Shown: positions 1-54,842 of the stretch, one piece after another
Layout of the letters: the number at the start of each line of letters is the position of its first letter
How positions within the stretch are numbered: position 1 is the first letter of the stretch
Assembly: GCA_047514575.1 (NCBI GenBank)
Contig: JAKZYH010000197.1
Span: 1 to 54,842, forward strand
DNA length: 54,842 nt
Source of the DNA: Acidobacteriota bacterium
GTDB taxonomy: Bacteria > Acidobacteriota > UBA6911 > RPQK01 > JAJDTT01
Direction: 5' to 3'
Program-made: the position numbers and the translations under genes
The notes under the pieces: generated by a model
What the model saw: only the letters and a program-made list of their open reading frames with translations
The model's database searches: none
What the model was told of the DNA's origin: nothing

Positions 1-559
1 CACTGACCAGCGCTCTGTTCAGCTCGATCCCCTGCTCATCCGTTTCCGACTCGATACGGGAAAGCTCCTCCAAGATCTCTTCGACATGATCCACTTCCCG
101 CCCCTTGAAGCCCAGTTCTAGGAGCTCGTCGAGCTGGTCGATGGCATGCTTGCACTGATGTGCCGCATCTACATTCCGTGCCGCATAGGCGGGCAGTAGC
201 TCCTTCATGTAGTCCGGTATCTCGAGCTCCTTTAGAATCAGCAGGCCGGCAACGTCCTGGACCGAGTCTGCGATGGAATCCTGGGCGTTGAGGAGATCCA
301 GCAGATCGCGTCGGTCGACGGGCATGAACAAGCTCTTGGGAAGATGGGCTCGGATTTCATTCTTCACCTTGTCCGCTTCGTGTTCGAGATCGAAGATCCT
401 CTCCTTGATCTCCAGGAGTCGGCGTTTGTCTCCTGCTGCCAGAGCCTCAAGCAGCGCCGGAGCTTCGCTGGCGCAAGCGTCAACCACTTTCATGTGCTCC
501 TGGATAGGTTTGAATGGCGAGCGGCCAAAAATACCCTGGACCGGACTGCGAGTCCACAT
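1..559 (-). CDS. DUF47 / PhoU-like (TIGR00153-type) protein, C-terminus cut by window edge
   Basis: Not in the ORF track because it runs off the window. Manual minus-strand translation from ATG (comp. 557-559), preceded by GGAGGAGG, gives MWTRSPVQGIFGRSPFKPIQEHMKVVDAC...HLPKSLFMPVDRRDLLDLLNAQDSIAD...LGFKGREVDHV. This matches the conserved DUF47 N-terminus and helical pattern. Confidence 0.75.
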   Translation of the reverse strand, partial: MWTRSPVQGIFGRSPFKPIQEHMKVVDACASEAPALLEALAAGDKRRLLEIKERIFDLEHEADKVKNEIRAHLPKSLFMPVDRRDLLDLLNAQDSIADSVQDVAGLLILKELEIPDYMKELLPAYAARNVDAAHQCKHAIDQLDELLELGFKGREVDHVEEILEELSRIESETDEQGIELNRALVS

Positions 560-883
560 TTGAGCCTCCTCCGTCTATGCTTTCAAGGCAACGATATTCG
601 ATCCAGGATTCTACACCCGAGAGAGCCGGTAGTACATTGGTAGGGGTGGGGTGACAGATCTCAGTTTCGATTGCCGCCGGAGAGCTTCGGGGATGAGAAC
701 CGGAAACGAAAGATAAGCCTCTGCGTCTGGGTCGACCAGCCGACTGGAATGTGTTCACACCCGCCTGCTATCGGTTAACATTCGGAGTGTTGACGTTCCC
801 AGCCCTACCGAAGCAAACGAGGCCTTTGGGCAAAGACAACAACCATCGGAGAGCCCACTTTCGGAGAGAGGTCAACCGTCGAG

Positions 884-1105
884 GTGAATGAACTAAAACT
901 CCAGGAGGTCGACAAGCTTCAGGCTATCCGGGGTCTGCCCTTTCCAGCCGGGGTTCGTTTTCGAGAGATCATCGTCGCCGGTCCTCCAGGGTCGGGCAAG
1001 ACAACCCTGTTGAGAGCAATCGGAGGTTGGCCAGAGGAAGGATACCTGGCGCCCGCCACCGCCGACTCACGGGGTCACAGCTTCCCGCCACAATGCTTGC
1101 AGTGA
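884..1105 (+). pseudogene. orphan 73-aa P-loop NTPase N-terminal fragment
   Basis: GTG-start ORF with Walker A (IIVAGPPGSGKTTLLRAIGG). It stops about 30 aa later, inside the 3' end of the convergent channel gene, and is too short for a functional NTPase. Confidence 0.3.
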
Positions 1106-1950
1106 ACGGCGTCGTGCTGGTGCCCCTCGGCCATGCAGTGGGGGCAGGCCTGGGTCGAAACTGGCCGGCTCAGCCTGGAGCTGACCAGCTCCGCGGAAAC
1201 AAACCCGGCGGGGACGATGATGAGGCTGTAGCCGACCATGATCAGGAGAGCGGAGAGCAGCTTCCCTAAGTGTGTCCTCGGAACGATGTCGCCGTAGCCC
1301 ACGGTCGTTATGGTGACGATAGCCCAGTACATCGCTTGAGGAACGGAGGTGAACTCGCTCGGTTCGTTCGGACTGGCGAAGGTGTTCTCGATCACGTACA
1401 TGGCCACACCCGCGACCGTGACGACAATGAGGACAGTCGTCAAGAACACGACGATTTTGCCGCGAGCCTCCCAGACGGCCTGGCGTATCGCGGCAGCCTC
1501 GGAAAGCATGCGTGCGAGCTTGAAAACACGGAACGCACGCAGGAGCCGGAACGCGCGAATCACGACGAGGGACCGGGTTCCCATATCGAACAGGGTGAGG
1601 TAAGTCGGCACGATGGAAAGGAGGTCGACAACGCCAAAGAAGCTCGTGGCGTAACGCATGGCCCGAGGCACGCACACCAGCCGCAGGATGTACTCGATGG
1701 TGAAGAGGATGGTCAAGACCCACTCGATTACCTCGAACACTGAGTCGTATGGATCGAATTCCTTGACGGTCTCGAGACTCACGACGACGATGCTCAGGAG
1801 AATCGCGACGAGCAGAATGATGTCGAAGGCCTTTCCAGCGGTCGTGTCGGCCTCGAAGATGATCTCGTGGAGCTTCTGTCGCCAGGGGGCCACGGCCGTG
1901 GGAGACGGAGAGGAGGGCATGACGCATAAGTCTAACGCGACTCGTGTCAC
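1075..1950 (-). CDS. voltage-gated (6TM, Kv-type) potassium channel with C-terminal zinc-ribbon-like tail
   Basis: S4-like arginine ladder RAFRLLRAFRVFKLAR, pore signature TTVGYGD, multiple hydrophobic segments. The tail is CPHC-x11-CKHC. Start is ambiguous (GTG 1950 or ATG 1920). Confidence 0.85.
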   Translation of the reverse strand: MTRVALDLCVMPSSPSPTAVAPWRQKLHEIIFEADTTAGKAFDIILLVAILLSIVVVSLETVKEFDPYDSVFEVIEWVLTILFTIEYILRLVCVPRAMRYATSFFGVVDLLSIVPTYLTLFDMGTRSLVVIRAFRLLRAFRVFKLARMLSEAAAIRQAVWEARGKIVVFLTTVLIVVTVAGVAMYVIENTFASPNEPSEFTSVPQAMYWAIVTITTVGYGDIVPRTHLGKLLSALLIMVGYSLIIVPAGFVSAELVSSRLSRPVSTQACPHCMAEGHQHDAVHCKHCGGKL

Positions 1951-2147
1951 TGAGCCAAGGGAAGCAGGCCCAGAGGTACCGAAGCTGTCATGAGGTGCCG
2001 TCTGTGGTCCCCACTCGCCTGATCATTCCAGGTCCAGCAGGTTGAATTTTGCACCGTTGCTATCGTCGATACCCCTGTTTCCACAGAAAAGACACGATCC
2101 CGGAAAAACACCAGGATTTCGTTCCATTGCTACTCGGACCCCTACCC

Positions 2148-3923
2148 CTAGAAGGGCCAGAAAACCGGGATCAGGATCGTCGAAAGCACCCAGACCGAGA
2201 GACTGATCGGAAAGCCAACGCGAAAGTAGTCGGTGAAGAGGTAGCCGCCGGGGCCGTAGACCAGCGCGTTGGTCTGATAGCCAATCGGTGACAGGAAGCT
2301 GGCCGACGCCCCGAAGGCGATACAGAGCGCAAACGGCCGCACGTCAACACCCATTCCATTCGCGATCTCGATTGCGATTGGGGTCAGCAGTGCAGCGGCA
2401 GCGTTGTTCGACATCATTTCGGTCATCGCCATCGTCACCAGGTAGAGCACGGCCAGAACGACATGAGGGCCATAGGGACCAGCGAGATCGACCACCTGGT
2501 TAGCGATGAGCTCTGCACCGCCGCTCTTGTGCAGCGCCAGGCCCAGAGACAGGGTGCCGGCGATTAGCATGATGATCCGCAGGTCGATCGCTTCATAGCT
2601 CTCCTGAACCGTCAGGCAGCGCGTCAGCACCATCGCCAGGGCACCGAGCAGGGCGGCGACCATGATCGGCATGACTTGGAGCGTCGCCAGTACGACCACA
2701 GCGACAAAGATGGCGACAGAGACGGCCATCTTATGCTTTCGATACGGCGGCGTCGACAACTCCTCCAGGATCAACATGAACTCCTGGCTGTCGCGAAGAC
2801 CCTGAAGACTGTCTCGTCGGCCCTGGATTAGCAGGGTGTCACCGACTCGAAGCCTGACGCGGCCCAGCTGCTCGCGGATCTCACCGCCGTGGCGGCGAAT
2901 GGCGAGCGCAGTGGCCTGGAAGCGTCTGCGGAAGTCGATCTCCTTGAGGGTCCTGCCAATCAGGCGTGAGCCGGAAGAGATCACGCATTCGGCCAGCATG
3001 ACCTCAGCCGACTCTAAGTCTTGATCCCGGAATTCGACCCTGCGGTGGATCTCGACCCCTTCGGCCTCGCGGGCCCGAATGATACGCTTCATGTTTCCCT
3101 TCACGATCAGCAGGTCGTTCTCGGCCAGGACGATCTCGGGAAGCACTGAGCTGATCCGCTTCTTGTCACGCCGGATCTCCAGAACCTCGATATCATCTGC
3201 CAGACTGAGGTTGCTCTCCTTCAAGGTCTTGCCGATGAGGCGTGAGCTGGGCTGGATGACCAGCTCGGTCAGGTATTCCTGCAGATGGTAGTTCTCGGTC
3301 AAGTTCTCCTGGGTCCGCCGGGATGGCAAGAGCCTGCGCCCGAGGAACAACAGATAGACGATACCAAGCAGAAGGAGGATGCTGCCCAGCCGGGTAAACT
3401 CGAACATCTGGAAGGGCGGGTACCCCCGCTGTTCCAGGATCGAGCCGACGACGATATTTGTCGAAGTGCCGATATAGGTGCAGACTCCGCCCAGGATGCC
3501 TGCGAACGACACCGGGATCAGCAGTTTCGATGGACTGATCTTCTTTTCGCGGGCGATGCCCAGCACGATTGGGATGAACATCGCGACGGCAGCGGTATTG
3601 TTGATGAACGCCGACAGCACGGCCACGGCTATCAGGACCACAGCCATCTGTCCGACTTCCGTCGAACCGCCCATGCGCGCAATGCCCCTTCCCAGCTTGA
3701 CCACTGCGCCGGTCCGCATGAGACCGGCCGAGAGCACAAGCACCGCGGCAACCGTCACCGGCGCCGGGTTGCTGAACCCACTTACCCCTTCTTCGGGTGT
3801 AAGGACCCCACTCACCACCAGAGCGGCAAGAATCAGGATCGCGGTGACATCGGCCGGGACTACTTCGCGGACGAAGAAGACGAGCGCGACCCCCAGAATG
3901 GTGAAAACAATTCTCAACTCCAT
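2148..3923 (-). CDS. SLC13/DASS-family permease with two central TrkA-C (RCK_C) domains
   Basis: 591 aa. Multi-TM halves flank two soluble repeats (..SRLIGKTLKESNL.. and ..SRLIGRTLKEIDF..), the typical architecture of this family. Confidence 0.85.
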   Translation of the reverse strand: MELRIVFTILGVALVFFVREVVPADVTAILILAALVVSGVLTPEEGVSGFSNPAPVTVAAVLVLSAGLMRTGAVVKLGRGIARMGGSTEVGQMAVVLIAVAVLSAFINNTAAVAMFIPIVLGIAREKKISPSKLLIPVSFAGILGGVCTYIGTSTNIVVGSILEQRGYPPFQMFEFTRLGSILLLLGIVYLLFLGRRLLPSRRTQENLTENYHLQEYLTELVIQPSSRLIGKTLKESNLSLADDIEVLEIRRDKKRISSVLPEIVLAENDLLIVKGNMKRIIRAREAEGVEIHRRVEFRDQDLESAEVMLAECVISSGSRLIGRTLKEIDFRRRFQATALAIRRHGGEIREQLGRVRLRVGDTLLIQGRRDSLQGLRDSQEFMLILEELSTPPYRKHKMAVSVAIFVAVVVLATLQVMPIMVAALLGALAMVLTRCLTVQESYEAIDLRIIMLIAGTLSLGLALHKSGGAELIANQVVDLAGPYGPHVVLAVLYLVTMAMTEMMSNNAAAALLTPIAIEIANGMGVDVRPFALCIAFGASASFLSPIGYQTNALVYGPGGYLFTDYFRVGFPISLSVWVLSTILIPVFWPF

Positions 3924-4951
3924 TAACTTCGGATCTGAGTTCCTCTGGCAATCAGAACCTATCAGTCGTCCAACCTGGGATCAACTGTTCCTTGGTCGTC
4001 TTTCGGCTGGAAAGCGCCTCTGATCCCTCGATTATTCAGCTGTTCCTTGGCAAAATCCGATCAGTTGAGACACGTCTCTAGCTACTTGATCAGACAACAT
4101 TTGGCGCTAGGCTGTACTCCCTCTCAAGCGGTCCATCCGAGACAACAGTTCGCCAAGAATCTCCCGCCTACCGCGGTGGAACCGACTCTATTCGGAGATG
4201 GGCGGGACGACGCTTCGGTGGCGCTCGCGCGGAGACAGAAGGGCACACGGGGCAGCTGCGGCAAACCCATGCCAAAACCTGGCGACTCAGACGGTGCCTT
4301 CTGGCGGAGGGTGCTGAGCTCCAGCGCGGGCAGATCGTCTACTTCGACACGGAGCGGATGGACTACGCTCAGCTCCGAAGTCGAGGGCTGGTTGTTGGCT
4401 CCGGGATAGTGAGGCCAGGCAGGAGGACTGCCATCCCCCAGCGCCTGAAACGTTCAGGCATGTTTGAGACCTTCCCAGGTGCCAACCGAGTCCTCGCCCT
4501 GAGCACGAATCTGAAGGGCGAGCACTGAAAAATTTCTGGGAGAGGGGAACTCTCAAATGAGACCCCTGCCAATATTCTCGTTGCGCGTTCGTCGTGCAGC
4601 CCAGAAATTCATCTGTTGCTTTCTGGCCAAGGTTAGATCATGGTGGACGGCTCTATGGACGGGATGATGACGGCGCCGACATTCTCAGTAGGGTTGGCAC
4701 CGCTCTGACGACCACTCGAGTCTACATCTGTCGAAACCGAAGAGTATTTATCTCGGATACCTTCGGCTACAGCATCCCGGGTCAGCTCTTTGGCAGGCAG
4801 GTTCCGGTTCAGCTGCTGGGGTTTTTGGCGTAGTAAGATGCCGGGATCTCCAGTCGGGTCCGGGCAGCTTCGGCTATCCTGCGGGCGACGTTTAGATATC
4901 AGCAGGGTCACAAGCGGTTCGGCATCCGGGCTCCCTAGATATAGTCCCGGT

Positions 4952-5386
4952 CTACCGCCGATTTTGTTCCCCGAACTCGCGCATCCCGCGCAGTATGTCG
5001 CGGCGGGTGATTTGCCCGACCAGGGCGCCGCGCCGGACAACGGGAAAGCGACGGAACGTGCACTCGAGGAAGCGCTGGGCGACCGTGATGATGTCGCTGC
5101 CGCTCTCGATCGATTCGACGTCGGTGGACACGTAGGAGCTGACGCTTTCGTCCGGCATGCTATGGAAGCCGGTCTGGAGGATCGTATTTAGGCAGTCTTT
5201 TTCCGAGAGCACAGCAACGAGCTTCTTCGGGTCCTCGTTGTCGACCACGATGAGACCTGTCAGCTTGTGGACAATCAGGATTTCGATCGCTTCCTGAATC
5301 TTGGTGTCGGGGGTGACTGTCGCAAAAACCCTGTCCATCAGATCGTCAACCACCGGCACCTGTTCGAGGTATTCCTCTCGCTGCAT
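4952..5386 (-). CDS. CBS-domain pair protein
   Basis: 144 aa with two CBS-like repeats (..VTPDTKIQEAIEILIVHKLTGLIVVD.. and ..IITVAQRFLECTFRRFPVVRRGALVGQITRRDIL..). Confidence 0.8.
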   Translation of the reverse strand: MQREEYLEQVPVVDDLMDRVFATVTPDTKIQEAIEILIVHKLTGLIVVDNEDPKKLVAVLSEKDCLNTILQTGFHSMPDESVSSYVSTDVESIESGSDIITVAQRFLECTFRRFPVVRRGALVGQITRRDILRGMREFGEQNRR

Positions 5387-5456
5387 CCACCGAACTCCCT
5401 GGTTCTACGAGTATCCGAATGTGTGGGATAGCACCCCCCACCGCACTTTGGATGTA

Positions 5457-5485
5457 AGGCTAGTCGACTTCGCGGGAAACGTCAA
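5457..5485 (-). promoter_or_regulatory. candidate sigma70-type promoter for the CBS gene (TTGACG-17-TAGCCT)
   Basis: On the minus strand, TTGACG (comp. 5480-5485), a 17-nt spacer, then TAGCCT (comp. 5457-5462), about 70 nt upstream of the ATG at 5386. Confidence 0.3.
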
Positions 5486-5766
5486 TTCATCGGTGCGACA
5501 GTGTTCGGGGTGAACTCGGCCGTGCTCCCCTATCGTCTATATCAGTTTTATTCTCGTTGGCACGGCCTCTCGATAGCTCTTCAGAAGGAAGCGAACGGAA
5601 GCGCACTAAAACCAGACAAGGTCTGCGTGGCCTCCGCATCCTACTTTGTGTAGATGAGGTGATTCGAGCCAGCGGGGCCCAGCGCTGGAACGAGTGACTC
5701 TGAAAAACCGAAAAGTATTTATTCTCTGGCGGATTACTATTCCAGAAAGAGGGCTCAGACGGAGCG

Positions 5767-5780
5767 CGTATTCTACCAGA
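5767..5780 (-). promoter_or_regulatory. extended -10-like element TGGTAGAAT, 14-nt identical to the tRNA-Phe promoter core
   Basis: Minus strand reads TCTGGTAGAATACG. The same 14-mer occurs at 8153-8166, just upstream of tRNA-Phe. No convincing -35. Confidence 0.3.
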
Positions 5781-5900
5781 TACTGTTTGCCCGGACGGGG
5801 CATCCTACTTCTGGGTGCCCAACCGAAAAGGAAAATTTACGAGACCGCATGACAGCCAGAGGAAGCCTCAGCTCGATGAAGTCGAAGCACAACCTACGCC

Positions 5901-6269
5901 CTATAGCTTCATCAATTTCCCCTCGAGACCGTTCTTTCTCACTTTCTGGGCTAAGACGCTGCGGAGATTCTCATCTTTCAACAACGACGAGAGAAACTCG
6001 TCAATCTCGGCCCTCTTGTCTAGCCTTTCCTGGAGCTCATTAGAGCGACTCTCAAGTCTTCCCAAAGCCATTTTCAGCTGGCTGTTCTCCTTCTCGACGT
6101 TCTTCAATTCGTCACCGCGGATCGAGTCTATGACTTCCTCTTCGACGACGCCCGCTCTGTCGATGTACCGGTCGGGCATCTTAGAGCTCATCGACCAGCC
6201 CATCATCTTACAGATCTGGAATCGGCCTGCTCTCTTGGAGGCCAACCAGGTGGCGAAGCTATCCTTCAT
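5901..6269 (-). pseudogene. tyrosine-recombinase (phage integrase) C-terminal remnant with coiled-coil tail
   Basis: ..SFATWLASKRAGRFQICKMMGWSMSSKMPDRYID.. matches the integrase box II / catalytic-Tyr region. The HxxR position reads QLMKD (degenerate), an in-frame TGA lies just upstream (6348-6350), and there is no N-terminal domain. Confidence 0.5.
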
Positions 6270-6702
6270 CAGCTGCGGGCTGACCCTCTTGCCTAGGACC
6301 CTCTCGCCAAGTCTGTTGAAAAACTGCAGAGGGCCTGAGCAACGGCATCACCAAAGGCCTTGTCGCCGTTGGGCCGACAGTTGAACACCACCGCCATGAT
6401 AAGATCCCCTCTTTCTGGTTACTCGGCTTCGGGTTCCCCACATGGAACCGTTGAAGCTCTCTGTTGCCCGATTCCTCACTGTCGGTCTCGTGCGGCGAAG
6501 ATCTCGGCTAAGGCCCTGATCACTCACCCCATATTTCAACATCGCGCTGACCCAGTGTCGACTGCTGTTGTAGAGCCCTTGTTCTCTGTTCCTGGACTCG
6601 GCCCACGGTACCCTAAACCGAGCTCATTTTTCTTTCACTTTTCCCACACTTTTTTTCATAATACCATTTGACAGTATTACCGATATCCGATGCTATGTAT
6701 TG

Positions 6703-6984
6703 ATGATTAAGGGGTTCGGTAGCAAGGACACCGAGAGGCTCTGGCGGAGACGGGTAACCCCCAAGTTCCCTCAGGCCATCAAGGAGAACGCCCTGATCAA
6801 ACTGGGACTCCTGCATGTTTCCGAATCCCTGAACCAGCTGAGGGTGCCCCCGTCCAACCGGCTCGAAAAGCTTTCGGGGGACCGTACGGGTCAACACAGC
6901 ATCCGAATCAACAGGCAGTGGAGGATTTCCTTCCGCTAGGAGAACGGACACGCCTACGAAGTCGAGATAGTGGATTACCACTGA
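6703..6984 (+). pseudogene. higB: HigB-type (PF05015-like, RelE/ParE superfamily) toxin interrupted by an in-frame amber codon
   Basis: MIKGFGSKDTERLW...PPSNRLEKLSGDRTGQHSIRINRQWRISFR-TAG(6937-6939)-ENGHAYEVEIVDYH-TGA(6982-6984). The TAG sits where family members carry Trp/Phe (..RICFRWE.G.A..VEIVDYH). Confidence 0.8.
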
Positions 6985-6997
6985 AAGGGGGACGGAA

Positions 6998-7312
6998 ATG
7001 TGCGAGAAAGACAAGACATTGAAGCCCATCCACCCGGGCAAGATTCTGCTTCAGGAGTTCATGAAGCCGATGGGTATCACTCAGTACCGGCTGGCAAAAG
7101 ACCTTTCGGTAAAGCCACTCCGGATTAGCGAGATTGTTCGCGGCAAGAGAGGTATCTCGGCGGACACCGCGCTTCGGCTGGGTCGCTACTTCGGACTCTC
7201 GGCCAGCTATTGGATGAACCTGCAGGCCCTGTACGAGATCGACCTCGCCGAGGACGCCCTCGAGGACCGCCTCGAGAAGGAAGTCACGCCACGCGACGAT
7301 GTGGCGGCGTAG
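6998..7312 (+). CDS. higA: HigA-family antitoxin (XRE-type HTH)
   Basis: 104 aa. PIHPGKILLQEFMKPMGITQYRLAKDLSVKPLRISEIVRGKRGISADTALRLGRYFG is the typical HigA HTH. RBS GGGGGA lies 5 nt upstream, immediately downstream of higB. Confidence 0.9.
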   Translation: MCEKDKTLKPIHPGKILLQEFMKPMGITQYRLAKDLSVKPLRISEIVRGKRGISADTALRLGRYFGLSASYWMNLQALYEIDLAEDALEDRLEKEVTPRDDVAA

Positions 7313-7569
7313 GGCAATTGTCCAAACTACTTCCCCAGATCACCAGGATCAGATGCCCTTACAACACCTGCACTAGCCGGTCGAGCTCTTTTCGAATCTT
7401 CAGCTAGTTCGCGGGCGCTATCCAGGCGAGCCTGGTAGACAACCCGGGTTGCCGCATCGAATACGCGAAAACCTGCCAACCGAACCCAGCGCAAGAACCA
7501 AACATAGGTGAGAAACAAAAACAATCCGGACAGCAAGAGTAGCTCGAGAGCAGGATAAGCCCAAAGTAA

Positions 7570-7965
7570 GCGTGGGAAAGAGACACAAAATCGAGGAGGG
7601 TCAGTTATGTTCCTCTCACGGACAGGGCGATGCAGGCAGTGCGAACGCTGCCGCGTCTCGATGAGTGTCCCTATGTGTGCTACAGCCAATCGCGAACGAC
7701 GTGGTGTATCTGTAGGAAACCGTGGGAGCAAGCAAAGCAGCGAGTTGGTATCTCGGACCCTCAAGGAAAGGACCTGCGTCGCCAATACGCCATCAGACTT
7801 GCCCAGAGTGGTGCCGATATGCACGACATCCAGCACGTCCTGGGACACTCGACTATGGCCACGACCGAGAAACACTATGCACAGTTCTCTCCTAGATGTT
7901 CTGCGAAGCGAATCCTTCGCGTACTCGAAGGTGGGGGGCAAGCACAGCAGCGGAAGTCTGCTTGA
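7570..7965 (+). pseudogene. tyrosine-recombinase (integrase) C-terminal catalytic fragment
   Basis: The frame opens after TAA at 7567. ..TKSRRVSYVPLTDRAMQAVRTL...DLRRQYAIRLAQSGADMHDIQHVLGHSTMATTEKHYAQFSP has the box I/box II pattern. Only about 130 aa remain. It faces the 3' end of tRNA-Phe. Confidence 0.65.
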
Positions 7966-8065
7966 TCCGAGCGGAAACAAAGCGGGAACAAGGGCTGCTT
8001 ATGATTGTCGGAAGAAAGACTAGCGACAGACCGGCAATACCTTAAAAGATAGAAGTTAACAGGGG

Positions 8066-8138
<73 letters not shown>

Positions 8139-8155
8139 CCAGATAGAAAGACCGT

Positions 8156-8183
8156 ATTCTACCAGAAATCGGGCGGCTCGCAA
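8156..8183 (-). promoter_or_regulatory. candidate tRNA-Phe promoter TTGCGA-16-(TGG)TAGAAT
   Basis: -35 at comp. 8178-8183, -10 at comp. 8156-8161 with an upstream TG. The -10 ends 17 nt before the mature tRNA 5' end. Confidence 0.5.
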
Positions 8184-8205
8184 GGCTGGCCCGAAGGGTG
8201 AGCAA

Positions 8206-9237
8206 TCAGCGCTGGACCCTGCCACTCCCGCTGCCTTCCATCAGGGCTTCCACTTCCTGAACGGTGGTGCGGTTGTAGTCTCCCGCGACCGAGTGCTTGA
8301 GACAAGAGCAGGCGGTCGCAAACTCCAGGGCACGGGCATCCTCGCCGTACGTCAAGAGACCGTAGATCAAGCCCGCCGCGAAGGCATCGCCGCCACCTAC
8401 CCGGTCTACGATGTCGGTGATCTCGTACTTTCTGCTAACCAGAAGCCGATTGCCGTCATGCAGGACTGCGGACCAGCTGTTGTGACTGGCGCTGTGACTC
8501 TCTCTCAGCGTGATCGCCTGTTTTTCCAGGTTGGGGAAAGTCTTCAGCACCCGTTCTGCTATGGCCCCATACCGATCGGTCTCGAGATGGCCCTTTTCAA
8601 CGTCTACTTCGAGGTCAATCCCGAGCGATTTCTGGCAATCCTCCTCGTTGGCGATGCCGATGTCCACATGCTCAACGAGTCTTCTCATTACCTCAGGCGC
8701 ACGGCGCCCATAGTTCCACAGTTTCTTTCGGTAGTTGTAGTCGCACGAGACCTTGATCCCCTTTTCTTTGGCCTTCTTGAAGGCAGTCAAACAGAGATCT
8801 GCCAGATCCTGGCTGAGGGCAGGCGTGATGCCGGTGATGTGAAGCCAGCTTGCTCCCTCGAGAATCGAGTCCCAGTTCAGGTCTTCCGCTGTCAGTGAGG
8901 CCAAGGACGAATGTTCACGGTCATAGATCACGCGCGAAGAACGCTGGTTTGCACCTTCCTCCAAGAAGTAGATCCCCATCCGAGGTCCTGCCCGGAGGAT
9001 TTTCGAAGTGTCGACTCCCCAGCGCTGCAGCTCACCCATACAGGCCTCGCCGAGGCTATTGTCGGGCAAAGCGGTTACCAGGCAAACGTCGATGCCAAAC
9101 TGAGCCAGAGCAAGCGCTACATTGGCTTCGCCTCCACCAAAGGTTGCCTCCAGCAGCGGGGACTGGAGTAGGCGTTCCTTGCCAGGGGGCTTCAAGCGAA
9201 GCATGATCTCGCCAAAAGTGATGACTCTCGGCCGCAT
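8206..9237 (-). CDS. kdgK: 2-dehydro-3-deoxygluconokinase (PfkB family)
   Basis: 343 aa. Has the N-terminal ..[18 protein letters not shown].. pattern and the C-terminal [16 protein letters not shown] motif typical of KDG kinases. Confidence 0.85.
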
Positions 9238-9888
9238 CTAATCCAGCGCTTCCCGTGTTTCCTTGACGAGGCGGACTGCTTCCGCAGCTGCTTGGGTAAC
9301 CCGATCGAACTGGCCCGACGCCAACCAATCCTTGGTGACCAGCCACGAACCTCCGCAGGCGAGCACCTTGGGAAAGTCAAGGTATTCCGGCAGTTGACTC
9401 AAACCGATGCCACCTGTGGGGATGTAGGAAATATCGGAGTAAGGTGCCGCGACTGCTTTGAGGTAAGTCAGTCCTCCAATGGGTTCAGCAGGGAAGAACT
9501 TGACAACTTTCAAACCCCTGTTCCGGGCAGCATCTATCTCTGTTGGGGTGCAGACGCCTGGGAAGACGACAATTTCGCGATCTCTGCAGAAATCGACTAC
9601 TTGCATGTTGAGACCAGGAGAGACGATGAACCGAGCTCCTGAGTCGTGTGCCCTGCGAGCTTGCTCCTCACTGAGAACGGTACCGGCTCCGAGAAGGATC
9701 TCAGGCAGCTCCCGGCTCAAGCGATGGATAGCTTCGGCGCCAGCAGCAGTACGGAACGTGACCTCAGCACAGGGCAGACCACCCCTGATCAGGGCCTCAC
9801 CCAGATCCAAGGCAGACTCCGCCCGGTCGATTACGATCACCGGAATGATGCCCAGCTGCCGGATCCGAGCTGCGATTTCTCCCTTCAT
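9238..9888 (-). CDS. eda: KDPG / 4-hydroxy-2-oxoglutarate aldolase
   Basis: Eda-family sequence (IIPVIVIDR...CAEVTFRT...GAGTVL...FPGVCTPTE...KFFPAE). Start is set at the internal ATG 9888 because the longer ORF (to 10074) overlaps hsp20. The stop abuts the kdgK start. Confidence 0.85.
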   Translation of the reverse strand: MKGEIAARIRQLGIIPVIVIDRAESALDLGEALIRGGLPCAEVTFRTAAGAEAIHRLSRELPEILLGAGTVLSEEQARRAHDSGARFIVSPGLNMQVVDFCRDREIVVFPGVCTPTEIDAARNRGLKVVKFFPAEPIGGLTYLKAVAAPYSDISYIPTGGIGLSQLPEYLDFPKVLACGGSWLVTKDWLASGQFDRVTQAAAEAVRLVKETREALD

Positions 9889-10054
9889 CTTTTCAGGGTA
9901 GTAGTATATTCCGTGGTTTGCCAGAGGTGGAGAGGGACAGAACCTTGGGAAGCAGAGTTGAGGGAGGTTGTGGTGGAAGGAAGGCGGCCCGGTGACGCTT
10001 CCTGCGCCGCCGGGCCCTGCTGAGAGATCCCATGCGGGATCACGGAATTGAGTT

Positions 10055-10504
10055 TTAGTGGACCTTGACTTCAATCAGCTTGGGTTTGGCTTCCTGCTTC
10101 ACCGGAAGGGTGATGCTTAACAAACCCTTTTCCAGGCCGGCTGAGATCTTCTCGCTGTCTACCTTCGTGGGTAGACGGAAGCTGCGGTAGAACTCTCCGT
10201 AGTGCCTGCGTACCTGATGGTAGGTGTGTCCCTCTTTCTCTTCGAACTTGCGCTCACCCTTGACCACCAGGTAGCCGTCCTTGACCGAGATCTCGATGTC
10301 TTTCTTATCGAAACCGGGAAGCTCGGCCTTGAAGACCAGCTCGTCGTCGGTCTGATAAATGTCGACTACGGGGGCCCAACGGCTTACCGGGGCTTCCCTG
10401 TCTGAATCTCCGAAGCCTCGAAGCAACGGCTCGTCGAAGAATCGGTCCATGGCTCTGTAGGCTCTCTCAACTCCGCCAAAGGGATGTACTCTTACGATAT
10501 TCAT
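10055..10504 (-). CDS. Hsp20/alpha-crystallin small heat-shock protein
   Basis: Alpha-crystallin domain (..VDIYQTDDELVFKAELPGFDKKDIEISVKDGYLVVKGER...FYRSFRLP..GLLSITLP). The ATG at 10504 has GGAGG 11 nt upstream. Confidence 0.9.
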   Translation of the reverse strand: MNIVRVHPFGGVERAYRAMDRFFDEPLLRGFGDSDREAPVSRWAPVVDIYQTDDELVFKAELPGFDKKDIEISVKDGYLVVKGERKFEEKEGHTYHQVRRHYGEFYRSFRLPTKVDSEKISAGLEKGLLSITLPVKQEAKPKLIEVKVH

Positions 10505-10572
10505 GGTTTTGGTTACCTCCTGACCTTCTGTTTTCAAATTTTGAACTCTGATTTCAGTGTGCGCACGGGGTT

Positions 10573-10601
10573 TAGATAAGACTGGTTTTTGGTGCTGTCA
10601 A
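10573..10601 (-). promoter_or_regulatory. candidate hsp20 promoter TTGACA-17-TATCTA
   Basis: -35 at comp. 10596-10601, 17-nt spacer, -10 at comp. 10573-10578. The 5'UTR carries the small palindrome TTCAAA-A-TTTGAA. Confidence 0.45.
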
Positions 10602-10705
10602 GTCAGGCCGGGGCACCAGGGGTGTGGAACCGGACATCTGCGTGTTCGCGCGCTCTGGGCTGTTCTCAAGCTTAAGGGCCAATCGACGTCAGCGATCGAA
10701 AGGAT

Positions 10706-10814
10706 GAGGATAGGAGAGATTGTGCGTCACTCCGTGGGGAAGAGTTGTCCGGCTCTCTCCTCGGAACTGAGGCTCATATCGCTAACGGTTCAAGTCGTTC
10801 GCGGCTCTGTCGGA
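10706..10814 (+). repeat. interspersed ~110-nt repeat, copy A (single 17-mer)
   Basis: GAGGATAGG..GTGCGTCACTCCGTGGGGAAGAGTTGTCCGGCTCTCTCCTCGGAAC..GCTAACGG.TCAAGTCGT.CGCGGCTCTGTCGGA aligns by eye at roughly 90% with 23513-23655. Confidence 0.8.
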
Positions 10815-10869
10815 TCGCCGATGGTTTGGGTGATGGTCGATCGCGTCGGTTGCTCTCGCTGGAGCCCCG

Positions 10870-12051
10870 GTGGTACCATCCCTCAGGGTGCGGCGCGTCT
10901 ATCTCGACAACAACGCAACGACAAGAGTGGACCCTCAGGTTCTTGAGTCCGTCCTGCCCCATTTCCTCGAAGATTTCGGCAATGCTTCTTCCATTCATGG
11001 GTACGGGCAGAAGGCTCGTGCTTCTCTAGAAGAAGCGCGTCGGCAAGTCGCCGGCTTGATCGGGGCCGAGCCTAAGGAAATCGTTCTTACCAGCGGTGGC
11101 ACCGAGTCTGACAACACGGCGATACGCGGCGTTTGTGGCTTTCACCGTTCCCGCGGCAACCATGTCGTTACCACTACCGTAGAGCACCCGGCGATTTTAC
11201 GAAGCTGTGAGCGACTGGAGAGCGAAGGCTTTCGCGTCACCTATGTCCCGGTCGATCGTGATGGCCTGGTTCAAATAGATCAGCTTCGGGAGGAGGTTGG
11301 GGACGAGACCATTCTGATCTCGGTGATGCACGCCAATAATGAAGTGGGAAGGATCCAGCCGCTCGAGGAGATCAGCACCATCGCTAGGGCAAGGAACGTC
11401 ATCTTTCACACCGACGCGGTTCAGTCAGTTGGCAAGATCCCTATTGAGGTCGATCGGCTGGGGATAGACCTGCTTTCGCTTTCGGGCCACAAACTCCACG
11501 CTCCCAAGGGAGTGGGTGCGCTCTATGTTCGGCAGGGTGTGGCCATGGACGCCCTTCTTCATGGCGGCTCCCATGAACGCAACCGACGTGGCGGTACCGA
11601 GAATGTTCCCGGGGCTGTTGGCCTGGGAAAGGCCTGCGAGTTGGCCAAGGAGGGTTTGGAGGACTTTGACCTGAGAGTGCGGAAGCTACGGGACAAGCTC
11701 GAGGACGGAATCATCGAAACCGTGCCGGATACCATCGTCAATGGATCGGTCCGCTGCCGTATGCCTCACGTTTCAAACATCAGTTTTCAGGGTATTGAAG
11801 GGGAAGCCCTGCTCATCTCTCTCGATCTACAGGGAGTTGCTGTTTCGACAGGGGCTGCCTGTGCATCCGGCTCATTGGAACCCTCACATGTGCTGCGGGC
11901 AATGAAGCTCAGCTCGGGTCGCGTCGACAGTGCGATTCGATTCAGCCTGAGTCGTATGACCTCAGATGAGGACATCGATTATGCCCTCAAGGTCGTCCCA
12001 GAGACGGTTGAGCGAATGAGGGAACTCTCGCCCCTTTACCGGGAAGGGTAG
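10870..12051 (+). CDS. cysteine desulfurase (NifS/IscS, class V aminotransferase)
   Basis: VYLDNNATT N-terminus, PLP-lysine motif SLSGHKLHAPKGVGALY, active-site loop STGAACASGSLEPSHVL. Start is GTG 10870 (GGAG upstream) or GTG 10888. Confidence 0.9.
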   Translation: MVPSLRVRRVYLDNNATTRVDPQVLESVLPHFLEDFGNASSIHGYGQKARASLEEARRQVAGLIGAEPKEIVLTSGGTESDNTAIRGVCGFHRSRGNHVVTTTVEHPAILRSCERLESEGFRVTYVPVDRDGLVQIDQLREEVGDETILISVMHANNEVGRIQPLEEISTIARARNVIFHTDAVQSVGKIPIEVDRLGIDLLSLSGHKLHAPKGVGALYVRQGVAMDALLHGGSHERNRRGGTENVPGAVGLGKACELAKEGLEDFDLRVRKLRDKLEDGIIETVPDTIVNGSVRCRMPHVSNISFQGIEGEALLISLDLQGVAVSTGAACASGSLEPSHVLRAMKLSSGRVDSAIRFSLSRMTSDEDIDYALKVVPETVERMRELSPLYREG

Positions 12052-12056
12052 TAGGG

Positions 12057-12407
12057 GTGTACAGCGAAAAGGCTCAGCGGCTCATTGTAGAGCTCCCTAA
12101 TCGAGGGAAACTCCAGGATGCCACCCACACCGCCCGGTCGGAGAATCCTGTTTGTGGAGACATTACCGATCTCTTTCTCAAAGTAGAGAATGATGTCGTG
12201 GTTGCGTGTCGCTTTCAAACCTATGGCTGTCCAGCCGCGATCGCTGCATCTGCCGCAGTGACTCTGCTTTGCGAGGGGAAGTCCTTGGAGACCTGCCGTC
12301 AGATCACATCGCGATCGATCCTGGATTTCCTGGACGGTCTTCCCAGACACAAGCTACACGGAGCTGACCTTGCCGCCGAAGCTCTGGACAAGGCGCTGAG
12401 AGTTTGA
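12057..12407 (+). CDS. IscU/NifU-N-terminal-like Fe-S scaffold (atypical third ligand)
   Basis: NPVCGD and YGCPAAIAASA motifs are present. The LPPxKxHC motif reads LPRHKLHG (Cys replaced by Gly). Confidence 0.8.
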   Translation: MYSEKAQRLIVELPNRGKLQDATHTARSENPVCGDITDLFLKVENDVVVACRFQTYGCPAAIAASAAVTLLCEGKSLETCRQITSRSILDFLDGLPRHKLHGADLAAEALDKALRV

Positions 12408-12458
12408 TGGGAAGAGAGGGTTACAGGTTTCAGGTTGCAAGCTGCAGATTCCGGGAAG

Positions 12459-13262
12459 TCAGATCATCTCGATTTCGACCTTCACTCCTTCTCCCAGATT
12501 CAGGAGACGTGCCGCTGACTTTCCCTGGGCAGCTATCTCGTAGTATCCGCTACTTCCCAGTAGGAAGAAGACCTCGTCTCGCTCTGCTTCGGCGTAGTAG
12601 CGGTAGTGGGCCGTAATCTCCCGGCCTCCGACAGCGAAACTGTGAGGTCGTGTCTCACCGGGAAGCAAACTCTGAACCTCCTCGGGCGAGATGTTGGTGA
12701 TGGCATTGCCGAAGCGGTCGATCTGCAGGATCGCTCCCTCCAATCTGGTTTCCCCAACTTTGCGAGGTGACGGGAGGTCGATTCTCTGATAGTCCTGCAC
12801 CTCGGGTCCGAATTCGCGGACGTCAGTTCCGCACGCCAGCCAGGCCGCTACCGGACCGAAAACGTCTCGACCATGAAACGTCGGTGACACCGGCTTTCGG
12901 AAATAGGTCTCAGACTCGATCGAAACTACCTTCCCAACCTTTTCTCGCCGGTAGATCATCGAGAATATGCCGTTATCGGGTCCGACCAGATGGTAGCGGT
13001 CGGTACAGACGATGATGCCCCGTCGCGCTGAACCCACCCCTGGATCTACCACCGCAAGATGTATCGTGTTGGCCGGATAGTAGGAATAGGCTCCAAGCAA
13101 TGTGAAAGCGCCCTCGAGGATTCCGTGAGGGGTGAGCTCGTGGCTGAGATCCACTATTCGAGCCCGGGGGCAGATGGTCAGGATCGCGCCCTGAACGGCA
13201 CCTACGTAGTGCTCGCGGCGACCAAAATCGCTGGTGAAGGTGATGATCGGATCTGTGCTCAT
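12459..13262 (-). CDS. SAM hydrolase / SAM-dependent halogenase family protein (DUF62)
   Basis: N-terminal ITFTSDFGRREHYVGAVQGAIL and AVVDPGVGS motifs are typical of the family. Confidence 0.8.
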   Translation of the reverse strand: MSTDPIITFTSDFGRREHYVGAVQGAILTICPRARIVDLSHELTPHGILEGAFTLLGAYSYYPANTIHLAVVDPGVGSARRGIIVCTDRYHLVGPDNGIFSMIYRREKVGKVVSIESETYFRKPVSPTFHGRDVFGPVAAWLACGTDVREFGPEVQDYQRIDLPSPRKVGETRLEGAILQIDRFGNAITNISPEEVQSLLPGETRPHSFAVGGREITAHYRYYAEAERDEVFFLLGSSGYYEIAAQGKSAARLLNLGEGVKVEIEMI

Positions 13263-13286
13263 TCTTCGTTCAGGACGCAGGGAACG

Positions 13287-14465
13287 TTAGGACGGCCGTC
13301 CGGGGTCAGCAGGATTTGCCGTCACAGAGACGCTCTTTCGCTGCATGAGTCTGCCCAGACCTTTCTTTAGGCGTGAGAGGCCATCCTCGACGCTGGAGAG
13401 CTCACCCGCAAACGAGACTCGCAGATAGCCTTCTCCTTCGGAACCGAAAGCGGAACCCGGAATTGTTGCCACCCCGTCCTTGAGAAGCTCAAGACTCACA
13501 TCGAGGCTTTCGAGGTCGATTGAGTTCACCGAAAGCATTAAATAGAAAGTGCCTTCGGGCCGGACGTAGGGCTGCTCGAGATGTTGGTCTAGCCACTCGG
13601 TTACGAATCTGCAGTTGGCTGAGTGTCGGCTCCTTTGGAGCTCTACTTCCCGTCTTCCTTCTGGAGTAAACAATTTCAGGGCGGCTCTCTGGGAAAGCGA
13701 AGAGGCGCAAATCGAGTTGCACTGGTGCATCACCGTTACCCGGTCCACCAATTCAGCTGGACCAAGGACCCAACCCACACGCCAACCGGTCATGCTGGCC
13801 ATCTTGGACACGCCAGAAAGCACAACGGCGTCTTCGCTAGTCTCGGCGATTGAAGGTGGCGGCTTCTGGGTGTAGTGGATCTCGCGGTAGATCTCATCAC
13901 TGACCAGGACAAGGTCCCTCTCCCGTGCGATCCGATTGACCTTTTCAAGTTGTTCCAGTGTCAGGCAACGGCCGGTCGGATTCGATGGCGTGCTCAAAAT
14001 AATGACTCGGGTACGCGGGCTGATGCGCTCCTCCAGCGCCGAGGGCGAGAGAGCGAAATCGTCGCTGCCCTTCAAGGGGTAGAAAATTGGGACGGCGCCA
14101 GCCAGGCGAGTGACGGTGGGGTAGGAGACGTAGCCCGGATTGGGAACCAGGACCTCGTCTCCGGGTCCGACCAGGGTGAAAAGGACGTCGAAAAGCGCTT
14201 CCTGGCTTCCACTGGTAACGCAGACCTTGTGCGTTTCTCTCGCCCCATGATAGCGATGAATCTGGCGACACAGTTCGGGAAGTCCCGCGTTGGGTGTGTA
14301 GCCGATCTTGCCTTCTTCGAGGACCTGATGAGCCTCGTCGAGGACTACGTCAGGAAAGGGAAAGCCGGGCTCTCCCAACCCCAGATTCACGCACCCCTGG
14401 GCCTGGGACATGATCTGACGGATCATCGAGATTTCGATGCCGTCCATCCGTGGGGAGAATTTCAA
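13287..14465 (-). CDS. class I/II PLP aminotransferase, likely succinyl-DAP aminotransferase role (DapC-like) by context
   Basis: LGLGEPGFP, NPGY, STPSNPTG and SGVSKMASMTGWRVGW (PLP-Lys) motifs. A 4-nt overlap with the dapD stop places it in the DAP operon. Confidence 0.75.
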   Translation of the reverse strand: MKFSPRMDGIEISMIRQIMSQAQGCVNLGLGEPGFPFPDVVLDEAHQVLEEGKIGYTPNAGLPELCRQIHRYHGARETHKVCVTSGSQEALFDVLFTLVGPGDEVLVPNPGYVSYPTVTRLAGAVPIFYPLKGSDDFALSPSALEERISPRTRVIILSTPSNPTGRCLTLEQLEKVNRIARERDLVLVSDEIYREIHYTQKPPPSIAETSEDAVVLSGVSKMASMTGWRVGWVLGPAELVDRVTVMHQCNSICASSLSQRAALKLFTPEGRREVELQRSRHSANCRFVTEWLDQHLEQPYVRPEGTFYLMLSVNSIDLESLDVSLELLKDGVATIPGSAFGSEGEGYLRVSFAGELSSVEDGLSRLKKGLGRLMQRKSVSVTANPADPGRPS

Positions 14466-15280
14466 CGGAGAAGATCTTCCAGCTGGATCGACTGCTCTGT
14501 CTTGGAGTCGCGATATTTGACGATGATAGGAGTGTAGACTGAGAGGTCGAGCTTCTTGCCGTAGCCGGCTTGGATGGGGCGGCTACCCGACACCACTACC
14601 GCTGCCTCGGGGATCTCCAAGGGAGCTTCGGCACTTCCCCGATAAACGGTTTCTTGAATCAGATCATAAACTGGTGTCGACCGCGTCAGAACGACGCCTG
14701 CAGCCAGTACTGCACCGGAACGGACGATGGTCCCCTCGTACACGCCGCAGTTTCCTCCCACCAGAACATCGTCCTCGATGATCACTGGTAGCGCACCAAC
14801 CGGCTCTAGCACACCCCCTATCTGGGAGGCAGCGCTCAGATGAACACGTTTTCCGATCTGAGCACACGATCCCACCAGAGCGTGCGAATCGACCATGGTG
14901 CCTTCATCGACATAGGCCCCCGTATTGATGTACATAGGCGGCATACAAGTGACCCCACTTCCTACATACGATCCCCTCCGTATAGAGGAACCACCGGGGA
15001 CGACGCGAACCCCCGAGTCTAGATTCAGGTGTTTGAGGGGAAAGGTGTCCTTGTCGAAGTAGCGGAATGACCGATCGATAGACAGGTCGCTGAGGACTCC
15101 CATTCGGAAGCCTGCGAGGATGCCTTTCTTTACCCAGCTGTTGACCCGCCATTGACCCTCGACCTTGACGGCGGCCCGAACCCTACCCGAGTCTAGATCG
15201 TCCAGAAAGGACTCCAGAACCCGGCGATCTTCGGCAGCGAACTCGGCCTTCTCGAAGAGGGCTTCTATTGCCTCAGACAT
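14462..15280 (-). CDS. dapD: 2,3,4,5-tetrahydropyridine-2,6-dicarboxylate N-succinyltransferase
   Basis: 272 aa. DapD-type N-terminal domain plus left-handed beta-helix hexapeptide repeats (..GAYVDEGTMVDSHALVGSCAQIGKRVHLSAASQIGG..). Confidence 0.85.
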   Translation of the reverse strand: MSEAIEALFEKAEFAAEDRRVLESFLDDLDSGRVRAAVKVEGQWRVNSWVKKGILAGFRMGVLSDLSIDRSFRYFDKDTFPLKHLNLDSGVRVVPGGSSIRRGSYVGSGVTCMPPMYINTGAYVDEGTMVDSHALVGSCAQIGKRVHLSAASQIGGVLEPVGALPVIIEDDVLVGGNCGVYEGTIVRSGAVLAAGVVLTRSTPVYDLIQETVYRGSAEAPLEIPEAAVVVSGSRPIQAGYGKKLDLSVYTPIIVKYRDSKTEQSIQLEDLLR

Positions 15281-16166
15281 GAGTCCCGACCAGGTCCAGT
15301 CTCTCCAGTTCCCGATTCATTTTTTCTTTGTTACCTTGCGCCATGGGACACAGGGGTAGCCGGTAGATCTCCTCCATCCTGCCCATCTGGGAAAGGGCAT
15401 ACTTGACCGGTATCGGATTCGATTCGATGAAGTTCAGGTTCATCAAGTTGAGGTAGCGGAAGTGCAACCTGCGAGCTTCCTCGAGCCCGCCCTGGGACAC
15501 GAGAGACATCATTCGAGACATCTCTGCTGGGATCAGATTGCTGGCGACTGAGATCACCCCTTCGCCTCCCATGCTGGCCACCGAAAAAGCGACACTGTCG
15601 TCCCCGGAAAGGACCAGAAAACCAGATGGCCGACCTGCCAGGACCTCCATGATCTGGTCGATGCTTCCACTCGCCTCCTTCACGCCCAGGATGCCGTCTT
15701 CGCCTGCCAATCGATGCTGGGTTTCAGTGGCGATGTTGGTCCCGGTCCGGCCGGGAACGTTGTAGAACACCACGGGGATCGTAAGCGCCTGAGCGATGGC
15801 TCGAAAGTGCTGGAAGATACCCTCCTGAGTTGGCTTGTTGTAATACGGGGTCACGGAGAGAATCGCGTCCGCTCCCGCCTCCTGGGCGGCTCGAGCCAGA
15901 TGAATGGCGTGTTCGGTATTGTTGGTTCCCGCCCCCGCCACGACGGGAACTGCCTTGGAGGCGGTCTCGATGCAGGTACGGATCACCTGCAGATATTCAT
16001 CTTCGGCAAGAGTGACGCTCTCCCCGGTTGTGCCGCAAGGAACCAGGAAATCGATCCCCGATTCGATCTGCCACTCCACCAGCCTCCTGTACGCATCGAA
16101 ATCGACCCTGTTCTCCCTTGTAAACGGAGTCACCAACGCCGTTCCACAGCCCTTGATCTCAGTCAT
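15273..16166 (-). CDS. dapA: 4-hydroxy-tetrahydrodipicolinate synthase
   Basis: GCGTALVTPF, VPCGTTGES and LGVKEASG (Schiff-base Lys) motifs. The internal ATG 16166 is chosen (GGAG upstream; the longer ORF overlaps dapB). Confidence 0.9.
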   Translation of the reverse strand: MTEIKGCGTALVTPFTRENRVDFDAYRRLVEWQIESGIDFLVPCGTTGESVTLAEDEYLQVIRTCIETASKAVPVVAGAGTNNTEHAIHLARAAQEAGADAILSVTPYYNKPTQEGIFQHFRAIAQALTIPVVFYNVPGRTGTNIATETQHRLAGEDGILGVKEASGSIDQIMEVLAGRPSGFLVLSGDDSVAFSVASMGGEGVISVASNLIPAEMSRMMSLVSQGGLEEARRLHFRYLNLMNLNFIESNPIPVKYALSQMGRMEEIYRLPLCPMAQGNKEKMNRELERLDLVGTHV

Positions 16167-16857
16167 GGTCGTCTCCAAAGATAACGTCATCGAATTGATG
16201 GAAGCCCTTCTTCCCTTGGATCCACTGTCCCGCCAGGACAGCGCCGCGAGCGAAGCCGTCACGACTTCGAGCCTGGTGCTCGAGGGTTATCGTGTCCACG
16301 GGAGAATCGAATCCCACCGTGTGCACTCCCGGGTTGTAGCCGGCCCGTATGCTCGTTACAGGCAGGCGGTTCCCATACGATTCCTCCAGAATATTCTGCA
16401 TCGTAACCGCGGTACCGGAGGGGGCATCGACCTTCTGGACGTGATGACTCTCCACCAGAAACGGGTCGAAATCCTGGAACCGAGAAAAGATCTGCCCTGC
16501 CTCCTTGGTCAGCCGAAAAAAGATCTGCACGCCCAAACTGAAGTTGCCAGAATAGATACAGGCTCCCTGACCTTCCTCCACCAGCGTACGAACTCGGGGA
16601 ATCTCGTCGTACCATCCGGTGGTACCGATCACTATGGCTAGGCCCGACCGAACGGCGTTTTGTACATTTGTCAGCACCGCTTCGGCGACCGAGAAGTCGA
16701 TCAGAACGTCTGTCTGCTCCATCCAGGAGCCAGAGAACCCGTCAGTCATGGGGTTTTCACCGATGTCCATGGCCTGGATGATCTGGTGGCCCTGTTCCAA
16801 CGCAATGCGCTCTACAGTTCTGCCCATCTTGCCGTATCCAAGGAGTGAGATTCTCAT
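16159..16857 (-). CDS. dapB: 4-hydroxy-tetrahydrodipicolinate reductase
   Basis: N-terminal LLGYGKMGR Rossmann motif and the signature ESHHVQKVDAPSGTA. Confidence 0.9.
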   Translation of the reverse strand: MRISLLGYGKMGRTVERIALEQGHQIIQAMDIGENPMTDGFSGSWMEQTDVLIDFSVAEAVLTNVQNAVRSGLAIVIGTTGWYDEIPRVRTLVEEGQGACIYSGNFSLGVQIFFRLTKEAGQIFSRFQDFDPFLVESHHVQKVDAPSGTAVTMQNILEESYGNRLPVTSIRAGYNPGVHTVGFDSPVDTITLEHQARSRDGFARGAVLAGQWIQGKKGFHQFDDVIFGDDHD

Positions 16858-16882
16858 GACTGCACCGGATCGAGTTCGAGTA

Positions 16883-18277
16883 TCAAGGGTCTAGCTGACC
16901 GACAGGTTCGAACAGCAGCGGATCAGGTTCCACGAAAAACTCGTGGTGAAGGCGGCGGACAGCTTCCTCCATTTTGTCTTCCTGAACCAGGAAAGTCACG
17001 CTAATTTGAGATGCTCCCTGGGAGATCATCTCTATGTTGATGTCCTCCAGCGAACGGAAGATTCTCCAAGCGATCCCCGGGGTATACCTTAGATTGTCTC
17101 CCACGGCGCAGATGATTCCTTTGTTAGGCTGCACCTCGACGTCTCCGAATTCCTGTAGATCCTCAATGATAACGTCCAACTTCTCGGTGGTGTCGACCGT
17201 GAGCGAGACGCTGACCTCTGTTGTGGCCACTGCGTCTACGACCTTTTCGTGTTTGTCGAAGACCTCGAAGATCCGTCTCAGGAAGCCATGGGCGAGCAGC
17301 ATCCGGTACGACTCTATATTGACGATCGTGATGCCCTTCTTGCACGCGATCGATTTCACGACAGTCTCGGAGGGGATCGAAGCCGTCGATATGAGGGTCC
17401 CTGGCTGATGGATCTGACGAGAGCTGCAGACATGGATCGGGATGTTCCGGGCGATAGCTGGCAACAAAGTACTGGGGTGAAGTACCTTGGCTCCGAAATA
17501 AGCCAGCTCAGCTGCTTCGGCGAAGGAAATGGTCTTTATTTTGAATGCCCCCGCGACCACCCGGGGATCGGCAGTCAACACTCCCGGGACGTCCGTCCAG
17601 ATCTGGATGTCCTTCGCTGCCAGCGCAGCCCCCAGGAGAGATGCCGTATAGTCGGACCCACCACGCCCGATCGTAGTGGTGACGCCGTCGAGAGTGGATC
17701 CAATGAATCCCTGGGCGACGGCCGTCTTGCCTGCTGCCAGCACCGGCTCCACCTGGCTGCGTATGGACTGTTCTGTGAGCTCCTGAAGGACCCTTGCCTG
17801 AGTGAACTGATCATCGGTTCGCACCAAGTCTCTGGAGTCCAGGAGCGCGTCCTGGATTCCAGACTCACCCAGCGCAGCGGCGAAGACCAGGGTACTCACG
17901 CGCTCTCCTAGCGAAGCAATCGAGTCCAGGATTCGCGGCGGACACTCGCCCATCTCAGCCGTCGCCTTGACCAGATCTGACAGCTCTTTGAAAAGAATCT
18001 CGAGTCTCACCCTGACCTGATCCAGGCGGCGTCCCGAAATCAGGTCTCCAGAGACACCCAGGTGATAGTCGTGGAGCTCCTGTCCGGCCCGCTCTGCCCG
18101 CTCGAGTGCTTGCGAGGAAGCCAGTCCTGCAATCTCCAGAAGCTGGTTTGTCGACTGGCCCATCGCCGAAAGGACGACCACAGTGGGCTCGCGGCTCTGA
18201 AGCGAGACGGCTTCAATACAGCGCTGGATGGTGACGGCGTCCTGCAGGGACGTGCCACCGAACTTCATTACAATCAT
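16883..18277 (-). CDS. lysC: aspartate kinase
   Basis: MKFGGTSL N-terminus, amino-acid-kinase domain and C-terminal ACT-like repeats. Confidence 0.9.
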   Translation of the reverse strand: MIVMKFGGTSLQDAVTIQRCIEAVSLQSREPTVVVLSAMGQSTNQLLEIAGLASSQALERAERAGQELHDYHLGVSGDLISGRRLDQVRVRLEILFKELSDLVKATAEMGECPPRILDSIASLGERVSTLVFAAALGESGIQDALLDSRDLVRTDDQFTQARVLQELTEQSIRSQVEPVLAAGKTAVAQGFIGSTLDGVTTTIGRGGSDYTASLLGAALAAKDIQIWTDVPGVLTADPRVVAGAFKIKTISFAEAAELAYFGAKVLHPSTLLPAIARNIPIHVCSSRQIHQPGTLISTASIPSETVVKSIACKKGITIVNIESYRMLLAHGFLRRIFEVFDKHEKVVDAVATTEVSVSLTVDTTEKLDVIIEDLQEFGDVEVQPNKGIICAVGDNLRYTPGIAWRIFRSLEDINIEMISQGASQISVTFLVQEDKMEEAVRRLHHEFFVEPDPLLFEPVGQLDP

Positions 18278-18381
18278 GATGACCCGAAGCAGTTCCGGAT
18301 TGGATATCAGGCTTCTGGGGATTAGGCCCCAGAGGGCCTAGCCCTAGCGAGCTGCCTCATACCGCAGACGTCAGAGAGGTC

Positions 18382-18469
18382 AACCCCAACGGGGTTGCGG
18401 CGCACAGCCCAGGGTTTCCGAACCCTGGGTAAAGGGCCATCCCTTTTGATCCCAACCCTGTAGGGGTTG
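18382..18469. repeat. REP-like triple-hairpin element between asd and lysC
   Basis: Hairpins AACCCC-AAC-GGGGTT (18382-18396), CCCAGGGTT-TCCG-AACCCTGGG (18408-18429) and CAACCC-TGTAG-GGGTTG (18453-18469). The same architecture occurs at 23345-23389. Confidence 0.8.
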
Positions 18470-18523
18470 TGGCTCAGCCACCATGGCTCGTCCTCAACCC
18501 ACAATCTCTTGGTCGATAGCGTA

Positions 18524-19573
18524 CTAGTTGAGTAGCCCTTTCTCCCGCACGAGCTCGGCGTTGAGAATGGAGGCTCCAGCCGCTCCCCGAATCGTATTGT
18601 GTCCCAGGACAACGTACTTGATGTCCAGAACTGAGCAGGGACGGGTGCGTCCTACCAGGGAGCTCATGCCCCCATACTTCCAGACGTCTAGCCGCGGCTG
18701 CGGACGGTTATTGTCTCGAAATACGACGACCGGATCCCGAGGAGCCGAAGGTAGATTGAGCTCCTGTGGAGGGCCTCTGAACTCCTCCCACGTGGCAATG
18801 ACATCCTCTACCGAAGCCTTCGTCCTGAGGCGCAGGGAAACGCACTCCAGATGACCTTCTTCGACAGACACCCGGTTGGCCTGGGCGCTTACGGTAAACT
18901 CAGCGGGGCTAAAGGAGCCATTCTCCAGGTCCCCTAGCATTTTCTGGGTTTCTGTCTCGATCTTGTCTTCCTCTCCTGAGATAAAAGGGAGTACATTGCC
19001 CAGGATGTCGAGCGACGGAACACCGGGGTAGCCAGCGCCGGAGATTGCTTGAAAAGTCACGACCTGGACCAGCTCAAGCCCGAATCGCCGGTGCAGCGGG
19101 CCGAGGCTTAGGGCGAGAACGATGGACGAGCAATTGGCGTTGCTGACCAGAGCACCGCTCCAGTCGTGGTTCTTACGCTGCCTTGGAATAATGTCCAGGT
19201 GATCGGTATTGAGTTCCGGGATGAGGAGCGGAACATCCGGGTCCATCCGGTGATTCCTCGCATTCGAGAAGACCCAGTATCCTTTGCTTGCAAAATCGGT
19301 CTCAACTTCGCCGGCTACCGAAGAGTCCAAGCCGGAGAAAACGATGGGGCAGTCCAGGTTGGCTTCGCACTTCCTCACCTCGAGTGCCGAGGCTGCCTCA
19401 GGCATGGGAGCTCCCTGTTTCCAGGAAACGATATCCCCGTAGCGATGACCCGCCGACCGCTCGGATGCCGCCAGTTCCCGAAGCTCGAACCAGGGATGGT
19501 CGGCAAGCAGCAGCACGAATTTCTGACCTACTGCTCCCGTAGCTCCCAAAACGCCTACCGGTATCCTGCTCAC
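18524..19573 (-). CDS. asd: aspartate-semialdehyde dehydrogenase
   Basis: GVLGATGAVGQ NAD motif and active-site SNANCSS. Start is set at GTG 19573 (AGGAGA upstream), giving about 350 aa. Confidence 0.9.
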   Translation of the reverse strand: MSRIPVGVLGATGAVGQKFVLLLADHPWFELRELAASERSAGHRYGDIVSWKQGAPMPEAASALEVRKCEANLDCPIVFSGLDSSVAGEVETDFASKGYWVFSNARNHRMDPDVPLLIPELNTDHLDIIPRQRKNHDWSGALVSNANCSSIVLALSLGPLHRRFGLELVQVVTFQAISGAGYPGVPSLDILGNVLPFISGEEDKIETETQKMLGDLENGSFSPAEFTVSAQANRVSVEEGHLECVSLRLRTKASVEDVIATWEEFRGPPQELNLPSAPRDPVVVFRDNNRPQPRLDVWKYGGMSSLVGRTRPCSVLDIKYVVLGHNTIRGAAGASILNAELVREKGLLN

Positions 19574-20648
19574 AATTCTCCTCTTGGTTGAGTCTATTGC
19601 CTCAGGGCTCACCCGCTCATGCGAGCTCCTGGCACTAGAAGGGAAGCAGGTAAGATCGACCAACCCCCTCGTGGAACACGCGACTATAACATCGGGGGCG
19701 CCGCCTATGGAAGGCAGCCGAGCTCTCTGGCGATTGCGATTGGGGATGTATCGGAGGGAAAAACCAACCTTTTCGTGCTTCGCCTAAAAGGACGAAGGAA
19801 AAAAATGTCCCAAGTGATATTCACAGCTTCCCGCGCACCCTCAAGAGTGGTCTCTCCCGATCCGAATCGGACCAGTTTCTCCACTCATGCGGGCGAACCC
19901 CGGTTGCCCCGAAATCGGCTTACCCCCTAGGAGGGTTCGCTTTTCCCCGGGCGCGAGGTCCCTTGCCTATCAGGCTCGTCTCTTTCCAGGCTCCTCGGAT
20001 AACCGTCTCACCTGGCCAGGGAATCTTGCCCGACCGACAACCGCTTGTCCCGAAGCAACCAGGTCACAAACCTAGTAGCCTTGCCCGAAGGCATCGTCCA
20101 CTCTGTCTGCTCCCCGTAAAGGAGCCACACCAGCTTACGCTAGTGCTTGAACCCGCCCCATGCTCGCCGTCCGCTGTGCTTCCTGGCCGAAGCCCCTCAG
20201 CCGCTTCTAACAAGCATCCGGTGCCGCCTCGGGATGTCCACTGTGTCTACCCCTTGGGACAAGGAGAATTGTATCCCGCTGGTGAGCTTGAACAAGGAGA
20301 AAAAGTCGAAAAATGTCGCGCACAGTCTTTGTGCGAATAGAGGTATTCGGGTTATCTGTCGGCAATATCGTTCGTTCGCGAACTATTCTCACAGCTTATC
20401 CACAGTTTCTTCCACACCGCTTGAAGAGGAACTCTACCCTCCGTTCTCCAGATCCTGCTTTTGCAATTGTTTTTTTCATCGATTTGGCCGGTATCCGAAC
20501 CCACTTTTTTACGAGCTGATCTCGGGAGTGTGAGTGCTTTGGCGGATCTTACGGGGGCCATTGCCGATTCAGTCCTGCGACCGTCCCATGGCACTCCGGT
20601 GAAGGATCCTAGCGGAAACCCGAGACCCGCAACACCACCAGGTCAATA
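19574..20648 (-). ncRNA. candidate structured RNA or decayed locus (unclassified), ORF-free gap
   Basis: 1,075 nt without a credible ORF. The minus strand reads G-rich with nested helices (8 bp: 19893-19900/19933-19940; 6 bp: 19845-19850/19881-19886) and C(UUCG)G-type tetraloop hairpins (20082-20093, 20186-20195). Confidence 0.3.
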
Positions 20649-23105
20649 TCAGAAGTTGGCGATCTGCTGTGATCTGGGCGGGATGGGGTCTTTGGGAATG
20701 TGTGAGGTCGGATTGTCTTTATTCGGCCAACGCACTTTTTCCAGCACCCGGGTCACGTCGTTCAGCCTGAGAGGCTTCGTCAACACGGCGCTGAAACCAT
20801 GGTCCTCATATCTGGCCATCACGGGATCACTGGAATAACCACTGGACACGATGGCTCTAACGGTAGGATCGATCGCCAGCAGTTCCTGGATTGCTTCTTT
20901 TCCCCCCATTCCGCCCGGAATGGTCAGATCCATGATGACTGCGTCGAAGCTGAGCCCCTGCTCCAGGGTCTCCCGATAAAGAGCAATTGCCTCCACCCCG
21001 TCTCTGGCGAAAGATACGTCGTAGCCAAGCTCTTTCAAGAGCTCTCCCAAGGCTTCCCTGATCATATCCTCGTCATCCATCACCAGGATGCGGCCCTCTC
21101 CAACCGGTCCCAACTCTTCCGTGGCGGGGAGTGGCTGGTCCTGCTCGATCTGGGCGACCGTATTCTCAGACGCGGGCACGTAGAACGTGAACTCCGTCCC
21201 TGCGTCTACTTCGCTTTCCACCGAGATGTATCCGCCGTGACGTTGAATAATGGAATAGGTGCCGGCAAGCCCAAGTCCGTGGCCCTCTTCTTTGGTGGTG
21301 AAGTAAGGGTCGAAGATGCGAGGGAGGATGTCGGCAGGGATTCCAATGCCTTCGTCTTCGACGGAGATCTTGACATAGCGTCCGGAGGCCAATTCTCCCA
21401 CTCTGTTCTGACTCGTCATGTGAACGTTTCCGGCGAGAAGGGTGATGGTGCCTCCCTGAGGCATGGCTTGCTCTGCATTGATGACCAGATTGTTGATTAC
21501 CTGGTTGATCTGACCCGGATCAATCTCAGCAGTCCAGAGGTCGTCCTCGATGAGGCAGTTGCACTTGATCTTCGATCCCCGCAACACGAAACGTGTGGAT
21601 TCTTCCAACAACTGGCTGATCGATGCCGACTTGGTGATGGGTGCTCCGCCCTTGGCGAATGTGAGGAGTTGATGGGTCAAGGTGGTAGCAAGTTGGGTAG
21701 CCTCCTCAATGCTGGAAAAGTGTTGCGAAGGGTCATCCCCCCTCGCCCAATTCCGCCGGGCCAACTGGGTCTTCAGGACGATTCCGGTCAGAATGTTGTT
21801 GAAGTCGTGTGCAATGCCTCCGGCCAGGACGCCAAGTGACTCCAACTTCTGACCCTTCAGCAGTTCCTCTTCCATGCTGAGCTGGTCGGTAATGTCACGA
21901 AATACGAGTACGACGCCTAGGGTGGCTCCACTCTGATCGCGTATCGGAGCGCCCGTCAGCGAGATGCGTCTCCTGGTCCCGTCGCTGGAGATGATGGTCG
22001 TCTCCTCGGTATCCAGTGAGAGGACCACTCCCTTTTTGAGGACCTGTGCCACCGTGTCTTCGCAGGGCTGCAGCGTCCTTCCGTTGATTGCATGGAAGAC
22101 CTCTTTAAGCGGGTGACCGGCGGCCTTCACCTGTCTCCAGCCGGTGAGGTCCTCCGCTACCTGGTTCAAGAGCGAGATCCTTCCCGAAGTATCGGTGGTG
22201 ATTACACCATCTCCGATACTACGCAGTGTAACCGTGAGACGCTCCTTTTCTTCTGCCAGCTCGTTGGTGCGCTCCTGAACCCTGGTTTCCAGCTCTTCCT
22301 TGGCTTTCTTAAGGGCTTTCTCTGCCACAATCTTCTTGTCCAACAGCTGGTTGACTTCGTCGAGGTGTTGCTGAGTCTGGTTGATACGCTGCCGATTCAT
22401 CTTGTAGGCGTAATAGAGCAGCAAGATGATGGGTGATGCGATGGCGAGGCCATATAGCTCGAAGCGTCCAAAGTAGACGAAGACCAGACCACCCAGGCAG
22501 GCGCCTGCCACGTGGGTTAGCGAAGCCCAGACGAAGTTGCGTTTCCACAAATCCAAGAGGGGCTGTCCGGTCACGGAAGAGATCGCCACAGCGACCATAG
22601 AGGTGTTGAGGCCGAAGTAAAGCAGCCCGGCGGCTCCAACCTTGGCCATCAAGAGGGTCACATCCTGGATTTCGCTGGGGTCCAAAGGCGCGGTTCTGTT
22701 CTCGAAAAAGTAGAAACCCGAACCGACGATGTAAGCAGCCAGAGCCAGTTGGTTGGTGTTGAAGAGCTGCTTGTAGAGGTGCTTGATCTTAGCCCTGAAG
22801 TTGGTGGTCACCCCCTCACAGACAGCGACGACCGCCGCAATCTCGGGTCCATAGAGGAGAATTGCTGCGAAAATAAACACGTCACTTACGGTGACTGACA
22901 AAGACTCCTTCTCCCCCTTGACGAGCGGGATGACGACAGGAAAGTAACTTCCCCAGGCTGCTACGGCAGCCAGGAAGATCCAGTTTAGATTCGGATGTTG
23001 AAGGGAGTGGACCAAACAGACGCCGATGAGGGGTAGACCCGCAAGCACCACAGTCAGGATATAGACCCTGGCTCTGAGTGGTAGGGGGTCAACAAAGAAT
23101 TTCAT
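20649..23105 (-). CDS. hybrid sensor histidine kinase / response regulator (membrane N-domain, coiled coil, PAS, HisKA, HATPase_c, REC)
   Basis: 818 aa. About 8 hydrophobic segments, a PAS-like segment (TLRSIGDGVITTD...VFRDIT), H-box GGIAHDFNNIL, N/G boxes (NLVINAEQAM, DEGIGI, GHGLGL), and C-terminal REC (ILVMDDE...VIMDLTIPGGMGG). Confidence 0.9.
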   Translation of the reverse strand: MKFFVDPLPLRARVYILTVVLAGLPLIGVCLVHSLQHPNLNWIFLAAVAAWGSYFPVVIPLVKGEKESLSVTVSDVFIFAAILLYGPEIAAVVAVCEGVTTNFRAKIKHLYKQLFNTNQLALAAYIVGSGFYFFENRTAPLDPSEIQDVTLLMAKVGAAGLLYFGLNTSMVAVAISSVTGQPLLDLWKRNFVWASLTHVAGACLGGLVFVYFGRFELYGLAIASPIILLLYYAYKMNRQRINQTQQHLDEVNQLLDKKIVAEKALKKAKEELETRVQERTNELAEEKERLTVTLRSIGDGVITTDTSGRISLLNQVAEDLTGWRQVKAAGHPLKEVFHAINGRTLQPCEDTVAQVLKKGVVLSLDTEETTIISSDGTRRRISLTGAPIRDQSGATLGVVLVFRDITDQLSMEEELLKGQKLESLGVLAGGIAHDFNNILTGIVLKTQLARRNWARGDDPSQHFSSIEEATQLATTLTHQLLTFAKGGAPITKSASISQLLEESTRFVLRGSKIKCNCLIEDDLWTAEIDPGQINQVINNLVINAEQAMPQGGTITLLAGNVHMTSQNRVGELASGRYVKISVEDEGIGIPADILPRIFDPYFTTKEEGHGLGLAGTYSIIQRHGGYISVESEVDAGTEFTFYVPASENTVAQIEQDQPLPATEELGPVGEGRILVMDDEDMIREALGELLKELGYDVSFARDGVEAIALYRETLEQGLSFDAVIMDLTIPGGMGGKEAIQELLAIDPTVRAIVSSGYSSDPVMARYEDHGFSAVLTKPLRLNDVTRVLEKVRWPNKDNPTSHIPKDPIPPRSQQIANF

Positions 23106-23344
23106 GGTCTGCTACGCTCAGTCGACTGTACCGCCTCGCTCCAGCTCAGTGCTGACGTGAGTTAGGGGCGACTGCTACACCGTGGCTAAGTTTCCTGGCT
23201 TGGTAGTTCGACCCCTATTTCCCCCTTCTATCTCTTTCGGTTTGGCCCCGATTGAACTTTAGTTCGCGTCCCGGCGGTGCTCGGATGGAAAGAGACTTCG
23301 AAGTACTTGTTGAGGATTCTCAAGAGGGAATCAAATTGGAGGTC

Positions 23345-23389
23345 AATCCCAACGGGATTGCGTCTTGTTCCCAGGGTTTCCCAACCCCT
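23345..23389. repeat. REP-like hairpin element (degenerate copy of 18382-18429)
   Basis: AATCCC-AAC-GGGATT GCG...CCCAGGGTTTCCCAACCCCT is collinear with the asd-lysC element. Confidence 0.7.
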
Positions 23390-23411
23390 CGCTCGCGCTT
23401 CAGGCTTCCTC

Positions 23412-23510
23412 AATTTTCGAATTAATGGGCGTCCTGGGGTGTGGGTTTCCACTGAAGTTTCAGGCTAGTACTTCCCCAGCGGAGCTGCCCCATTCGAGAA
23501 GAAACTTTGG
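23412..23510. repeat. inverted pair of ~55-nt TCGAATG..CTGAAAC repeat units
   Basis: The reverse complement of 23450-23510 reads CCAAAGTTTCTTCTCGAATGGGGCAGCTCCGCTGGGGAAGTACTAGCCTGAAACTTCAGTG and matches 54507-54565. A degenerate plus-orientation unit occupies 23412-23460. Confidence 0.7.
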
Positions 23511-23512
23511 CC

Positions 23513-23655
23513 GAGGATAGGCGATATCGTGCGTCACTCCGTGGGGAAGGTCACTCCGTGGGGAAGGTCACTCCGTGGGGAAGAGTTGTCCAGCTCTCTC
23601 CTCGGAACCTGGGCTCATTTTGCTAACGGCTCAAGTCGTGCGCGGCTCTGTCGGA
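23513..23655 (+). repeat. interspersed ~110-nt repeat, copy B (with 17-bp tandem triplication)
   Basis: Collinear with 10706-10814 but carries three tandem GTCACTCCGTGGGGAAG units. Confidence 0.8.
23533..23583 (+). repeat. perfect 17-bp tandem repeat x3 (GTCACTCCGTGGGGAAG)
   Basis: Units at 23533-23549, 23550-23566 and 23567-23583. Copy A of the element has one unit. Confidence 0.9.
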
Positions 23656-23757
23656 CTTGGTTTCGTAGGGCTGGTAGTTCAACCGTTGGCGGCACCTTCG
23701 GAGGACAGGAGACGTTCGGACGTTCGGACGTGCGACGAATTCTTGAAGTTTCAGGCC

Positions 23758-23790
23758 AGTACCAGGTCACTACATCTGTGACCTGGTACT
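23758..23790 (-). terminator. 13-bp perfect hairpin abutting the CRTAC1 stop codon (no U-tract)
   Basis: AGTACCAGGTCAC-TACATCT-GTGACCTGGTACT. The right arm overlaps the stop codon by 2 nt. With no T-run it is not a canonical intrinsic terminator. Confidence 0.3.
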
Positions 23791-26164
23791 AGAACTTCAA
23801 GCGCTTCAGGGGCAACTTCGTGTAGCCCTCTTTGCCTTCGACGATCTGAATGACCTGGGCTGGAGGTGGGTTCATCAGGACCTGTGTCTTGCCGGTGCGA
23901 GGCCAGAAAATCTCCAGCAGCTGTGCAGATTCTGCCTTTCCCAGCCCGAATGTCTGTCGAAGGGGGTTGGCTCCGAAACTGCCTCCGCTGTTGATGTGGC
24001 GGTAGATCGATCGCGTTAAACCGTTTTCCTCGATCTGGACCCGGATTCGGGCCCCGATGGCGGATCGATTGGATTGCTGTCCCACCAATTGGACTGCCAT
24101 CCAGTTATTGCCCATTCCCGGGTTCTCATAGAGGGCGTCGCTGAAGGCGTCTCCAGGAAAGGCTCCTCCCATCTGTTCAAAGACGTCCAGATCCCCGTCA
24201 CTGTCCAGGTCGGCAAAAACGACGCCGTGGCCTTTCTGCAAGTGGGCAAAGCCCCCTGATACGGAGACATCGGCGAATCTCTGGCCGCCTTGGTTCGAGA
24301 ACATGAGATTGGGGACGATGCTGGCGTAGGACGGATCGCCGGTCCCGAGATAGAAATCCAGATAACCATCATTGTCCAGATCTCCGAAGTTGGAACCCAT
24401 GGGCTGCATTGGCACGCCCAGGCCGCGCTGTTCGGCTACCTCGCGAAAGCCCCCCTGGCCGTCTCCCTCGTAGAGGCAGGCTTTCTCGAAGCGGGGGGGA
24501 AGGCCCAGGCGATGGGCAGCCTGGTGGGCGATATGTCCCCCGTAGCTGGAGACAAACAAGTCAAGGGCGCCGTCGTTGTTGTAGTCCCAGAACCAGACGG
24601 GGAAGCTGCTTTTGGGGTGGGCTACACCCAATTGCGACGTGACGTCCTCGAAGGTCCCATTTCCTCGATTCCGGTAGAGACGGTTCAACTCGGAAAAGTT
24701 GGAGACATAGAGATCGGGGAAGCGATCCCCGTCGTAGTCTCCCCAAGAGACCCCTTTGGTGAAACCGTGGCCCTTCACCCCTGCCTCTGAGGCGACGTCA
24801 CGGAAGGTGCCGTCGCCTTGATTCTGGAACAGTTGCCAAGGAGACCGCAGCTCGTTGTCCGACTCGTTGCCGATGAACAGGTCCAGGTCGCCATCGTTGT
24901 CGTAGTCGGCCCAGTCCGCAGTCTGAGTGGGGTAGGAGACCTCGGCCAATCCCGCCTCGAAGGTGACATCTTCGAAAGTACCATCACCCCGGTTCCGCAA
25001 AAGCGAGTTTGGATCCCGGCCCTGCATACCAGCCCAGGCACCCCGCAGTACCAGGATGTCCGTGTTGCCGTCGTTGTCATAGTCGGCCTGTAAGAGGTTC
25101 AGACCTCCTAGCAATCCTTCTAGTCCCGCCTGCTGGGTGCGGTCTGAGAAAGTGCCGTCCGCGTTGTTGCGGAACAGGTGCATAGGCCCCGAAGTGTCCC
25201 AGCTGGAGGTAACGATATCCAGGTCTCCGTCGCCATCGAAGTCTTCAACGATCGCCCCCCCAGCCAGGTTGAAAGTGCCTAAGTCCAGCTTCATCGCTAT
25301 ATTGGGAAAGTGCGGAAACGGTACCTCGGATTCGAAAGTTGACGACGGAATCCGGTACTGCTCGGGTACCTGGTCGGGGTATTGATCCAGAGTCATGTGG
25401 GCGATATTCAGAAGCCAAAGGGCCGGGAGTTTGAAGCCGGAGAGAGCCGCCGTAGATGAGTTCTCCAGGATCTCAGTGAAGTATTTGGTCGCCTTGGTGG
25501 AGCCCTCCCTCAGGGTATGGATTCCTCCTCCTCGGAGAGGGAGAATGCAGCTTTCGGCGTTGTGCTGGAGGGCGCAGTTCTGGGTCTCTCCCAGGCGCAT
25601 GTATCCTACCCCAAGCTCGAAGATAGTCTCGTTCACTTTGGTTTTCTGAATATGGGGCCGGATCGTGGGCAGGAGCCTGTAGGCGGCCAGGAGGTGGTCT
25701 ATCCCCGCTTGCTCCCTACCCATGCGCAATTCGGTCATCCCGAGTTCGAGCAGGACTTTCCAGCGGTTGAGGTCCCCCCAGTATTCCGGAGTCGTCACTT
25801 CCGAGGAGCGTGCCTCCAGGTCGGCCAACGCCTCGCTCAGGCTGCGAATTCGCCCCAGTCCCATGTAAGGATGATCCTCCTTACTCCGCACGGCGATCTC
25901 GTGTAGGACCTGGATCATTCGTTGATGTCCGGGACCTGCCTCGGAAGTTCCGGTTCCGGATGGTTTGTGAGTGGCGTCTTCGTGTTTGTGTTTGTGGTGG
26001 GTGTGGCTGGTTTTGGAATCCTGGGAGGTGTGAGTTGGGAGGGAGGAGGATAGTTCCGGCTTAGACGCGAACAGAGGTAGCGCTGGTGCAACGGTCAGCA
26101 AGACAGATACAAGCAGCCAGGCTGTTACGCTCACGAAGGCAAGTCGAGAAAAGCTCCCACTCAT
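23789..26164 (-). CDS. CRTAC1-family protein (TPR-like N-region, FG-GAP/VCBS repeats, ASPIC/UnbV C-domain), secreted
   Basis: Signal peptide. Repeated DxDxDGxxD motifs (DFDGDGDLD, DYDNDGNTD, DYDNDGDLD, DLDNDGYLD, DLDSDGDLD). C-terminal RSAIGARIRV...INSGGSFGANPLRQTFGLG. Confidence 0.85.
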   Translation of the reverse strand: MSGSFSRLAFVSVTAWLLVSVLLTVAPALPLFASKPELSSSLPTHTSQDSKTSHTHHKHKHEDATHKPSGTGTSEAGPGHQRMIQVLHEIAVRSKEDHPYMGLGRIRSLSEALADLEARSSEVTTPEYWGDLNRWKVLLELGMTELRMGREQAGIDHLLAAYRLLPTIRPHIQKTKVNETIFELGVGYMRLGETQNCALQHNAESCILPLRGGGIHTLREGSTKATKYFTEILENSSTAALSGFKLPALWLLNIAHMTLDQYPDQVPEQYRIPSSTFESEVPFPHFPNIAMKLDLGTFNLAGGAIVEDFDGDGDLDIVTSSWDTSGPMHLFRNNADGTFSDRTQQAGLEGLLGGLNLLQADYDNDGNTDILVLRGAWAGMQGRDPNSLLRNRGDGTFEDVTFEAGLAEVSYPTQTADWADYDNDGDLDLFIGNESDNELRSPWQLFQNQGDGTFRDVASEAGVKGHGFTKGVSWGDYDGDRFPDLYVSNFSELNRLYRNRGNGTFEDVTSQLGVAHPKSSFPVWFWDYNNDGALDLFVSSYGGHIAHQAAHRLGLPPRFEKACLYEGDGQGGFREVAEQRGLGVPMQPMGSNFGDLDNDGYLDFYLGTGDPSYASIVPNLMFSNQGGQRFADVSVSGGFAHLQKGHGVVFADLDSDGDLDVFEQMGGAFPGDAFSDALYENPGMGNNWMAVQLVGQQSNRSAIGARIRVQIEENGLTRSIYRHINSGGSFGANPLRQTFGLGKAESAQLLEIFWPRTGKTQVLMNPPPAQVIQIVEGKEGYTKLPLKRLKF

Positions 26165-26228
26165 CTTTGACCGGCCTCACGGCACTCAGGTTGGGGTAGC
26201 AGGTGCACCATTTCAGAAATATGAAATC

Positions 26229-27701
26229 CTAGGTCAGGATCTCCTTCACAACCCGAGCCGGGAACTCGTCGGTCAGCCTCTCGCTACGGCCTTCACGGTG
26301 GTAGACCAATTCCCGGTGGTTCATGCCCAGCTGGTGAAGAATGGTAGCGTGGAAGTCGTGAACACTGACCCGGTCTTCGACTGCCTTGTACCCGATCTCG
26401 TCGGTGGATCCAAAAACAGTACCGCCTTTGACTCCGCCTCCAGCCAACCAGACCGTGAAGCCGGTTGGGCCGTGATCGCGTCCCGAGTCGGACCCGATCC
26501 TGGACTGCGCCAAGGGGAGTCGACCGAACTCACCTCCCCAAACTAGCAAGGTCGAATCTAGCAGACCTCGTTGCTTGAGGTCCTGGATCAGTCCGGCTAT
26601 CGGTTGGTCGGTCTTCGCGCAAGCGTACTTGAGCCCTCCTACCAGATCGCTGTGGTTGTCCCAGATCTGACCTTCTATGTAAAGCTGCACGACGCGGACA
26701 CCTCGTTCGATGAGGCGCCGAGCCATGAGGCAGCGACCTCCATAAGATGCCGTATGCTCTTGATCGAGGCCGTACATCTCCCGCGTAGCAGGGGTTTCCT
26801 GAGACAGGTCCAGTGCGTCGCTAGCCGTCAGTTGCATCCGTGCTGCCAACTCGTAGTTGGTGATGCGGGCTCCCAGGTCAGGTTGATCGGGGCGTTGATC
26901 TCGATGCTCGTGATCCATCCGGGACAAGAGCGACCGGGCCAGCTCCAGCACTGGCGCCGGGTACTCCTGCTTCGCCTTCAAATTCAGCAGCGGCGAGCCC
27001 TCTGAGCGTACCCGAGTGCCTTGGTAGATTGGAGGCAGCCAACCTGATTGCCAGTTCTGGATGTGGTTGATGGGTAGTCCCTTGGGATCGTCCAGGACAA
27101 CGTAGGCCGGTAGGTTCTGATTCTCGCTTCCTAGACCATAGACGACCCAGGATCCAATCGTGGGACGGCTCGAGAACTGGCGTCCGCTCTGCATCATGAA
27201 GATGCTTGGCTCGTGGTTGAAGTGTGGGGTGAACATAGATCGGATCAACGCGATGTCGTCAGCATGTCGGGTTAGATGAGGCATCGCTTCCGAAATCTCG
27301 ACGCCGGACTTTCCGTGGTGGGCGAACTTGAAGGGTGATGGCATGAATCCGCCGGCTTCGTTGATGAACTCGATGTCGTTTGCCAGGTCGCGGCCGGGTG
27401 GTTTTCCCGCGTACTTTTCGAGTGACGGTTTGGGGTCGAATAGGTCCACCTGACTGGGACCGCCGTTCATGAAGAACTGAATGACGGAGGTGGCCTTCGG
27501 CCGTAGGTGCGGCTCACGTGGCCTTAAGTCGTGGACCCTCTCTGCGGGAGCCGCCCAGACGGGACTAGTGGAGAAGAGGTCGTCTCCCAGCAGGTAGGCC
27601 AGCGCGGCCCCGTACAGACCATCCCCGACCTGGGAGAAAAAGGTGCGACGTGTCCCAATCTTGCCTTCGGCGGAAGTAGTATCGATGGGCTTCATATTCA
27701 T
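26229..27701 (-). CDS. DUF1501 domain protein (sulfatase-like, Tat-type signal)
   Basis: TRRTFFSQVG twin-arginine-like N-terminus and the conserved VWGGEFGRLP motif. It follows a DUF1553 gene, as in the usual pairing. Confidence 0.85.
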   Translation of the reverse strand: MNMKPIDTTSAEGKIGTRRTFFSQVGDGLYGAALAYLLGDDLFSTSPVWAAPAERVHDLRPREPHLRPKATSVIQFFMNGGPSQVDLFDPKPSLEKYAGKPPGRDLANDIEFINEAGGFMPSPFKFAHHGKSGVEISEAMPHLTRHADDIALIRSMFTPHFNHEPSIFMMQSGRQFSSRPTIGSWVVYGLGSENQNLPAYVVLDDPKGLPINHIQNWQSGWLPPIYQGTRVRSEGSPLLNLKAKQEYPAPVLELARSLLSRMDHEHRDQRPDQPDLGARITNYELAARMQLTASDALDLSQETPATREMYGLDQEHTASYGGRCLMARRLIERGVRVVQLYIEGQIWDNHSDLVGGLKYACAKTDQPIAGLIQDLKQRGLLDSTLLVWGGEFGRLPLAQSRIGSDSGRDHGPTGFTVWLAGGGVKGGTVFGSTDEIGYKAVEDRVSVHDFHATILHQLGMNHRELVYHREGRSERLTDEFPARVVKEILT

Positions 27702-27710
27702 GCCATTCAG

Positions 27711-30707
27711 TTAGTCGATATATAGGAACTCAGCCGAATTCAAGACCGTATGAGAGAGGGTTGCCAGCGCCAGCCACTGGCTCCGCGCCTGCCTGGGCTC
27801 GGCGGGCAATTCCTCCTCGAGATGCTTGATCCACTCAGTAGTCAGGTTGCGCAGAGTAGACTGAGCCCGGTCTGACTCCCGCGTCGAGGGAGGGCGGCTC
27901 AAGGCCGCCAGATAGACTCTTTCCACTTGCTTGGCGGCGTCCTCTCCCACAGCATCGATCACCCGTCCCGCCATGTAGCGAGAGCTCTTGCGGATCATCT
28001 CGCTGTTCATCATCTGTAGGGCCTGGGAAGGGACGGTGGAGTGGGTGCGGCGAAGGCAGTTGGGCCTGAGCTGAGGAGCGTCAAAGGTTTCGAGCATCGT
28101 CACCGGGGTCGAACGACGCTGTTTCAGGTAAATGCTGCGACGGTAGCCTTCGTCCGTCCCTTTTGCCACCACCTCACCATCGGATTTGACCTCCACTTCG
28201 TCGGGCGGACCAAACGCCCTCGGATCGAGCAGTCCCGCAGCCTTCAGGACCGAATCCCGGATGGCATCCCCATCAAGTCGGCGTAGCGGGAATCGGGAGA
28301 GCAGGATGTTATCGGGGTCTGCCCTTTCTGATTCGGCCCTCGAGAGGGAGCTTTGACGATAGGCACGAGAGGTCAGGATCAGGCGGTGCAGCGCCTTGAG
28401 GCTCCATTGGCGACGAACCAGCTCGGTAGCAAGCCAATCCAAAAGCTCGGGATGCGAGGGAGGTTTTCCCGCCCGCCCGAAGTTTCCCTCAGTGCTCACA
28501 ATCCCTACTCTGAAGTAGCGTTGCCAGATCCGGTTCACGATCACCCTCGAGGTCAGGGGATGGTTTGGTTGGATGAGCCATTTTGCCAGACCCAATCGCC
28601 GACCGCTGGTTTGGGTCGTCCAGCTTGGTTTCTCCACCCGGTAGTCCTCGAGGCCGGAGGTGAGTACGGCAGGGACGCCGGGATCTACCTGGCTTCCAGG
28701 ACTGCTTGCTAGACCTCGGTGAAGGATGTGGACCGGAGTCACCGGGTCGCCCATATCGAACAGGGCGCGAATCCTGGGGATGGGTTTGAGTTTCTTCTTG
28801 GCCTCGGCGATCGCTTCGGTCGTTTCGAGAGAGAGCTTCTTGAATGTTTCGAATCTCTCTTCCAATTCACCGGCCCGGATTGTGACTTCGGCTCCGAGCT
28901 TCTCCACGAGATACTTCTGAGTGCCGGTGCGCTCGCCATTGGGAGTTTCCAGGGCGGTGCGAACGTCTTTCCGGACCCCTGTCGGGATCGTGGCCCACTT
29001 TTCCTCTAGCAGCAGCTTCCGTAGAGGCCGGGCCTTGTCTTCGAGCTCCAGTTCCAGCTGCCTCATCTCTTCCTGGATGGGTACATTATGCTCTTCGATT
29101 GTTCGCACCTCCTCTTCCGGGACGCCGCTCAGGAATCGAGTGTTGGTTCCATCCCACTGAGCTTCGGGGCCGACCTCCGTCTCACTCGGAGAAAGCCAGT
29201 CATAGGGATCGTAGGCCGAGCGCAGAATGGCACTGAGACGGTAATAGTCGCGCTGCGGGATGGGATCGTATTTGTGGTCATGGCAGCGTGCGCAGCCCAC
29301 TGTCAGTCCCAAAACGGTGGAAGTCAGAATCTGTACCTGGTCTGCGACCACCTGTAGGCGCTCGGGAACGAAAGCCTGTGAAGTGCTGTAGGTACCGTCC
29401 GGACCCATGCGCAGAAACGCAGTCGCCACCAGCCTTTCGAGCTGCTCTGATGTGAGTGGGTTGCTTTTCTTGTAGTCAAAGAGTTCGTCACCGGCGATCT
29501 GCTCGAGCAAGAACTGATCGTAGGGTTTGTCGGCATTGAGAGAGCGGACCACATAGTCGCGATAACGCCAGGCATTGGGGCGGGGAGCATCTGCCGAGAC
29601 CTGCCCTTCCGAGTCCGCGTACCCCACTGCGTCCAACCAGTGGCGTCCCCAGTGCTCGCCGTATCCCGGTGAGTCGAGCAAGCGATCGACCAAACGCTGA
29701 TAAGCCCCAGGGACGGTGTCCTCGCGGTAGGCTAGCACCTCCTCCGGGCTTGGAGGTAGTCCCGTCACATCGAAGTGGGCGCGTCGCATCAGGGCCAGGG
29801 GTTCGGCTTCCGATGAAAAGGAGAGGCCTTTCTCCTCCAACCTTCTCAGCAGAAACGCGTCTATCGGAGTGAGACCGTCGTCCCGCAGGCCAACCTCTGG
29901 GACCTGAGGGCGCCGAGGCGGTTGGAACGACCAGAAACGGCGGTCCTCATCATTGACGAGGGGATCTTCCCGGGGATCAAATGACTCCGGTTCCACTTCT
30001 TCGAAGGGGGCGCCCGCCATGATCCAGCCGCGCAGTTTCTCGAGTTCCCCTGAAGTCACTGGTCGCACTGAAACCCGTGCCTGGTCTTTCAGAGGTGGCA
30101 TTTCCTCGGACAGGACGCGCTTGATGAGCAGGCTTTCGTCAGGTTTGCCCGGGACGATGGCAGGTCCGGAAGTCCCCCCCTTCAAGAGAGACGCACGAGA
30201 TCGGAGGTCAAGACCCCCTTCTTGCCTTCGCCTGCCATGGCAGAGGAGGCATTTGACGTTCAAAATGGTGACCGCAATTTCGCGTCCGCTGACCTCCGCG
30301 TGTTTCCCGATCTTGGGACTCGACTCTAGCTTCTCTCCCTGCCGCAGGGCCCCGGTTTCGATCCAGCGTCGGATAAGATGGTTTTGGTCTGAGGTCAGTT
30401 TGCCGTCCCCAGGCGGCATAGATCCGGAGCTGACTTTCTCCAACAACAGGCTTAGGAGCGGCTCCCCCGGGACCACTGCTGGGCCGGACTTCCCACCCTT
30501 CAGGATACTATCGCGAGACCGTAGGTCCAGGTCGGCCTGCAGCTGAGCACTACCGTGGCAAGCCAGGCAATTCGCCTCGAGAATGGGAGCAATTTCGGTC
30601 TCGAAGCGAGGATCTGTGTCGCTCTTTCCGAGCAAGATGGTCGGGTGGGAAGACACCAGAAGCGCCACAACCACGACTCGGGAAATCCGGGCAAGAAACA
30701 TGATCAA
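27711..30707 (-). CDS. PSCyt (planctomycete cytochrome c) x2 + DUF1549 + DUF1553 protein
   Basis: 998 aa. Two haem-like motifs in PSCyt context (ILEANCLACHG, NVKCLLCHG). The long DUF1549/DUF1553-type body includes CARCHDHKYDP. Confidence 0.85.
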   Translation of the reverse strand: MIMFLARISRVVVVALLVSSHPTILLGKSDTDPRFETEIAPILEANCLACHGSAQLQADLDLRSRDSILKGGKSGPAVVPGEPLLSLLLEKVSSGSMPPGDGKLTSDQNHLIRRWIETGALRQGEKLESSPKIGKHAEVSGREIAVTILNVKCLLCHGRRRQEGGLDLRSRASLLKGGTSGPAIVPGKPDESLLIKRVLSEEMPPLKDQARVSVRPVTSGELEKLRGWIMAGAPFEEVEPESFDPREDPLVNDEDRRFWSFQPPRRPQVPEVGLRDDGLTPIDAFLLRRLEEKGLSFSSEAEPLALMRRAHFDVTGLPPSPEEVLAYREDTVPGAYQRLVDRLLDSPGYGEHWGRHWLDAVGYADSEGQVSADAPRPNAWRYRDYVVRSLNADKPYDQFLLEQIAGDELFDYKKSNPLTSEQLERLVATAFLRMGPDGTYSTSQAFVPERLQVVADQVQILTSTVLGLTVGCARCHDHKYDPIPQRDYYRLSAILRSAYDPYDWLSPSETEVGPEAQWDGTNTRFLSGVPEEEVRTIEEHNVPIQEEMRQLELELEDKARPLRKLLLEEKWATIPTGVRKDVRTALETPNGERTGTQKYLVEKLGAEVTIRAGELEERFETFKKLSLETTEAIAEAKKKLKPIPRIRALFDMGDPVTPVHILHRGLASSPGSQVDPGVPAVLTSGLEDYRVEKPSWTTQTSGRRLGLAKWLIQPNHPLTSRVIVNRIWQRYFRVGIVSTEGNFGRAGKPPSHPELLDWLATELVRRQWSLKALHRLILTSRAYRQSSLSRAESERADPDNILLSRFPLRRLDGDAIRDSVLKAAGLLDPRAFGPPDEVEVKSDGEVVAKGTDEGYRRSIYLKQRRSTPVTMLETFDAPQLRPNCLRRTHSTVPSQALQMMNSEMIRKSSRYMAGRVIDAVGEDAAKQVERVYLAALSRPPSTRESDRAQSTLRNLTTEWIKHLEEELPAEPRQARSQWLALATLSHTVLNSAEFLYID

Positions 30708-30876
30708 GTAGCCTGAGTCCTCGTTTCTTGATTCTACCTGAAGTCAGCCAGAAATGGACTAGAGAGTCGGGATTGGAGATACTGAAACACAAGGTGGCCC
30801 GGCGCGTAAAGTAGAAAAGGCGGCCTGGCCGTTTGTCGAGGCGTGTTTGGTCTTCCTGAAAACTGAGGTGAAGCCA

Positions 30877-31662
30877 ATGAAGAAAGTAGCGTTGGGAGTG
30901 GCAGCGATTTCGCTGCTGGCATTAACGCCCACCTGGGCAGGGAAATTCTGGGAGGAAGGCGATTTTCTCGAATGGACCGAGAAAGACGTGATCAAGATGC
31001 TCAACAAATCTCCCTGGGCACGCCAGGTCTCGATCAGTGTCCGGTCGACCGGTGGCCCGACTGGAACCACGCTTGGAACCGGACGTAGCGGCGCCAGAGC
31101 GCGCGTCGGCGGTATCGGCGGCGGCGGTGGTGGCGGCGGTGGTGGCCGTAGCGGTGGTGGTCGTAGCGGTGGTAGCGGCCCCGGTTTCCCTCCCTCCATG
31201 ACGCTGACGATCCGTTGGTATAGCGCCCAACCGGTAAAGAAGGCGGTGGCCAGAGCCCGTTTTGGGGATGCGGCAAACTCAGCCCCCGAGGCTCTCAAAC
31301 TATTGGAACCAGAGCTGACACATTACGTGATCGGCGTGTCTGGGCTTCCTGCGCGGATGGCACAAATGGACGAGGGGCGCCAGCGCTTTCTCTACGAGCA
31401 AATCAAGAAAGAAACCGTGCTCAAGATCAAGGGGCGTGATCCGATTCCAGCCCAGAATGTCGCCTTTGGAAGCGATCAGGCGCAATTGCTGGATGCCAAG
31501 ACCGGTCAGGCAGGCTTCGAGGTCTACATCTTTTTCTCCAAGGAGAACGAGATCACGCTCAAGGAGAAGAACGTCGAGTTCGTAACCCGGTTGATGGAAA
31601 GAAAGATCTCCAAGAAGTTCAAACTAAAGGATATGGTCTACCGCGGCGAGCTCGAGCTTTGA
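30877..31662 (+). CDS. secreted hypothetical protein with poly-Gly/RGG low-complexity insert
   Basis: Signal peptide MKKVALGVAAISLLALTPTWA (ATG 30877, GAGGTG upstream), a W..KDV..MLNKSPWA motif, and a GGIGGGGGGGGGGRSGGGRSGGSG tract encoded by GGY repeats. Confidence 0.65.
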   Translation: MKKVALGVAAISLLALTPTWAGKFWEEGDFLEWTEKDVIKMLNKSPWARQVSISVRSTGGPTGTTLGTGRSGARARVGGIGGGGGGGGGGRSGGGRSGGSGPGFPPSMTLTIRWYSAQPVKKAVARARFGDAANSAPEALKLLEPELTHYVIGVSGLPARMAQMDEGRQRFLYEQIKKETVLKIKGRDPIPAQNVAFGSDQAQLLDAKTGQAGFEVYIFFSKENEITLKEKNVEFVTRLMERKISKKFKLKDMVYRGELEL

Positions 31663-31684
31663 AGCGGGACTGAAACTTTGAAAT

Positions 31685-31744
31685 CCCAAGGTACAAGATA
31701 CAAGGTACAAACAAGCTCCAAATCACAAGCACCAAATTCCAAGC
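31685..31744 (+). repeat. CAAGATACAAG-type intergenic repeat, copy 1
   Basis: CCAAGGTACAAGATACAAGGTACAAACAAGCTCCAAATCACAAGCACCAAATTCCAAGC. Related units lie at 37123-37191 (reverse), 39074-39130 and 39191-39243 (reverse). Confidence 0.7.
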
Positions 31745-31888
31745 GATCGACTATCATCCCCCAACCCTGGCGATCCAACAGAGCCGCGAACGACTTGAAT
31801 CTTCGGCAATATGAGGCCAAGTTCCGGCCGTCGAGGACGACAAAGGTGGGAGCGAGCTGGACAACAGCAGAATCTCCCTTGCACTCGA

Positions 31889-31940
31889 CCTGAAAGTTTC
31901 CGCCGGAATGATCCAGCATGGCCGCTGGAAGTACTTACCG
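31889..31940 (+). repeat. degenerate TCGAATG-family unit
   Basis: CCTGAAAGTTTCCGCCGGAATGATCCAGCATGGCCGCTGGAAGTACTTACC shares AATGATCCAGC and flanking blocks with 54142-54202. Confidence 0.5.
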
Positions 31941-32038
31941 AAAACAGCTCGCCATCTTTGCCACGCCAGCTAGGTCGGCAGACGCTCTGACCGGAGCTCC
32001 TCCCTGATTGATTTGTTGCCCCCGAAAGAGTCCTCCCC

Positions 32039-32091
32039 TTGACTTTAAATTTAGATTAGGCTAAATATTTATTTTGTCGATAGAAATTATC
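32039..32091 (+). promoter_or_regulatory. candidate promoter TTGACT-17-TAAATA plus Fur-box-like palindrome GATAGAAATTATC
   Basis: -35 at 32039-32044, -10 at 32062-32067. The 6-1-6 palindrome at 32079-32091 compares with the Fur half-site pattern GATAAT-N-ATTATC (right arm 6/6, left 4/6). The stretch is AT-rich and unique in this window. Confidence 0.35.
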
Positions 32092-32107
32092 CGGGGGAAG
32101 CCGAACG

Positions 32108-33499
32108 ATGTGCCGTAGTAATCAAGTGATTCCATGGGTTCTTTCCTGTTTCCTGCTAGCCATTCAGGTGCAACCGTTGTGGGCCGAAGCGCACGAAGAC
32201 AAGGACAGGCTCAAGCGCCTCGAAGAGAGACTGGCTCGGCTGGAATCCAATCTAGAGCGATTGATCGATGTGCTCGTTACTCAATCCGAGGGCGAGCCCT
32301 CGCAAGAGGCTCGCACCCAGCTCCGCTCCCTTTCCGAGGATGTCCAGGCAATCAGGACCGAAGTTCCAACCGAGGCCGCGGAAGCCCCGAAGGAGGTCGC
32401 CGCGGCGGTGCTGGAACCGCCTACGGTGGAAACGGTGCCTGCTGACGCAGCCGACGAAATCATCAATGTGCCCTACTCGGGCTACATGGAGATGCATATC
32501 AACCACGACCAGATCAATCCCACCACCTTGGACTTCCACCGATTCGTTCTTCTGTTCGGACACGGCTTCGGTGAGCGGATCCGGTTCTGGTCGGAGTTGG
32601 AACTGGAGCATGCCTTCGTCGAGGGGGGGGAAGCGAGTGGTGAGCTGGAGCTGGAGCAGGCCTATCTGGATTTTCTTATCGACCCCAAGTTCAACTTCCG
32701 AGCAGGAATGGTGCTGACACCGATTGGGATTATCAACGAGCGGCACGAGCCTCCGGCCTTCCACGGAGTGGAGCGTCCCTTCGTAGACACGGTCATCATT
32801 CCCTCTACCTGGTTTGGCCCCGGGGCCGGACTCGTAGGGGATCTGGGTAATGGCCTGCACTACAAGACCTACGTCATGGGATCTCTGGACAGCTCGTTCT
32901 TCTCAGCTGATGAGGGATTTCGTGACGGTCGTCAGAAGGGCTTTCTGGAAAACGGTCGCAACCTGGCCTGGACTGGCCGTCTGGAGTATCGTCCCCGGCC
33001 CGGGCTCAACCTGGGAACCAGCTTCTGGACAGGGGAAACCGGGTTCAGTTTTCGGGATCTCGACGGTCGTCTGAAGATGTTCGAGTTCGACGCGCGCTAC
33101 CGGGTCGGAAGGTTTGAGGGTCGAGGTCAGTTTGTCACGACCCACCTGGGAGATGCTGCCGAGATCAACCAAGCCATTCGTCGGCAGGTCGGAATCAACC
33201 CTAACATCGCCCGCGAAATGCGAGGTTTCTATCTCGAGGGAGCATCCAGCCTGGTTCCCTCCACTTTTCCCCACGATGTGGTCGCTTTCTACCGCTACGA
33301 GAGCTTCGACACCCAGTATCGCATGCCTCGAGGGTTCTTCTCGTTGGAGCAGTTCGACCGTGCAGCTCATGTCCTGGGGCTCACCTACTTTCCCCATCCT
33401 GATATTGCTTTGAAAGCCGACTACAACGTGATGGGGAATTCCAGCGACTTGATCGAGGCCCTCAATCGCTGGAACTTTGGTATCGGATGGTGGTTTTGA
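32108..33499 (+). CDS. putative outer-membrane beta-barrel porin (phosphate-selective-porin-like) with N-terminal coiled coil
   Basis: Signal peptide, coiled coil DRLKRLEERLARLESNLERL, alternating beta-strand pattern, and a C-terminal aromatic terminus ..NFGIGWWF. Confidence 0.65.
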   Translation: MCRSNQVIPWVLSCFLLAIQVQPLWAEAHEDKDRLKRLEERLARLESNLERLIDVLVTQSEGEPSQEARTQLRSLSEDVQAIRTEVPTEAAEAPKEVAAAVLEPPTVETVPADAADEIINVPYSGYMEMHINHDQINPTTLDFHRFVLLFGHGFGERIRFWSELELEHAFVEGGEASGELELEQAYLDFLIDPKFNFRAGMVLTPIGIINERHEPPAFHGVERPFVDTVIIPSTWFGPGAGLVGDLGNGLHYKTYVMGSLDSSFFSADEGFRDGRQKGFLENGRNLAWTGRLEYRPRPGLNLGTSFWTGETGFSFRDLDGRLKMFEFDARYRVGRFEGRGQFVTTHLGDAAEINQAIRRQVGINPNIAREMRGFYLEGASSLVPSTFPHDVVAFYRYESFDTQYRMPRGFFSLEQFDRAAHVLGLTYFPHPDIALKADYNVMGNSSDLIEALNRWNFGIGWWF

Positions 33500-33514
33500 A
33501 GTCAGGAGTAATAG

Positions 33515-33886
33515 ATGAGATTCAGACAAATCGTGTTGGCAGCAATCCTTTTTTCGGTAGCCGTAGTTGGTGGAAACCCGTCCGAGTTGGTCGGGAAGTC
33601 GACGGAAAAGAAGAAGGTCAAGATCGTGGCGGAGCGCTTCTCTTTCACCCCCTCGACCATCAGGGTCGCACAGGGGACCCTGCTTGAGCTCGAGCTCAGC
33701 AGCGACGATACTTTTCACGGTTTTCGACTTCCCAAAGCCAACATCAACGTGACTATTCCGGCTCGCCGACGGGACAGTATCAAGGTCCTCTTTAATGCCC
33801 GGAAGCCGGGGAAGTACCCTTTTGAGTGTTCGCGGCCTTGTGGTGCCGGACACACCATGATGCGAGGCGTGATCATTGTCGAGTGA
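33515..33886 (+). CDS. small secreted cupredoxin with CuA-type ligand motif
   Basis: 123 aa with a signal peptide. Upstream His in DDTFHGF. CSRPCGAGHTMM equals C-x3-C-x3-H-x2-M, as in cytochrome oxidase subunit II / N2O reductase CuA sites. Confidence 0.75.
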   Translation: MRFRQIVLAAILFSVAVVGGNPSELVGKSTEKKKVKIVAERFSFTPSTIRVAQGTLLELELSSDDTFHGFRLPKANINVTIPARRRDSIKVLFNARKPGKYPFECSRPCGAGHTMMRGVIIVE

Positions 33887-33907
33887 GATACTCTGACAGG
33901 AGAAATT

Positions 33908-35113
33908 ATGCGAGCGATCTTGCAATTCATCTGCCTGCTTACAGCTGCGGTACTGGTCCTGGGGCAGAGCCCGCTGAAGCGTCAGCGGGCCCAGAAGGAG
34001 CCCACAGTATCGGGCACCCACTACGGCGAACCCATCCAGGGGATCCGCGGGGAAGAGTTCGAGTTGTTCCGGCTAGGCCTGGAGGATTCCCTGGAAGTGG
34101 AAGATGCCGAGGAAGGGCTGGGCCCGATTTTCAACGGCCGCTCCTGCGCCGAGTGCCACGCCAGTCCGCGGATCGGTGGGATCAGCACCATCAGCGAATT
34201 CCGTGCGGGTATCCTCAACCCCGATGGATCCTTTGAAGAGCCCGCAGGCGGAACCCTGATCCATCTCTTCTCGATTCCCCCCCACGAGACCCAGGCGGTC
34301 ATTCCACCAGGTGTCAACTCCGTCGCAAAAAGGAGACCCCTGCCCTTGTTTGGAGATGGTCTGGTGGAGGCAGTTTCAGATCAGACTCTGGTAGCTCTGG
34401 AAGATCCTCAAGATCTGGATGGGGATGGTATCAGTGGACGCGTGCATTGGGTGACGGATAAGGAGACCGGACAGCTTCGAGCGGGTAGATTTGGCTGGAA
34501 GGCCCAGCAATCGTCGCTCTTTACTTTCGGCGCCGAGGCTTACCGCAACGAAATGGGGATTACGAGTGAGCTTTTCCCCAACGAAATGTGCCCAGGTGGA
34601 GACTGCGAGATCATCGAACTTGTGGACCCGGTGCCCGATCCGGAAGACGGTCCGGAACGATCTACCGGATTGAGAGGTATAGATAACTTTGCCAACTTCA
34701 TGCGCCTGCTAGGCCCTCCTCCTCGGGGCGAGCAGAATGCCCAGACAGCGAGAGGGGAAGCGCTGTTCGCAGAAGTGCGCTGCACCGCCTGTCACGTTCC
34801 CTCCTTGATCACTGGGTCGAGCCCCTTCCCAGCCCTCAGTGGCAAACGCTTTTTACCCTATGGCGACTTCTTACTTCACGAAGTAGGCACTGGCGACGGA
34901 ATCCAGGACGGCGATGCCACTCCAGTGGAGGTCCGAACGATGCCGTTGTGGGGTTTGGGCGCCCGGGCCCCCTTTCTTCATGATGGGCGAGCCGCCAACA
35001 TCGAGCAGGCCATCGATTTCCATGCTGGCGAAGCAGAGACTAGTCGGCTGCTCTATCAGGACCTTACAGAAGAAGAGAGGCTGGACTTGCTGGCGTTTCT
35101 TAAGTCGCTCTGA
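33908..35113 (+). CDS. di-haem oxidoreductase family protein (DUF1111)
   Basis: Signal peptide, two CxxCH motifs (CAECH, CTACH), and family-typical blocks GRFGWKAQ and PLWGLG..PFLHDGRA. Confidence 0.85.
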   Translation: MRAILQFICLLTAAVLVLGQSPLKRQRAQKEPTVSGTHYGEPIQGIRGEEFELFRLGLEDSLEVEDAEEGLGPIFNGRSCAECHASPRIGGISTISEFRAGILNPDGSFEEPAGGTLIHLFSIPPHETQAVIPPGVNSVAKRRPLPLFGDGLVEAVSDQTLVALEDPQDLDGDGISGRVHWVTDKETGQLRAGRFGWKAQQSSLFTFGAEAYRNEMGITSELFPNEMCPGGDCEIIELVDPVPDPEDGPERSTGLRGIDNFANFMRLLGPPPRGEQNAQTARGEALFAEVRCTACHVPSLITGSSPFPALSGKRFLPYGDFLLHEVGTGDGIQDGDATPVEVRTMPLWGLGARAPFLHDGRAANIEQAIDFHAGEAETSRLLYQDLTEEERLDLLAFLKSL

Positions 35114-35151
35114 AACAGCGGGAACCAGCCCGGCGGCGGCGGGGGAGCGGC

Positions 35152-36993
35152 CTATACAGGTACCACCTCGTTCTTTCGGTCGCGCTTTTGTCGCTTGCGT
35201 TGCTTTGGGTCTAGTTCAATCTTGCGCATGCGGATGGCGATTGGCGTGATTTCTACCAACTCGTCGTCGTCGATGTACTCGAGTGCCTCCTCGAGTGAGT
35301 AGGTCCGGGCGCCCATCAGCCGGACCGAGAAATCCTTGTTTGACGACCGCATGTTGGTTAGATGTTTGGCTTTGGAAGCATTGACATCGATGTCGCTCTC
35401 ATGGCAGTGCTCGCCCACGATCTGGCCGGGGTAGATGCTTTCGCCAGGTGTGACCACGAACCTGCCACGGTCTTGTAGGTTGAACAGCGCGTATTCGGTT
35501 ACCCTGCCCGGATCGGAAGCGACACAGACCCCCCGGCTGCGGTGCCGAATCTCGCCGCGGAATGGTTCATATCTATCGAAGATGTGCGTGAAGGTCGCCG
35601 TTCCCTTGGTGCTGTTGAGAAGTTGGTTGCGCAGCCCGATCAAGCCCCGCGAGGGGCACTTGAACTCCAGGTGGGCAGCCTGACCGCGGGCGGCCATGCT
35701 TTTAAGGATCCCCCGTCGCCGACCGAGCAGTTCGATGACACGGCCTGCGTACTCTTCTTGGCAGTCGATTACCACCTCTTCCACGGGTTCACAGGTCTTG
35801 CCATCGATCGTCTTCATGATCACGTTGGGCTTGGAGACGGCCAGTTCATAGCCCTCTCGGCGCATGGTCTCGATCAGGATGCTCAGATGTAACAGACCCC
35901 GCCCGGAGACTTTCCAGCTGTCGGCAAGTCCGGTGTCCTCGACCGAAAGTGCTATGTTGGATCGCAGCTCCCGCTCCAGACGTTGACCCAACTGGCGGCT
36001 GGTGACGTATTTGCCCTCCTTGCCCGCGAAGGGCGAAGTGTTCACCAGGAAATTCATGGTGATCGTGGGCTCTTCAATGGCGATCCGGTGCATCGGTTTC
36101 GGTTGGTCTGGATTCGTCAAGGTATCGCCTATCGCGATATCTTCCAGCCCGGTGACGACTACGATGTCGCCGGATTCCACCCGGTCTCGGGCCGATTTTC
36201 CCAGCCCGTCGAACACTTCCAACTTGCCGATTTTGCCTGTGTGGCTGGCCGAAGTACCCTTGTCCAACCACACGGTTTGTCCGCTTTTCAGGTGCCCGTC
36301 GTAGATCCGGCCGATGCCCATGCGGCCCACGAACTCGTTGTATGCGATGTTGGCCACCTGCATCTGCAAGATGGCCTCGCTGTCGCCCCCGGGAGGGGGA
36401 ATCGTTTGGACGATGGTTTCGAACAGCGGTGCCAGTGTGCCCTCTTCCGAAACGGGTTCGAGGGACGCATATCCTCCTCGCCCGGACGCATACAGGACCG
36501 GGAAATCCAGCTGACTATCGTCCGCTTCCAGGTCGATGAAGAGCTCCAGGATTTCATCCAGCACGGCGGTGGCGCGCTGCTGGGGACGGTCCATCTTATT
36601 GATCACCACGATCGGAATCAGCTTGTGTTGCAGTGCTTTACGCAGGACAAACCGTGTTTGGGGCATGGGCCCTTCAAACGCGTCGACCAGCAACAGGACG
36701 CCATCGGCCATGCTGAGTACGCGTTCGACCTCGCCGCCGAAATCCGCGTGTCCAGGTGTGTCGATGATGTTGATCTTGGTGTCACGGTAGGTCAACGCGC
36801 AATTCTTGGCGAGGATCGTGATGCCGCGTTCCCGCTCCAGATCCTCGGAATCCATGATGCAGTCCTGGACCACCTGGTTGCTGCGGAAGAGGCCGCTTTG
36901 CCGCAGCATGCCGTCCACCAGGGTAGTCTTGCCGTGATCGACGTGTGCGATCAAGGCGATGTTGCGGATGGGTATGGTTGGGGAATTCGTCAT
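35152..36993 (-). CDS. typA: translational GTPase TypA/BipA
   Basis: [33 protein letters not shown] and NKMDR G-motifs. Start is set at ATG 36993 (613 aa). Confidence 0.95.
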
Positions 36994-37122
36994 GATTGGG
37001 TTCGCCAAAAGGGGATCGTGATCGTTGCTGTTCGCGGCACCGGCCGGCAACTGATCAGCGTCTCCTCGTCTCGCAGCAGAAGCTGATATTCTCCGGCCTC
37101 GCGGGTTCTACGCAGTTCGAAT

Positions 37123-37191
37123 GGAACTTGTTGGTATCCTGTCTCCTGTGTCTTGGTGCTTGGCTCTACGGTGCTTTGTCCCTGTTTCTAC
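37123..37191 (-). repeat. CAAGATACAAG-type repeat, reverse orientation, degenerate
   Basis: The reverse complement contains CCAAGCACCAAGACACAGGAGACAGGATACCAACAAGTTCC. It is preceded by a TTCGAATGG block from the other repeat family. Confidence 0.5.
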
Positions 37192-37371
37192 TTCTTATTC
37201 CTGAAAGATCGGACAGACCTCATCGCTTGTGTCTATCTCATCGGTAGTTAGTTTACCGTCAAACTGAGGAATCTGTGCTCTACCCTTCAAGATGGACTCG
37301 GTGGACTCGGGTGCCAGGACTTTCGGAGTCACCCCTCGCGGTGCCTCCCTGCGACAAGCGATGGGATCAGG

Positions 37372-39039
37372 CTAGTCCCCCGTCTTATCTGCTGTGACCG
37401 ACAGCCAGACCCTGAAGCTGGTCCCCTGTCCCAACTGGCTCTCCACCTCGATTCGCCCCTGATGTCTCTCGATGACCTGGTGGACGATGGATAGTCCCAG
37501 TCCGGTGCCGACGCCGACGCCTTTGGTCGTGAATCCAGCGTCGAAGATCTTCCCTAGATCCTCCTTGGGTATCCCCTTTCCCGTATCCCGCACCTCAACC
37601 AGGATCTCATCCTGGTGGGAAACGGTCTTGATAAAGATGTCACCTTCTCCTTCTATCGCTTGTGCTGCATTCATCAGAAGGTTCATGAAGGCCTGGTTCA
37701 GTTGTTTGGGATAGCAATGGACGAGTGGCAGGTCCCCGTAGTCCTTGTGGGTCAGAATGGCATTGCTCAACTGCCGCTCGAGCATAGACAGAGTACGGTC
37801 GAGACACTCATGTAGATCGACGCGACCGAACTCTGCCTCGTCCAAACGGGCGAATCTGCGAAGATCGGTCACGATCGTCCCGGCTCGCTCCACGGCTTCG
37901 ATGCTGAAGCCGGCCAGCTTTTCAAGGTGTTGAAGGATGCGGTTTGACTCACTTTCGGCGGCAATGACTTGCTCTCCCAGCGAGTCCTTCAATTTGACGA
38001 CAGCTCGCTGCGAAAGCTGGATGTTGCCCTTCAAAGCCCCCAGCGGCGTATTGAGTTCGTGCGCCACTCCGGCGACGAGCTGTCCCATTGCCGCCATGTT
38101 CGCGGAATGCACTAATTGTGCCTGGGTTTCCTGAAGCTTTTTGTAGGCGTCCTGCAGTTCGTGGTTGCGCCCTTCTAGATTACGGAAGTCCAGAAATCGA
38201 GCATAAGCGAGGGAAATCGCGTCGGCATAGACCTCCAGGGTCTTTAGTGTCTGTGGCGGCAGGTCCTTCTTAGCGAAGCTTTGCAGGCTCAGGCGGCCAT
38301 AGGAGAAGGGAACTACGACCCATGAGGTGGGCACTCTTACATCTTCGATTCCTGCTAGACCCCAGGATCGTCTCAGAAATTCTCGATGCCGATCCCACTC
38401 GTCGGCAGAGCCTTCTGCTGTCAAGATTCGGGGTTCTGGACCTAGTTCTGTGGACTCGTCCAGCTGGCACTGGCTGGAATAGACGTTCACGCCGGGAAGG
38501 AGGTCACGGATAGAGGGCGCTACTCCGTATTGCTCCTCCATCCATCCGGTCGTGACGGCATAGGTTTCGCACTGGGTTCGGTCCTGGTCGAAGATCTCGA
38601 TAGCACAGTAATCCGCGGACAGCCCTACATCGTGGAGTCCCTCCCACATGACCCCAGCAACCTTGAGAAGGTCTTCCGTACGACGCATGCCCTGGACCTC
38701 GGCTCGCACTCGCTCCACGATGAGTTGGCCGGTCAAGGCGAGATCGTGTTCGTCGGTCACCAGACGGCGCAGCTTCACGTCACCGGTGACCGTGGTCTGG
38801 CATGCCAGTCGGGTCTCCGGTTGGTAGTGGAACTGGTGGGCTACCGTGTCCTCTTTGGGATTCCTTTGGTTGCAGTGCTCCAGACCTTCGAGAATCAATA
38901 CGCGGCAGGTCGTACAACGCGTTCGCCCAAAGCACACGTGCGCGTGGGGAATCCCAGCCTGCAGCGAGGCCTGAAGAATCGTCTTCCCCTCACGGACCTC
39001 TATGGCTTTGTCATCAGGTAGATAGTGGAGTTTCGCCAC
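37372..39039 (-). CDS. soluble histidine kinase with N-terminal 2Fe-2S ferredoxin-like domain
   Basis: N-terminus KLHYLPDDKAIEVREGKTILQASLQAGIPHAHVCFGRTRCTTCRV...RLACQT (C-x6-C-x2-C...C). An uncharacterised region of about 190 aa follows. H-box VAGVAHELNTPLG, N/G boxes NLLMNAAQA, DTGKGI, GTGLGLSI. No TM segments. Confidence 0.85.
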   Translation of the reverse strand: MAKLHYLPDDKAIEVREGKTILQASLQAGIPHAHVCFGRTRCTTCRVLILEGLEHCNQRNPKEDTVAHQFHYQPETRLACQTTVTGDVKLRRLVTDEHDLALTGQLIVERVRAEVQGMRRTEDLLKVAGVMWEGLHDVGLSADYCAIEIFDQDRTQCETYAVTTGWMEEQYGVAPSIRDLLPGVNVYSSQCQLDESTELGPEPRILTAEGSADEWDRHREFLRRSWGLAGIEDVRVPTSWVVVPFSYGRLSLQSFAKKDLPPQTLKTLEVYADAISLAYARFLDFRNLEGRNHELQDAYKKLQETQAQLVHSANMAAMGQLVAGVAHELNTPLGALKGNIQLSQRAVVKLKDSLGEQVIAAESESNRILQHLEKLAGFSIEAVERAGTIVTDLRRFARLDEAEFGRVDLHECLDRTLSMLERQLSNAILTHKDYGDLPLVHCYPKQLNQAFMNLLMNAAQAIEGEGDIFIKTVSHQDEILVEVRDTGKGIPKEDLGKIFDAGFTTKGVGVGTGLGLSIVHQVIERHQGRIEVESQLGQGTSFRVWLSVTADKTGD

Positions 39040-39073
39040 GGCGTTTCCTTCTTAGAACAACCATCTTCTCAGA

Positions 39074-39243
39074 AGCACCAAGATACAAGATACAAACAAA
39101 TCTCAAATTCCAAGCACCAAGTTCCAAACCTTGGGCGCCCCCACAGTTCCTCCGGTTTGGGATGGACGACCCTTGCTAGCGGCTCGAACTCAATTTGTGA
39201 TTTGGTGCTTGGAGCTTGTTTGTATCTTGTATCTTGGGGTTTG
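39074..39243. repeat. inverted pair of CAAGATACAAG-type repeats (MITE/REPIN-like)
   Basis: Perfect 22-nt arms CCAAGATACAAGATACAAACAA at 39078-39099 and its complement at 39216-39237. There is an inner 7-bp stem CCAAACC/GGTTTGG. Confidence 0.8.
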
Positions 39244-39257
39244 ATCCCCGTTCCCAT

Positions 39258-40253
39258 CTATATTGCTTCAACCCGACCGGTCTGACAGGCCCGGCGGACC
39301 GAGTCCAGAATGGACATGTTTTCTAGACCGCTTTCGATTCTGGGGTCGCGATCGCCCCGGCAGGCGGCCACGAAGGCATCGACTTCTACGGCGTATTGGT
39401 CGGTCGGAGACACGGTGTGCTGCCTTTCCCCTTCCTCTGTCGAGACCAGAACCCTATTTCTCCGGCTGCGCTTGGGCACATAGGCCATCGGTAGGTGAAT
39501 GACACCAAGATCCCCGTATACTGAGTAGGTTTGCTCTCTCTGTAGGTGGGTTCCGCAGGTGATGGCGGCGACTCGGTCGTCGGGGAAATTGAGGGTGAAG
39601 TGGCAGAATTCGTCGGTGCCACTTTCCGAACCGAGACTCCAGTGTCCGCTGCAGGAGGCGGGCTCTCCTGACAACACGTAGCGAGCGCTATCGATTCCGT
39701 AGCAGCCGACGTCGTAGAGTCCGCCGCCTCCGGTCTCGGGCTTCATCCGGATGTTGCTTGGATCTTCCAGATAGTAGTGGAAGTGGGCCTCGAATAGGTG
39801 CACCCTTCCAATCGTGCCGGACGCTATCAGTTCCTTGACCAGCGAGTGTTGGGGATGGAAGCGGTACATGAAGCCCTCCATCAGCACCCGTCCCGCGGAT
39901 TGGGCTGCCGCGTTCATCTCTTTCGTCTCATCCAGATTCATGGCCAGGGGTTTGTCGCAGAGAACGTGCTTTCCGCAAGCCAGAGCCTTCAGTGTCCACT
40001 CTTTGTGGAGATGATTGGGGAGGCCAATGTAGACGCCGTCAACGGCCGAATCGTCGAGGACTTGCTGGTAGCTGGGATAAGCTCGCTCGGCGGCGTGCCA
40101 GAGCCGCGCAGCCTTGTCGGGGGAACTAGTTCCCAGCGCATAGAGTTCGGCGGTCTCAGCTCTCCTGATCGCAGGGATCATAGCCTTGGTCGAGATTTTC
40201 CCGATACCGATAATCGCCATCCGAAACACGGCCGACTCCTCTCCGTTATCCAA
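39258..40253 (-). CDS. Gfo/Idh/MocA-family oxidoreductase
   Basis: N-terminal Rossmann segment MAIIGIGKIS..AIPAI and the EKP-like block CDKPLA. 331 aa, a typical length. Confidence 0.8.
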   Translation of the reverse strand: MDNGEESAVFRMAIIGIGKISTKAMIPAIRRAETAELYALGTSSPDKAARLWHAAERAYPSYQQVLDDSAVDGVYIGLPNHLHKEWTLKALACGKHVLCDKPLAMNLDETKEMNAAAQSAGRVLMEGFMYRFHPQHSLVKELIASGTIGRVHLFEAHFHYYLEDPSNIRMKPETGGGGLYDVGCYGIDSARYVLSGEPASCSGHWSLGSESGTDEFCHFTLNFPDDRVAAITCGTHLQREQTYSVYGDLGVIHLPMAYVPKRSRRNRVLVSTEEGERQHTVSPTDQYAVEVDAFVAACRGDRDPRIESGLENMSILDSVRRACQTGRVEAI

Positions 40254-40425
40254 CGATAGACATCTGTGTACGCTTGATGACTGGATCGACGGAATAGATG
40301 ATAGTGGCGCGAAGTTGAGTCGTAAAGCCGAGATCGCGGTGGTCCTTGGACCTATCGAGTACCTGGCACGTCAACCACGACATACAGGAGTTCCAGGGAT
40401 ATTGGGTAGCCCTCGATGTCCACGC

Positions 40426-41067
40426 TCAACGAGCCGCCGTCTCGCCGCCTGACCCAACCAAGGTTGAAATGGAAACCGAGTAGGATCGATCGTCGCTGGA
40501 GCCGGCTACAATGGGCACCGCGAACTCAAACTCCGTCTCAACGAGAGTCGGCATGGAAGAACCTCGGCTCAGGTCTTGCGACCACTGGGTGGCAGCCAGC
40601 TCCAGGCGGAAGCCCTTGCTGGTATTGTTGAGCTCTCCCTGGGCAACGGGCAGAGAACCGATCCCATCCTCAGAGGAAACCTGAAAGCTCCAGCGATTGG
40701 TTCCAGAGCGAACCAGGGACTGCATCACGAATCGCAGTTGCCCATGCTCAGTCGTCTCGACTCTGATCCGGCCCAGAACGCTATTGTGAGAGAGAGCCGA
40801 AGGTATCAAGCTCTGGCTCTTCCCCAGGATGCTGAGACGATAGGGAGGCGCTGATTCGGGAGCCAGATGGAACTGCAATCTGAGGATGGAGCTCTCGCTC
40901 GTAGGCTGGGCAAGGATGCTCACCGCCACGCGCCGGCTGCCGGTTTGTGCAGCGTTGGTCCTTGAGGTGCTACACGATATCCACAGCAGAACCGTCACCG
41001 CCATGATGCCGGATCGAATAATCTTGACTCTGCGCGATCTGGATTCGCTGCTCCCTGCGATTTTCAT
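40426..41067 (-). CDS. cassette 1 small protein (213 aa), probable lipoprotein, paralog of 44899-45432
   Basis: Signal peptide ending LLWIS-C (lipobox-compatible). ..VAQGELNNTSKGFRLELAATQWSQDL...ETEFEFAVP aligns with small protein 2. Start overlaps the upstream stop (ATGA). Confidence 0.7.
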   Translation of the reverse strand: MKIAGSSESRSRRVKIIRSGIMAVTVLLWISCSTSRTNAAQTGSRRVAVSILAQPTSESSILRLQFHLAPESAPPYRLSILGKSQSLIPSALSHNSVLGRIRVETTEHGQLRFVMQSLVRSGTNRWSFQVSSEDGIGSLPVAQGELNNTSKGFRLELAATQWSQDLSRGSSMPTLVETEFEFAVPIVAGSSDDRSYSVSISTLVGSGGETAAR

Positions 41068-41945
41068 GGAGGAGCTTCTTTCACATTGATTCTGATCGCC
41101 ACTTCCACCACGGAGAACAAGGGATCGTTGCTTGAGATGGTCAAACTCCCGAATTTCAGTCCGACCTGCTTGGGATCGAAACTGATCACAACAGTCTTCG
41201 TGCCGCTGGGGGGTATGCTCACCGAACCAGGGGCGGCCATAAAGTCCTCAGGAGTGAGAGTGGCATCGAGAGTTTTCTTTCCCCGGTTGGTCAGGACGAT
41301 ATTCTCTGACACCACAGGTGAGCCGACAACTGCGTCGGGGAAAGCGATGCTTGGCCTCGAGATGGCAAGACGTGGCTCCTCGCTCGGCCTCACCTCCGGA
41401 AATTGGCCGAGTTGCTCGGGTTTGAGAACGATCTTCACCTTGGCTAAGCCCTTTACGAAAGTGACTCCGGGGGGCAACTCACTATCACTGTCCAAGCCTA
41501 CCAGGACCCCTGCAGTTGTTAGACCACCGGCCACGATGTGGATGGAGTTGCGACTGGCCGCGAGGCTCTCGGCACTATTGGCCTGGATGGTAAGGGTTGT
41601 CTGAATCTCATCTATTGTGTCTTCATCCAAGCTGGCCGTGATCGACTTGTTGACGACTTTTATTTCCCACCCGGTTTGATCGACGATTTCGGCGAGCTTC
41701 ATAGCAGTCAACTTCCCCTCAGTCACAACAGCAGTAACACTGACCGTCCTGATTTCGCCAGGAGCGAGGATATCCGGGACGGGTTTCACGACATCCGCGA
41801 CGATCGTGGCAACTGTGGGATCGCTGGCCCCATCTTCATCTTGCCTCTTGTTGCAGTCGCCAGCACTCGCGACGATGGCAATCCAACACAGTGTGAGAAT
41901 AAATCGCCAGTTCCTCTGGAATCCCGCTGTGCGAACTGCCTTCAT
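41064..41945 (-). CDS. cassette 1 choice-of-anchor-D domain protein (293 aa)
   Basis: The C-terminal ..IAFPDAVVGSPVSENIVLTNRGKKTLDATL...VSIPPSGTKTVVISFDPKQVGLKFGSLTISSNDP.. fits the choice-of-anchor-D/ASH-like pattern. N-terminal signal anchor. ATGA overlaps on both sides. Confidence 0.75.
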   Translation of the reverse strand: MKAVRTAGFQRNWRFILTLCWIAIVASAGDCNKRQDEDGASDPTVATIVADVVKPVPDILAPGEIRTVSVTAVVTEGKLTAMKLAEIVDQTGWEIKVVNKSITASLDEDTIDEIQTTLTIQANSAESLAASRNSIHIVAGGLTTAGVLVGLDSDSELPPGVTFVKGLAKVKIVLKPEQLGQFPEVRPSEEPRLAISRPSIAFPDAVVGSPVVSENIVLTNRGKKTLDATLTPEDFMAAPGSVSIPPSGTKTVVISFDPKQVGLKFGSLTISSNDPLFSVVEVAIRINVKEAPP

Positions 41946-44242
41946 TGTGTCTCCACCTGGGATGGAAACTGGACTACGATTTCCGAGTCACGGAACGAAC
42001 TCCATTGAGCAGAACGAACCTCAGACGTCGTGTTGACCATGGTTCCGGAGACTGCCGGAGGTACGTATATCTGCATCTCGAACTCGGTTGAGAGCGTGCG
42101 ATCCAACAGCGAGAAGCGGGCGGAGGGCAGCTCGAAAACGATCCCTCCATCGCCGTTCTGGGAGAGAAAAAGGGTGGCTTCTGAAGGGTTTTCCAGTGTC
42201 CTCTTGTAATCGAAGAAATGACGCTTCGCGCCCTCCTCCTCTTGCCCTCCATAGACCAGAAGGTACTTCGTCAAGAAGCCGTTCGAATTGATCACCAGGG
42301 AGGCTGTCCCGGCCACTTGGTTGATGGTCAGTGGATCGGTCCGGATCTGGCCCTGGTCCAGAGTCACCTTCAGGGAAGTCAATGCAACATCTTGTGGGAC
42401 TCGCAGGACAACATCGCCCCGACTCTGTTTGAGTAGGATCACGGGGGCCACCGCCTGGCCCGCCGAGAACTCGGGAAAGAAGATCCCGGCCTCCGGTCTG
42501 AAGAGAACGAAGAAGTGGTGATCATTGCTGACGGGCCCTCCGCTTTCCACTCTCACCGGCCCTGTGACTGCGTCCTCTGGAACCCGTACCATCAGCTCGC
42601 TGGAACCTGCACTCTCGACCTGGCCTTCAACCCGGCCTCCGTCGACATTCTGGAAGGTGACCAGGTTGGCCGCGAGATCGGGATCGAAGCCGGACCCCCT
42701 GAGCTCTATTAGCTCTCCCACCGCTCCCTGCACGGGAAGGATCCGCTCCAGCCGGGGAGCTCCTGCTGGAGGTGCCACTGTTGTGAAGGTCCGACTCTCC
42801 TCCTTGGTCAGGGGCAGGTCAGAATCCTTCAGGACCGTCACCGAGGTGGATGTCGCCACCAAATCGAACGACTCGCCCACCGTACTTGGAAGCTGGAGTG
42901 CTCCGTCGCCCAGAATGATCTCTTGATCGAAGGTAGTTTCAACCACCGCCTCCTGGGGCGGCTGCGGGAAGTCCTCCAGCGCGAGCACGGTGGAGCCTGC
43001 CTCCAGCGTGCCCCTCGCCTGGAGGATACTGCCGGCAGCGTCGTCCTGGCCCGGGATGGCGACGTCCTGTGTGCTCCGTCCTTCGAACGCCACCTTGGTG
43101 GGTGAGAGGACCTCGGTGATGCTCAGCGCTTGGAAATCTCTGGCTTTATTGACAGCGATCAACCTTCCCACACCCATCAGCTGGCCCTCCGACAGTTGGG
43201 CGAAGTCGGGTTCGATCTTGTCCATTCGGACCTCGGTCCTGACGAGGCGCATGTCGAGGACATTGTGGTGCACAACAATGGTGAATCCCGGCTTGGAGCC
43301 GGCCAGAAGATTGTGAGGCAGGACGTTGAAGTTGGGCCGGAAGCGCGGTTCTATGACCAAGATAACGGAGTCCTTGGTGGCCGGTGGATCGCCACTATCT
43401 TCGACTTTCACTGTGGCGGCTCCGGGTACCAGCCCGGTCAAATCGATCACAGTACCTTGCAGGCTAGCCTGGAGAATTGCCTGGTCTTCCTCGGCCAGCG
43501 GCTTCAGTTTGTAGGGTGGTGTTCCTCCTCCAACGACCAGGGTTTCCTTGCCACTACCGGGAGGCAGCAAGAGCGTGGAATCCTCGGGGAAGAGTTCCAG
43601 TGGAACCAAGCCGGCCGTGAAATCCTTCACCTGGAATCCGACGCCGTTGCTCATCAAACCCAGGACCCCCACCGTCACGCGATAGACCTGGGAGCCTAGA
43701 TCTTCCGGAACCCTCACGACAAGGGAGTTGCTGGTGGCACCGATGACCTCTCCCGCTTGCGTCTGGTCCAAACGGGAAAACAAAACCAGGTTTCGCGCCA
43801 GCACCGGGCTGAAATGCTCGCCGACGAGGGTCAAGAGGCTGCCTCGAGGTGCCCTACCAGGAACGATGAATCGAATCTCGGGTGTCCCCTCCGGTACCAC
43901 CGGATCGCATTGAGCCAGTTGGGAGAATCCAAGATTGTTTCGCAGCAGCTCGACTATGTCGAGAACATCTACTTTGCCATCCTGGTTGACGTCCGCGTTG
44001 GTCAGAGCCTCTCCACCCAGAGTTTTCTTCTGCAGGATGTGGGCCTGGATCAGGACCTGGTCGCGGACGTCCCTCAGGCCATCCAGGTTAGCATCTCCAG
44101 TGCAAAGAGTTGAGGACGCTGAGGCAACTGAACCCCGCGGAGCCACCGGCTCCCTGAGCAGTTTAGGGAGACACAAGAGCGCAACCGCACTCAGCATCAG
44201 GAATGAGAAAAAGCGACGGCGATGGCTCTCAGAGACTTTCAT
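41942..44242 (-). CDS. cassette 1 large surface protein (766 aa): signal anchor, N-terminal dockerin-like module, two IPT/TIG domains, Ig-like region
   Basis: GDANLDGLRDVRD...ADVNQDGKVDVLD is a duplicated DxNxDGxxxxxD Ca-loop pair (dockerin type I pattern). IPT-like PEIRFIVPGRAPRGSLLTLVGEHF and PRLERILPVQGAVGELIELRGSGF. Collinear paralog of 46378-48708. Confidence 0.8.
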   Translation of the reverse strand: MKVSESHRRRFFSFLMLSAVALLCLPKLLREPVAPRGSVASASSTLCTGDANLDGLRDVRDQVLIQAHILQKKTLGGEALTNADVNQDGKVDVLDIVELLRNNLGFSQLAQCDPVVPEGTPEIRFIVPGRAPRGSLLTLVGEHFSPVLARNLVLFSRLDQTQAGEVIGATSNSLVVRVPEDLGSQVYRVTVGVLGLMSNGVGFQVKDFTAGLVPLELFPEDSTLLLPPGSGKETLVVGGGTPPYKLKPLAEEDQAILQASLQGTVIDLTGLVPGAATVKVEDSGDPPATKDSVILVIEPRFRPNFNVLPHNLLAGSKPGFTIVVHHNVLDMRLVRTEVRMDKIEPDFAQLSEGQLMGVGRLIAVNKARDFQALSITEVLSPTKVAFEGRSTQDVAIPGQDDAAGSILQARGTLEAGSTVLALEDFPQPPQEAVVETTFDQEIILGDGALQLPSTVGESFDLVATSTSVTVLKDSDLPLTKEESRTFTTVAPPAGAPRLERILPVQGAVGELIELRGSGFDPDLAANLVTFQNVDGGRVEGQVESAGSSELMVRVPEDAVTGPVRVESGGPVSNDHHFFVLFRPEAGIFFPEFSAGQAVAPVILLKQSRGDVVLRVPQDVALTSLKVTLDQGQIRTDPLTINQVAGTASLVINSNGFLTKYLLVYGGQEEEGAKRHFFDYKRTLENPSEATLFLSQNGDGGIVFELPSARFSLLDRTLSTEFEMQIYVPPAVSGTMVNTTSEVRSAQWSSFRDSEIVVQFPSQVETQ

Positions 44243-44381
44243 CGTACCGTTCGTTCCGACAGAGCAGGGCTTGCACGTCGAAATCTACTCCCTGCAACAA
44301 GTCGGGGTATCTCCGACCGCCAGGGTGGCGAAGTGGTTCCAACGCTTAGAGATCGTAAAGCCAAGATTGTGCTGGTGATCC

Positions 44382-44846
44382 TCAAGGAACCTCGACTACG
44401 ACGTACTCTCGTTCCAGGGATACGGGGTAGGTTTCGGCGATCAAGGGAGCGGCAGTCACGCCCTCTATCGCCTCATCCGATTCAGCACAGCCCGAGGTAT
44501 CCTGGATAGCGCCTCCCGCCTCGAGCTTGACCGGGTAGCTGCGGGTGCGCACGCGTTCCGGATCGACCCACGACCTTCCGGTTTTAACATCAAATTCCCA
44601 TCCGTGCCAGGGACAGCGCAGAATCTCACCCTTTCGAGTGTAGTGATATTCGCCAGGAACTCTCGCAGTCGGAAAACCCGAGAGTCGACCGGAACACAAC
44701 GGCCCCCCCTGATGGGGGCAGCGGTTGCGCAGGGCGAAGAATTCCCCGTCAATATTGAACACTCCGATTGAGCGTCCCTCGATCTGGACGAGCTTCCGGG
44801 ATCCTGGAGGAATTGCCCGGATGGTTGAGACGACATGTCTGCTCAT
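44382..44846 (-). CDS. Rieske [2Fe-2S] domain protein
   Basis: CPHQGGPL...CPWHGWEF Rieske ligand motifs. Start is set at the internal ATG 44846 (the longer ORF overlaps the upstream gene). Confidence 0.85.
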   Translation of the reverse strand: MSRHVVSTIRAIPPGSRKLVQIEGRSIGVFNIDGEFFALRNRCPHQGGPLCSGRLSGFPTARVPGEYHYTRKGEILRCPWHGWEFDVKTGRSWVDPERVRTRSYPVKLEAGGAIQDTSGCAESDEAIEGVTAAPLIAETYPVSLEREYVVVEVP

Positions 44847-44898
44847 CGGAATTCCCCCAGCACCTAGTGCTGATTCCCCTTGGTTTTCCCCCGGTGGA

Positions 44899-45432
44899 TC
44901 ATCGAGGAGAGACGATGGCCTCGGACCAGCTACCATCGGCTGGGTCAAGGGGCCAGGTGGAGAGAACGAAATTCAGCTCGCCGCTGCTGGGTCTCCGGAC
45001 TGGGACCTGAAAGACGAACTCAGCGCTTGTCCTTTGATGGAGACTCTGGTTTCGAGCAAGGTCCAGCAGCCACTCGGTGCCCACAACATCCAGAACGAAG
45101 CCCCCAACCGCGTTCTTGATCTCCCCGCGAGCAACTGGCACGTGGGAAAAGTTGGGATCGTCTGGGAAGATGGCCAGACTGCAGCGGTTGTCGCCGAGTC
45201 TGGACTCAATCTGCGCGGTCAGACCAAGTGTGCGTCCATCTGCAGTATGCAGACTGATTCGCGCCAGACGCGATCCTCTTGACAGACCCGCCAACTCTAC
45301 ATACTGGTTTTCGCCTCTGATCCTTAGCTGGCGAGGAAGCGAATAATCGGGATTGCGATGAATCCGGAAAGCCACAGGGCCTCCCCTCTTCTCAAGATCC
45401 TGGGCATGGGTAACCGATGCCGCAAGCGTCAA
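44899..45432 (-). CDS. cassette 2 small-protein module (177 aa as called; no own signal peptide; in frame with the corrected upstream gene)
   Basis: ..VARGEIKNAVGGFVLDVVGTEWLLDL...SAEFVFQVP aligns with 40426-41067. The only start is a TTG. The same frame stays open upstream to the G8 tract at 45659-45666. Confidence 0.55.
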   Translation of the reverse strand: MTLAASVTHAQDLEKRGGPVAFRIHRNPDYSLPRQLRIRGENQYVELAGLSRGSRLARISLHTADGRTLGLTAQIESRLGDNRCSLAIFPDDPNFSHVPVARGEIKNAVGGFVLDVVGTEWLLDLARNQSLHQRTSAEFVFQVPVRRPSSGELNFVLSTWPLDPADGSWSEAIVSPR

Positions 45433-45517
45433 CCCTTGTCCCGAACGCCTTCCCGCTCCTGTCGCTGCCTCCGCGGCAGTGGATGTGCCTCGCAGGTTGA
45501 TAGTCCAAGGTGAATTT

Positions 45518-46381
45518 CTATCGTTGCTCTTGATGGTCAGTAAAGCACTCTTGGGTCCGGCGGGAGCCCGAGGGAAGAATTTCCATCGATAAGTAAAGGA
45601 CCACCCAGGAGGGATCGTCAGAGGGGTCCCGCCACCTCGGCGAGTGAAGTCGAGAAAAGGGGGGGGTCTCGTTGGACGTAGCCTGTATCTCAGTCATCAC
45701 CACGTCCTCATTGCCGCGGTTCAGCAATTTGATGGACAGGCTCTTGGGAGGAAGGCCGATCACTCCGCTTCCGAAGTCGGCCGTGGCGCTGGGTGACACC
45801 AGCAGAAACGGTCCTTGTGCTGTGAACGCTTGCAGATCAGGGGAGTCGGCATTCGCCAAAATTCTGACCGTTGCTTGGCCTCCGATAATCCGAGTCACGT
45901 TTTCCACTTGCTCAGCTCTTATGGACGGGAATGCATCCACGAACGCGTCGTAGAAGAGACGGGTGTTAATGACTTGCGTGGCATAGGGGATGGGGAAGCC
46001 GAACAGGCGCAGCTGCTCTATGCGGGTGAAGTCCACAGCCTTCGAGGTAAACCCAAGGATGGTCTGCTCACTTTCTCGGTTTGTGAAAGAGGCAGTCTCT
46101 ATCCCGGTTGCATCCCACAAGGGTGTCCACAAGAAGGGGGGACAAGGAAGCGCTCCACAGGTGGCTGAGACATTGAACGTGTCACTAGCCTCAGGATCCA
46201 CCCCTATGATGGAGGGATCCATCGTCACTCTCATCGTAATGATCTCGGGAGACGCTTGTCCATCCTCGGCGTTGCGGCAGCAATCTTCTTCCTGTGGTGC
46301 CAGGTTGAACAAACCCACCAGCACCAACAGCACCAGCAGCTTGATCTTCTTTGACAGGACCGAGGAATCACCGACCTTCAT
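45518..46381 (-). pseudogene. cassette 2 choice-of-anchor-D protein, frameshifted at a C8 (plus-strand G8) tract
   Basis: After ..KLLNRGNEDVVMTEIQATSNETPP the called frame gives an unrelated tail. Removing one C restores FLDFTRRGGGTPLTIPPGWSFTYRWKFFPRAPAGPKSALLTIKSNDRNSPWTINLRG, the expected domain end. Start ATG 46381 overlaps the upstream stop (ATGA). Confidence 0.75.
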
Positions 46382-48708
46382 GGACCTGCAAACTCCCTTT
46401 CCACCAGCACGACCATCTCCGAACCCTTGAAGAAAGTCCATTGCTCTGACCGTACCTCGACCGTCATCTTGATCGGACCATCCATTGTCTCCGGCAGCGA
46501 ATAGATCTTCTTTTCGAAACTAATCGTCAAGGAGCTGCCCAACACAGACAGGCTTTCTGCCTTCATATCAAAGATTATGCCCGGGCCCTCCGGATCCTCG
46601 GAAACAAACAAGGTGGTCACCGGAGACCTATCGACTTCTTCTTTGACTTCGAAGAAGTGTCTTCCCGGTCCGCTTTCCGTCTCCTCTTGACCCCCATAAA
46701 ACAGCTGCCACATGGTTTGAAAGCCACTGTTCCTCACCTGGGACGCCGTTCCGGCGGACACATCGATTTCGAGTTCGGACGTATCCAGACTTCCGTCGTC
46801 GACAAAGACCATGAGGGAGTCGAACCCGACCTCACCCGGCTCCTGGGCCAAAAAGATGATCGGAGCAAGAGACTCCTGGGCTTGCTGAGTCCGAAGAGTC
46901 AGTCCATCCTCCTGAAGCTCCCCCTCAATCGGCTCTACGTCGAGCTCACCCGCCGAAAAGAAGATGCCGGTGTCGGGCTGGAACAAGACCCAGAACTGGT
47001 AATCGTTGCTTTGCTTCCCGTCGATCGCAACGCTGACCGGTCCAGTGATTGCGCCTTCCGGTACATAGACTAGTAGCTCCTCTGCTGAAGCAGTCTCCAC
47101 GGGAGCTTCAACCCTGGTGTTATTGGTCCCTCTGAATGTCACCTGATTGTTCTCACCTACAGGATCGAATCCTGAGCCTGAGATCCTCACCTTGTGACCG
47201 ATTTCACCCTGAAACGGAAGCAGACGCTCAACGCGTGGTGCACCGGAGGCGGGTGCGACGGTCGTGAAGGTCCTGGTGACGGTTTTGGTGAGGGGGACTT
47301 TCCGCCCTTCCAATACCGTGGTTGAGGTGAAAGTGGCCACGACATCGAAGGTCTCGCCAACAGCATCGGGGAGACCGATCACTTGATCATTCAGGATTGT
47401 CTCGCTCACGAAACTCCCCCTGACGACACCCTCTTCTGGTGGTTCCGGGATTTGTCCTAGAGTCATCACCGCAGAACCCTTGGCGAGAGTGCCCTGAGCG
47501 CCCAAGCCTACTCGGCTGTCTATCGAGCGTAGAACATCGAAACTCAGATTTTCGGCGGAATTGATACTGGTCACCTGCAGGTACTGGAAATCCGGGGTCC
47601 CAGAAACTACCTGCTTCCCGATACCAAGAATCCCTCCTTCTTCCAGGCTGGAGAAGTCGGTCGAGACCTTTTCGATGCGAAACTCTGAATGCAGCAAGCG
47701 CATGTGGTTACTGAATTGGTTCACGCTGATCGTAAAACCGGGGACCGAGCCTGCCAGCAAAGTATGCGGCGTGATGTTGAAGTTAGGACTGAAAAGCGGT
47801 TCTCTGACGTTCACGGTGGCCGTGTCCGTGGCAGGTGGTTCTGCACTGTCTTCCAGATCCAGCCTGACTCTGCCTGCCTTCAGGCCTCTTACTTCGATGA
47901 CGTTGCCGTCCAGTTCCGCCACCGCAACTTCTTGATCCTGCTCGGAGAGGGGGGTCAACTTGTAGGGTGGAGTGCCTCCACCGATCACATAGACGTCTTC
48001 GCCGCTGCCCGGGGGCAAGAGCAAAGTGGCACTGGATGGAAGCACATCAAGCCGAGGGGCTGAGGAAAGAACCCGGTAACCTACGCTGTTGCTTTGATCC
48101 TCGTCGACGGTGACGCTCACCGCGTAAAGCCTACTCGTCAGATCTTCCGGGATAACACCCTGGATGACCGATTCGGAGGCGCTGCTGACCTGCGCCTGGA
48201 TCATCGCCTCTGGGCGATAAAAGAGAACCAGGTTTTCACCCGGGTCGGTGCTGAATCCACGACCGAGCAGTGTGAAATTTGTCCCCTGTGGTCCCGAGAC
48301 GGGTGAAATGATCCGGATCTGGGGAGTACCAGGGGGCATGCTGATGACACAACTGGCGAGTTCCGATTGCCCTAGATTGTGGAGGAGCAGGCCCACAATG
48401 TCGTGGACATTGACGGAGGTGTCCTGGTTGACATCGGCGTTTCTCAGGGCGTCTCCGCTCAAAGCCCTGTCTCCCAGGATGTGGGCCTGGACGAGAACCT
48501 GATCCCGTACGTCTCGCTCTCTATCCAGGTTGGCATCGCCGGGACAAGCCGGAATCACCTGCAGAACGGGTGCGCCTGAAGCCGAGGGTTGACCTGAGTT
48601 GGTGCCTCGCTCCGAGAACAGGCGCACCAGGGAAAAGGCCAACAGCATCAGCAGAGAGAGCTCCAATGTACCTACCAGCAACCGACGTATGGATGGATAG
48701 CTGCTCAT
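46378..48708 (-). CDS. cassette 2 large surface protein (776 aa): signal anchor, degenerate N-terminal dockerin-like module, two IPT/TIG domains
   Basis: GDANLDRERDVRD...ADVNQDTSVNVHD. Collinear similarity to 41942-44242 along the full length (e.g. TRTFTTVAPASGAPRVERLLPFQGEIGHKVRISGSGFDP vs SRTFTTVAPPAGAPRLERILPVQGAVGELIELRGSGFDP). Confidence 0.8.
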   Translation of the reverse strand: MSSYPSIRRLLVGTLELSLLMLLAFSLVRLFSERGTNSGQPSASGAPVLQVIPACPGDANLDRERDVRDQVLVQAHILGDRALSGDALRNADVNQDTSVNVHDIVGLLLHNLGQSELASCVISMPPGTPQIRIISPVSGPQGTNFTLLGRGFSTDPGENLVLFYRPEAMIQAQVSSASESVIQGVIPEDLTSRLYAVSVTVDEDQSNSVGYRVLSSAPRLDVLPSSATLLLPPGSGEDVYVIGGGTPPYKLTPLSEQDQEVAVAELDGNVIEVRGLKAGRVRLDLEDSAEPPATDTATVNVREPLFSPNFNITPHTLLAGSVPGFTISVNQFSNHMRLLHSEFRIEKVSTDFSSLEEGGILGIGKQVVSGTPDFQYLQVTSINSAENLSFDVLRSIDSRVGLGAQGTLAKGSAVMTLGQIPEPPEEGVVRGSFVSETILNDQVIGLPDAVGETFDVVATFTSTTVLEGRKVPLTKTVTRTFTTVAPASGAPRVERLLPFQGEIGHKVRISGSGFDPVGENNQVTFRGTNNTRVEAPVETASAEELLVYVPEGAITGPVSVAIDGKQSNDYQFWVLFQPDTGIFFSAGELDVEPIEGELQEDGLTLRTQQAQESLAPIIFLAQEPGEVGFDSLMVFVDDGSLDTSELEIDVSAGTASQVRNSGFQTMWQLFYGGQEETESGPGRHFFEVKEEVDRSPVTTLFVSEDPEGPGIIFDMKAESLSVLGSSLTISFEKKIYSLPETMDGPIKMTVEVRSEQWTFFKGSEMVVLVEREFAGP

Positions 48709-49535
48709 TTGGCCTCGACCCTTTCAGGTGGGAGCCAATAGTGCGGCCGCCATAAGAACCAGAGACAGGTACCCACGACGATCAGTGAGATCAGCTGGGC
48801 GAAGCTCAGGGGACCAAAGGCTACACCCTGCGCGTCAGCTCGGAGAAACTCGAGGGCGAAGCGGAATACGGCATATGCCGAAACGGCCTTCAAGAAGATC
48901 GTTCCCGATTGGTGTGGCTGCCGAAGCCAGTGGTACGCCAGCACCAGGACGATGAGGCCAAATGCCGCCTCGTAGAGTTGGGTGGGGTGGACTGGAAGCG
49001 ATAAAGGGGCGCTGGAATCAATCAATCCTGCCTGCAGGTGTTGGTCGTAGGCGTGATAAGGACCAGGAAAACGGACCCCCCAGGGCAGCCCGGTGGTTTC
49101 TCCCCAATTGCAGCCTGCCGAAAAACAGCCAAGGCGGCCCAATGCGGAGCCCAGCGCCAGGGCGGGTACCAGCGCATCTAGGAATCGGGTAATCGAAACC
49201 CGCTGCGACCACAGGTAGAGGCTGGGTGCCAGGACGACCCCCAGCAGCCCTCCGTAGAAGGCCAGCCCACCCAGTCTGGCATCCAGGACATCCCACAGAT
49301 CCGAGAAATGATGAGGGTATTGTAGGAAATAGACGAGCCGCGCTCCGGGAATCACGAACAATACGGCATAGAAGACGGCCTGATAGGAATGTGCCTCCGA
49401 AAAGCCGTGACGTCGGCACTGACGAAGAGTGATCAACGCCCCGAGTATCAGGGCGAGGGTCAACATGAAGGTAAAATCAGGTACCAGGAAACTGAGGGTA
49501 TTCAGATTCAGGGTCTCGATGATTCGGCTTCGCAT
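48705..49535 (-). CDS. lgt: prolipoprotein diacylglyceryl transferase family protein (Lgt paralog or sole lgt)
   Basis: GGLAFYGGLLG, GRLGCFSAGCNWG, VHPTQLYE and LEFLRAD blocks match Lgt-family conserved regions. Multi-TM. The stop overlaps the next gene's start (ATGA). Confidence 0.8.
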   Translation of the reverse strand: MRSRIIETLNLNTLSFLVPDFTFMLTLALILGALITLRQCRRHGFSEAHSYQAVFYAVLFVIPGARLVYFLQYPHHFSDLWDVLDARLGGLAFYGGLLGVVLAPSLYLWSQRVSITRFLDALVPALALGSALGRLGCFSAGCNWGETTGLPWGVRFPGPYHAYDQHLQAGLIDSSAPLSLPVHPTQLYEAAFGLIVLVLAYHWLRQPHQSGTIFLKAVSAYAVFRFALEFLRADAQGVAFGPLSFAQLISLIVVGTCLWFLWRPHYWLPPERVEAK

Positions 49536-49553
49536 CTACGCTTCAGCGGTTCA

Positions 49554-50726
49554 TCATATGAGGATGATGACGGGGAATGTTGTCAACAGACTGCCCTGCA
49601 GCTTCAACGCTACGGCCGAGATGGGAGCGGACGAAGTGATTTCAATTGAGCCTTGAAATTCGGCCACTCCAGAGAGCTGATCGAACAGCTCGGTAGCGAA
49701 CTGTGGGGAATGCTCTCCGGGCTCAAGGGTGATCATCTCCTGCTCTCGCTCCGTTCCCGCCTCGTCCCGACGGGTGAGCGTGATCTGGATCGTCTGAGAA
49801 GAAAAATTAACGAAGGCAATTCCGGTGTTGGTACCTCCCTGGTCGAACAGGACTGGGATGGAGAATCGGGCGCCAACCGGTGAGGCCCCAACGCCGGCCT
49901 CGCTGGTGACATTCCCGGCCCCGTCCCGCTGCGTAAAGATCAAGGTGCCGCCCAACGGACCAGTGGCATCCAGCAAAGCGTACCCGGCCGAAATATCTCC
50001 GCTTCCGTCCGTTCTCAGGAAAATAGATCCACCAGCTGGGACGGTGAACTCGAAACTCGAATCACTGGTGCCATCTGTCAGAGTCACCACAAACGGTGTT
50101 CCGTCGGACTTGAAAAGACTCACTCTGCCATTTGAGGCCGCCGCGGTGCGATTGACGAAAATGAGTGTCACTACGAAGCTACCGCCCTCGAAGGTGCCGT
50201 TGGCAACCTGCGAGAAAATCAACCGATTCTCCCCCTCGATAGGAGTGTTTCCCGAGTCGCTGATGGTCACGACTCCCTCGTTGGAAACCATCGGGACGGC
50301 GCTTCCGTTCGTATCTGAGGCCTGAATCTCTGAAGGCTCCAGGGTGGTCGAGGAGCCGAGAGCCGCATCTGCTGCCACCTCAAAAACGATGCTGACCACC
50401 GAGCCGGGTCCGGGCGTCATCGATGCGAGAGAGCCCGAGAAGATCACAACCGTGATTTTTCCGTCCTCCAGGTTGGACCCCACGCTGTGATCGGTCAGGG
50501 CGCTGCCTGCCAGCACCGAACCCTCGGCAGGGATGGAGAGGAAAGTCGTATTGAAGGTCAGCGCAAACTGGATCGGCGTGACGTCCTCTCCGTCGCTGAT
50601 TGTCACGGGCACAATCACCTTGGTCCCGGGAGCCGCATTGACGTCCGGAACGCTGAGCGTAATCTGTGCCAGCGCCAACTCTGTCGTCAAGACCAGCAGC
50701 GCTATGAAGGAAAGCTTCCTCATCAT
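49554..50726 (-). CDS. secreted cohesin-domain protein with C-terminal beta-sandwich domain of unknown function
   Basis: Signal peptide ..ELALA-Q. ITLSVPDVNAAPGTKVIVPVTISDGEDVTPIQFALTFNTTFLSI...GSVVSIVFEVAADAALGSSTTL fits the cohesin fold pattern. First gene of the operon. Confidence 0.7.
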   Translation of the reverse strand: MMRKLSFIALLVLTTELALAQITLSVPDVNAAPGTKVIVPVTISDGEDVTPIQFALTFNTTFLSIPAEGSVLAGSALTDHSVGSNLEDGKITVVIFSGSLASMTPGPGSVVSIVFEVAADAALGSSTTLEPSEIQASDTNGSAVPMVSNEGVVTISDSGNTPIEGENRLIFSQVANGTFEGGSFVVTLIFVNRTAAASNGRVSLFKSDGTPFVVTLTDGTSDSSFEFTVPAGGSIFLRTDGSGDISAGYALLDATGPLGGTLIFTQRDGAGNVTSEAGVGASPVGARFSIPVLFDQGGTNTGIAFVNFSSQTIQITLTRRDEAGTEREQEMITLEPGEHSPQFATELFDQLSGVAEFQGSIEITSSAPISAVALKLQGSLLTTFPVIILI

Positions 50727-50801
50727 GTCCCCCTGTTTATTGCCAGCAAGCGAGAGGCCCTATGCAAATAGACAATCGATTATCCAACCCCACCCAGTTT
50801 G

Positions 50802-50837
50802 GCATAGAATTCTATGCTCTTGAGAAGACACGATCAA
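50802..50837 (-). promoter_or_regulatory. perfect 16-nt palindrome GCATAGAATTCTATGC overlapping a candidate promoter TTGATC-17-TAGAAT for the cohesin operon
   Basis: Palindrome at 50802-50817. Minus-strand -35 at comp. 50832-50837 and -10 at comp. 50809-50814. It lies in the 163-nt divergent intergenic region. Confidence 0.4.
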
Positions 50838-50889
50838 GACCTGCATCGTTGACCGAACCAGAGGAGCCAGAAACAGTGAGGGAATCGGA

Positions 50890-53800
50890 ATGCACAGCTC
50901 AAGCGTGAACTCAAGCATGCTGAAGGGTCTCAGGTGGCGCTGCATCGGACCGCCCCGGGGAGGCCGCGTCGTCGCGGTAGCCGGCCATCCCTCCGATCCA
51001 ATGGTTTTCTACTTCGGAGCCTGCGCAGGAGGCGTCTGGAAGACCACGGACGGCGGAACCTACTGGGAGAATGTCTCTGATGGGTTTTTCAATTCGTCTG
51101 CCATCGGGGCTCTCGCCGTGGCCGAGTCGGATCCCAACGTAGTCTATGCAGGAACGGGTGAGACCACGATTCGAACCGATGTTTCCTACGGCGACGGGGT
51201 CTACAAGTCCATGGACGGAGGCCAGACCTGGCGACATGTGGGATTGGCCGATACTCGCCACATTGGCGAGATTCGCATCCATCCAAGGAACCCCGATCTG
51301 GTGTACGTAGCGGCACTGGGCCACGCCTTCGGACCCAATCAGGATCGCGGTGTCTTTCGGTCTCGAGACGGCGGCGAGAATTGGGAAAAGGTCCTCTTCC
51401 GCAGCGAGAAGGCAGGTGCCGTGGATCTGGCGATGGATCCTCACAATCCCAGCATTCTCTACGCCGCTATCTGGGAGGCGTATCGGAACTTCTGGACCCT
51501 CTCCAGCGGCGGTCCCGACAGCAGTCTCTATAGATCTACAAATGGGGGTGAAACCTGGTCGGAGATCAGTGGCCAACCCGGTCTGCCGGTCGGCCTCAAG
51601 GGAAAGATGGGAATTGCCGTCTCGCCGGCTCGTTCCGGACGTGTCTGGGCGATCATCGAAGCGGAAGAAGCGGGCGTTTATCGCTCTGACGATGGAGGCG
51701 AGAACTGGGAGCTGATGACGAACAACCGGGATCTGCTCAATCGTCCCTGGTACTACTGTCACATCTTTGCCGATCCGCAGCACGCAGACACGGTCTATGT
51801 CACCAACTTGAACATGTGGAAGTCTACCGATGGAGGGCGTAACTACACCCAGATTACGACGCCCCACGGCGACAACCATGACCTCTGGATCGATCCTCGG
51901 AACCCACAGCGGATGATCGAGGGAAATGACGGGGGGGCCTGCGTCTCGTTCAACGGAGGGGAGACCTGGTCCACCATCTATAACCAGCTCACCGCGCAGT
52001 TCTACCGCGTCGACGTCGACAACCGTTTCCCCTACCGGGTCTACGCGACTCAGCAGGACAACTCAAGCATCAGCGTTCCCAGTGCCACCGAATATGGAGG
52101 GATTCCCTGGACCGAGTGCTATGCCGTCGGCACGGGTGAAAGTGGGCATATTGCCGTACACCCATCCGATCCAGACATCGCTTACATTGGCGCCGTGGGG
52201 AGCTCACCCGGGGGAGGCGGCGCCCTACAGCGCTACCATCATCGGACTCGGCAGATTCGATTGGTGACCGTGTGGCCCGAAACCGATCAAGGTTGGGCTT
52301 CGATCGACCACAAATATCGCTTCAACTGGACCTTCCCGATCGCCTTTTCTCCCCACGATCCGCAGATCCTCTACGCCGCCGGAAATCGCCTTTTCCGAAC
52401 TCTGGACGAAGGGACCAACTGGGAGGCGATCAGCCCGGACCTCACCCGGAAGGATGTGTCTAAGCTGGGAATATCTGGTGGGCCCGTTACCAGCGATTCC
52501 AGTGGCGCCGAGCAATATGCCACCATTGTTGCGTTTGCGGAATCGCCTCTGGAAAAGGGTCTGCTGTGGGCTGGAACCGATGACGGCCTGGTACAGGTTT
52601 CCCGAGACGAGGGGCAACACTGGCACGACGTAACACCACCTGAACTCCCTGAATGGTCCTGGGTCGGCTCGATTGAAGCTTCGCCCCATGTTGCTGGAGC
52701 CGCATTTGTCGCCGCTACGCGATACAAGCTGGACGATTATGAGGCATATCTCTACCAGACAGTCGACTACGGTGAGACCTGGGAGACTCGCAGTGAAGGA
52801 TTCCCCAAGGGTGAGATCAGTCGAGTAATCCGCCAAGATCCGGTGCAACCAGGATTGTTGTACGTGGGAACCGAAACCGGGATCTGTCTCTCCCTCGACG
52901 AAGGCGATAGTTGGTCTCGTCTCGAATCCAACCTGCCCGTCGTCCCGGTCTACGACTTGAAAATCAAGGACGATGATCTGGTGGCTGCGACCCATGGCCG
53001 TTCCTTCTGGATCCTGGACGACTTGACGCCTCTTCGCCAGCTCTCGCAAGACGTGGCGGACGCTTCGGCCCACCTGTTCGCACCCCGCCCCTCCTACCGC
53101 CGCTGGCTGCAATGGGGTGTCGGGATTCATCGAGGCCCGGGCAAGTGCTATATGCTGGCTCTAGGAGCTGCGGGAGCATTCTATGAGACCAAATCAGCCG
53201 GGGGCGAGTCTGGACTGATAGGGCTCGATGTGGGCGAGAACCCGCCGCACGGAGTTATCGTCTATTACGCTCTCAGTGAGGTTCCCGATGAACTCGTGAC
53301 CCTCTCCTTCCTGGACCTCGAGGGAGCTTTGATCAAGGCAATAAATAGCCAGGACGCACGATCGAAGGACCACCCTGAATCCCAGCTGTCGGACGATAAG
53401 GAAGGCGGACCCTCCCTGCCGGTTGAGAAAGGTTTAAACCGTTTCGTCTGGGATATGCGTTACCCCAATGCTGAGAAGGTGCCGGGAGATCTCATCACCG
53501 AGAAGATGGAGACCGGGCCACTGGCTCCACCCGGAAGCTACCAGGTGCAGCTTCAGGTTGCTGGTCTAACCTCGAGCCGCTCCTTCGAGATCCTCAAGGA
53601 TCCCAGGGTATCCGCCACCCAGGAGGACCTCGACGCTCAGTTCGCTCTCTGGAGCCAGATTCGGGACAAACTCTCGGATACCCACCGGCACATCAACCAA
53701 CTCAGGAAGATCACCGCCCAGTTGAAGCAATGGGAGAACCGTCTGCAGGATTCCCCAGACTCCGAGCCCTCCCAGTCAGTGGCGAAGGCTGCACGGGACC

Positions 53801-54087
53801 TGCGAGAGAAGCTGGAAACACTTGAACAGGAGCTGATTCAAGTCGACGCGGAGACGGCCGCTGACTGGCTGCGTCTGCCAGCCCGCTTGAACTATAAGCT
53901 GGCCGCTTTGACTACCGTTGTTTCGAGTGCCGACGCCGCCCCACCCCAGCAGGCATATGATGTGTTCGAACATCTCTGCGAAAGCGTCGATGCTCAACTT
54001 CAACACCTCCAGGGGCTCATAGACAAAGAAGTACCGGCTTTCAACCAGCTGGTTAGTAACGCCGGACTCCCGGCCGTCGGCACTTGA
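50890..54087 (+). CDS. BNR/Asp-box repeat, sortilin/VPS10-like (GH74-like fold) large protein
   Basis: 1065 aa. N-terminal LRWRCIGPPRGGRVVAVAG and many SxDxGxTW-type motifs (TTDGGTYW, SMDGGQTW, SRDGGENW, STNGGETW, SDDGGENW, STDGGRNY, FNGGETW). No obvious signal peptide. Confidence 0.85.
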   Translation: MHSSSVNSSMLKGLRWRCIGPPRGGRVVAVAGHPSDPMVFYFGACAGGVWKTTDGGTYWENVSDGFFNSSAIGALAVAESDPNVVYAGTGETTIRTDVSYGDGVYKSMDGGQTWRHVGLADTRHIGEIRIHPRNPDLVYVAALGHAFGPNQDRGVFRSRDGGENWEKVLFRSEKAGAVDLAMDPHNPSILYAAIWEAYRNFWTLSSGGPDSSLYRSTNGGETWSEISGQPGLPVGLKGKMGIAVSPARSGRVWAIIEAEEAGVYRSDDGGENWELMTNNRDLLNRPWYYCHIFADPQHADTVYVTNLNMWKSTDGGRNYTQITTPHGDNHDLWIDPRNPQRMIEGNDGGACVSFNGGETWSTIYNQLTAQFYRVDVDNRFPYRVYATQQDNSSISVPSATEYGGIPWTECYAVGTGESGHIAVHPSDPDIAYIGAVGSSPGGGGALQRYHHRTRQIRLVTVWPETDQGWASIDHKYRFNWTFPIAFSPHDPQILYAAGNRLFRTLDEGTNWEAISPDLTRKDVSKLGISGGPVTSDSSGAEQYATIVAFAESPLEKGLLWAGTDDGLVQVSRDEGQHWHDVTPPELPEWSWVGSIEASPHVAGAAFVAATRYKLDDYEAYLYQTVDYGETWETRSEGFPKGEISRVIRQDPVQPGLLYVGTETGICLSLDEGDSWSRLESNLPVVPVYDLKIKDDDLVAATHGRSFWILDDLTPLRQLSQDVADASAHLFAPRPSYRRWLQWGVGIHRGPGKCYMLALGAAGAFYETKSAGGESGLIGLDVGENPPHGVIVYYALSEVPDELVTLSFLDLEGALIKAINSQDARSKDHPESQLSDDKEGGPSLPVEKGLNRFVWDMRYPNAEKVPGDLITEKMETGPLAPPGSYQVQLQVAGLTSSRSFEILKDPRVSATQEDLDAQFALWSQIRDKLSDTHRHINQLRKITAQLKQWENRLQDSPDSEPSQSVAKAARDLREKLETLEQELIQVDAETAADWLRLPARLNYKLAALTTVVSSADAAPPQQAYDVFEHLCESVDAQLQHLQGLIDKEVPAFNQLVSNAGLPAVGT

Positions 54088-54141
54088 TATCACGCGCCAA
54101 GCCGAAACTGCGTTGGCCAGGAGATCATGCCGCAGGCGCCA

Positions 54142-54202
54142 GGAAAGTTCTTTCCTCGAATGATCCAGCGCCAGCCGGGGCCCGGAGCTAACCTGAAACT
54201 TG
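54142..54202 (+). repeat. TCGAATG..CTGAAAC repeat unit a
   Basis: GGAAAGTTCTTTCCTCGAATGATCCAGCGCCAGCCGGGGCCCGGAGCTAACCTGAAACTTG. Confidence 0.7.
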
Positions 54203-54290
54203 ATTTTCAGATCTGGGGGTAAGAAAGGCGTAAACGATTGATGTGGTGAGGGATGGACGTATCTGATACTTCTCTTACACCGAAGGTGTT

Positions 54291-54479
54291 ATTGCGCGTA
54301 GCCCAGGGTTGCAATGCGAAGCGAGCTACCCTGGGTTTAGGTTGCCCCTTATCTTTTCTACGCTGAAAGCGTTGTTGCCAGAGCGTTTCGGTCGGCAATA
54401 ACCCCCTTGGGGTAAGGCATATAAGCGGCCCTATCCCAGGGTAGCTCGCTTCGCATTGCAACCCTGGGCTACACGCAAT
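54291..54479. repeat. REPIN-like element: 45-nt inverted repeat (1 mismatch) around a 99-nt loop
   Basis: Arms at 54291-54335 (ATTGCGCGTAGCCCAGGGTTGCAATGCGAAGCGAGCTACCCTGGG) and 54435-54479. Each arm also contains the REP core CCCAGGGT..ACCCTGGG. Confidence 0.9.
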
Positions 54480-54506
54480 TACTTCGGCGTAGGTGACGAA
54501 TCCAGA

Positions 54507-54565
54507 CAGAGTTTCTTTCTCGAATGGGGCAGCGTAGCTGGGGGACCACTCTAAGCTGAAACTCC
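54507..54565 (+). repeat. TCGAATG..CTGAAAC repeat unit b
   Basis: CAGAGTTTCTTTCTCGAATGGGGCAGCGTAGCTGGGGGACCACTCTAAGCTGAAACTCC. Confidence 0.7.
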
Positions 54566-54639
54566 TCCGTGCCGCCGTTTTTCGAGCCAAAGGCTCGACG
54601 GAAGGAATACGGCGGCTTGGAAGCCACCGCCACGCCGGC

Positions 54640-54702
54640 CGAAGTTTCTTTTTCGAATGATCCGGCGGTCCGCAGCCGGTGGTGGGGCTGAGCTGAAAAG
54701 AC
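54640..54702 (+). repeat. TCGAATG..CTGAAAC repeat unit c
   Basis: CGAAGTTTCTTTTTCGAATGATCCGGCGGTCCGCAGCCGGTGGTGGGGCTGAGCTGAAAAGAC. Confidence 0.7.
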
Positions 54703-54842
54703 AACGGGCCTGCGTCACAGAAGTGGGGTAAGTCAGGCCGCTCGGTCTTCCCAGTAGTCCTCGAGGCGCCCGGAGTGGAAAACACAGCGTAGAGCACTGA
54801 TGGCGTTGGCTCCTCTGACAGACCACTCCATTCCTGACTGTT

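What the first reader, a model, noticed from the sequence alone, without database searches (positions are those of the whole stretch)
19574..20648. 1.07-kb ORF-free, G-rich (minus strand), hairpin-dense gap between the hybrid kinase and the asd operon: candidate large structured RNA
The plus strand is open in all three phases here (overlapping Pro/Arg/Ser-rich ORFs), while the minus strand has only two short listed ORFs (20207..20392, 20352..20594). That pattern fits non-coding sequence whose sense strand is the minus strand. Minus-strand structure includes an 8-bp helix GCGAACCC/GGGTTCGC (19893-19900 with 19933-19940). Adjacent is a nested CCCGC..GAGTGG..CCACTC..GCGGG helix (19830-19893). There are C(UUCG)G-closed hairpins at 20082-20093 and 20186-20195, and GCTCC-7nt-GGAGC. 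I could not find RNase P, tmRNA, SRP, group II intron or L-box signatures.
Basis: partly seen in the sequence, partly recalled or inferred. Interest (0 to 1): 0.6.

Follow-up and report, generated by a model that had tools for sequence, protein, structure and literature searches.

The report
New large structured RNA gene, Acidobacteriota
The "empty" gap between a sensor kinase gene and the asd operon holds a stand-alone gene for a 454-nucleotide, heavily folded non-coding RNA that matches no catalogued RNA family, occurs in nearly every genome of one uncultured acidobacterial order, and has a 120-nucleotide miniature relative in a sister order.

Summary
The gap is real (1,075 nt, window 19574-20648), but only 454 nt of it is the RNA: window 20260->19807 on the minus strand.

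- **Gene boundaries.** 48 homologues share a sigma-70-type promoter at a fixed distance upstream. The invariant 5' end GUCCCAAG pairs with the invariant 3' end CUUGGGAC, followed by A and U7.
- **Structure.** Base pairing is supported by compensatory changes in two independent alignments: 45 of 105 pairs and 38 of 137 pairs, with about 95% of cells paired against 36-53% when the partners are slid.
- **Not a known RNA.** Rfam 15 gives no match. RNase P RNA, 6S, SRP RNA and tmRNA lie elsewhere in these genomes. No Ro60/TROVE protein was found in 61 relatives.
- **Distribution.** A model of the 3' domain finds it in 68 of 76 genomes of the order, at one or two copies each. The window's own genome has a paralogue. 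A sister order carries a 119-121-nt rod that keeps only the terminal stem and the domain-IV loop.
- **Function.** Unknown. My best inference is a stable, trans-acting RNA whose invariant terminal stem is a protein-recognition and termination module. A role as leader of the asd operon is unlikely.

The parts
19807..20260 (-). Mature-length RNA gene (454 nt; 5' GUCCCAAGGGGUAGAC ... GAAUAUCACUUGGGAC 3')
   Evidence: 5 same-genus orthologues (79-85% identity to the three compared), a paralogue (60%) and 49 unique homologues of 387-695 nt. MFE -216 kcal/mol, z -5.5. No Rfam match.
20253..20260 (-). P1a 5' strand GUCCCAAG; pairs with 19807-19814
   Evidence: The 5' strand GUCCCAAG is identical in every homologue. 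In the 3' strand the only change is A to G opposite U2, giving a U-G wobble, in 3 families. True for large and mini forms alike.
19807..19814 (-). P1a 3' strand CUUGGGAC, directly followed by A19806 and U7
20248..20251 (-). P1b 5' strand GGUA (pairs with UAUC at 19816-19819). It is flanked by bulged G20252 and A19815, and by a GA/AA internal loop.
   Evidence: The fourth pair changes A-U -> G-C -> U-A/U-G between lineages.
19816..19819 (-). P1b 3' strand UAUC
20240..20245 (-). P1c 5' strand CACAGU (pairs with GCUGUG at 19822-19827)
   Evidence: Compensatory G-C to A-U changes.
20048..20234 (-). Domain I. P2 (20223-20234 with 20048-20059) closes three hairpins with UUCG or GNRA loops, at about 20157-20221, 20122-20154 and 20060-20116.
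   Evidence: Helices 2-8 of alignment A1 carry compensatory changes. The P2 pairing is supported in family f1 only. In family f7 the 5' segment pairs with the 3' region instead.
19963..20040 (-). Domain II, a long irregular hairpin
   Evidence: Helices 9-12 of A1; 9 of 15 pairs are compensatory.
19893..19967 (-). Domain III hairpin, including ACCCUC/GGGGGU
   Evidence: Helices 13-16 of A1; 10 of 16 pairs are compensatory.
19844..19886 (-). Domain IV: helix a GAGUGG/CCACUC, internal loop AGAAAC / GGGAGAGA, helix b CUGGUCC/GGAUCGG
   Evidence: 13 of 15 pairs are compensatory over 35 sequences from at least 8 families. The domain is retained in the 120-nt mini forms.
19799..19806 (-). A + U7 tail: terminator-like run immediately after P1
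   Evidence: 37 of 49 homologues have 7-8 T at this place.
20268..20273 (-). -10 hexamer TACAAT
   Evidence: In an ungapped stack of 48 upstream regions: T-13 94%, A-12 96%, A-10 92%, T-8 96%.
20290..20303 (-). -35 TTGTTC, preceded by a T-tract
   Evidence: TTG at -35..-33 in 98/79/81% of sequences; T at -43..-40 in 69-94%. The strict consensus scan did not call this promoter.
20319..20335 (-). Inverted repeat GCACA-N5-UGUGC followed by a T-run, upstream of the -35. It could be an insulating terminator or a binding site for a dimeric factor.
   Evidence: Present in most lineages; genus g2 has a different inverted repeat at the same place.
20389..20416 (-). Phased direct repeats TGTGGAAGAAAC-TGTGGATAAGC-TGTGA
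   Evidence: Conserved in all lineages, including the mini forms. In G000, G001 and G029 the motif TGTGGAWAANNTGTGA occurs only upstream of copies of this RNA.

Best explanation
Window 20260->19807 (minus strand) is an independent gene for a stable, highly structured non-coding RNA of a family not yet catalogued.

**Shown here**
- Transcription is set by a sigma-70-type promoter whose -10 and -35 elements sit at a fixed distance from the first G.
- The RNA folds into a terminal three-part rod (P1a-P1b-P1c) that closes four domains.
- Its last eight nucleotides pair with its first eight and are followed by A and U7.
- The body evolves by compensatory changes, while the terminal stem is invariant.
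- The 120-nt forms of a sister order retain only the terminal stem and the domain-IV loop (AGAAAC / GGRAGAG).

**Inferred**
- The long-range P1 helix plus the U-run ends transcription and shields both RNA ends.
- The invariant stem, with its bulges and GA/AA loop, together with the domain-IV loop, forms a sequence-specific binding platform for an unidentified protein. The RNA would then act in trans as the scaffold of a ribonucleoprotein.
- Domains I-III (about 330 nt) are a lineage-specific expansion.
- The dedicated upstream repeats point to control by a specific regulator.
For: - **Conservation.** It is more conserved than the neighbouring coding sequence (0.76-0.98 against 0.66-0.80 identity).
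- **No codon signal.** Variable sites by phase are 43/48/62, p = 0.13.
- **Covariation, alignment A1.** 94.4% of cells are paired against 36-49% when slid. 45 of 105 pairs are compensatory. 0 of 500 shuffles reach the observed score.
- **Independent replicate in family f7.** 94.9% paired against 37-53%; 38 of 137 pairs compensatory.
- **Domain IV.** 13 of 15 pairs are compensatory across at least 8 families.
- **Gene boundaries.** The promoter stack and the T-run are conserved.
- **Stand-alone gene.** There are 1-2 copies per genome, next to unrelated genes.
- **Distribution.** Found in 68 of 76 genomes of the order, plus the sister family f106.
- **Mini forms.** They keep the same ends and the same upstream repeats.
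- **Upstream motif.** It is unique to these loci in the three genomes where it matched.
- **Not a housekeeping RNA.** RNase P RNA, 6S, SRP RNA and tmRNA lie elsewhere.
Against:
- No partner protein was identified and no neighbouring gene is conserved.
- The strict promoter scan did not call the promoter.
- The junction topology (P2) differs between the f1 and f7 predictions.
- The RNA was not found in 8 of 76 genomes of the order, so it is probably dispensable.
- The invariance of the ends could in part reflect promoter-proximal and terminator constraints on the DNA rather than protein binding.
Confidence: 0.65

Rival explanations
1. It is a cis-acting leader, a giant riboswitch or attenuator, of the asd-lysC-dap operon. 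Ligand-dependent formation of P1 next to the U-run would decide whether transcription continues into asd.
For: The RNA lies directly upstream of asd, on the same strand, in five families (f1 copy A, f16, f7, f8, f11). In genus g2 it lies upstream of lysC. P1 followed by a U-run looks like an expression platform.
Against: - The paralogue in the same genome, and the copies in f6, f9, f12, f13, f10, f2, f14 and f106, are followed by unrelated or convergent genes.
- The distance to asd varies from 92 to 1,042 nt.
- asd has its own conserved promoter-like block at 19661-19720.
- The stem is invariant and the junctions are variable, which is the opposite of what riboswitches show.
- There is no lysine or other riboswitch match in Rfam.
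Confidence: 0.06
2. It is a trans-acting regulatory decoy that titrates a global factor (like 6S, Ms1 or CsrB) rather than a scaffold for a dedicated protein.
For: - It forms a stable rod with paired ends, and independent duplications have occurred in several lineages.
- The promoter looks strong and regulated.
- It lies 119-161 kb from dnaA in five complete genomes.
Against: - A canonical 6S RNA already exists in these genomes.
- There is no large central bubble.
- Hairpin loops are UUCG or GNRA, not repeated GGA-type binding motifs.
Confidence: 0.15
3. It is a ribozyme, with its catalytic core in the conserved terminal stem and domain IV.
For: Its size and multi-domain architecture resemble large ribozymes. 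A small conserved core sits within variable periphery.
Against: - Very few single-stranded nucleotides are conserved.
- No known ribozyme model matches.
- The mini form is a simple rod.
Confidence: 0.06
4. It is not a functional RNA but a repeat or mobile element, or a decayed protein gene.
For: There are two copies in the genome, and the ends form a terminal inverted repeat.
Against: - There are only 1-2 copies per genome, and the locus is syntenic in all five other genomes of the genus.
- No viral copies were found.
- Compensatory changes preserve RNA helices.
- There is no Pfam match and no codon periodicity.
Confidence: 0.03

Closest known systems
Y RNA / bacterial YrlA (Rfam RF00019, RF02553), which binds Ro60/Rsr
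   Same: The 5' and 3' ends pair into a terminal stem that is the conserved part, while the rest varies, and a U-run follows. The letters resemble human Y RNA as I recall it (5' GGUCCGAAGGUAG / 3' CACUUGACUAG, against GUCCCAAGGGGUAG / CACUUGGGACA here). The mini form has Y-RNA size.
   Different: No TROVE/Ro60 gene was found in any of 61 related genomes, although the control genomes matched. No Rfam match. The stem is a perfect 8-bp duplex without the bulged C. The main form is 4-5 times longer.
Large orphan bacterial RNAs (OLE, GOLLD, ROOL, HEARO/omega RNA, raiA)
   Same: More than 400 nt, multi-domain, strong covariation, lineage-restricted, function not evident from the gene neighbourhood.
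   Different: No covariance-model match to any of them. Found in Acidobacteriota rather than Firmicutes or phages, with no viral copies. It has its own promoter and terminator. Conservation is concentrated in the terminal stem.
6S RNA / Ms1
   Same: A stable RNA with paired ends and a rod-like mini form. Paralogues occur.
   Different: A canonical 6S RNA is encoded elsewhere in these genomes. There is no central bubble.
asd RNA motif of Lactobacillales (Rfam RF01732) and the lysine riboswitch (RF00168)
   Same: Often located upstream of asd or lysC.
   Different: Neither matches, even at E <= 10. It is much larger, and many copies are not next to asd.

Membership tests
Any Rfam 15 family (4,227 models) | Covariance-model score at or above the gathering threshold | tested here: not met
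   The only match in the window is a tRNA-Phe. At E <= 10 the region gives one chance hit of 11 bits. The mini forms give none.
Y RNA / YrlA | A Ro60/Rsr (TROVE) protein encoded in the same genome | tested here: not met
   PF05731 was found in 0 of 61 genomes; the controls Deinococcus and Bacteroides matched.
Y RNA / YrlA | Conserved terminal stem formed by the 5' and 3' ends | tested here: met
   P1a/P1b are invariant.
RNase P RNA, 6S, SRP RNA, tmRNA | Being the genome's copy of that housekeeping RNA | tested here: not met
   Canonical copies lie at other loci. ARAGORN finds no tmRNA in the window.
Riboswitch / cis leader of asd-lysC | Consistent placement upstream of genes of one pathway | tested here: not met
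   Holds in 5-6 families only. Paralogues and many other lineages lie next to unrelated or convergent genes.
Riboswitch / cis leader of asd-lysC | Ligand-dependent switching of structure | not testable with these tools
   Needs in-line probing or transcription assays.
Independently transcribed structured ncRNA gene | Base pairs maintained by compensatory substitutions | tested here: met
Independently transcribed structured ncRNA gene | Own promoter and terminator | tested here: met
   Fixed-distance -10 and -35 elements, and a T-run, in 48-49 homologues. This rests on sequence only.
Independently transcribed structured ncRNA gene | A detectable discrete transcript | not testable with these tools
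Repeat / mobile element | Many dispersed copies, or presence on viruses | tested here: not met
   1-2 copies per genome. None on viral contigs.

The most novel reading that the evidence does not exclude
The invariant terminal stem plus the domain-IV loop is the RNA subunit of an as yet unrecognised ribonucleoprotein or ribozyme. It is specific to one class of uncultured Acidobacteriota and is Y-RNA-like or SRP-like in logic, but without Ro. It exists in a minimal 120-nt form and in forms expanded to 390-700 nt, and a dedicated transcription factor that binds the phased TGTGGA repeats controls it.
Probability: 0.35. Interest if true: 0.8.

Novelty: categorically new. Interest (0 to 1): 0.7.

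Why it matters
Bacterial RNA classes longer than 400 nt with solid covariation are rare, and each one found so far has led to unexpected biology.

This one is close to universal in an abundant but uncultured acidobacterial order. It has cleanly defined ends. It also comes in a natural minimal form that points to the functional core, which gives a direct route to experiments: pull-downs, structure determination and heterologous expression.

It also corrects genome annotation. More than 100 genomes carry an unannotated RNA gene where gene callers may place spurious antisense ORFs.

"New" here means new at the level of RNA family. Because the function is unknown, I cannot claim a new mechanism.

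Tried and rejected
- **Y RNA reading.** The terminal stem resembles a Y RNA, but no Ro60/TROVE gene was found in 61 relatives.
- **Housekeeping RNAs.** RNase P RNA, 6S, SRP RNA and tmRNA are all encoded elsewhere.
- **DnaA boxes.** The upstream TGTGGATAA is a perfect DnaA-box sequence. However, TTATCCACA is not enriched in these genomes and is not clustered near dnaA of G006. I left the DnaA reading unsupported.
- **Phage origin.** 12 chance hits on viral contigs, none with the 5' motif.
- **RNA upstream of asd in genomes that lacked the motif.** G028 and G019 have a protein gene there. Their RNA copies sit elsewhere.
- **Mini-form pattern in 401 genomes of the phylum.** None found.
- **Earlier notes of this scan.** Nothing on this locus or on look-alikes.
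- **Literature.** No RNA is described for the UBA6911 lineage.
- **Technical limits.**
  - mafft-qinsi is not installed.
  - The strict promoter scan missed the promoter.
  - The codon-periodicity controls on the flanking coding sequence were too short to be informative.

Full report
**Observation**

The gap between the hybrid histidine kinase gene and asd is 1,075 nt.
- The kinase ORF is 20649..23105 on the minus strand, with MASE9-PAS-HisKA-HATPase-REC domains.
- asd is the minus-strand ORF ending at 18524. The listed ORF starts at TTG 19663, but the most likely start is GTG 19573.
- The plus strand is open in all three phases, and only two short minus-strand ORFs exist.
- None of six gap ORFs matches Pfam.
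- The plus strand is C-rich, with GC skew down to -0.2. The RNA itself is 37.7% G.
- Rfam 15 finds nothing here, either at the gathering threshold or at E <= 10. ARAGORN finds only a distant tRNA-Phe.

**What is conserved**

- The window's own genome is a MAG of 819 contigs, 89.9% complete. It holds a second, divergent copy on contig C170.
- All five other genomes of the genus have a syntenic orthologue, and the partial matches at a second locus in each correspond to the paralogue.
- All nine genomes of the sister genus have one or two copies.
- Every copy begins GUCCCAAG(G/A)GGU(A/G) and ends (A/C)(U/C)AUCACUUGGG(A/G)C, followed by one or two nucleotides and a T-run.
- In window coordinates the RNA runs 20260->19807 on the minus strand (454 nt). 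A19806 and U7 (19799-19805) follow.
- A scan of one genome per species for the 3' motif returned 52 loci. Every locus that also carries the 5' motif is titled an Acidobacteriota MAG, including "Acidobacteria bacterium UBA6911", a genus mate. The hits in other phyla lack the 5' motif, and their number fits chance.
- In all I collected 49 unique homologues of 387-695 nt.

**Gene boundaries**

- I stacked 48 upstream regions without gaps on the first G.
  - T-13, A-12, A-10 and T-8 appear in 92-96% of sequences (a TAnAnT -10 element; TACAAT at 20268-20273 here).
  - TTG appears at -35..-33 in 79-98%.
  - A T-tract appears at -43..-40.
- On the 3' side, 37 of 49 copies have 7-8 T right after the 3' end.
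- The strict consensus scan misses this promoter because the -35 is TTGTTC. The promoter is therefore inferred from conservation, not measured.
- Further upstream lie two more elements.
  - An inverted repeat plus T-run sits at 20319-20335.
  - Phased direct repeats TGTGGAAGAAAC-TGTGGATAAGC-TGTGA sit at 20389-20416, and are present in all lineages.
- The motif TGTGGAWAANNTGTGA occurs in G000, G001 and G029 only upstream of this RNA.
- The repeats look like DnaA boxes. However, TTATCCACA is neither enriched nor clustered near dnaA, so I leave the binding factor open.

**It is RNA, not protein or a repeat**

- Among the five orthologues the RNA is 0.76-0.98 identical per 30-nt bin. That is higher than the ends of the flanking genes (0.66-0.80) and the spacer (0.52-0.63).
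- Variable sites show no three-base periodicity (43/48/62, p = 0.13).
- First alignment: a plain MAFFT alignment of 20 sequences (orthologues, paralogues and the sister genus; 53-60% identity between groups).
  - It gives an RNAalifold structure of 105 pairs, 45 of them with compensatory changes.
  - 94.4% of cells are paired, against 36-49% when partners are slid.
  - 229 double-change cells are seen, against 27-48 when slid.
  - 0 of 500 shuffles reach the observed score.
- Second alignment: an independent set from family f7 (11 sequences).
  - It gives 137 pairs, 38 of them compensatory.
  - 94.9% of cells are paired, against 37-53% when slid.
- Domain IV has 13 of 15 compensatory pairs over 35 sequences from at least eight families.
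- The single-sequence fold has z = -5.5.

**Architecture**

- P1a (8 bp, invariant), then bulged G and A, then P1b (GGUA/UAUC), then a GA/AA loop, then P1c.
- Domain I follows. In family f1 it is closed by P2 and holds three hairpins with UUCG or GNRA loops.
- Then come hairpin domains II, III and IV.
- The fourth pair of P1b switches A-U -> G-C -> U-A between lineages.
- In f7 the 5' CCUGAGGC segment is predicted to pair near the 3' end rather than with the middle of the RNA. The junction topology is therefore not settled.
- Across all 49 sequences, only the terminal stem and a few short motifs are conserved in sequence: CCNGAGGC, UUCG loops, GAAAC and GGRAGAG.

- Real: GAGUGG/CCACUC and both UUCG hairpins.
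- Plausible: GCUCC-7-GGAGC.
- Not part of the conserved fold: GCGAACCC/GGGUUCGC.

**Distribution**

- The 3' motif with at most one mismatch occurs in 54 of 76 genomes of the order, with no hit for the reversed control pattern.
- In 401 genomes of the phylum it occurs only inside this order.
- A 91-position covariance model of domain IV plus the 3' end raises the count to 68 of 76 genomes.
  - The added genomes include family f14, whose copies end ...ACAUCACUUGGGGC. These are full RNAs of 450-452 nt.
  - The model also finds family f106 of a sister order (4 of 5 genomes).
- In f106 the RNA is only 119-121 nt.
  - It has the same P1a, P1b as GGUU/AAUC, and a rod ending in a domain-IV-like loop and hairpin.
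  - It has the same promoter layout and CTGTGGAAAA repeats upstream.
  - Its fold z-scores are -5.0 and -5.9, and it has no Rfam match.
- The functional core is therefore the terminal stem plus domain IV. Domains I-III are an expansion of about 330 nt, and family f6 carries still larger versions (637-695 nt).
- No copy was found on viral contigs.

**What it is not**

- RNase P RNA, 6S, SRP RNA and tmRNA are found elsewhere in G000 or its relatives.
- The terminal stem resembles that of Y RNAs, a resemblance I recalled from memory. No TROVE/Ro60 gene exists in 61 related genomes, while the control genomes do match.

**Context**

- asd follows on the same strand in f1 (copy A), f16, f7, f8 and f11, and lysC follows in the sister genus, at distances of 92-1,042 nt.
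- The paralogue, and the copies in f6, f9, f12, f13, f10, f2, f14 and f106, lie next to unrelated or convergent genes.
- asd has its own conserved promoter-like block at 19661-19720.
- The stem is invariant and the junctions are variable, the reverse of the riboswitch pattern.
- I read the asd linkage as inherited gene order and give the cis-leader model about 6%.
- In five complete genomes the gene lies 119-161 kb from dnaA. Those genomes are one genus, so this is a single observation.

**Mechanism**

- Shown: a separate transcription unit, ends that pair, an RNA fold maintained by selection, an invariant terminal module, and a minimal natural form.
- Inferred:
  - P1 plus U7 terminates transcription and protects both ends.
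  - The invariant stem, with its bulges, the GA/AA loop and the domain-IV loop, is read by a specific protein, so the RNA works in trans as a ribonucleoprotein scaffold.
  - A dedicated regulator acts on the upstream repeats.
- Alternatives: a decoy for a global factor (15%), a ribozyme (6%), a cis leader (6%), a non-functional element (3%).

**Novelty**

- No curated family matches.
- No paper in the searchable library describes an RNA in this lineage.
- The scan's earlier notes hold nothing similar.
- I file it as a new RNA family of unknown function.

Noticed in passing
window 19661-19720 (minus strand): A 60-nt block upstream of asd is 89-95% identical among the five species of the genus, more than asd itself. 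It contains a TGTTATAGT -10-like element and a CCCCCG...CGAGGGGG hairpin. It may be the asd promoter plus a small leader element. No Rfam match.
   Followed up: partly
G000 contig C170:5372-5825 (L002 1134-1576, minus strand): The same genome holds a paralogue of the RNA (443 nt, 60% identical, same architecture and upstream repeats). It lies between an ABC-transporter ATPase gene and a membrane protein gene. All five other genomes of the genus show end-block matches at a second locus; a full-length paralogue was extracted from four, and in G002 only the 3' part was recovered.
   Followed up: yes
L153:1018-1136 (minus) and L156:1529-1649 (plus), sister-order genomes G449 and G451: Versions of the RNA of 119-121 nt, with the same invariant ends, promoter layout and upstream CTGTGGAAAA repeats. 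They fold as a single rod.
   Followed up: yes
window 20319-20335 (minus strand): A hairpin GCACAAAGACUGUGC plus T-run lies just upstream of the RNA's -35 element. It could be an insulating terminator or a palindromic factor-binding site. Most lineages have it, but the sister genus has a different inverted repeat at that place.
   Followed up: partly
L005 (G004 orthologous locus): About 160 extra nucleotides lie between the RNA and asd compared with the other species (asd starts 399 nt after the RNA, against 234-238 nt).
   Followed up: no
L148, L150 (family f14) and L020 (family f6): In these lineages the RNA gene lies next to a divergently oriented class II fumarate hydratase gene instead of asd. 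This is a second recurrent neighbourhood.
   Followed up: no
G006-G010, complete genomes of the sister genus: The RNA gene lies 119-161 kb from dnaA in all five genomes, an origin-proximal position if oriC is near dnaA. No cluster of DnaA boxes was seen within 10 kb around dnaA of G006.
   Followed up: partly

Follow-up and report, generated by a model that had tools for sequence, protein, structure and literature searches.

A gene cluster in the 54,842-nt window (the whole stretch of DNA that was analysed) probably encodes an Acidobacteriota-specific, non-cellulosomal cohesin–dockerin complex of the cell envelope, seated at the inner membrane, on its outer side, with a dedicated Lgt that would act on atypical lipoproteins. 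To our knowledge, cohesin–dockerin pairs are known almost only from extracellular enzyme complexes of Firmicutes. The cluster belongs to a whole family of modules that pair a cohesin gene with a dockerin gene, in a major phylum of soils and sediments that has been little cultured; these modules would act at a diderm envelope, with mostly non-enzymatic Ig-domain proteins as cargo. Literature searches on Acidobacteria with cohesin and dockerin, on cohesin with Lgt and on choice-of-anchor D found no published description of a cohesin/dockerin/Lgt/choice-of-anchor-D cluster, consistent with the first-pass annotation of this DNA, which did not recognise the combination as a described system.

Table 1 Features of the cohesin–dockerin cluster, with positions in the window
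Feature	Position	Strand	Description
Promoter-like site upstream of g1	50809..50837	−	TTGATC-17-TAGAAT; divergent intergenic region; consensus scan, weak
g1	49554..50726	−	Single-cohesin secreted protein, 390 aa; Sec signal (ALA/Q), cohesin, double β-sandwich
g1 cohesin domain	50262–50663	−	aa 22–155
g1 C-terminal domain	49557–50246	−	Double β-sandwich, unannotated, aa 161–390
g2	48705..49535	−	Lgt paralogue, 276 aa; in cluster-specific Lgt clade
g3	46378..48708	−	Cassette-1 large protein, 776 aa; dockerin at 48349–48546
g4 (as called)	45518–46381	−	Choice-of-anchor-D lipoprotein-like protein, cassette 1
g5	44899–45432	−	Cassette-1 small-protein domain
g4+g5	44899..46381	−	One 494-aa ORF after poly-C frameshift repair
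Poly-C tract breaking g4	45659..45666	−	C8
g6	44382..44846	−	Rieske [2Fe-2S] ferredoxin-type protein, 154 aa from ATG; without signal peptide
g7	41942..44242	−	Cassette-2 large protein, 766 aa; architecture as g3; dockerin at about 43907–44101
g8	41064..41945	−	Cassette-2 choice-of-anchor-D/HYDIN-VesB Ig protein, 293 aa; signal peptide end ...VASAGDC
g9	40426..41067	−	Cassette-2 small secreted protein, 213 aa; g5 paralogue

The genes are co-directional on the minus strand, as first annotated (Table 1), and the ATGA stop/start overlaps at 48705–48708, 46378–46381, 41942–41945 and 41064–41067 and the 18-nt gap between the cohesin gene and lgt are likewise present. The description of the operon as translationally coupled holds for the four ATGA junctions but not for the remainder, which are looser (85 nt for g4–g5, roughly 52 nt for g5–Rieske and 139 nt for Rieske–g7), leaving only half of the junctions coupled. 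A consensus scan gave 6 promoter-like sites against 3.1 expected, and the counts from the promoter and terminator scans are close to shuffled expectation. The large proteins g3 and g7, judged by eye to be 40–45% identical, share 44% identity over their full length, and g5 and g9 share 32% (E = 4e-21). The cassettes of g3 and g7 are ancient paralogues, and this genome has a single cohesin gene for the two of them.

This paralogy supports the proposed duplication of a three-gene cassette, but the middle gene of the first cassette is frameshifted. As called, g4 has no family match and reaches g8 at only E = 0.028. The frame breaks at a run of eight cytosines. Four other assemblies have the same C8 as this window, whereas a fifth has C9; the frame would be restored by C7 or by C10. 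Repaired g4 contains a full choice-of-anchor-D domain (aa 187–289, 26.7 bits) with 33% identity to that of g8 (E = 8e-5), and it reads without a stop into g5, so the operon may have eight rather than nine genes. The choice-of-anchor-D assignment is probable for g8 (HYDIN/VesB Ig, 29.2 bits, cutoff 25.5; NF012200 choice_anch_D just under threshold at 43.4 bits, cutoff 45), and for g4 after repair but not as called.

The cohesin-like module that had been noticed in the first gene is supported both by sequence and by predicted fold. Residues 22–155 of g1 match the entire Cohesin profile (PF00963, positions 1–139 of 139) at 53 bits (cutoff 24.1, E = 5e-14), and its AF2 model (pLDDT 91.4) adopts the nine-strand jelly-roll cohesin fold. 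Foldseek aligned the model with cellulosomal and Archaeoglobus cohesins: 5nrm_A, 2xdh and 6kgf at E values of about 1e-11 and TMt of 0.8–0.86, and also 1aoh. The match to 5nrm_A had E = 3.7e-12, TMt 0.86 and r.m.s.d. 1.9 Å, and 2xdh from Archaeoglobus was the second best (E = 7e-12, TMt 0.86). The g1 family comprises roughly 57 clusters, in which all source-named members and all genome-collection loci are from Acidobacteriota. The C-terminal domain of g1 had no match in PDB or Pfam by sequence and profile searches. In nine other proteins that carry it, Pfam shows just generic exported modules (PPC, SBBP, CarboxypepD_reg and cohesin). With over 3,500 representative clusters, it forms an extensive family of extracellular domains that lacks annotation.

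The large protein g3 consists of an N-terminal signal anchor, Cys55, a dockerin (window 48349–48546), Cys120, an IPT domain, Ig-like domains, a second IPT domain and a C-terminal β-sandwich; the TIG match of g3 (52.6 bits) agrees with the earlier IPT assignment. A type I dockerin has two F-hand calcium loops of 12 residues (D-x-N-x-D-G-x-x-D-x-x-D), set about 34 residues apart and each with a helix behind it. Both g3 (DANLDRERDVRD and DVNQDTSVNVHD) and g7 (DANLDGLRDVRD and DVNQDGKVDVLD) have this arrangement in sequence, with helices predicted at aa 68–77 and 101–112 at low pLDDT. Dockerin_1 (PF00404) scores 30.4 bits in g7, above the cutoff of 22.9, and 21.7 bits in g3, just under it. The family profile of these dockerins (A1) matches the solved type I dockerins 8x39, 4fl4, 2ccl, 1ohz and 3ul4 (E = 1e-7 to 5e-4) as well as the Amy16 and Amy10 dockerins of the Ruminococcus bromii amylosome, confirming the suggestion that the DxNxDG pair behind the signal anchor is a dockerin. 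In the AF2 model of the large protein the dockerin segment (aa 27–126) has low confidence (pLDDT <50). The dockerin is bracketed by a pair of cysteines, of which Cys120 is invariant and Cys55 nearly so (at least 90%) in the large-protein family. Fold searches with the large protein returned only generic multi-Ig chains (contactin, complement C3 and α-2-macroglobulin; TM about 0.1) and thus gave no clue to its function.

The neighbourhood, which the first-pass annotation had proposed to look for in related genomes, is conserved in distant relatives. A gene for the 390-aa cohesin protein directly adjoins a dockerin-bearing gene in around 22 loci (L010, L013–15, L017, L019, L020, L022–26, L029–32, L036, L037, L039, L040, L043 and the window), all of them from Acidobacteriota where the organism is named. 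The usual partner of this roughly 390-aa protein is an Ig/IPT protein, but it is sometimes a protease or amidohydrolase: the dockerin-bearing cargo is an HExxH metalloprotease in L023, an amidohydrolase in L036 and L037, and an LRR/subtilase-like protein in L040 and L043. L025 and L026 repeat the gene order of the window (cohesin–Lgt–large–middle(–small)–cohesin′). L022 and L023 have only two genes, which shows that the core can do without Lgt, the middle protein and the small protein. The invariant core is the cohesin protein together with the dockerin protein, and the three-gene cassette and Lgt are an elaboration of it. Two fusions join parts of the cluster. In L017 (a single case, on a MAG contig), one 978-aa ORF links Lgt, a TM/signal segment and a cohesin protein, and its topology agrees with the positive-inside rule. 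In L027, the partner coupled to Lgt is a protein of 1015 aa that combines a TM segment, the g1 C-terminal domain in two copies (E = 1e-24 and 1e-22) and a large protein-like body, and that has neither cohesin nor dockerin.

The Rieske gene, which had been regarded as embedded in the operon, does encode a Rieske protein (PF00355, 57 bits, cutoff 20.3; CxH...CxxH ligand motifs present as CPH...CPWH), but its membership in the system does not follow. Because g6 has no signal peptide and is restricted to close relatives (L008/9, L013 and L014), being absent from L010, L017, L019, L020 and L022–L026, it is probably a cytoplasmic, lineage-specific passenger outside the system.

By their N-terminal sequences, the middle, choice-of-anchor-D proteins are predicted lipoproteins. 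The canonical lipobox, [LVI][ASTVI][GAS]C at the end of the signal peptide, occurs neither in g4 (...LFNLAPQEEDCC..., with ...NLAPQEEDCC at the signal-peptide end) nor in g8, which has Asp at −1. Orthologues in L018–21, L024, L025a, L031, L032/34 and L042 have canonical boxes (LSGC, TKAC, PVAC, MAAC, ASGC, TGGC and LVGC among the orthologues). Asp at −1 is found in 9 of the 10 middle proteins in loci with Lgt and in none of the 6 where Lgt is demonstrably absent, counts that ignore kinship. Exceptions to this pattern are L025a, which has a canonical LSGC despite Lgt, and L014, which has AANC without Lgt. The orphan cassettes L006 and L046 lack both the Cys and Lgt and have an NLA/Q site of the signal-peptidase-I type. 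We also considered the small proteins as Lgt substrates and rejected them: g9 fits a PROSITE-type lipobox (LLWISC), but the Cys is unconserved, since L026 lacks it and it is non-canonical in both L013 and L014, and several members have AxA/Q sites. Taken by itself, without g4, g5 has no signal peptide.

The identification of g2 as an Lgt homologue was correct (LGT PF01790, 175.9 bits; TIGR00544, 134.6 bits, equivalog cutoff 118.9), but the gene is more than embedded in the operon: it belongs to a cluster-specific clade and tracks the atypical lipobox. Clade members (P0110–P0123) score 270–334 bits against 202 for the next sequence, and they sit on contigs that also bear cohesin genes. Of the residues reported as essential or important in E. 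coli Lgt (Y26, R143, N146, E151, G154, Y235, R239 and E243), g2 has equivalents of R143, G154, Y235, R239 and E243, and it also has those of H196 and R246 (E. coli Lgt numbering). The changes N146 to Cys, E151 to Cys and H103 to Tyr are common to 104/104 further Lgt homologues retrieved, some of them source-named Lgt; N146C/E151C is therefore no clade-specific adaptation, and we discarded it as a sign of changed activity. The positions that do distinguish the clade (R4, Y73, N143, Q165, F192 and F224) include no clear charge-complementary change, except Asn where others have Cys or Asp.

On these grounds we propose that the g1 cohesin docks on the Cys-bracketed, calcium-type dockerin of g3 and g7, which would directly follow the N-terminal membrane anchor of these all-β IPT/Ig proteins. 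Docking on an anchor-adjacent dockerin would bring the g1 C-terminal domain close to the cytoplasmic membrane, at the foot of a stalk of Ig domains that stands on its outer side. Each large protein would have two companions, a choice-of-anchor-D Ig lipoprotein (g4 or g8) and a small secreted β protein (g5 or g9). The putative lipobox of g4 and g8 seems atypical not only in its Asp at −1 but also in a Cys several residues beyond the hydrophobic core; the housekeeping enzyme would probably reject it, and g2 would attach the diacylglycerol instead. Gene content suggests that the complex in this locus is structural or adhesive rather than enzymatic, whereas in distant relatives the same cohesin family may hold dockerin-tagged proteases or amidohydrolases. 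The assembly had been thought of as a surface one; its topology points instead to the inner membrane, on the periplasmic side, because a signal anchor is followed by the dockerin, the cohesin is Sec-secreted, and Lgt, a TM segment and cohesin are fused in L017. A further step, which we consider doubtful, is a dedicated lipoprotein-maturation branch in which cohesin–dockerin contact guides the Lgt paralogue for the acidic −1 lipobox to its clients. If true, this would be cohesin-guided post-translational lipidation of substrates whose acidic −1 residue excludes them from the general pathway, which we know of no description of for either Lgt or cohesin–dockerin modules.

It is unlikely that g2 is the housekeeping lgt, present in the operon by chance, with envelope proteins that need no special lipidation. 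It does pass the equivalog cutoff and keep the catalytic arginines, and there is no second lgt from the same 4.85-Mb contig among the 120 Lgt matches listed. However, its clade recurs in the cluster in distant lineages and at varied positions (L010, L017, L025, L026 and L039), one member is fused to a cohesin (L017), and its presence tracks the Asp(−1) lipobox. Moreover, Lgt is essential in diderms, yet only 77 codons of the locus lgt are left in L008/9 and L014 has none of it, a loss that suggests an extra copy. We find it improbable that the target of Lgt is the large protein itself, with a cohesin tethered to or close to Lgt recruiting the dockerin so that the distant Cys55 (in g3) reaches the enzyme and is diacylglycerylated. 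An invariant partner, Cys120, lies on the far side of the dockerin and fits a disulfide clasp, and Cys55 lies 20–30 residues past the hydrophobic segment, outside any lipobox context; against this, Cys55 is nearly invariant and one residue ahead of the first calcium loop, the dockerin is membrane-proximal, and the L017 fusion would bring a bound dockerin to Lgt. Because the two cysteines co-occur with or without Lgt in the locus, we keep Cys55 lipidation as a minor rival to lipidation of g4 and g8.

A cellulosome-like polysaccharide-degrading complex, with this locus supplying only the scaffolding and the enzymes encoded elsewhere, seems very improbable despite the genuine cohesin and dockerin, the hydrolases docked by other family members and a divergently transcribed BNR/Sortilin-Vps10 β-propeller gene next door. 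The latter is linked in close relatives only, and where the cargo is enzymatic it consists of proteases and amidohydrolases, with no glycosidase among them. The operon proteins and the roughly 22 clusters examined are free of GH and CBM domains, as the first-pass annotation had held for this locus in calling it non-cellulosomal; each protein has a single cohesin, with no multi-cohesin scaffoldin in these clusters. There is also little probability that the genes are adjacent and co-expressed without their products interacting, the DxNxDG loops being calcium stabilisers and the cohesin-like module binding something else. The dockerin is modelled by AF2 at low confidence, and non-cellulosomal cohesin- and dockerin-like modules are widespread, with few of them tested, but the cohesin-390 gene lies beside a dockerin gene in almost all informative loci whatever the cargo, and L027, in which cohesin and dockerin are missing, has both halves covalently fused. 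This adjacency in about 22 loci and the L027 fusion support a putative calcium-dependent contact between the g1 cohesin and the dockerin.

The cluster bears comparison with several known systems. The domain of NF012200 and HYDIN-VesB-ASH Ig-like proteins is present in g8, repaired g4 and their orthologues, and distant large-protein orthologues carry it inserted after the dockerin; here, however, it sits on a lipoprotein-type N-terminus, unpaired with a C-terminal sorting signal, and in a fixed operon position following the dockerin protein. Organisms with two lgt genes exist, Streptomyces among them. Like known Lgt, g2 passes the equivalog model, and it retains the catalytic Arg/Tyr/Glu set. 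It differs in belonging to a small clade confined to cohesin clusters, in having a relative fused once to a cohesin protein and in co-occurring with putative substrates that have Asp at −1 of the lipobox. The cluster thereby points to a specialised lipoprotein-maturation step. It provides an example, open to experiment, of an Lgt paralogue associated with a lipobox that is non-canonical in its acidic −1 residue, which bears on the diversification of lipoprotein substrate specificity and on the prediction of lipoproteins from genomes.

A close parallel to the complex itself is provided by anchoring scaffoldins (Clostridium thermocellum SdbA/OlpA type, cohesin plus SLH), which also combine a cohesin with a non-catalytic second module and hold a dockerin-tagged partner at the envelope; the cohesin fold (TMt 0.8–0.86 for predicted g1) and a dockerin with two F-hand calcium loops are common to both. 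In contrast to these scaffoldins, the host here is a diderm acidobacterium, there is no SLH or sortase signal, and the second module is an unannotated double β-sandwich that matches nothing in Pfam or PDB. In place of an enzyme, the cargo is an Ig/IPT protein; its dockerin lies at the N-terminus between two Cys, beside a membrane anchor, and the cluster adds Lgt and lipoproteins. Cohesin–dockerin modules beyond cellulose degradation are also represented by Archaeoglobus fulgidus (2xdh), the Clostridium perfringens GH84C/toxin system (2w1n and 2jh2) and the Ruminococcus bromii amylosome (9qf8 and 9qf9). In those systems, enzymes or toxins are brought together external to the cell, be it monoderm or archaeal, whereas the partners here, judged by sequence, would be non-enzymatic proteins close to the membrane with a link to lipoprotein maturation, which would extend the 'plug and socket' of the cellulosome to a non-degradative complex of the cell envelope.

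The invariant core of the cluster is a pair of genes in which a member of the cohesin-390 family (g1-type proteins of roughly 390 amino acids) lies directly upstream of a gene bearing a dockerin. A conserved neighbourhood was sought in relatives, and mapping the window proteins onto fetched related loci revealed this pair at about 22 of them (L010, L013, L014, L015, L017, L019, L020, L022, L023, L024, L025, L026, L029-L032, L036, L037, L039, L040 and L043; L022 is the complete genome CP070717.1). The named relatives are all Acidobacteriota metagenome-assembled genomes (MAGs), and proteins identical to those of the window were found on long-read metagenome contigs in ENA, the longest of 4.85 Mb. 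L025 and L026 keep the window order of cohesin, Lgt, large, middle (and small) genes and then have another cassette headed by a cohesin gene; L022 and L023 consist of the core pair alone. At the distant cohesin-390 loci L023, L036, L037, L040 and L043, the neighbour is a dockerin-tagged enzyme, not an Ig/IPT protein: an MXAN_6640-type HExxH metalloprotease with an N-terminal dockerin (L023), an amidohydrolase-like protein with a C-terminal dockerin (L036/L037) or LRR/S8-subtilase-like proteins with C-terminal dockerins (L040/L043). Recurrent adjacency while the cargo differs is hard to explain otherwise than by a predicted interaction between the cohesin and the adjoining dockerin.

In the window, the first-pass annotation had described one co-directional block (g1 to g9) with four ATGA stop/start overlaps and an 18-nt spacer between the cohesin gene (g1) and lgt (g2), and each of these features lies exactly where it had been placed. 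Spacing is looser at the remaining junctions (85 nt for g4-g5, roughly 52 nt for g5-Rieske and 139 nt for Rieske-g7). A promoter scan found a weak sigma-70-like site upstream of g1, and a scan of the cluster for internal terminators found none that was convincing. Family searches upheld the cohesin, Lgt, dockerin, IPT and Rieske assignments and agreed with choice-of-anchor-D for g8 at a score slightly below the cutoff. The cassette is indeed twofold: the large proteins g3 and g7 share 44% identity over their full length, and pairwise comparison of the small proteins g5 and g9 gives 32% identity (E 4e-21).

Features of the cluster, its surroundings and related loci
Feature	Location	Match or content
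Cluster g1-g9	window 50726-40426 (minus)	co-directional genes
g1, cohesin protein		Cohesin, 53 bits
g1 aa 161-390	window 49557-50246	two further beta-sandwiches in model
g2, Lgt		Lgt; TIGR00544 134.6 bits, cutoff 118.9
g3, large protein		TIG + Dockerin_1 slightly sub-threshold
g4, C8 run	window 45659-45666 (minus)	frame broken
g6		Rieske
g7, large protein		Dockerin_1, 30.4 bits
g8, middle protein		choice-of-anchor-D 43.4 bits (cutoff 45); HYDIN/VesB Ig exceeding its cutoff
Histidine kinase	window 37372-39039 (minus)	N-terminal 2Fe-2S ferredoxin (Fer2) domain replacing usual sensor domain
Oxidoreductase	window 39258-40253	GFO/IDH/MocA
Sortilin-Vps10/BNR gene	window 50890-54087 (plus)	1065-aa beta-propeller protein, divergent from g1
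Split cohesin gene	L002:7985-9155	114-aa + 288-aa ORFs
Split cohesin gene	L004:355-1525	114-aa + 288-aa ORFs
Shortened cohesin gene	L045:10001-10539 (Ga0310121_10000471)	84% identical, stops at about residue 180
Lgt and coupled 1015-aa protein	L027:2839-7441 (ENA ERZ26167216 ctg466237)	Lgt 46% identical to g2
Lgt-cohesin fusion	L017:5094-8030 (JBHGBF010000246.1, Acidobacteriota SBS.BIN.3)	single 978-aa ORF
IS66 + DruA pairs	L008:1236-3724, 12283-14771	
IS66 + DruA pairs	L024:558-5720, L024 from 20244 onwards	
IS66 + DruA pair	L046:13985-16392	

The AF2 model of g1 (pLDDT 91.4, pTM 0.82) agrees with the cohesin assignment, as cohesins from cellulosomes and from Archaeoglobus match its N-terminal domain structurally with TMt up to 0.86. 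The remainder (residues 161-390) found no Pfam or PDB relative in sequence searches. This C-terminal domain, with the motifs FPQxANG, NTGIAFxN and TTFPV, matches 3,548 representative protein clusters at E<=1e-3 and 1,559 at E<=1e-10, frequently in two copies inside exported proteins of 400-2000 amino acids that also bear PPC, SBBP or cohesin modules, and constitutes a large domain family without annotation. The cohesin-390 family itself comprises about 57 clusters. One close homologue (L045) is shortened and followed by unrelated genes, with no other part of the cluster found in the 10 kb downstream, the result of a deletion or of chimeric contig assembly.

The large proteins begin with a long hydrophobic helix, a signal anchor with no AxA site close by, followed by a 20-25-residue linker, a cysteine, the dockerin, a second cysteine and an IPT domain. 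Beyond this first IPT lie a 'GGGTPPYKL' Ig-like domain, a large beta-sandwich region, a second IPT and a C-terminal beta-sandwich; a search for similar folds with the full-length protein gave generic multi-Ig chains only. The paired DxNxDG motifs are genuine dockerins, as the family profile matches many solved type I dockerins and both calcium loops are canonical. Across this small family (18 clusters), the cysteine C-terminal to the dockerin is invariant and the N-terminal one almost invariant; the simplest reading is a disulfide clasp around the module. In distant orthologues of around 940 amino acids, the dockerin is directly followed by an inserted choice-of-anchor-D domain and one more IPT.

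The middle (choice-of-anchor-D) gene of the first cassette, g4, has no domain match as called and scant resemblance to its counterpart g8. Its frame is broken at a run of eight cytosines, past which the alternate frame encodes a typical choice-of-anchor-D C-terminal half matching an intact 299-aa orthologue in L006. Deleting one C yields a 494-aa ORF with a choice_anch_D match at residues 187-289 (33% identity to the g8 domain), and this ORF reads into g5 with no stop between; g5 alone has no signal peptide and its paralogue g9 has one. An intact 494/495-aa protein joining choice-of-anchor-D and small domains needs C7 or C10. Five assemblies of the organism (the window, L001, L002, L004 and L005) have C8 and L003 has C9, neither of which is in frame, and two of these assemblies (L002 and L004) carry indel errors, with the cohesin gene itself split into two ORFs. 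A homopolymer error is therefore the most likely cause of the break; slipped-strand phase variation of a poly-C tract in an envelope gene is the less likely one.

The middle proteins have a signal peptide and then a cysteine at the N terminus, and textbook lipoboxes at many loci (LSGC, TKAC, PVAC, MAAC, ASGC, TGGC and LVGC) mark this as a lipoprotein family. The orphan cassettes L006 and L046, which lack both cohesin and Lgt, differ: the cysteine is lost and the site is of signal-peptidase-I type (NLA↓Q, compared with NLAP in the window). Lipoprotein character is not conserved in the small proteins, which we rejected as the Lgt substrates. In the window middle proteins, an aspartate precedes the cysteine (QEEDCC and SAGDC), as it does in L010, L013 (both cassettes), L017, L025b, L026 and L027. 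Where the presence of Lgt could be judged, Asp(-1) occurs in nine of ten middle proteins at loci with Lgt compared with none of six at loci without it (Fisher's test, ~9e-4, with lineages that are not independent).

The Lgt encoded by g2 belongs to a cluster-specific clade with about 14 other clusters (48-58% identity, 270-334 bits; the next scores drop to 202 bits), whose located members lie on contigs also bearing cohesin genes. Its place in the cluster varies: lgt comes after the cohesin gene in the window, L013, L025, L026 and L039 and after the middle one in L010 and L017. Only codons 1-77 remain in L008/L009, and the L014 locus lacks an lgt gene. Because diderms need Lgt as an essential enzyme, these losses argue that the cluster gene is probably an additional copy. 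The catalytic Arg/Tyr/Glu residues are kept, and N146C/E151C (relative to Escherichia coli Lgt) are common to all homologues retrieved.

Two natural fusions further connect these parts. In L027, an Lgt gene is translationally coupled to that of a 1015-aa protein in which a transmembrane segment is followed by the g1 C-terminal domain in two copies (E 1e-24 and 1e-22) and then by a stretch with weak similarity to the large-protein body; neither cohesin nor dockerin was found in it, and a 243-aa middle-like protein (DDRDC) comes next. This arrangement amounts to a covalent version of the window assembly in the same membrane-proximal order, in place of the non-covalent cohesin-dockerin joining predicted for the window. 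In L017, one ORF runs from a complete Lgt through an Arg-rich stretch and a hydrophobic segment into a cohesin protein that also has 'choice-of-anchor Z' IPT and choice-of-anchor-D domains; the 120 Lgt matches listed include no second such fusion. As the C terminus of Lgt is cytoplasmic (E. coli topology) and one transmembrane segment is added, this cohesin would be periplasmic. Together, the fusions probably put the system on the outer side of the inner membrane and link Lgt to it. We propose that g1 would dock onto g3 and g7 at their membrane-proximal dockerin, that g2 would lipidate g4 and g8 at the atypical lipobox, and that the complex would lie at the periplasmic face of the inner membrane in a structural or adhesive role. 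A cohesin-guided lipidation dedicated to particular substrates seems to us unlikely.

The embedded Rieske gene reported earlier does encode a Rieske protein with its ligands present, but we treat it as a passenger because no export signal was found and it occurs only in close relatives of the window, in every case immediately before the g7-type gene. Elsewhere, the window contains ordinary chromosomal genes, among them those for lysine biosynthesis, PSCyt/DUF1501 proteins, two histidine kinases and BipA. The Fer2 histidine kinase and the oxidoreductase are kept just downstream of the cluster in L008, L013 and L014, and the Sortilin-Vps10/BNR gene is linked to it only in the close relatives L008, L013, L014, L028 and L045. 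An IS66-family transposase gene, always followed by a 286-aa PF14236 (DruA) gene, is present in several copies per genome, one pair being inserted between the g7-type and g8-type genes of L008/L009.

Cellulosomes have glycoside hydrolase and carbohydrate-binding cargo and a multi-cohesin scaffoldin; the cluster has neither, in keeping with its earlier description as non-cellulosomal. Non-cellulosomal cohesin-dockerin pairs are known from Archaeoglobus, C. perfringens and R. bromii. Literature searches found no paper describing the cluster, which had not been recognised as a described system on first reading either. Its new features are its occurrence in this phylum and in diderm cells, a dockerin that is N-terminal, membrane-proximal and bracketed by Cys on an Ig/IPT protein, a two-gene module that recurs with exchangeable cargo, and a dedicated Lgt clade alongside Asp(-1) lipoproteins. 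Judged from its genes, the window system would work much like an anchoring scaffoldin in minimal form, with one cargo only.

Follow-up and report, generated by a model that had tools for sequence, protein, structure and literature searches.

The second choice-of-anchor-D-like gene (A2) of an uncultured Acidobacteriota bacterium is interrupted by a +1 frameshift at a run of eight cytosines. This frameshift is real and lineage-specific, and most likely marks a gene—encoding the two-domain fusion A2-B2—that was recently broken within a fast-turnover surface cluster. The gene lies in the window, the whole 54,842-nucleotide stretch of contig JAKZYH010000197.1 (assembly GCA_047514575.1) that was analysed, and belongs to the second of two paralogous cassettes. 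An earlier note on this DNA had raised three options: an ON/OFF switch by slipped-strand mispairing, a fixed pseudogene, and a homopolymer assembly error. The pseudogene option fits best, in the form of a recent, population-wide loss (eight of eight assemblies are out of frame); with moderate confidence, we favour a recent loss of function in all sampled populations, at a slippage-prone tract.

Cassette 2 consists, in order, of T2, the broken A2, and B2 (Table 1). T2 contains a TIG domain and a sub-threshold Dockerin_1 match (21.7, against a cut-off of 22.9), and T1, its counterpart in cassette 1, is a dockerin protein. A2 starts at ATG 46381 (MKVGDSS..), in an ATGA overlap with the TGA of the upstream 776-aa gene; cassette 1 is arranged alike. 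Genes encoding a cohesin-domain protein, lgt, and TIG/dockerin proteins lie nearby.

Table 1. Coordinates of cassette 2, its C tract and the paralogous cassette 1 in the window.
Feature	Position	Strand	Remark
C8 homopolymer (GGGGGGGG; G8 on the + strand)	45659..45666	(-), coding	+1 frameshift site; A2 codons 239-241 (T-P-P)
T4 run adjoining the C tract	45655..45658	(-)	In one assembly (C9T3), C replaces the first T
A2 N-terminal part, frame 0, residues 1-241	45659..46381	(-)	Signal-peptide-like N-terminus, lineage-specific region, first half of Ig-like domain; 53-64% identical to P0003/P0002
Out-of-frame 46-aa tail and stop of the called 287-aa product	45518..45658	(-)	Without family match
+1 frame: second half of Ig-like domain (FLDF..KSND..INLRG) and low-complexity linker (STAAEAATGAGRRSGQG..)	45433..45657	(-)	
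B2 domain, same +1 frame as A2 second half	44899..45432	(-)	B1 paralog, without own signal peptide
SD-like GGAGG (45380-45384) and GTG 45375	45375..45384	(-)	Start used by gene callers, which treat B2 as a gene of its own (158 aa)
T2 (776 aa, TIG/dockerin-like), which opens cassette 2	46378..48708	(-)	Intact in all assemblies
Cassette 1, paralogous comparison set	40426..44242	(-)	T1 41942-44242, A1 41064-41945, B1 40426-41067

Examination of the reading frames bears out the earlier description of the break. The G8 run is found exactly where it had been placed, and frame 0 of A2 reads ..IQATSNETPPF before passing, directly after ..SNETPP, into an unrelated tail (FSRLHS...HQEQR*) that ends with the stop at 45518. 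The called 287-aa product has no NCBIfam match, and its 46-aa tail matches no family. If the tract is instead read as C7 or C10, the sequence continues as ..TPP(P)FLDFTRRGGGTPLTIPPGWSFTYRWKFFPRAPAGPKSALLTIKSNDRNSPWTINLRG.. and stays open, without a stop, through the linker and into the 44899-45432 ORF, giving a protein of 493/494 aa; as had also been proposed, the frame with one C fewer is collinear with the paralog, the alignment of A1 with the corrected A2 (33% over 100 residues) crossing the break. Over 253 codons, the corrected frame contains no internal stop, versus 6-7 in each of the other two frames. Off-frame stop densities in the neighbouring T2 gene are 2.3-5.2% per codon, from which we estimate the chance of such a long open frame at ~1e-6 to 3e-3. 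Since two orthologs align strongly through the break and past it, the corrected (+1) frame is the real, ancestral coding frame of A2. Position-specific GC content, calculated over the short post-shift segment, gave no decisive frame signal.

The corrected A2-B2 protein matches the NCBIfam choice_anch_D model NF012200 (26.7 bits, E 6e-6) over residues 187-289; residue 241/242, where the frame breaks, therefore lies midway through the Ig-like domain. Corrected A2 also shares the pattern F..I.PG....F.P...G.....L.I.SND with choice-of-anchor D/HYDIN-VesB-CFA65-like Ig domains (PF22544). The curated cut-off of NF012200 is 45 bits; A1 scores 43.4 bits, and passes the gathering score of Pfam PF22544 (HYDIN/VesB-like Ig; 29.2 vs 25.5). 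Given that both A1 and corrected A2 fall below 45 bits, the label "choice-of-anchor-D" used in the earlier note holds as a resemblance, and not as curated family membership. A Pfam search with corrected A2-B2 yielded a sub-threshold DUF1573 match only, and neither the N-terminal 185 residues of A2 nor the B domain matches a described family.

A2 carries a hydrophobic N-terminal segment, IKLLVLLVLVGL. Unlike B1, A1, A2 and T2, B2 has no hydrophobic N-terminus (best 12-residue Kyte-Doolittle mean of 0.4, against 2.4-3.0 for the other four). The AlphaFold model of P0002, a natural A2-B2 fusion from a related lineage, is all-beta and of moderate quality, with a mean pLDDT of 58 and values of 70-89 across the greater part of the B domain (residues 190-290). 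In Foldseek, this model matches the HYDIN PapD-like domain 2e6j (target-length-normalised TM-score 0.63, rmsd 3.0 A, 103 columns), as well as the streptococcal AgI/II and SdrG adhesins and RbmA. These are generic tandem Ig-like beta-sandwiches, too unspecific to assign B a particular function. The predicted architecture is consistent with a beta-sandwich protein of two domains that is secreted or lies at the surface, and the cohesin, lgt and TIG/dockerin neighbours point to a putative cell-surface assembly.

In cassette 1, A and B are separate genes, as the earlier note had it: A1 and B1 overlap by an ATGA at 41064-41067, and B1 has a hydrophobic N-terminus of its own. B1 and B2 are 32% identical (E 3e-19), and the B family comprises five clusters in the whole of a protein collection of 15 billion proteins (5.8 billion clusters). 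The proposed fusion of A2 with the downstream protein is upheld by P0002, which runs across the junction as one continuous ORF, and by a linker Ka/Ks of 0.26 (see below). Given the single ORF of P0002, the A2-B2 fusion is natural, rather than a by-product of the frame correction. Of the two properties that had been ascribed to the 44899-45432 ORF, the lack of a signal peptide stands, while the TTG start does not: gene callers use GTG 45375, preceded at a distance of 4 nt by an SD-like GGAGG. Both this SD and the GTG are missing in the sister lineage, L015. B2 as an independent gene was considered and rejected, given that it has no export signal and that its SD/GTG is unconserved in the sister lineage. 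A scan for promoters and terminators gave consensus-level matches only, to which we attach no weight.

A query with the corrected fusion against the 5.8-billion-cluster collection returned just three clusters. The closer relative, P0002 (contigs L015/L016, from two independent assemblies), has an identity of 63% and encodes mid-A2, the Ig domain, the linker and B2 to its end. The L015 lineage is close to that of the window: the cohesin-gene fragment has a Ka of 0.08 versus the window, and a Rieske gene follows downstream in the same order. A deletion of ~3.7 kb in this sister lineage has removed lgt, T2 and the A2 N-terminus, and A2, from about residue 90 on, now directly adjoins the 3' part of the cohesin gene; the A2 remnant contains an in-frame stop (NIEY*RLFGF). 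The more distant relative, P0003 (L006-L014), is a stand-alone gene of 319 aa with 53% identity, and its ortholog in L018 (a GTDB representative, "MAG: Acidobacteriota bacterium") is likewise stand-alone (~299 aa from the query-aligned start). Both end shortly past the Ig domain, with no B homolog nearby, and IS66 elements lie directly downstream in several assemblies. A scan of JGI metagenomes with the A2-B2 alignment found no relative; a scan of GTDB genomes found a single distant ortholog, carried by an Acidobacteriota MAG, and no conspecific genome.

Comparison of the tract site across these relatives reveals the origin of the C run. Both outgroups (L015/L016 and L006-L014/L018) read ACC TTC GAC, where the window reads ACC CCC CCC TTT TCT CGAC. 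The T4 run and six of the C's thus constitute a net insertion of 10 nt (3n+1) in an Ig-domain loop, specific to the window lineage. Since both outgroups lack a tract at this site, the tract is derived and specific to the window species, and not a conserved family feature. The earlier note had proposed looking for the same break in orthologous loci; it is not seen there, both related lineages being without the tract altogether. P0002 and P0003 are continuous across the site, where the window sequence needs a 1-nt correction.

Exact-protein look-ups recovered seven further assemblies of the locus. The eight same-species assemblies are about 99.9% identical over the locus and each carries private SNPs, indicating that they represent distinct populations. 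Two of them, both Logan contigs, show a short divergent stretch near one end. The tract reads C8T4 in six of the eight (the window, L001, L002, L004, L005 and L027), C9T4 in L003, and C9T3 in L017, the last by a boundary T-to-C change that leaves the total length as it was. At the consensus level, all eight are out of frame and the disruption is fixed. The in-frame 493/494-aa allele does not occur in the protein collection, where the 90%-identity cluster holds only products of 287, 287, 287 and 254 aa; the 254-aa member (P0005) is the product of the C9T4 strain, and ends in a different tail (13 aa, versus 46 aa). In a 6.8-kb alignment of five assemblies, the tract accounts for two of the five variable sites.

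Indels were compared over ~40 kb of the window, against four to five conspecific assemblies. Besides those in the tract, the differences consist of tandem-repeat copy changes (at ~23570, ~31140 and 39095), a +G near a contig start, and a +T at 50470 that is common to L002/L004 and splits the cohesin gene. The window contains a second G8 run (32623-32630), which lies inside an intact 463-aa gene and is constant across the assemblies covering that site; ten 7-base runs are also all constant across covering assemblies, and the genic ones leave their genes intact.

Selection on the C7-corrected window gene was estimated against L015 by the Nei-Gojobori method. Ka/Ks is 0.35 for the whole A2-B2 gene: 0.29 before the shift, 0.50 in the second half of the Ig domain, 0.26 in the linker, and 0.35 in B2. 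For the flanking cohesin fragment, the value is 0.17. The range of 0.26-0.50 reflects earlier constraint, and neither relaxed selection nor further lesions are apparent downstream (no stops in 253 codons), within-species SNPs being few. A Ka/Ks of ~0.35 in the corrected frame, together with the 253 open codons, indicates that the break is recent. The absence of downstream lesions means that the break is young or that the gene is no pseudogene, and, with no second lesion downstream, the break may be reversible. The neighbouring surface-cluster genes are decaying likewise in other strains and lineages, judging from (i) the cohesin-splitting +T in L002/L004, (ii) the deletion and stop in the sister lineage, (iii) the missing B domain in the distant relatives, and (iv) the IS66 elements downstream.

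The favoured loss of function would have proceeded as follows. The ancestral cassette 2 encoded a secreted two-domain protein, consisting of a signal peptide, a lineage-specific N-terminus, the Ig domain of A2, a linker, and an all-beta B2. The net 10-nt insertion in the Ig loop then turned ACC-TTC into ACC CCC CCC TTT TC, creating C8T4. As 10 is 3n+1, translation shifts in the middle of the Ig domain and stops 46 codons on, and the second Ig half and the signal-less B2 are no longer made within an exported protein. This out-of-frame state is the consensus of every sampled population of the species, and the tract, being long enough to slip, is among the few sites that differ between strains. 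The truncated product is probably non-functional, the frameshift event presumably recent, and the frameshift unlikely to be kept as a switch. Against the young-pseudogene reading, the tract differs between assemblies, as that of a contingency locus would, and its eight bases place it among the G/C lengths that usually vary in Neisseria (PMC5084427).

Two other explanations concern the length of the tract itself. The tract could in truth have an in-frame length (C7 or C10), with C8 and C9 produced by miscalling of the homopolymer. We consider this distinctly improbable, even though the tract is among the two longest G/C runs in the window and its two deviating alleles—including the length-preserving boundary shift of C9T3—are typical of homopolymer consensus errors, on contigs whose names look like those given by long-read assemblers (our reading of the names only). 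The exact C8T4 sequence recurs in six assemblies from different samples and apparently from different assemblers, among them a pair of k-mer-based Logan contigs and one "METAG-scaffold" that belongs to a separate BioSample, and no assembly has an in-frame length. An in-frame truth would require the identical wrong call in all six, making a simple assembly error unlikely; so does the constancy of the other G8 and the ten 7-base runs, which gives no sign that long homopolymers are miscalled elsewhere. Indels between the assemblies are otherwise, bar the shared +T and one +G, tandem-repeat copy changes. The assembly-error option of the earlier note is therefore disfavoured, by C8T4 in six of eight assemblies and by the constancy of all other runs of at least 7 bases. 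The C9T4 and C9T3 alleles may nonetheless stem from noise in the consensus; hypermutability would then be less well supported, and the frame would remain unrestored. Hypermutability belongs to the reading of A2-B2 as a contingency gene, in which slipped-strand mispairing of the poly-C tract toggles the secreted protein ON (C7/C10) and OFF (C8/C9), with the sampled populations mostly OFF. Several observations would accord with such a switch: the mutable 8-base G/C run sits within the sequence that codes for a secreted Ig-like protein, it supplies two of the five variable sites in 6.8 kb (five assemblies) and is present in two lengths, and the 253 downstream codons are still open. In N. meningitidis, most tracts of at least 8 nt vary (PMC5084427), and M. 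tuberculosis glpK is switched by reversible frameshifts in a 7C tract (bioRxiv 10.1101/717272). Still, we think the switch unlikely. The ON allele occurs in none of the eight assemblies and nowhere in the protein collection; C8T4, C9T4 and C9T3 are all OFF, and so the switch proposed in the earlier note is not demonstrated. Neither related lineage has a tract at the site, so that long-term maintenance is not indicated. The window contains two G8/C8 matches, where dinucleotide-preserving shuffles give 5.2 +/- 3.3; runs of this kind are thus not enriched, and the C8 tract does not exceed chance expectation for the window. The second G8, moreover, is invariant. Finally, the same cluster has non-repeat inactivating lesions elsewhere, and the C9 variants may be long-read noise. 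Since any C8 run slips, rare in-frame revertants must exist.

Two further explanations accept the tract as it stands and give the C8 allele a functional product. In the first, the C8 allele would still give full-length A2-B2, because the ribosome slips by +1 (tRNA-Pro on CCC-U) or RNA polymerase slips on the C run. CCC-N sites readily undergo +1 slippage, the CCC CCC UUU context would let tRNA-Pro re-pair in the +1 frame, and the downstream frame is long and open. Set against these points, the slip site is followed by no slow or stop codon (CCC-UUU), has no SD-like stimulator upstream (the sequence there being GAGACC), and shows no predicted downstream structure (fold z-score -0.11) and no Rfam match. 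The C9T4 allele would need a shift in the opposite direction (-1), the relatives encode the protein in one frame without a tract, and rescue would be leaky, at the percent level at best. The combination of slippery site, stimulator and conservation in orthologs that characterizes prfB-like programmed +1 frameshifts was not found, and we regard recoding as very improbable indeed. The other possibility is that the frameshift is an adaptive un-fusing, yielding a useful truncated A2 alongside a B2 that is translated separately from GTG 45375. The arrangement has a model in cassette 1, where A and B are separate genes, and the GGAGG 4 nt upstream of the GTG, together with the choice of this start by gene callers, speaks for it. 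Nevertheless, truncation occurs in the middle of an Ig beta-sandwich, the out-of-frame tails vary between alleles (46 aa vs 13 aa), B2 lacks the export signal that B1 has, and the SD and GTG are unconserved in L015; un-fusing thus strikes us as a highly remote prospect.

The A2-B2 frameshift is a fresh instance of a well-known kind of feature, and is chiefly useful for correct annotation: a single A2-B2 gene, marked as frameshifted, should take the place of the 287-aa and 158/177-aa calls, and the B domain should not be treated as an independent cytoplasmic protein. Beyond this, the locus illustrates on a small scale how a fast-evolving surface cluster restricted to one Acidobacteriota lineage (TIG/dockerin, Ig-like, B domain and cohesin) turns over, with fusion, splitting, deletion and breakage of its genes between close relatives. 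It would gain wider importance only if ON/OFF mixtures were seen at the read level, which would be evidence that homopolymer phase variation occurs in an environmental phylum. In a true switch, a poly-C tract of recent origin would turn the export of an Ig-like/B-domain fusion on and off within a dockerin/cohesin-type surface cluster of a free-living, uncultured member of the Acidobacteriota, with populations mostly OFF. Such a switch would be a contingency tract caught at birth, and would extend the phase variation of surface proteins by homopolymers from host-adapted pathogens to an environmental phylum.

Among known systems, the poly-G/C contingency genes of Neisseria, Haemophilus and Campylobacter are alike in that an 8-base G/C run lies in an ORF of secreted or surface type, where a change of +/-1 shifts the frame, and in that tract length appears to differ between closely related genomes. 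A2-B2 differs from them in that no ON allele is seen, the tract is unconserved in relatives, and there is no local enrichment; moreover, the organism is an uncultured environmental member of the Acidobacteriota, and not a host-adapted pathogen. The 7C tract of glpK resembles that of A2 as a coding poly-C run in a GC-rich bacterium, in which +1C abolishes function and the frame can be regained by further indels. In glpK, however, the wild type is in frame and isolates show both states, whereas A2 shows out-of-frame states only and its tract is a new insertion. Frameshift pseudogenes of dispensable surface-protein families, as in the reported lineage-associated decay of Campylobacter autotransporter genes (PMC7168839), are similar in involving a lineage-specific frameshift in a fast-evolving secreted gene, other members and neighbours of the cluster being deleted or broken in related lineages. 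A2 is distinguished by a single lesion and an intact downstream frame, which argue that the A2 event is very young and, in principle, reversible.

The surface-gene cluster that holds A2-B2, the secreted fusion gene of cassette 2 broken by the C8 frameshift, contains a second strain-specific frameshift. Two further conspecific assemblies (L002 and the Logan contig L004) carry an additional T at position 50470 (CCTGG to CCTTGG), outside any repeat tract; with this insertion, the cohesin-domain gene becomes two frames of 114 and 288 aa. The same gene is touched by another difference between assemblies: both Logan contigs (L004 and L005) diverge from the window by ~10% across positions 50500-51066 (~550 nt), an interval comprising the intergenic region and the 5' end of the cohesin-domain gene, and are near-identical to it outside these limits. 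Judged from this pattern of divergence, the interval looks like a recombination tract.

Length changes elsewhere in the window were also recorded. The second G8 run, which served as the control for the C8 tract at 45659-45666, is invariant, with no length change in any of the four other assemblies; a Pfam search with the gene that contains it returned no match. The GGC/GGT-rich repeat is 12 nt longer in assembly L020 and 6 nt shorter in L022, and the products of its host gene measure 247, 259, 261 or 265 aa across assemblies. The 17-nt repeat has one copy fewer in L021 and a 6-nt change in L023. Finally, in conspecific assemblies L001 and L003, a 7-nt sequence (TTGTATC) upstream of the HisKA/Fer2 gene (37372-39039) is duplicated at position 39095.

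Features of the window and of related contigs (L-numbers)
Feature	Position	Strand	Context or remark
Cohesin-domain gene	49554-50726	-	389/390 aa
Second G8 run	32623-32630	+ (gene)	within 463-aa gene 32108-33499; gene intact
GGC/GGT-rich tandem repeat	31098-31179	- (gene)	inside gene called at ~30759-31500; copy number varies
Perfect 17-nt tandem repeat, three copies	23533-23583		between ORFs 20649-23105 and 23789-26164
SD-like GGAGG and GTG, 4 nt apart	45375-45384		inside A2-B2 linker region
Paired IS66-family transposase and DruA-domain (PF14236) genes	L006 9224-11338; L007 9250-11738; L009 4069-9192

The sister lineage (L015 and L016) has undergone a deletion of ~3.7 kb, with the loss of lgt and the entire T2 gene. 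At around residue 90, A2 is fused straight onto the 3' portion of the cohesin-domain gene (L015 1-700, and L016), and the A2 remnant contains an in-frame stop after the deletion junction (NIEY*RLFGF). In the more distant related species (contigs L006, L007 and L009), the IS66/DruA pairs lie immediately 3' of the A2 ortholog, in multiple copies and varied orientations.

Gene callers report a 158-aa B2 because the SD-like motif sits 4 nt 5' of a GTG; at this site L015 has a GTA codon and no GGAGG. Residues 127-180 of the cassette 1 paralog B1 (gene 40426-41067) weakly resemble segments of two contigs of that related species (L007 7849-7992 and L008 2717-2860; tblastn E 0.005-0.008, 37% over 54 aa). 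These segments are the C-termini of T2 orthologs, a resemblance suggesting that the B domain may have been derived from the C-terminal domain of a TIG/dockerin-like T protein.
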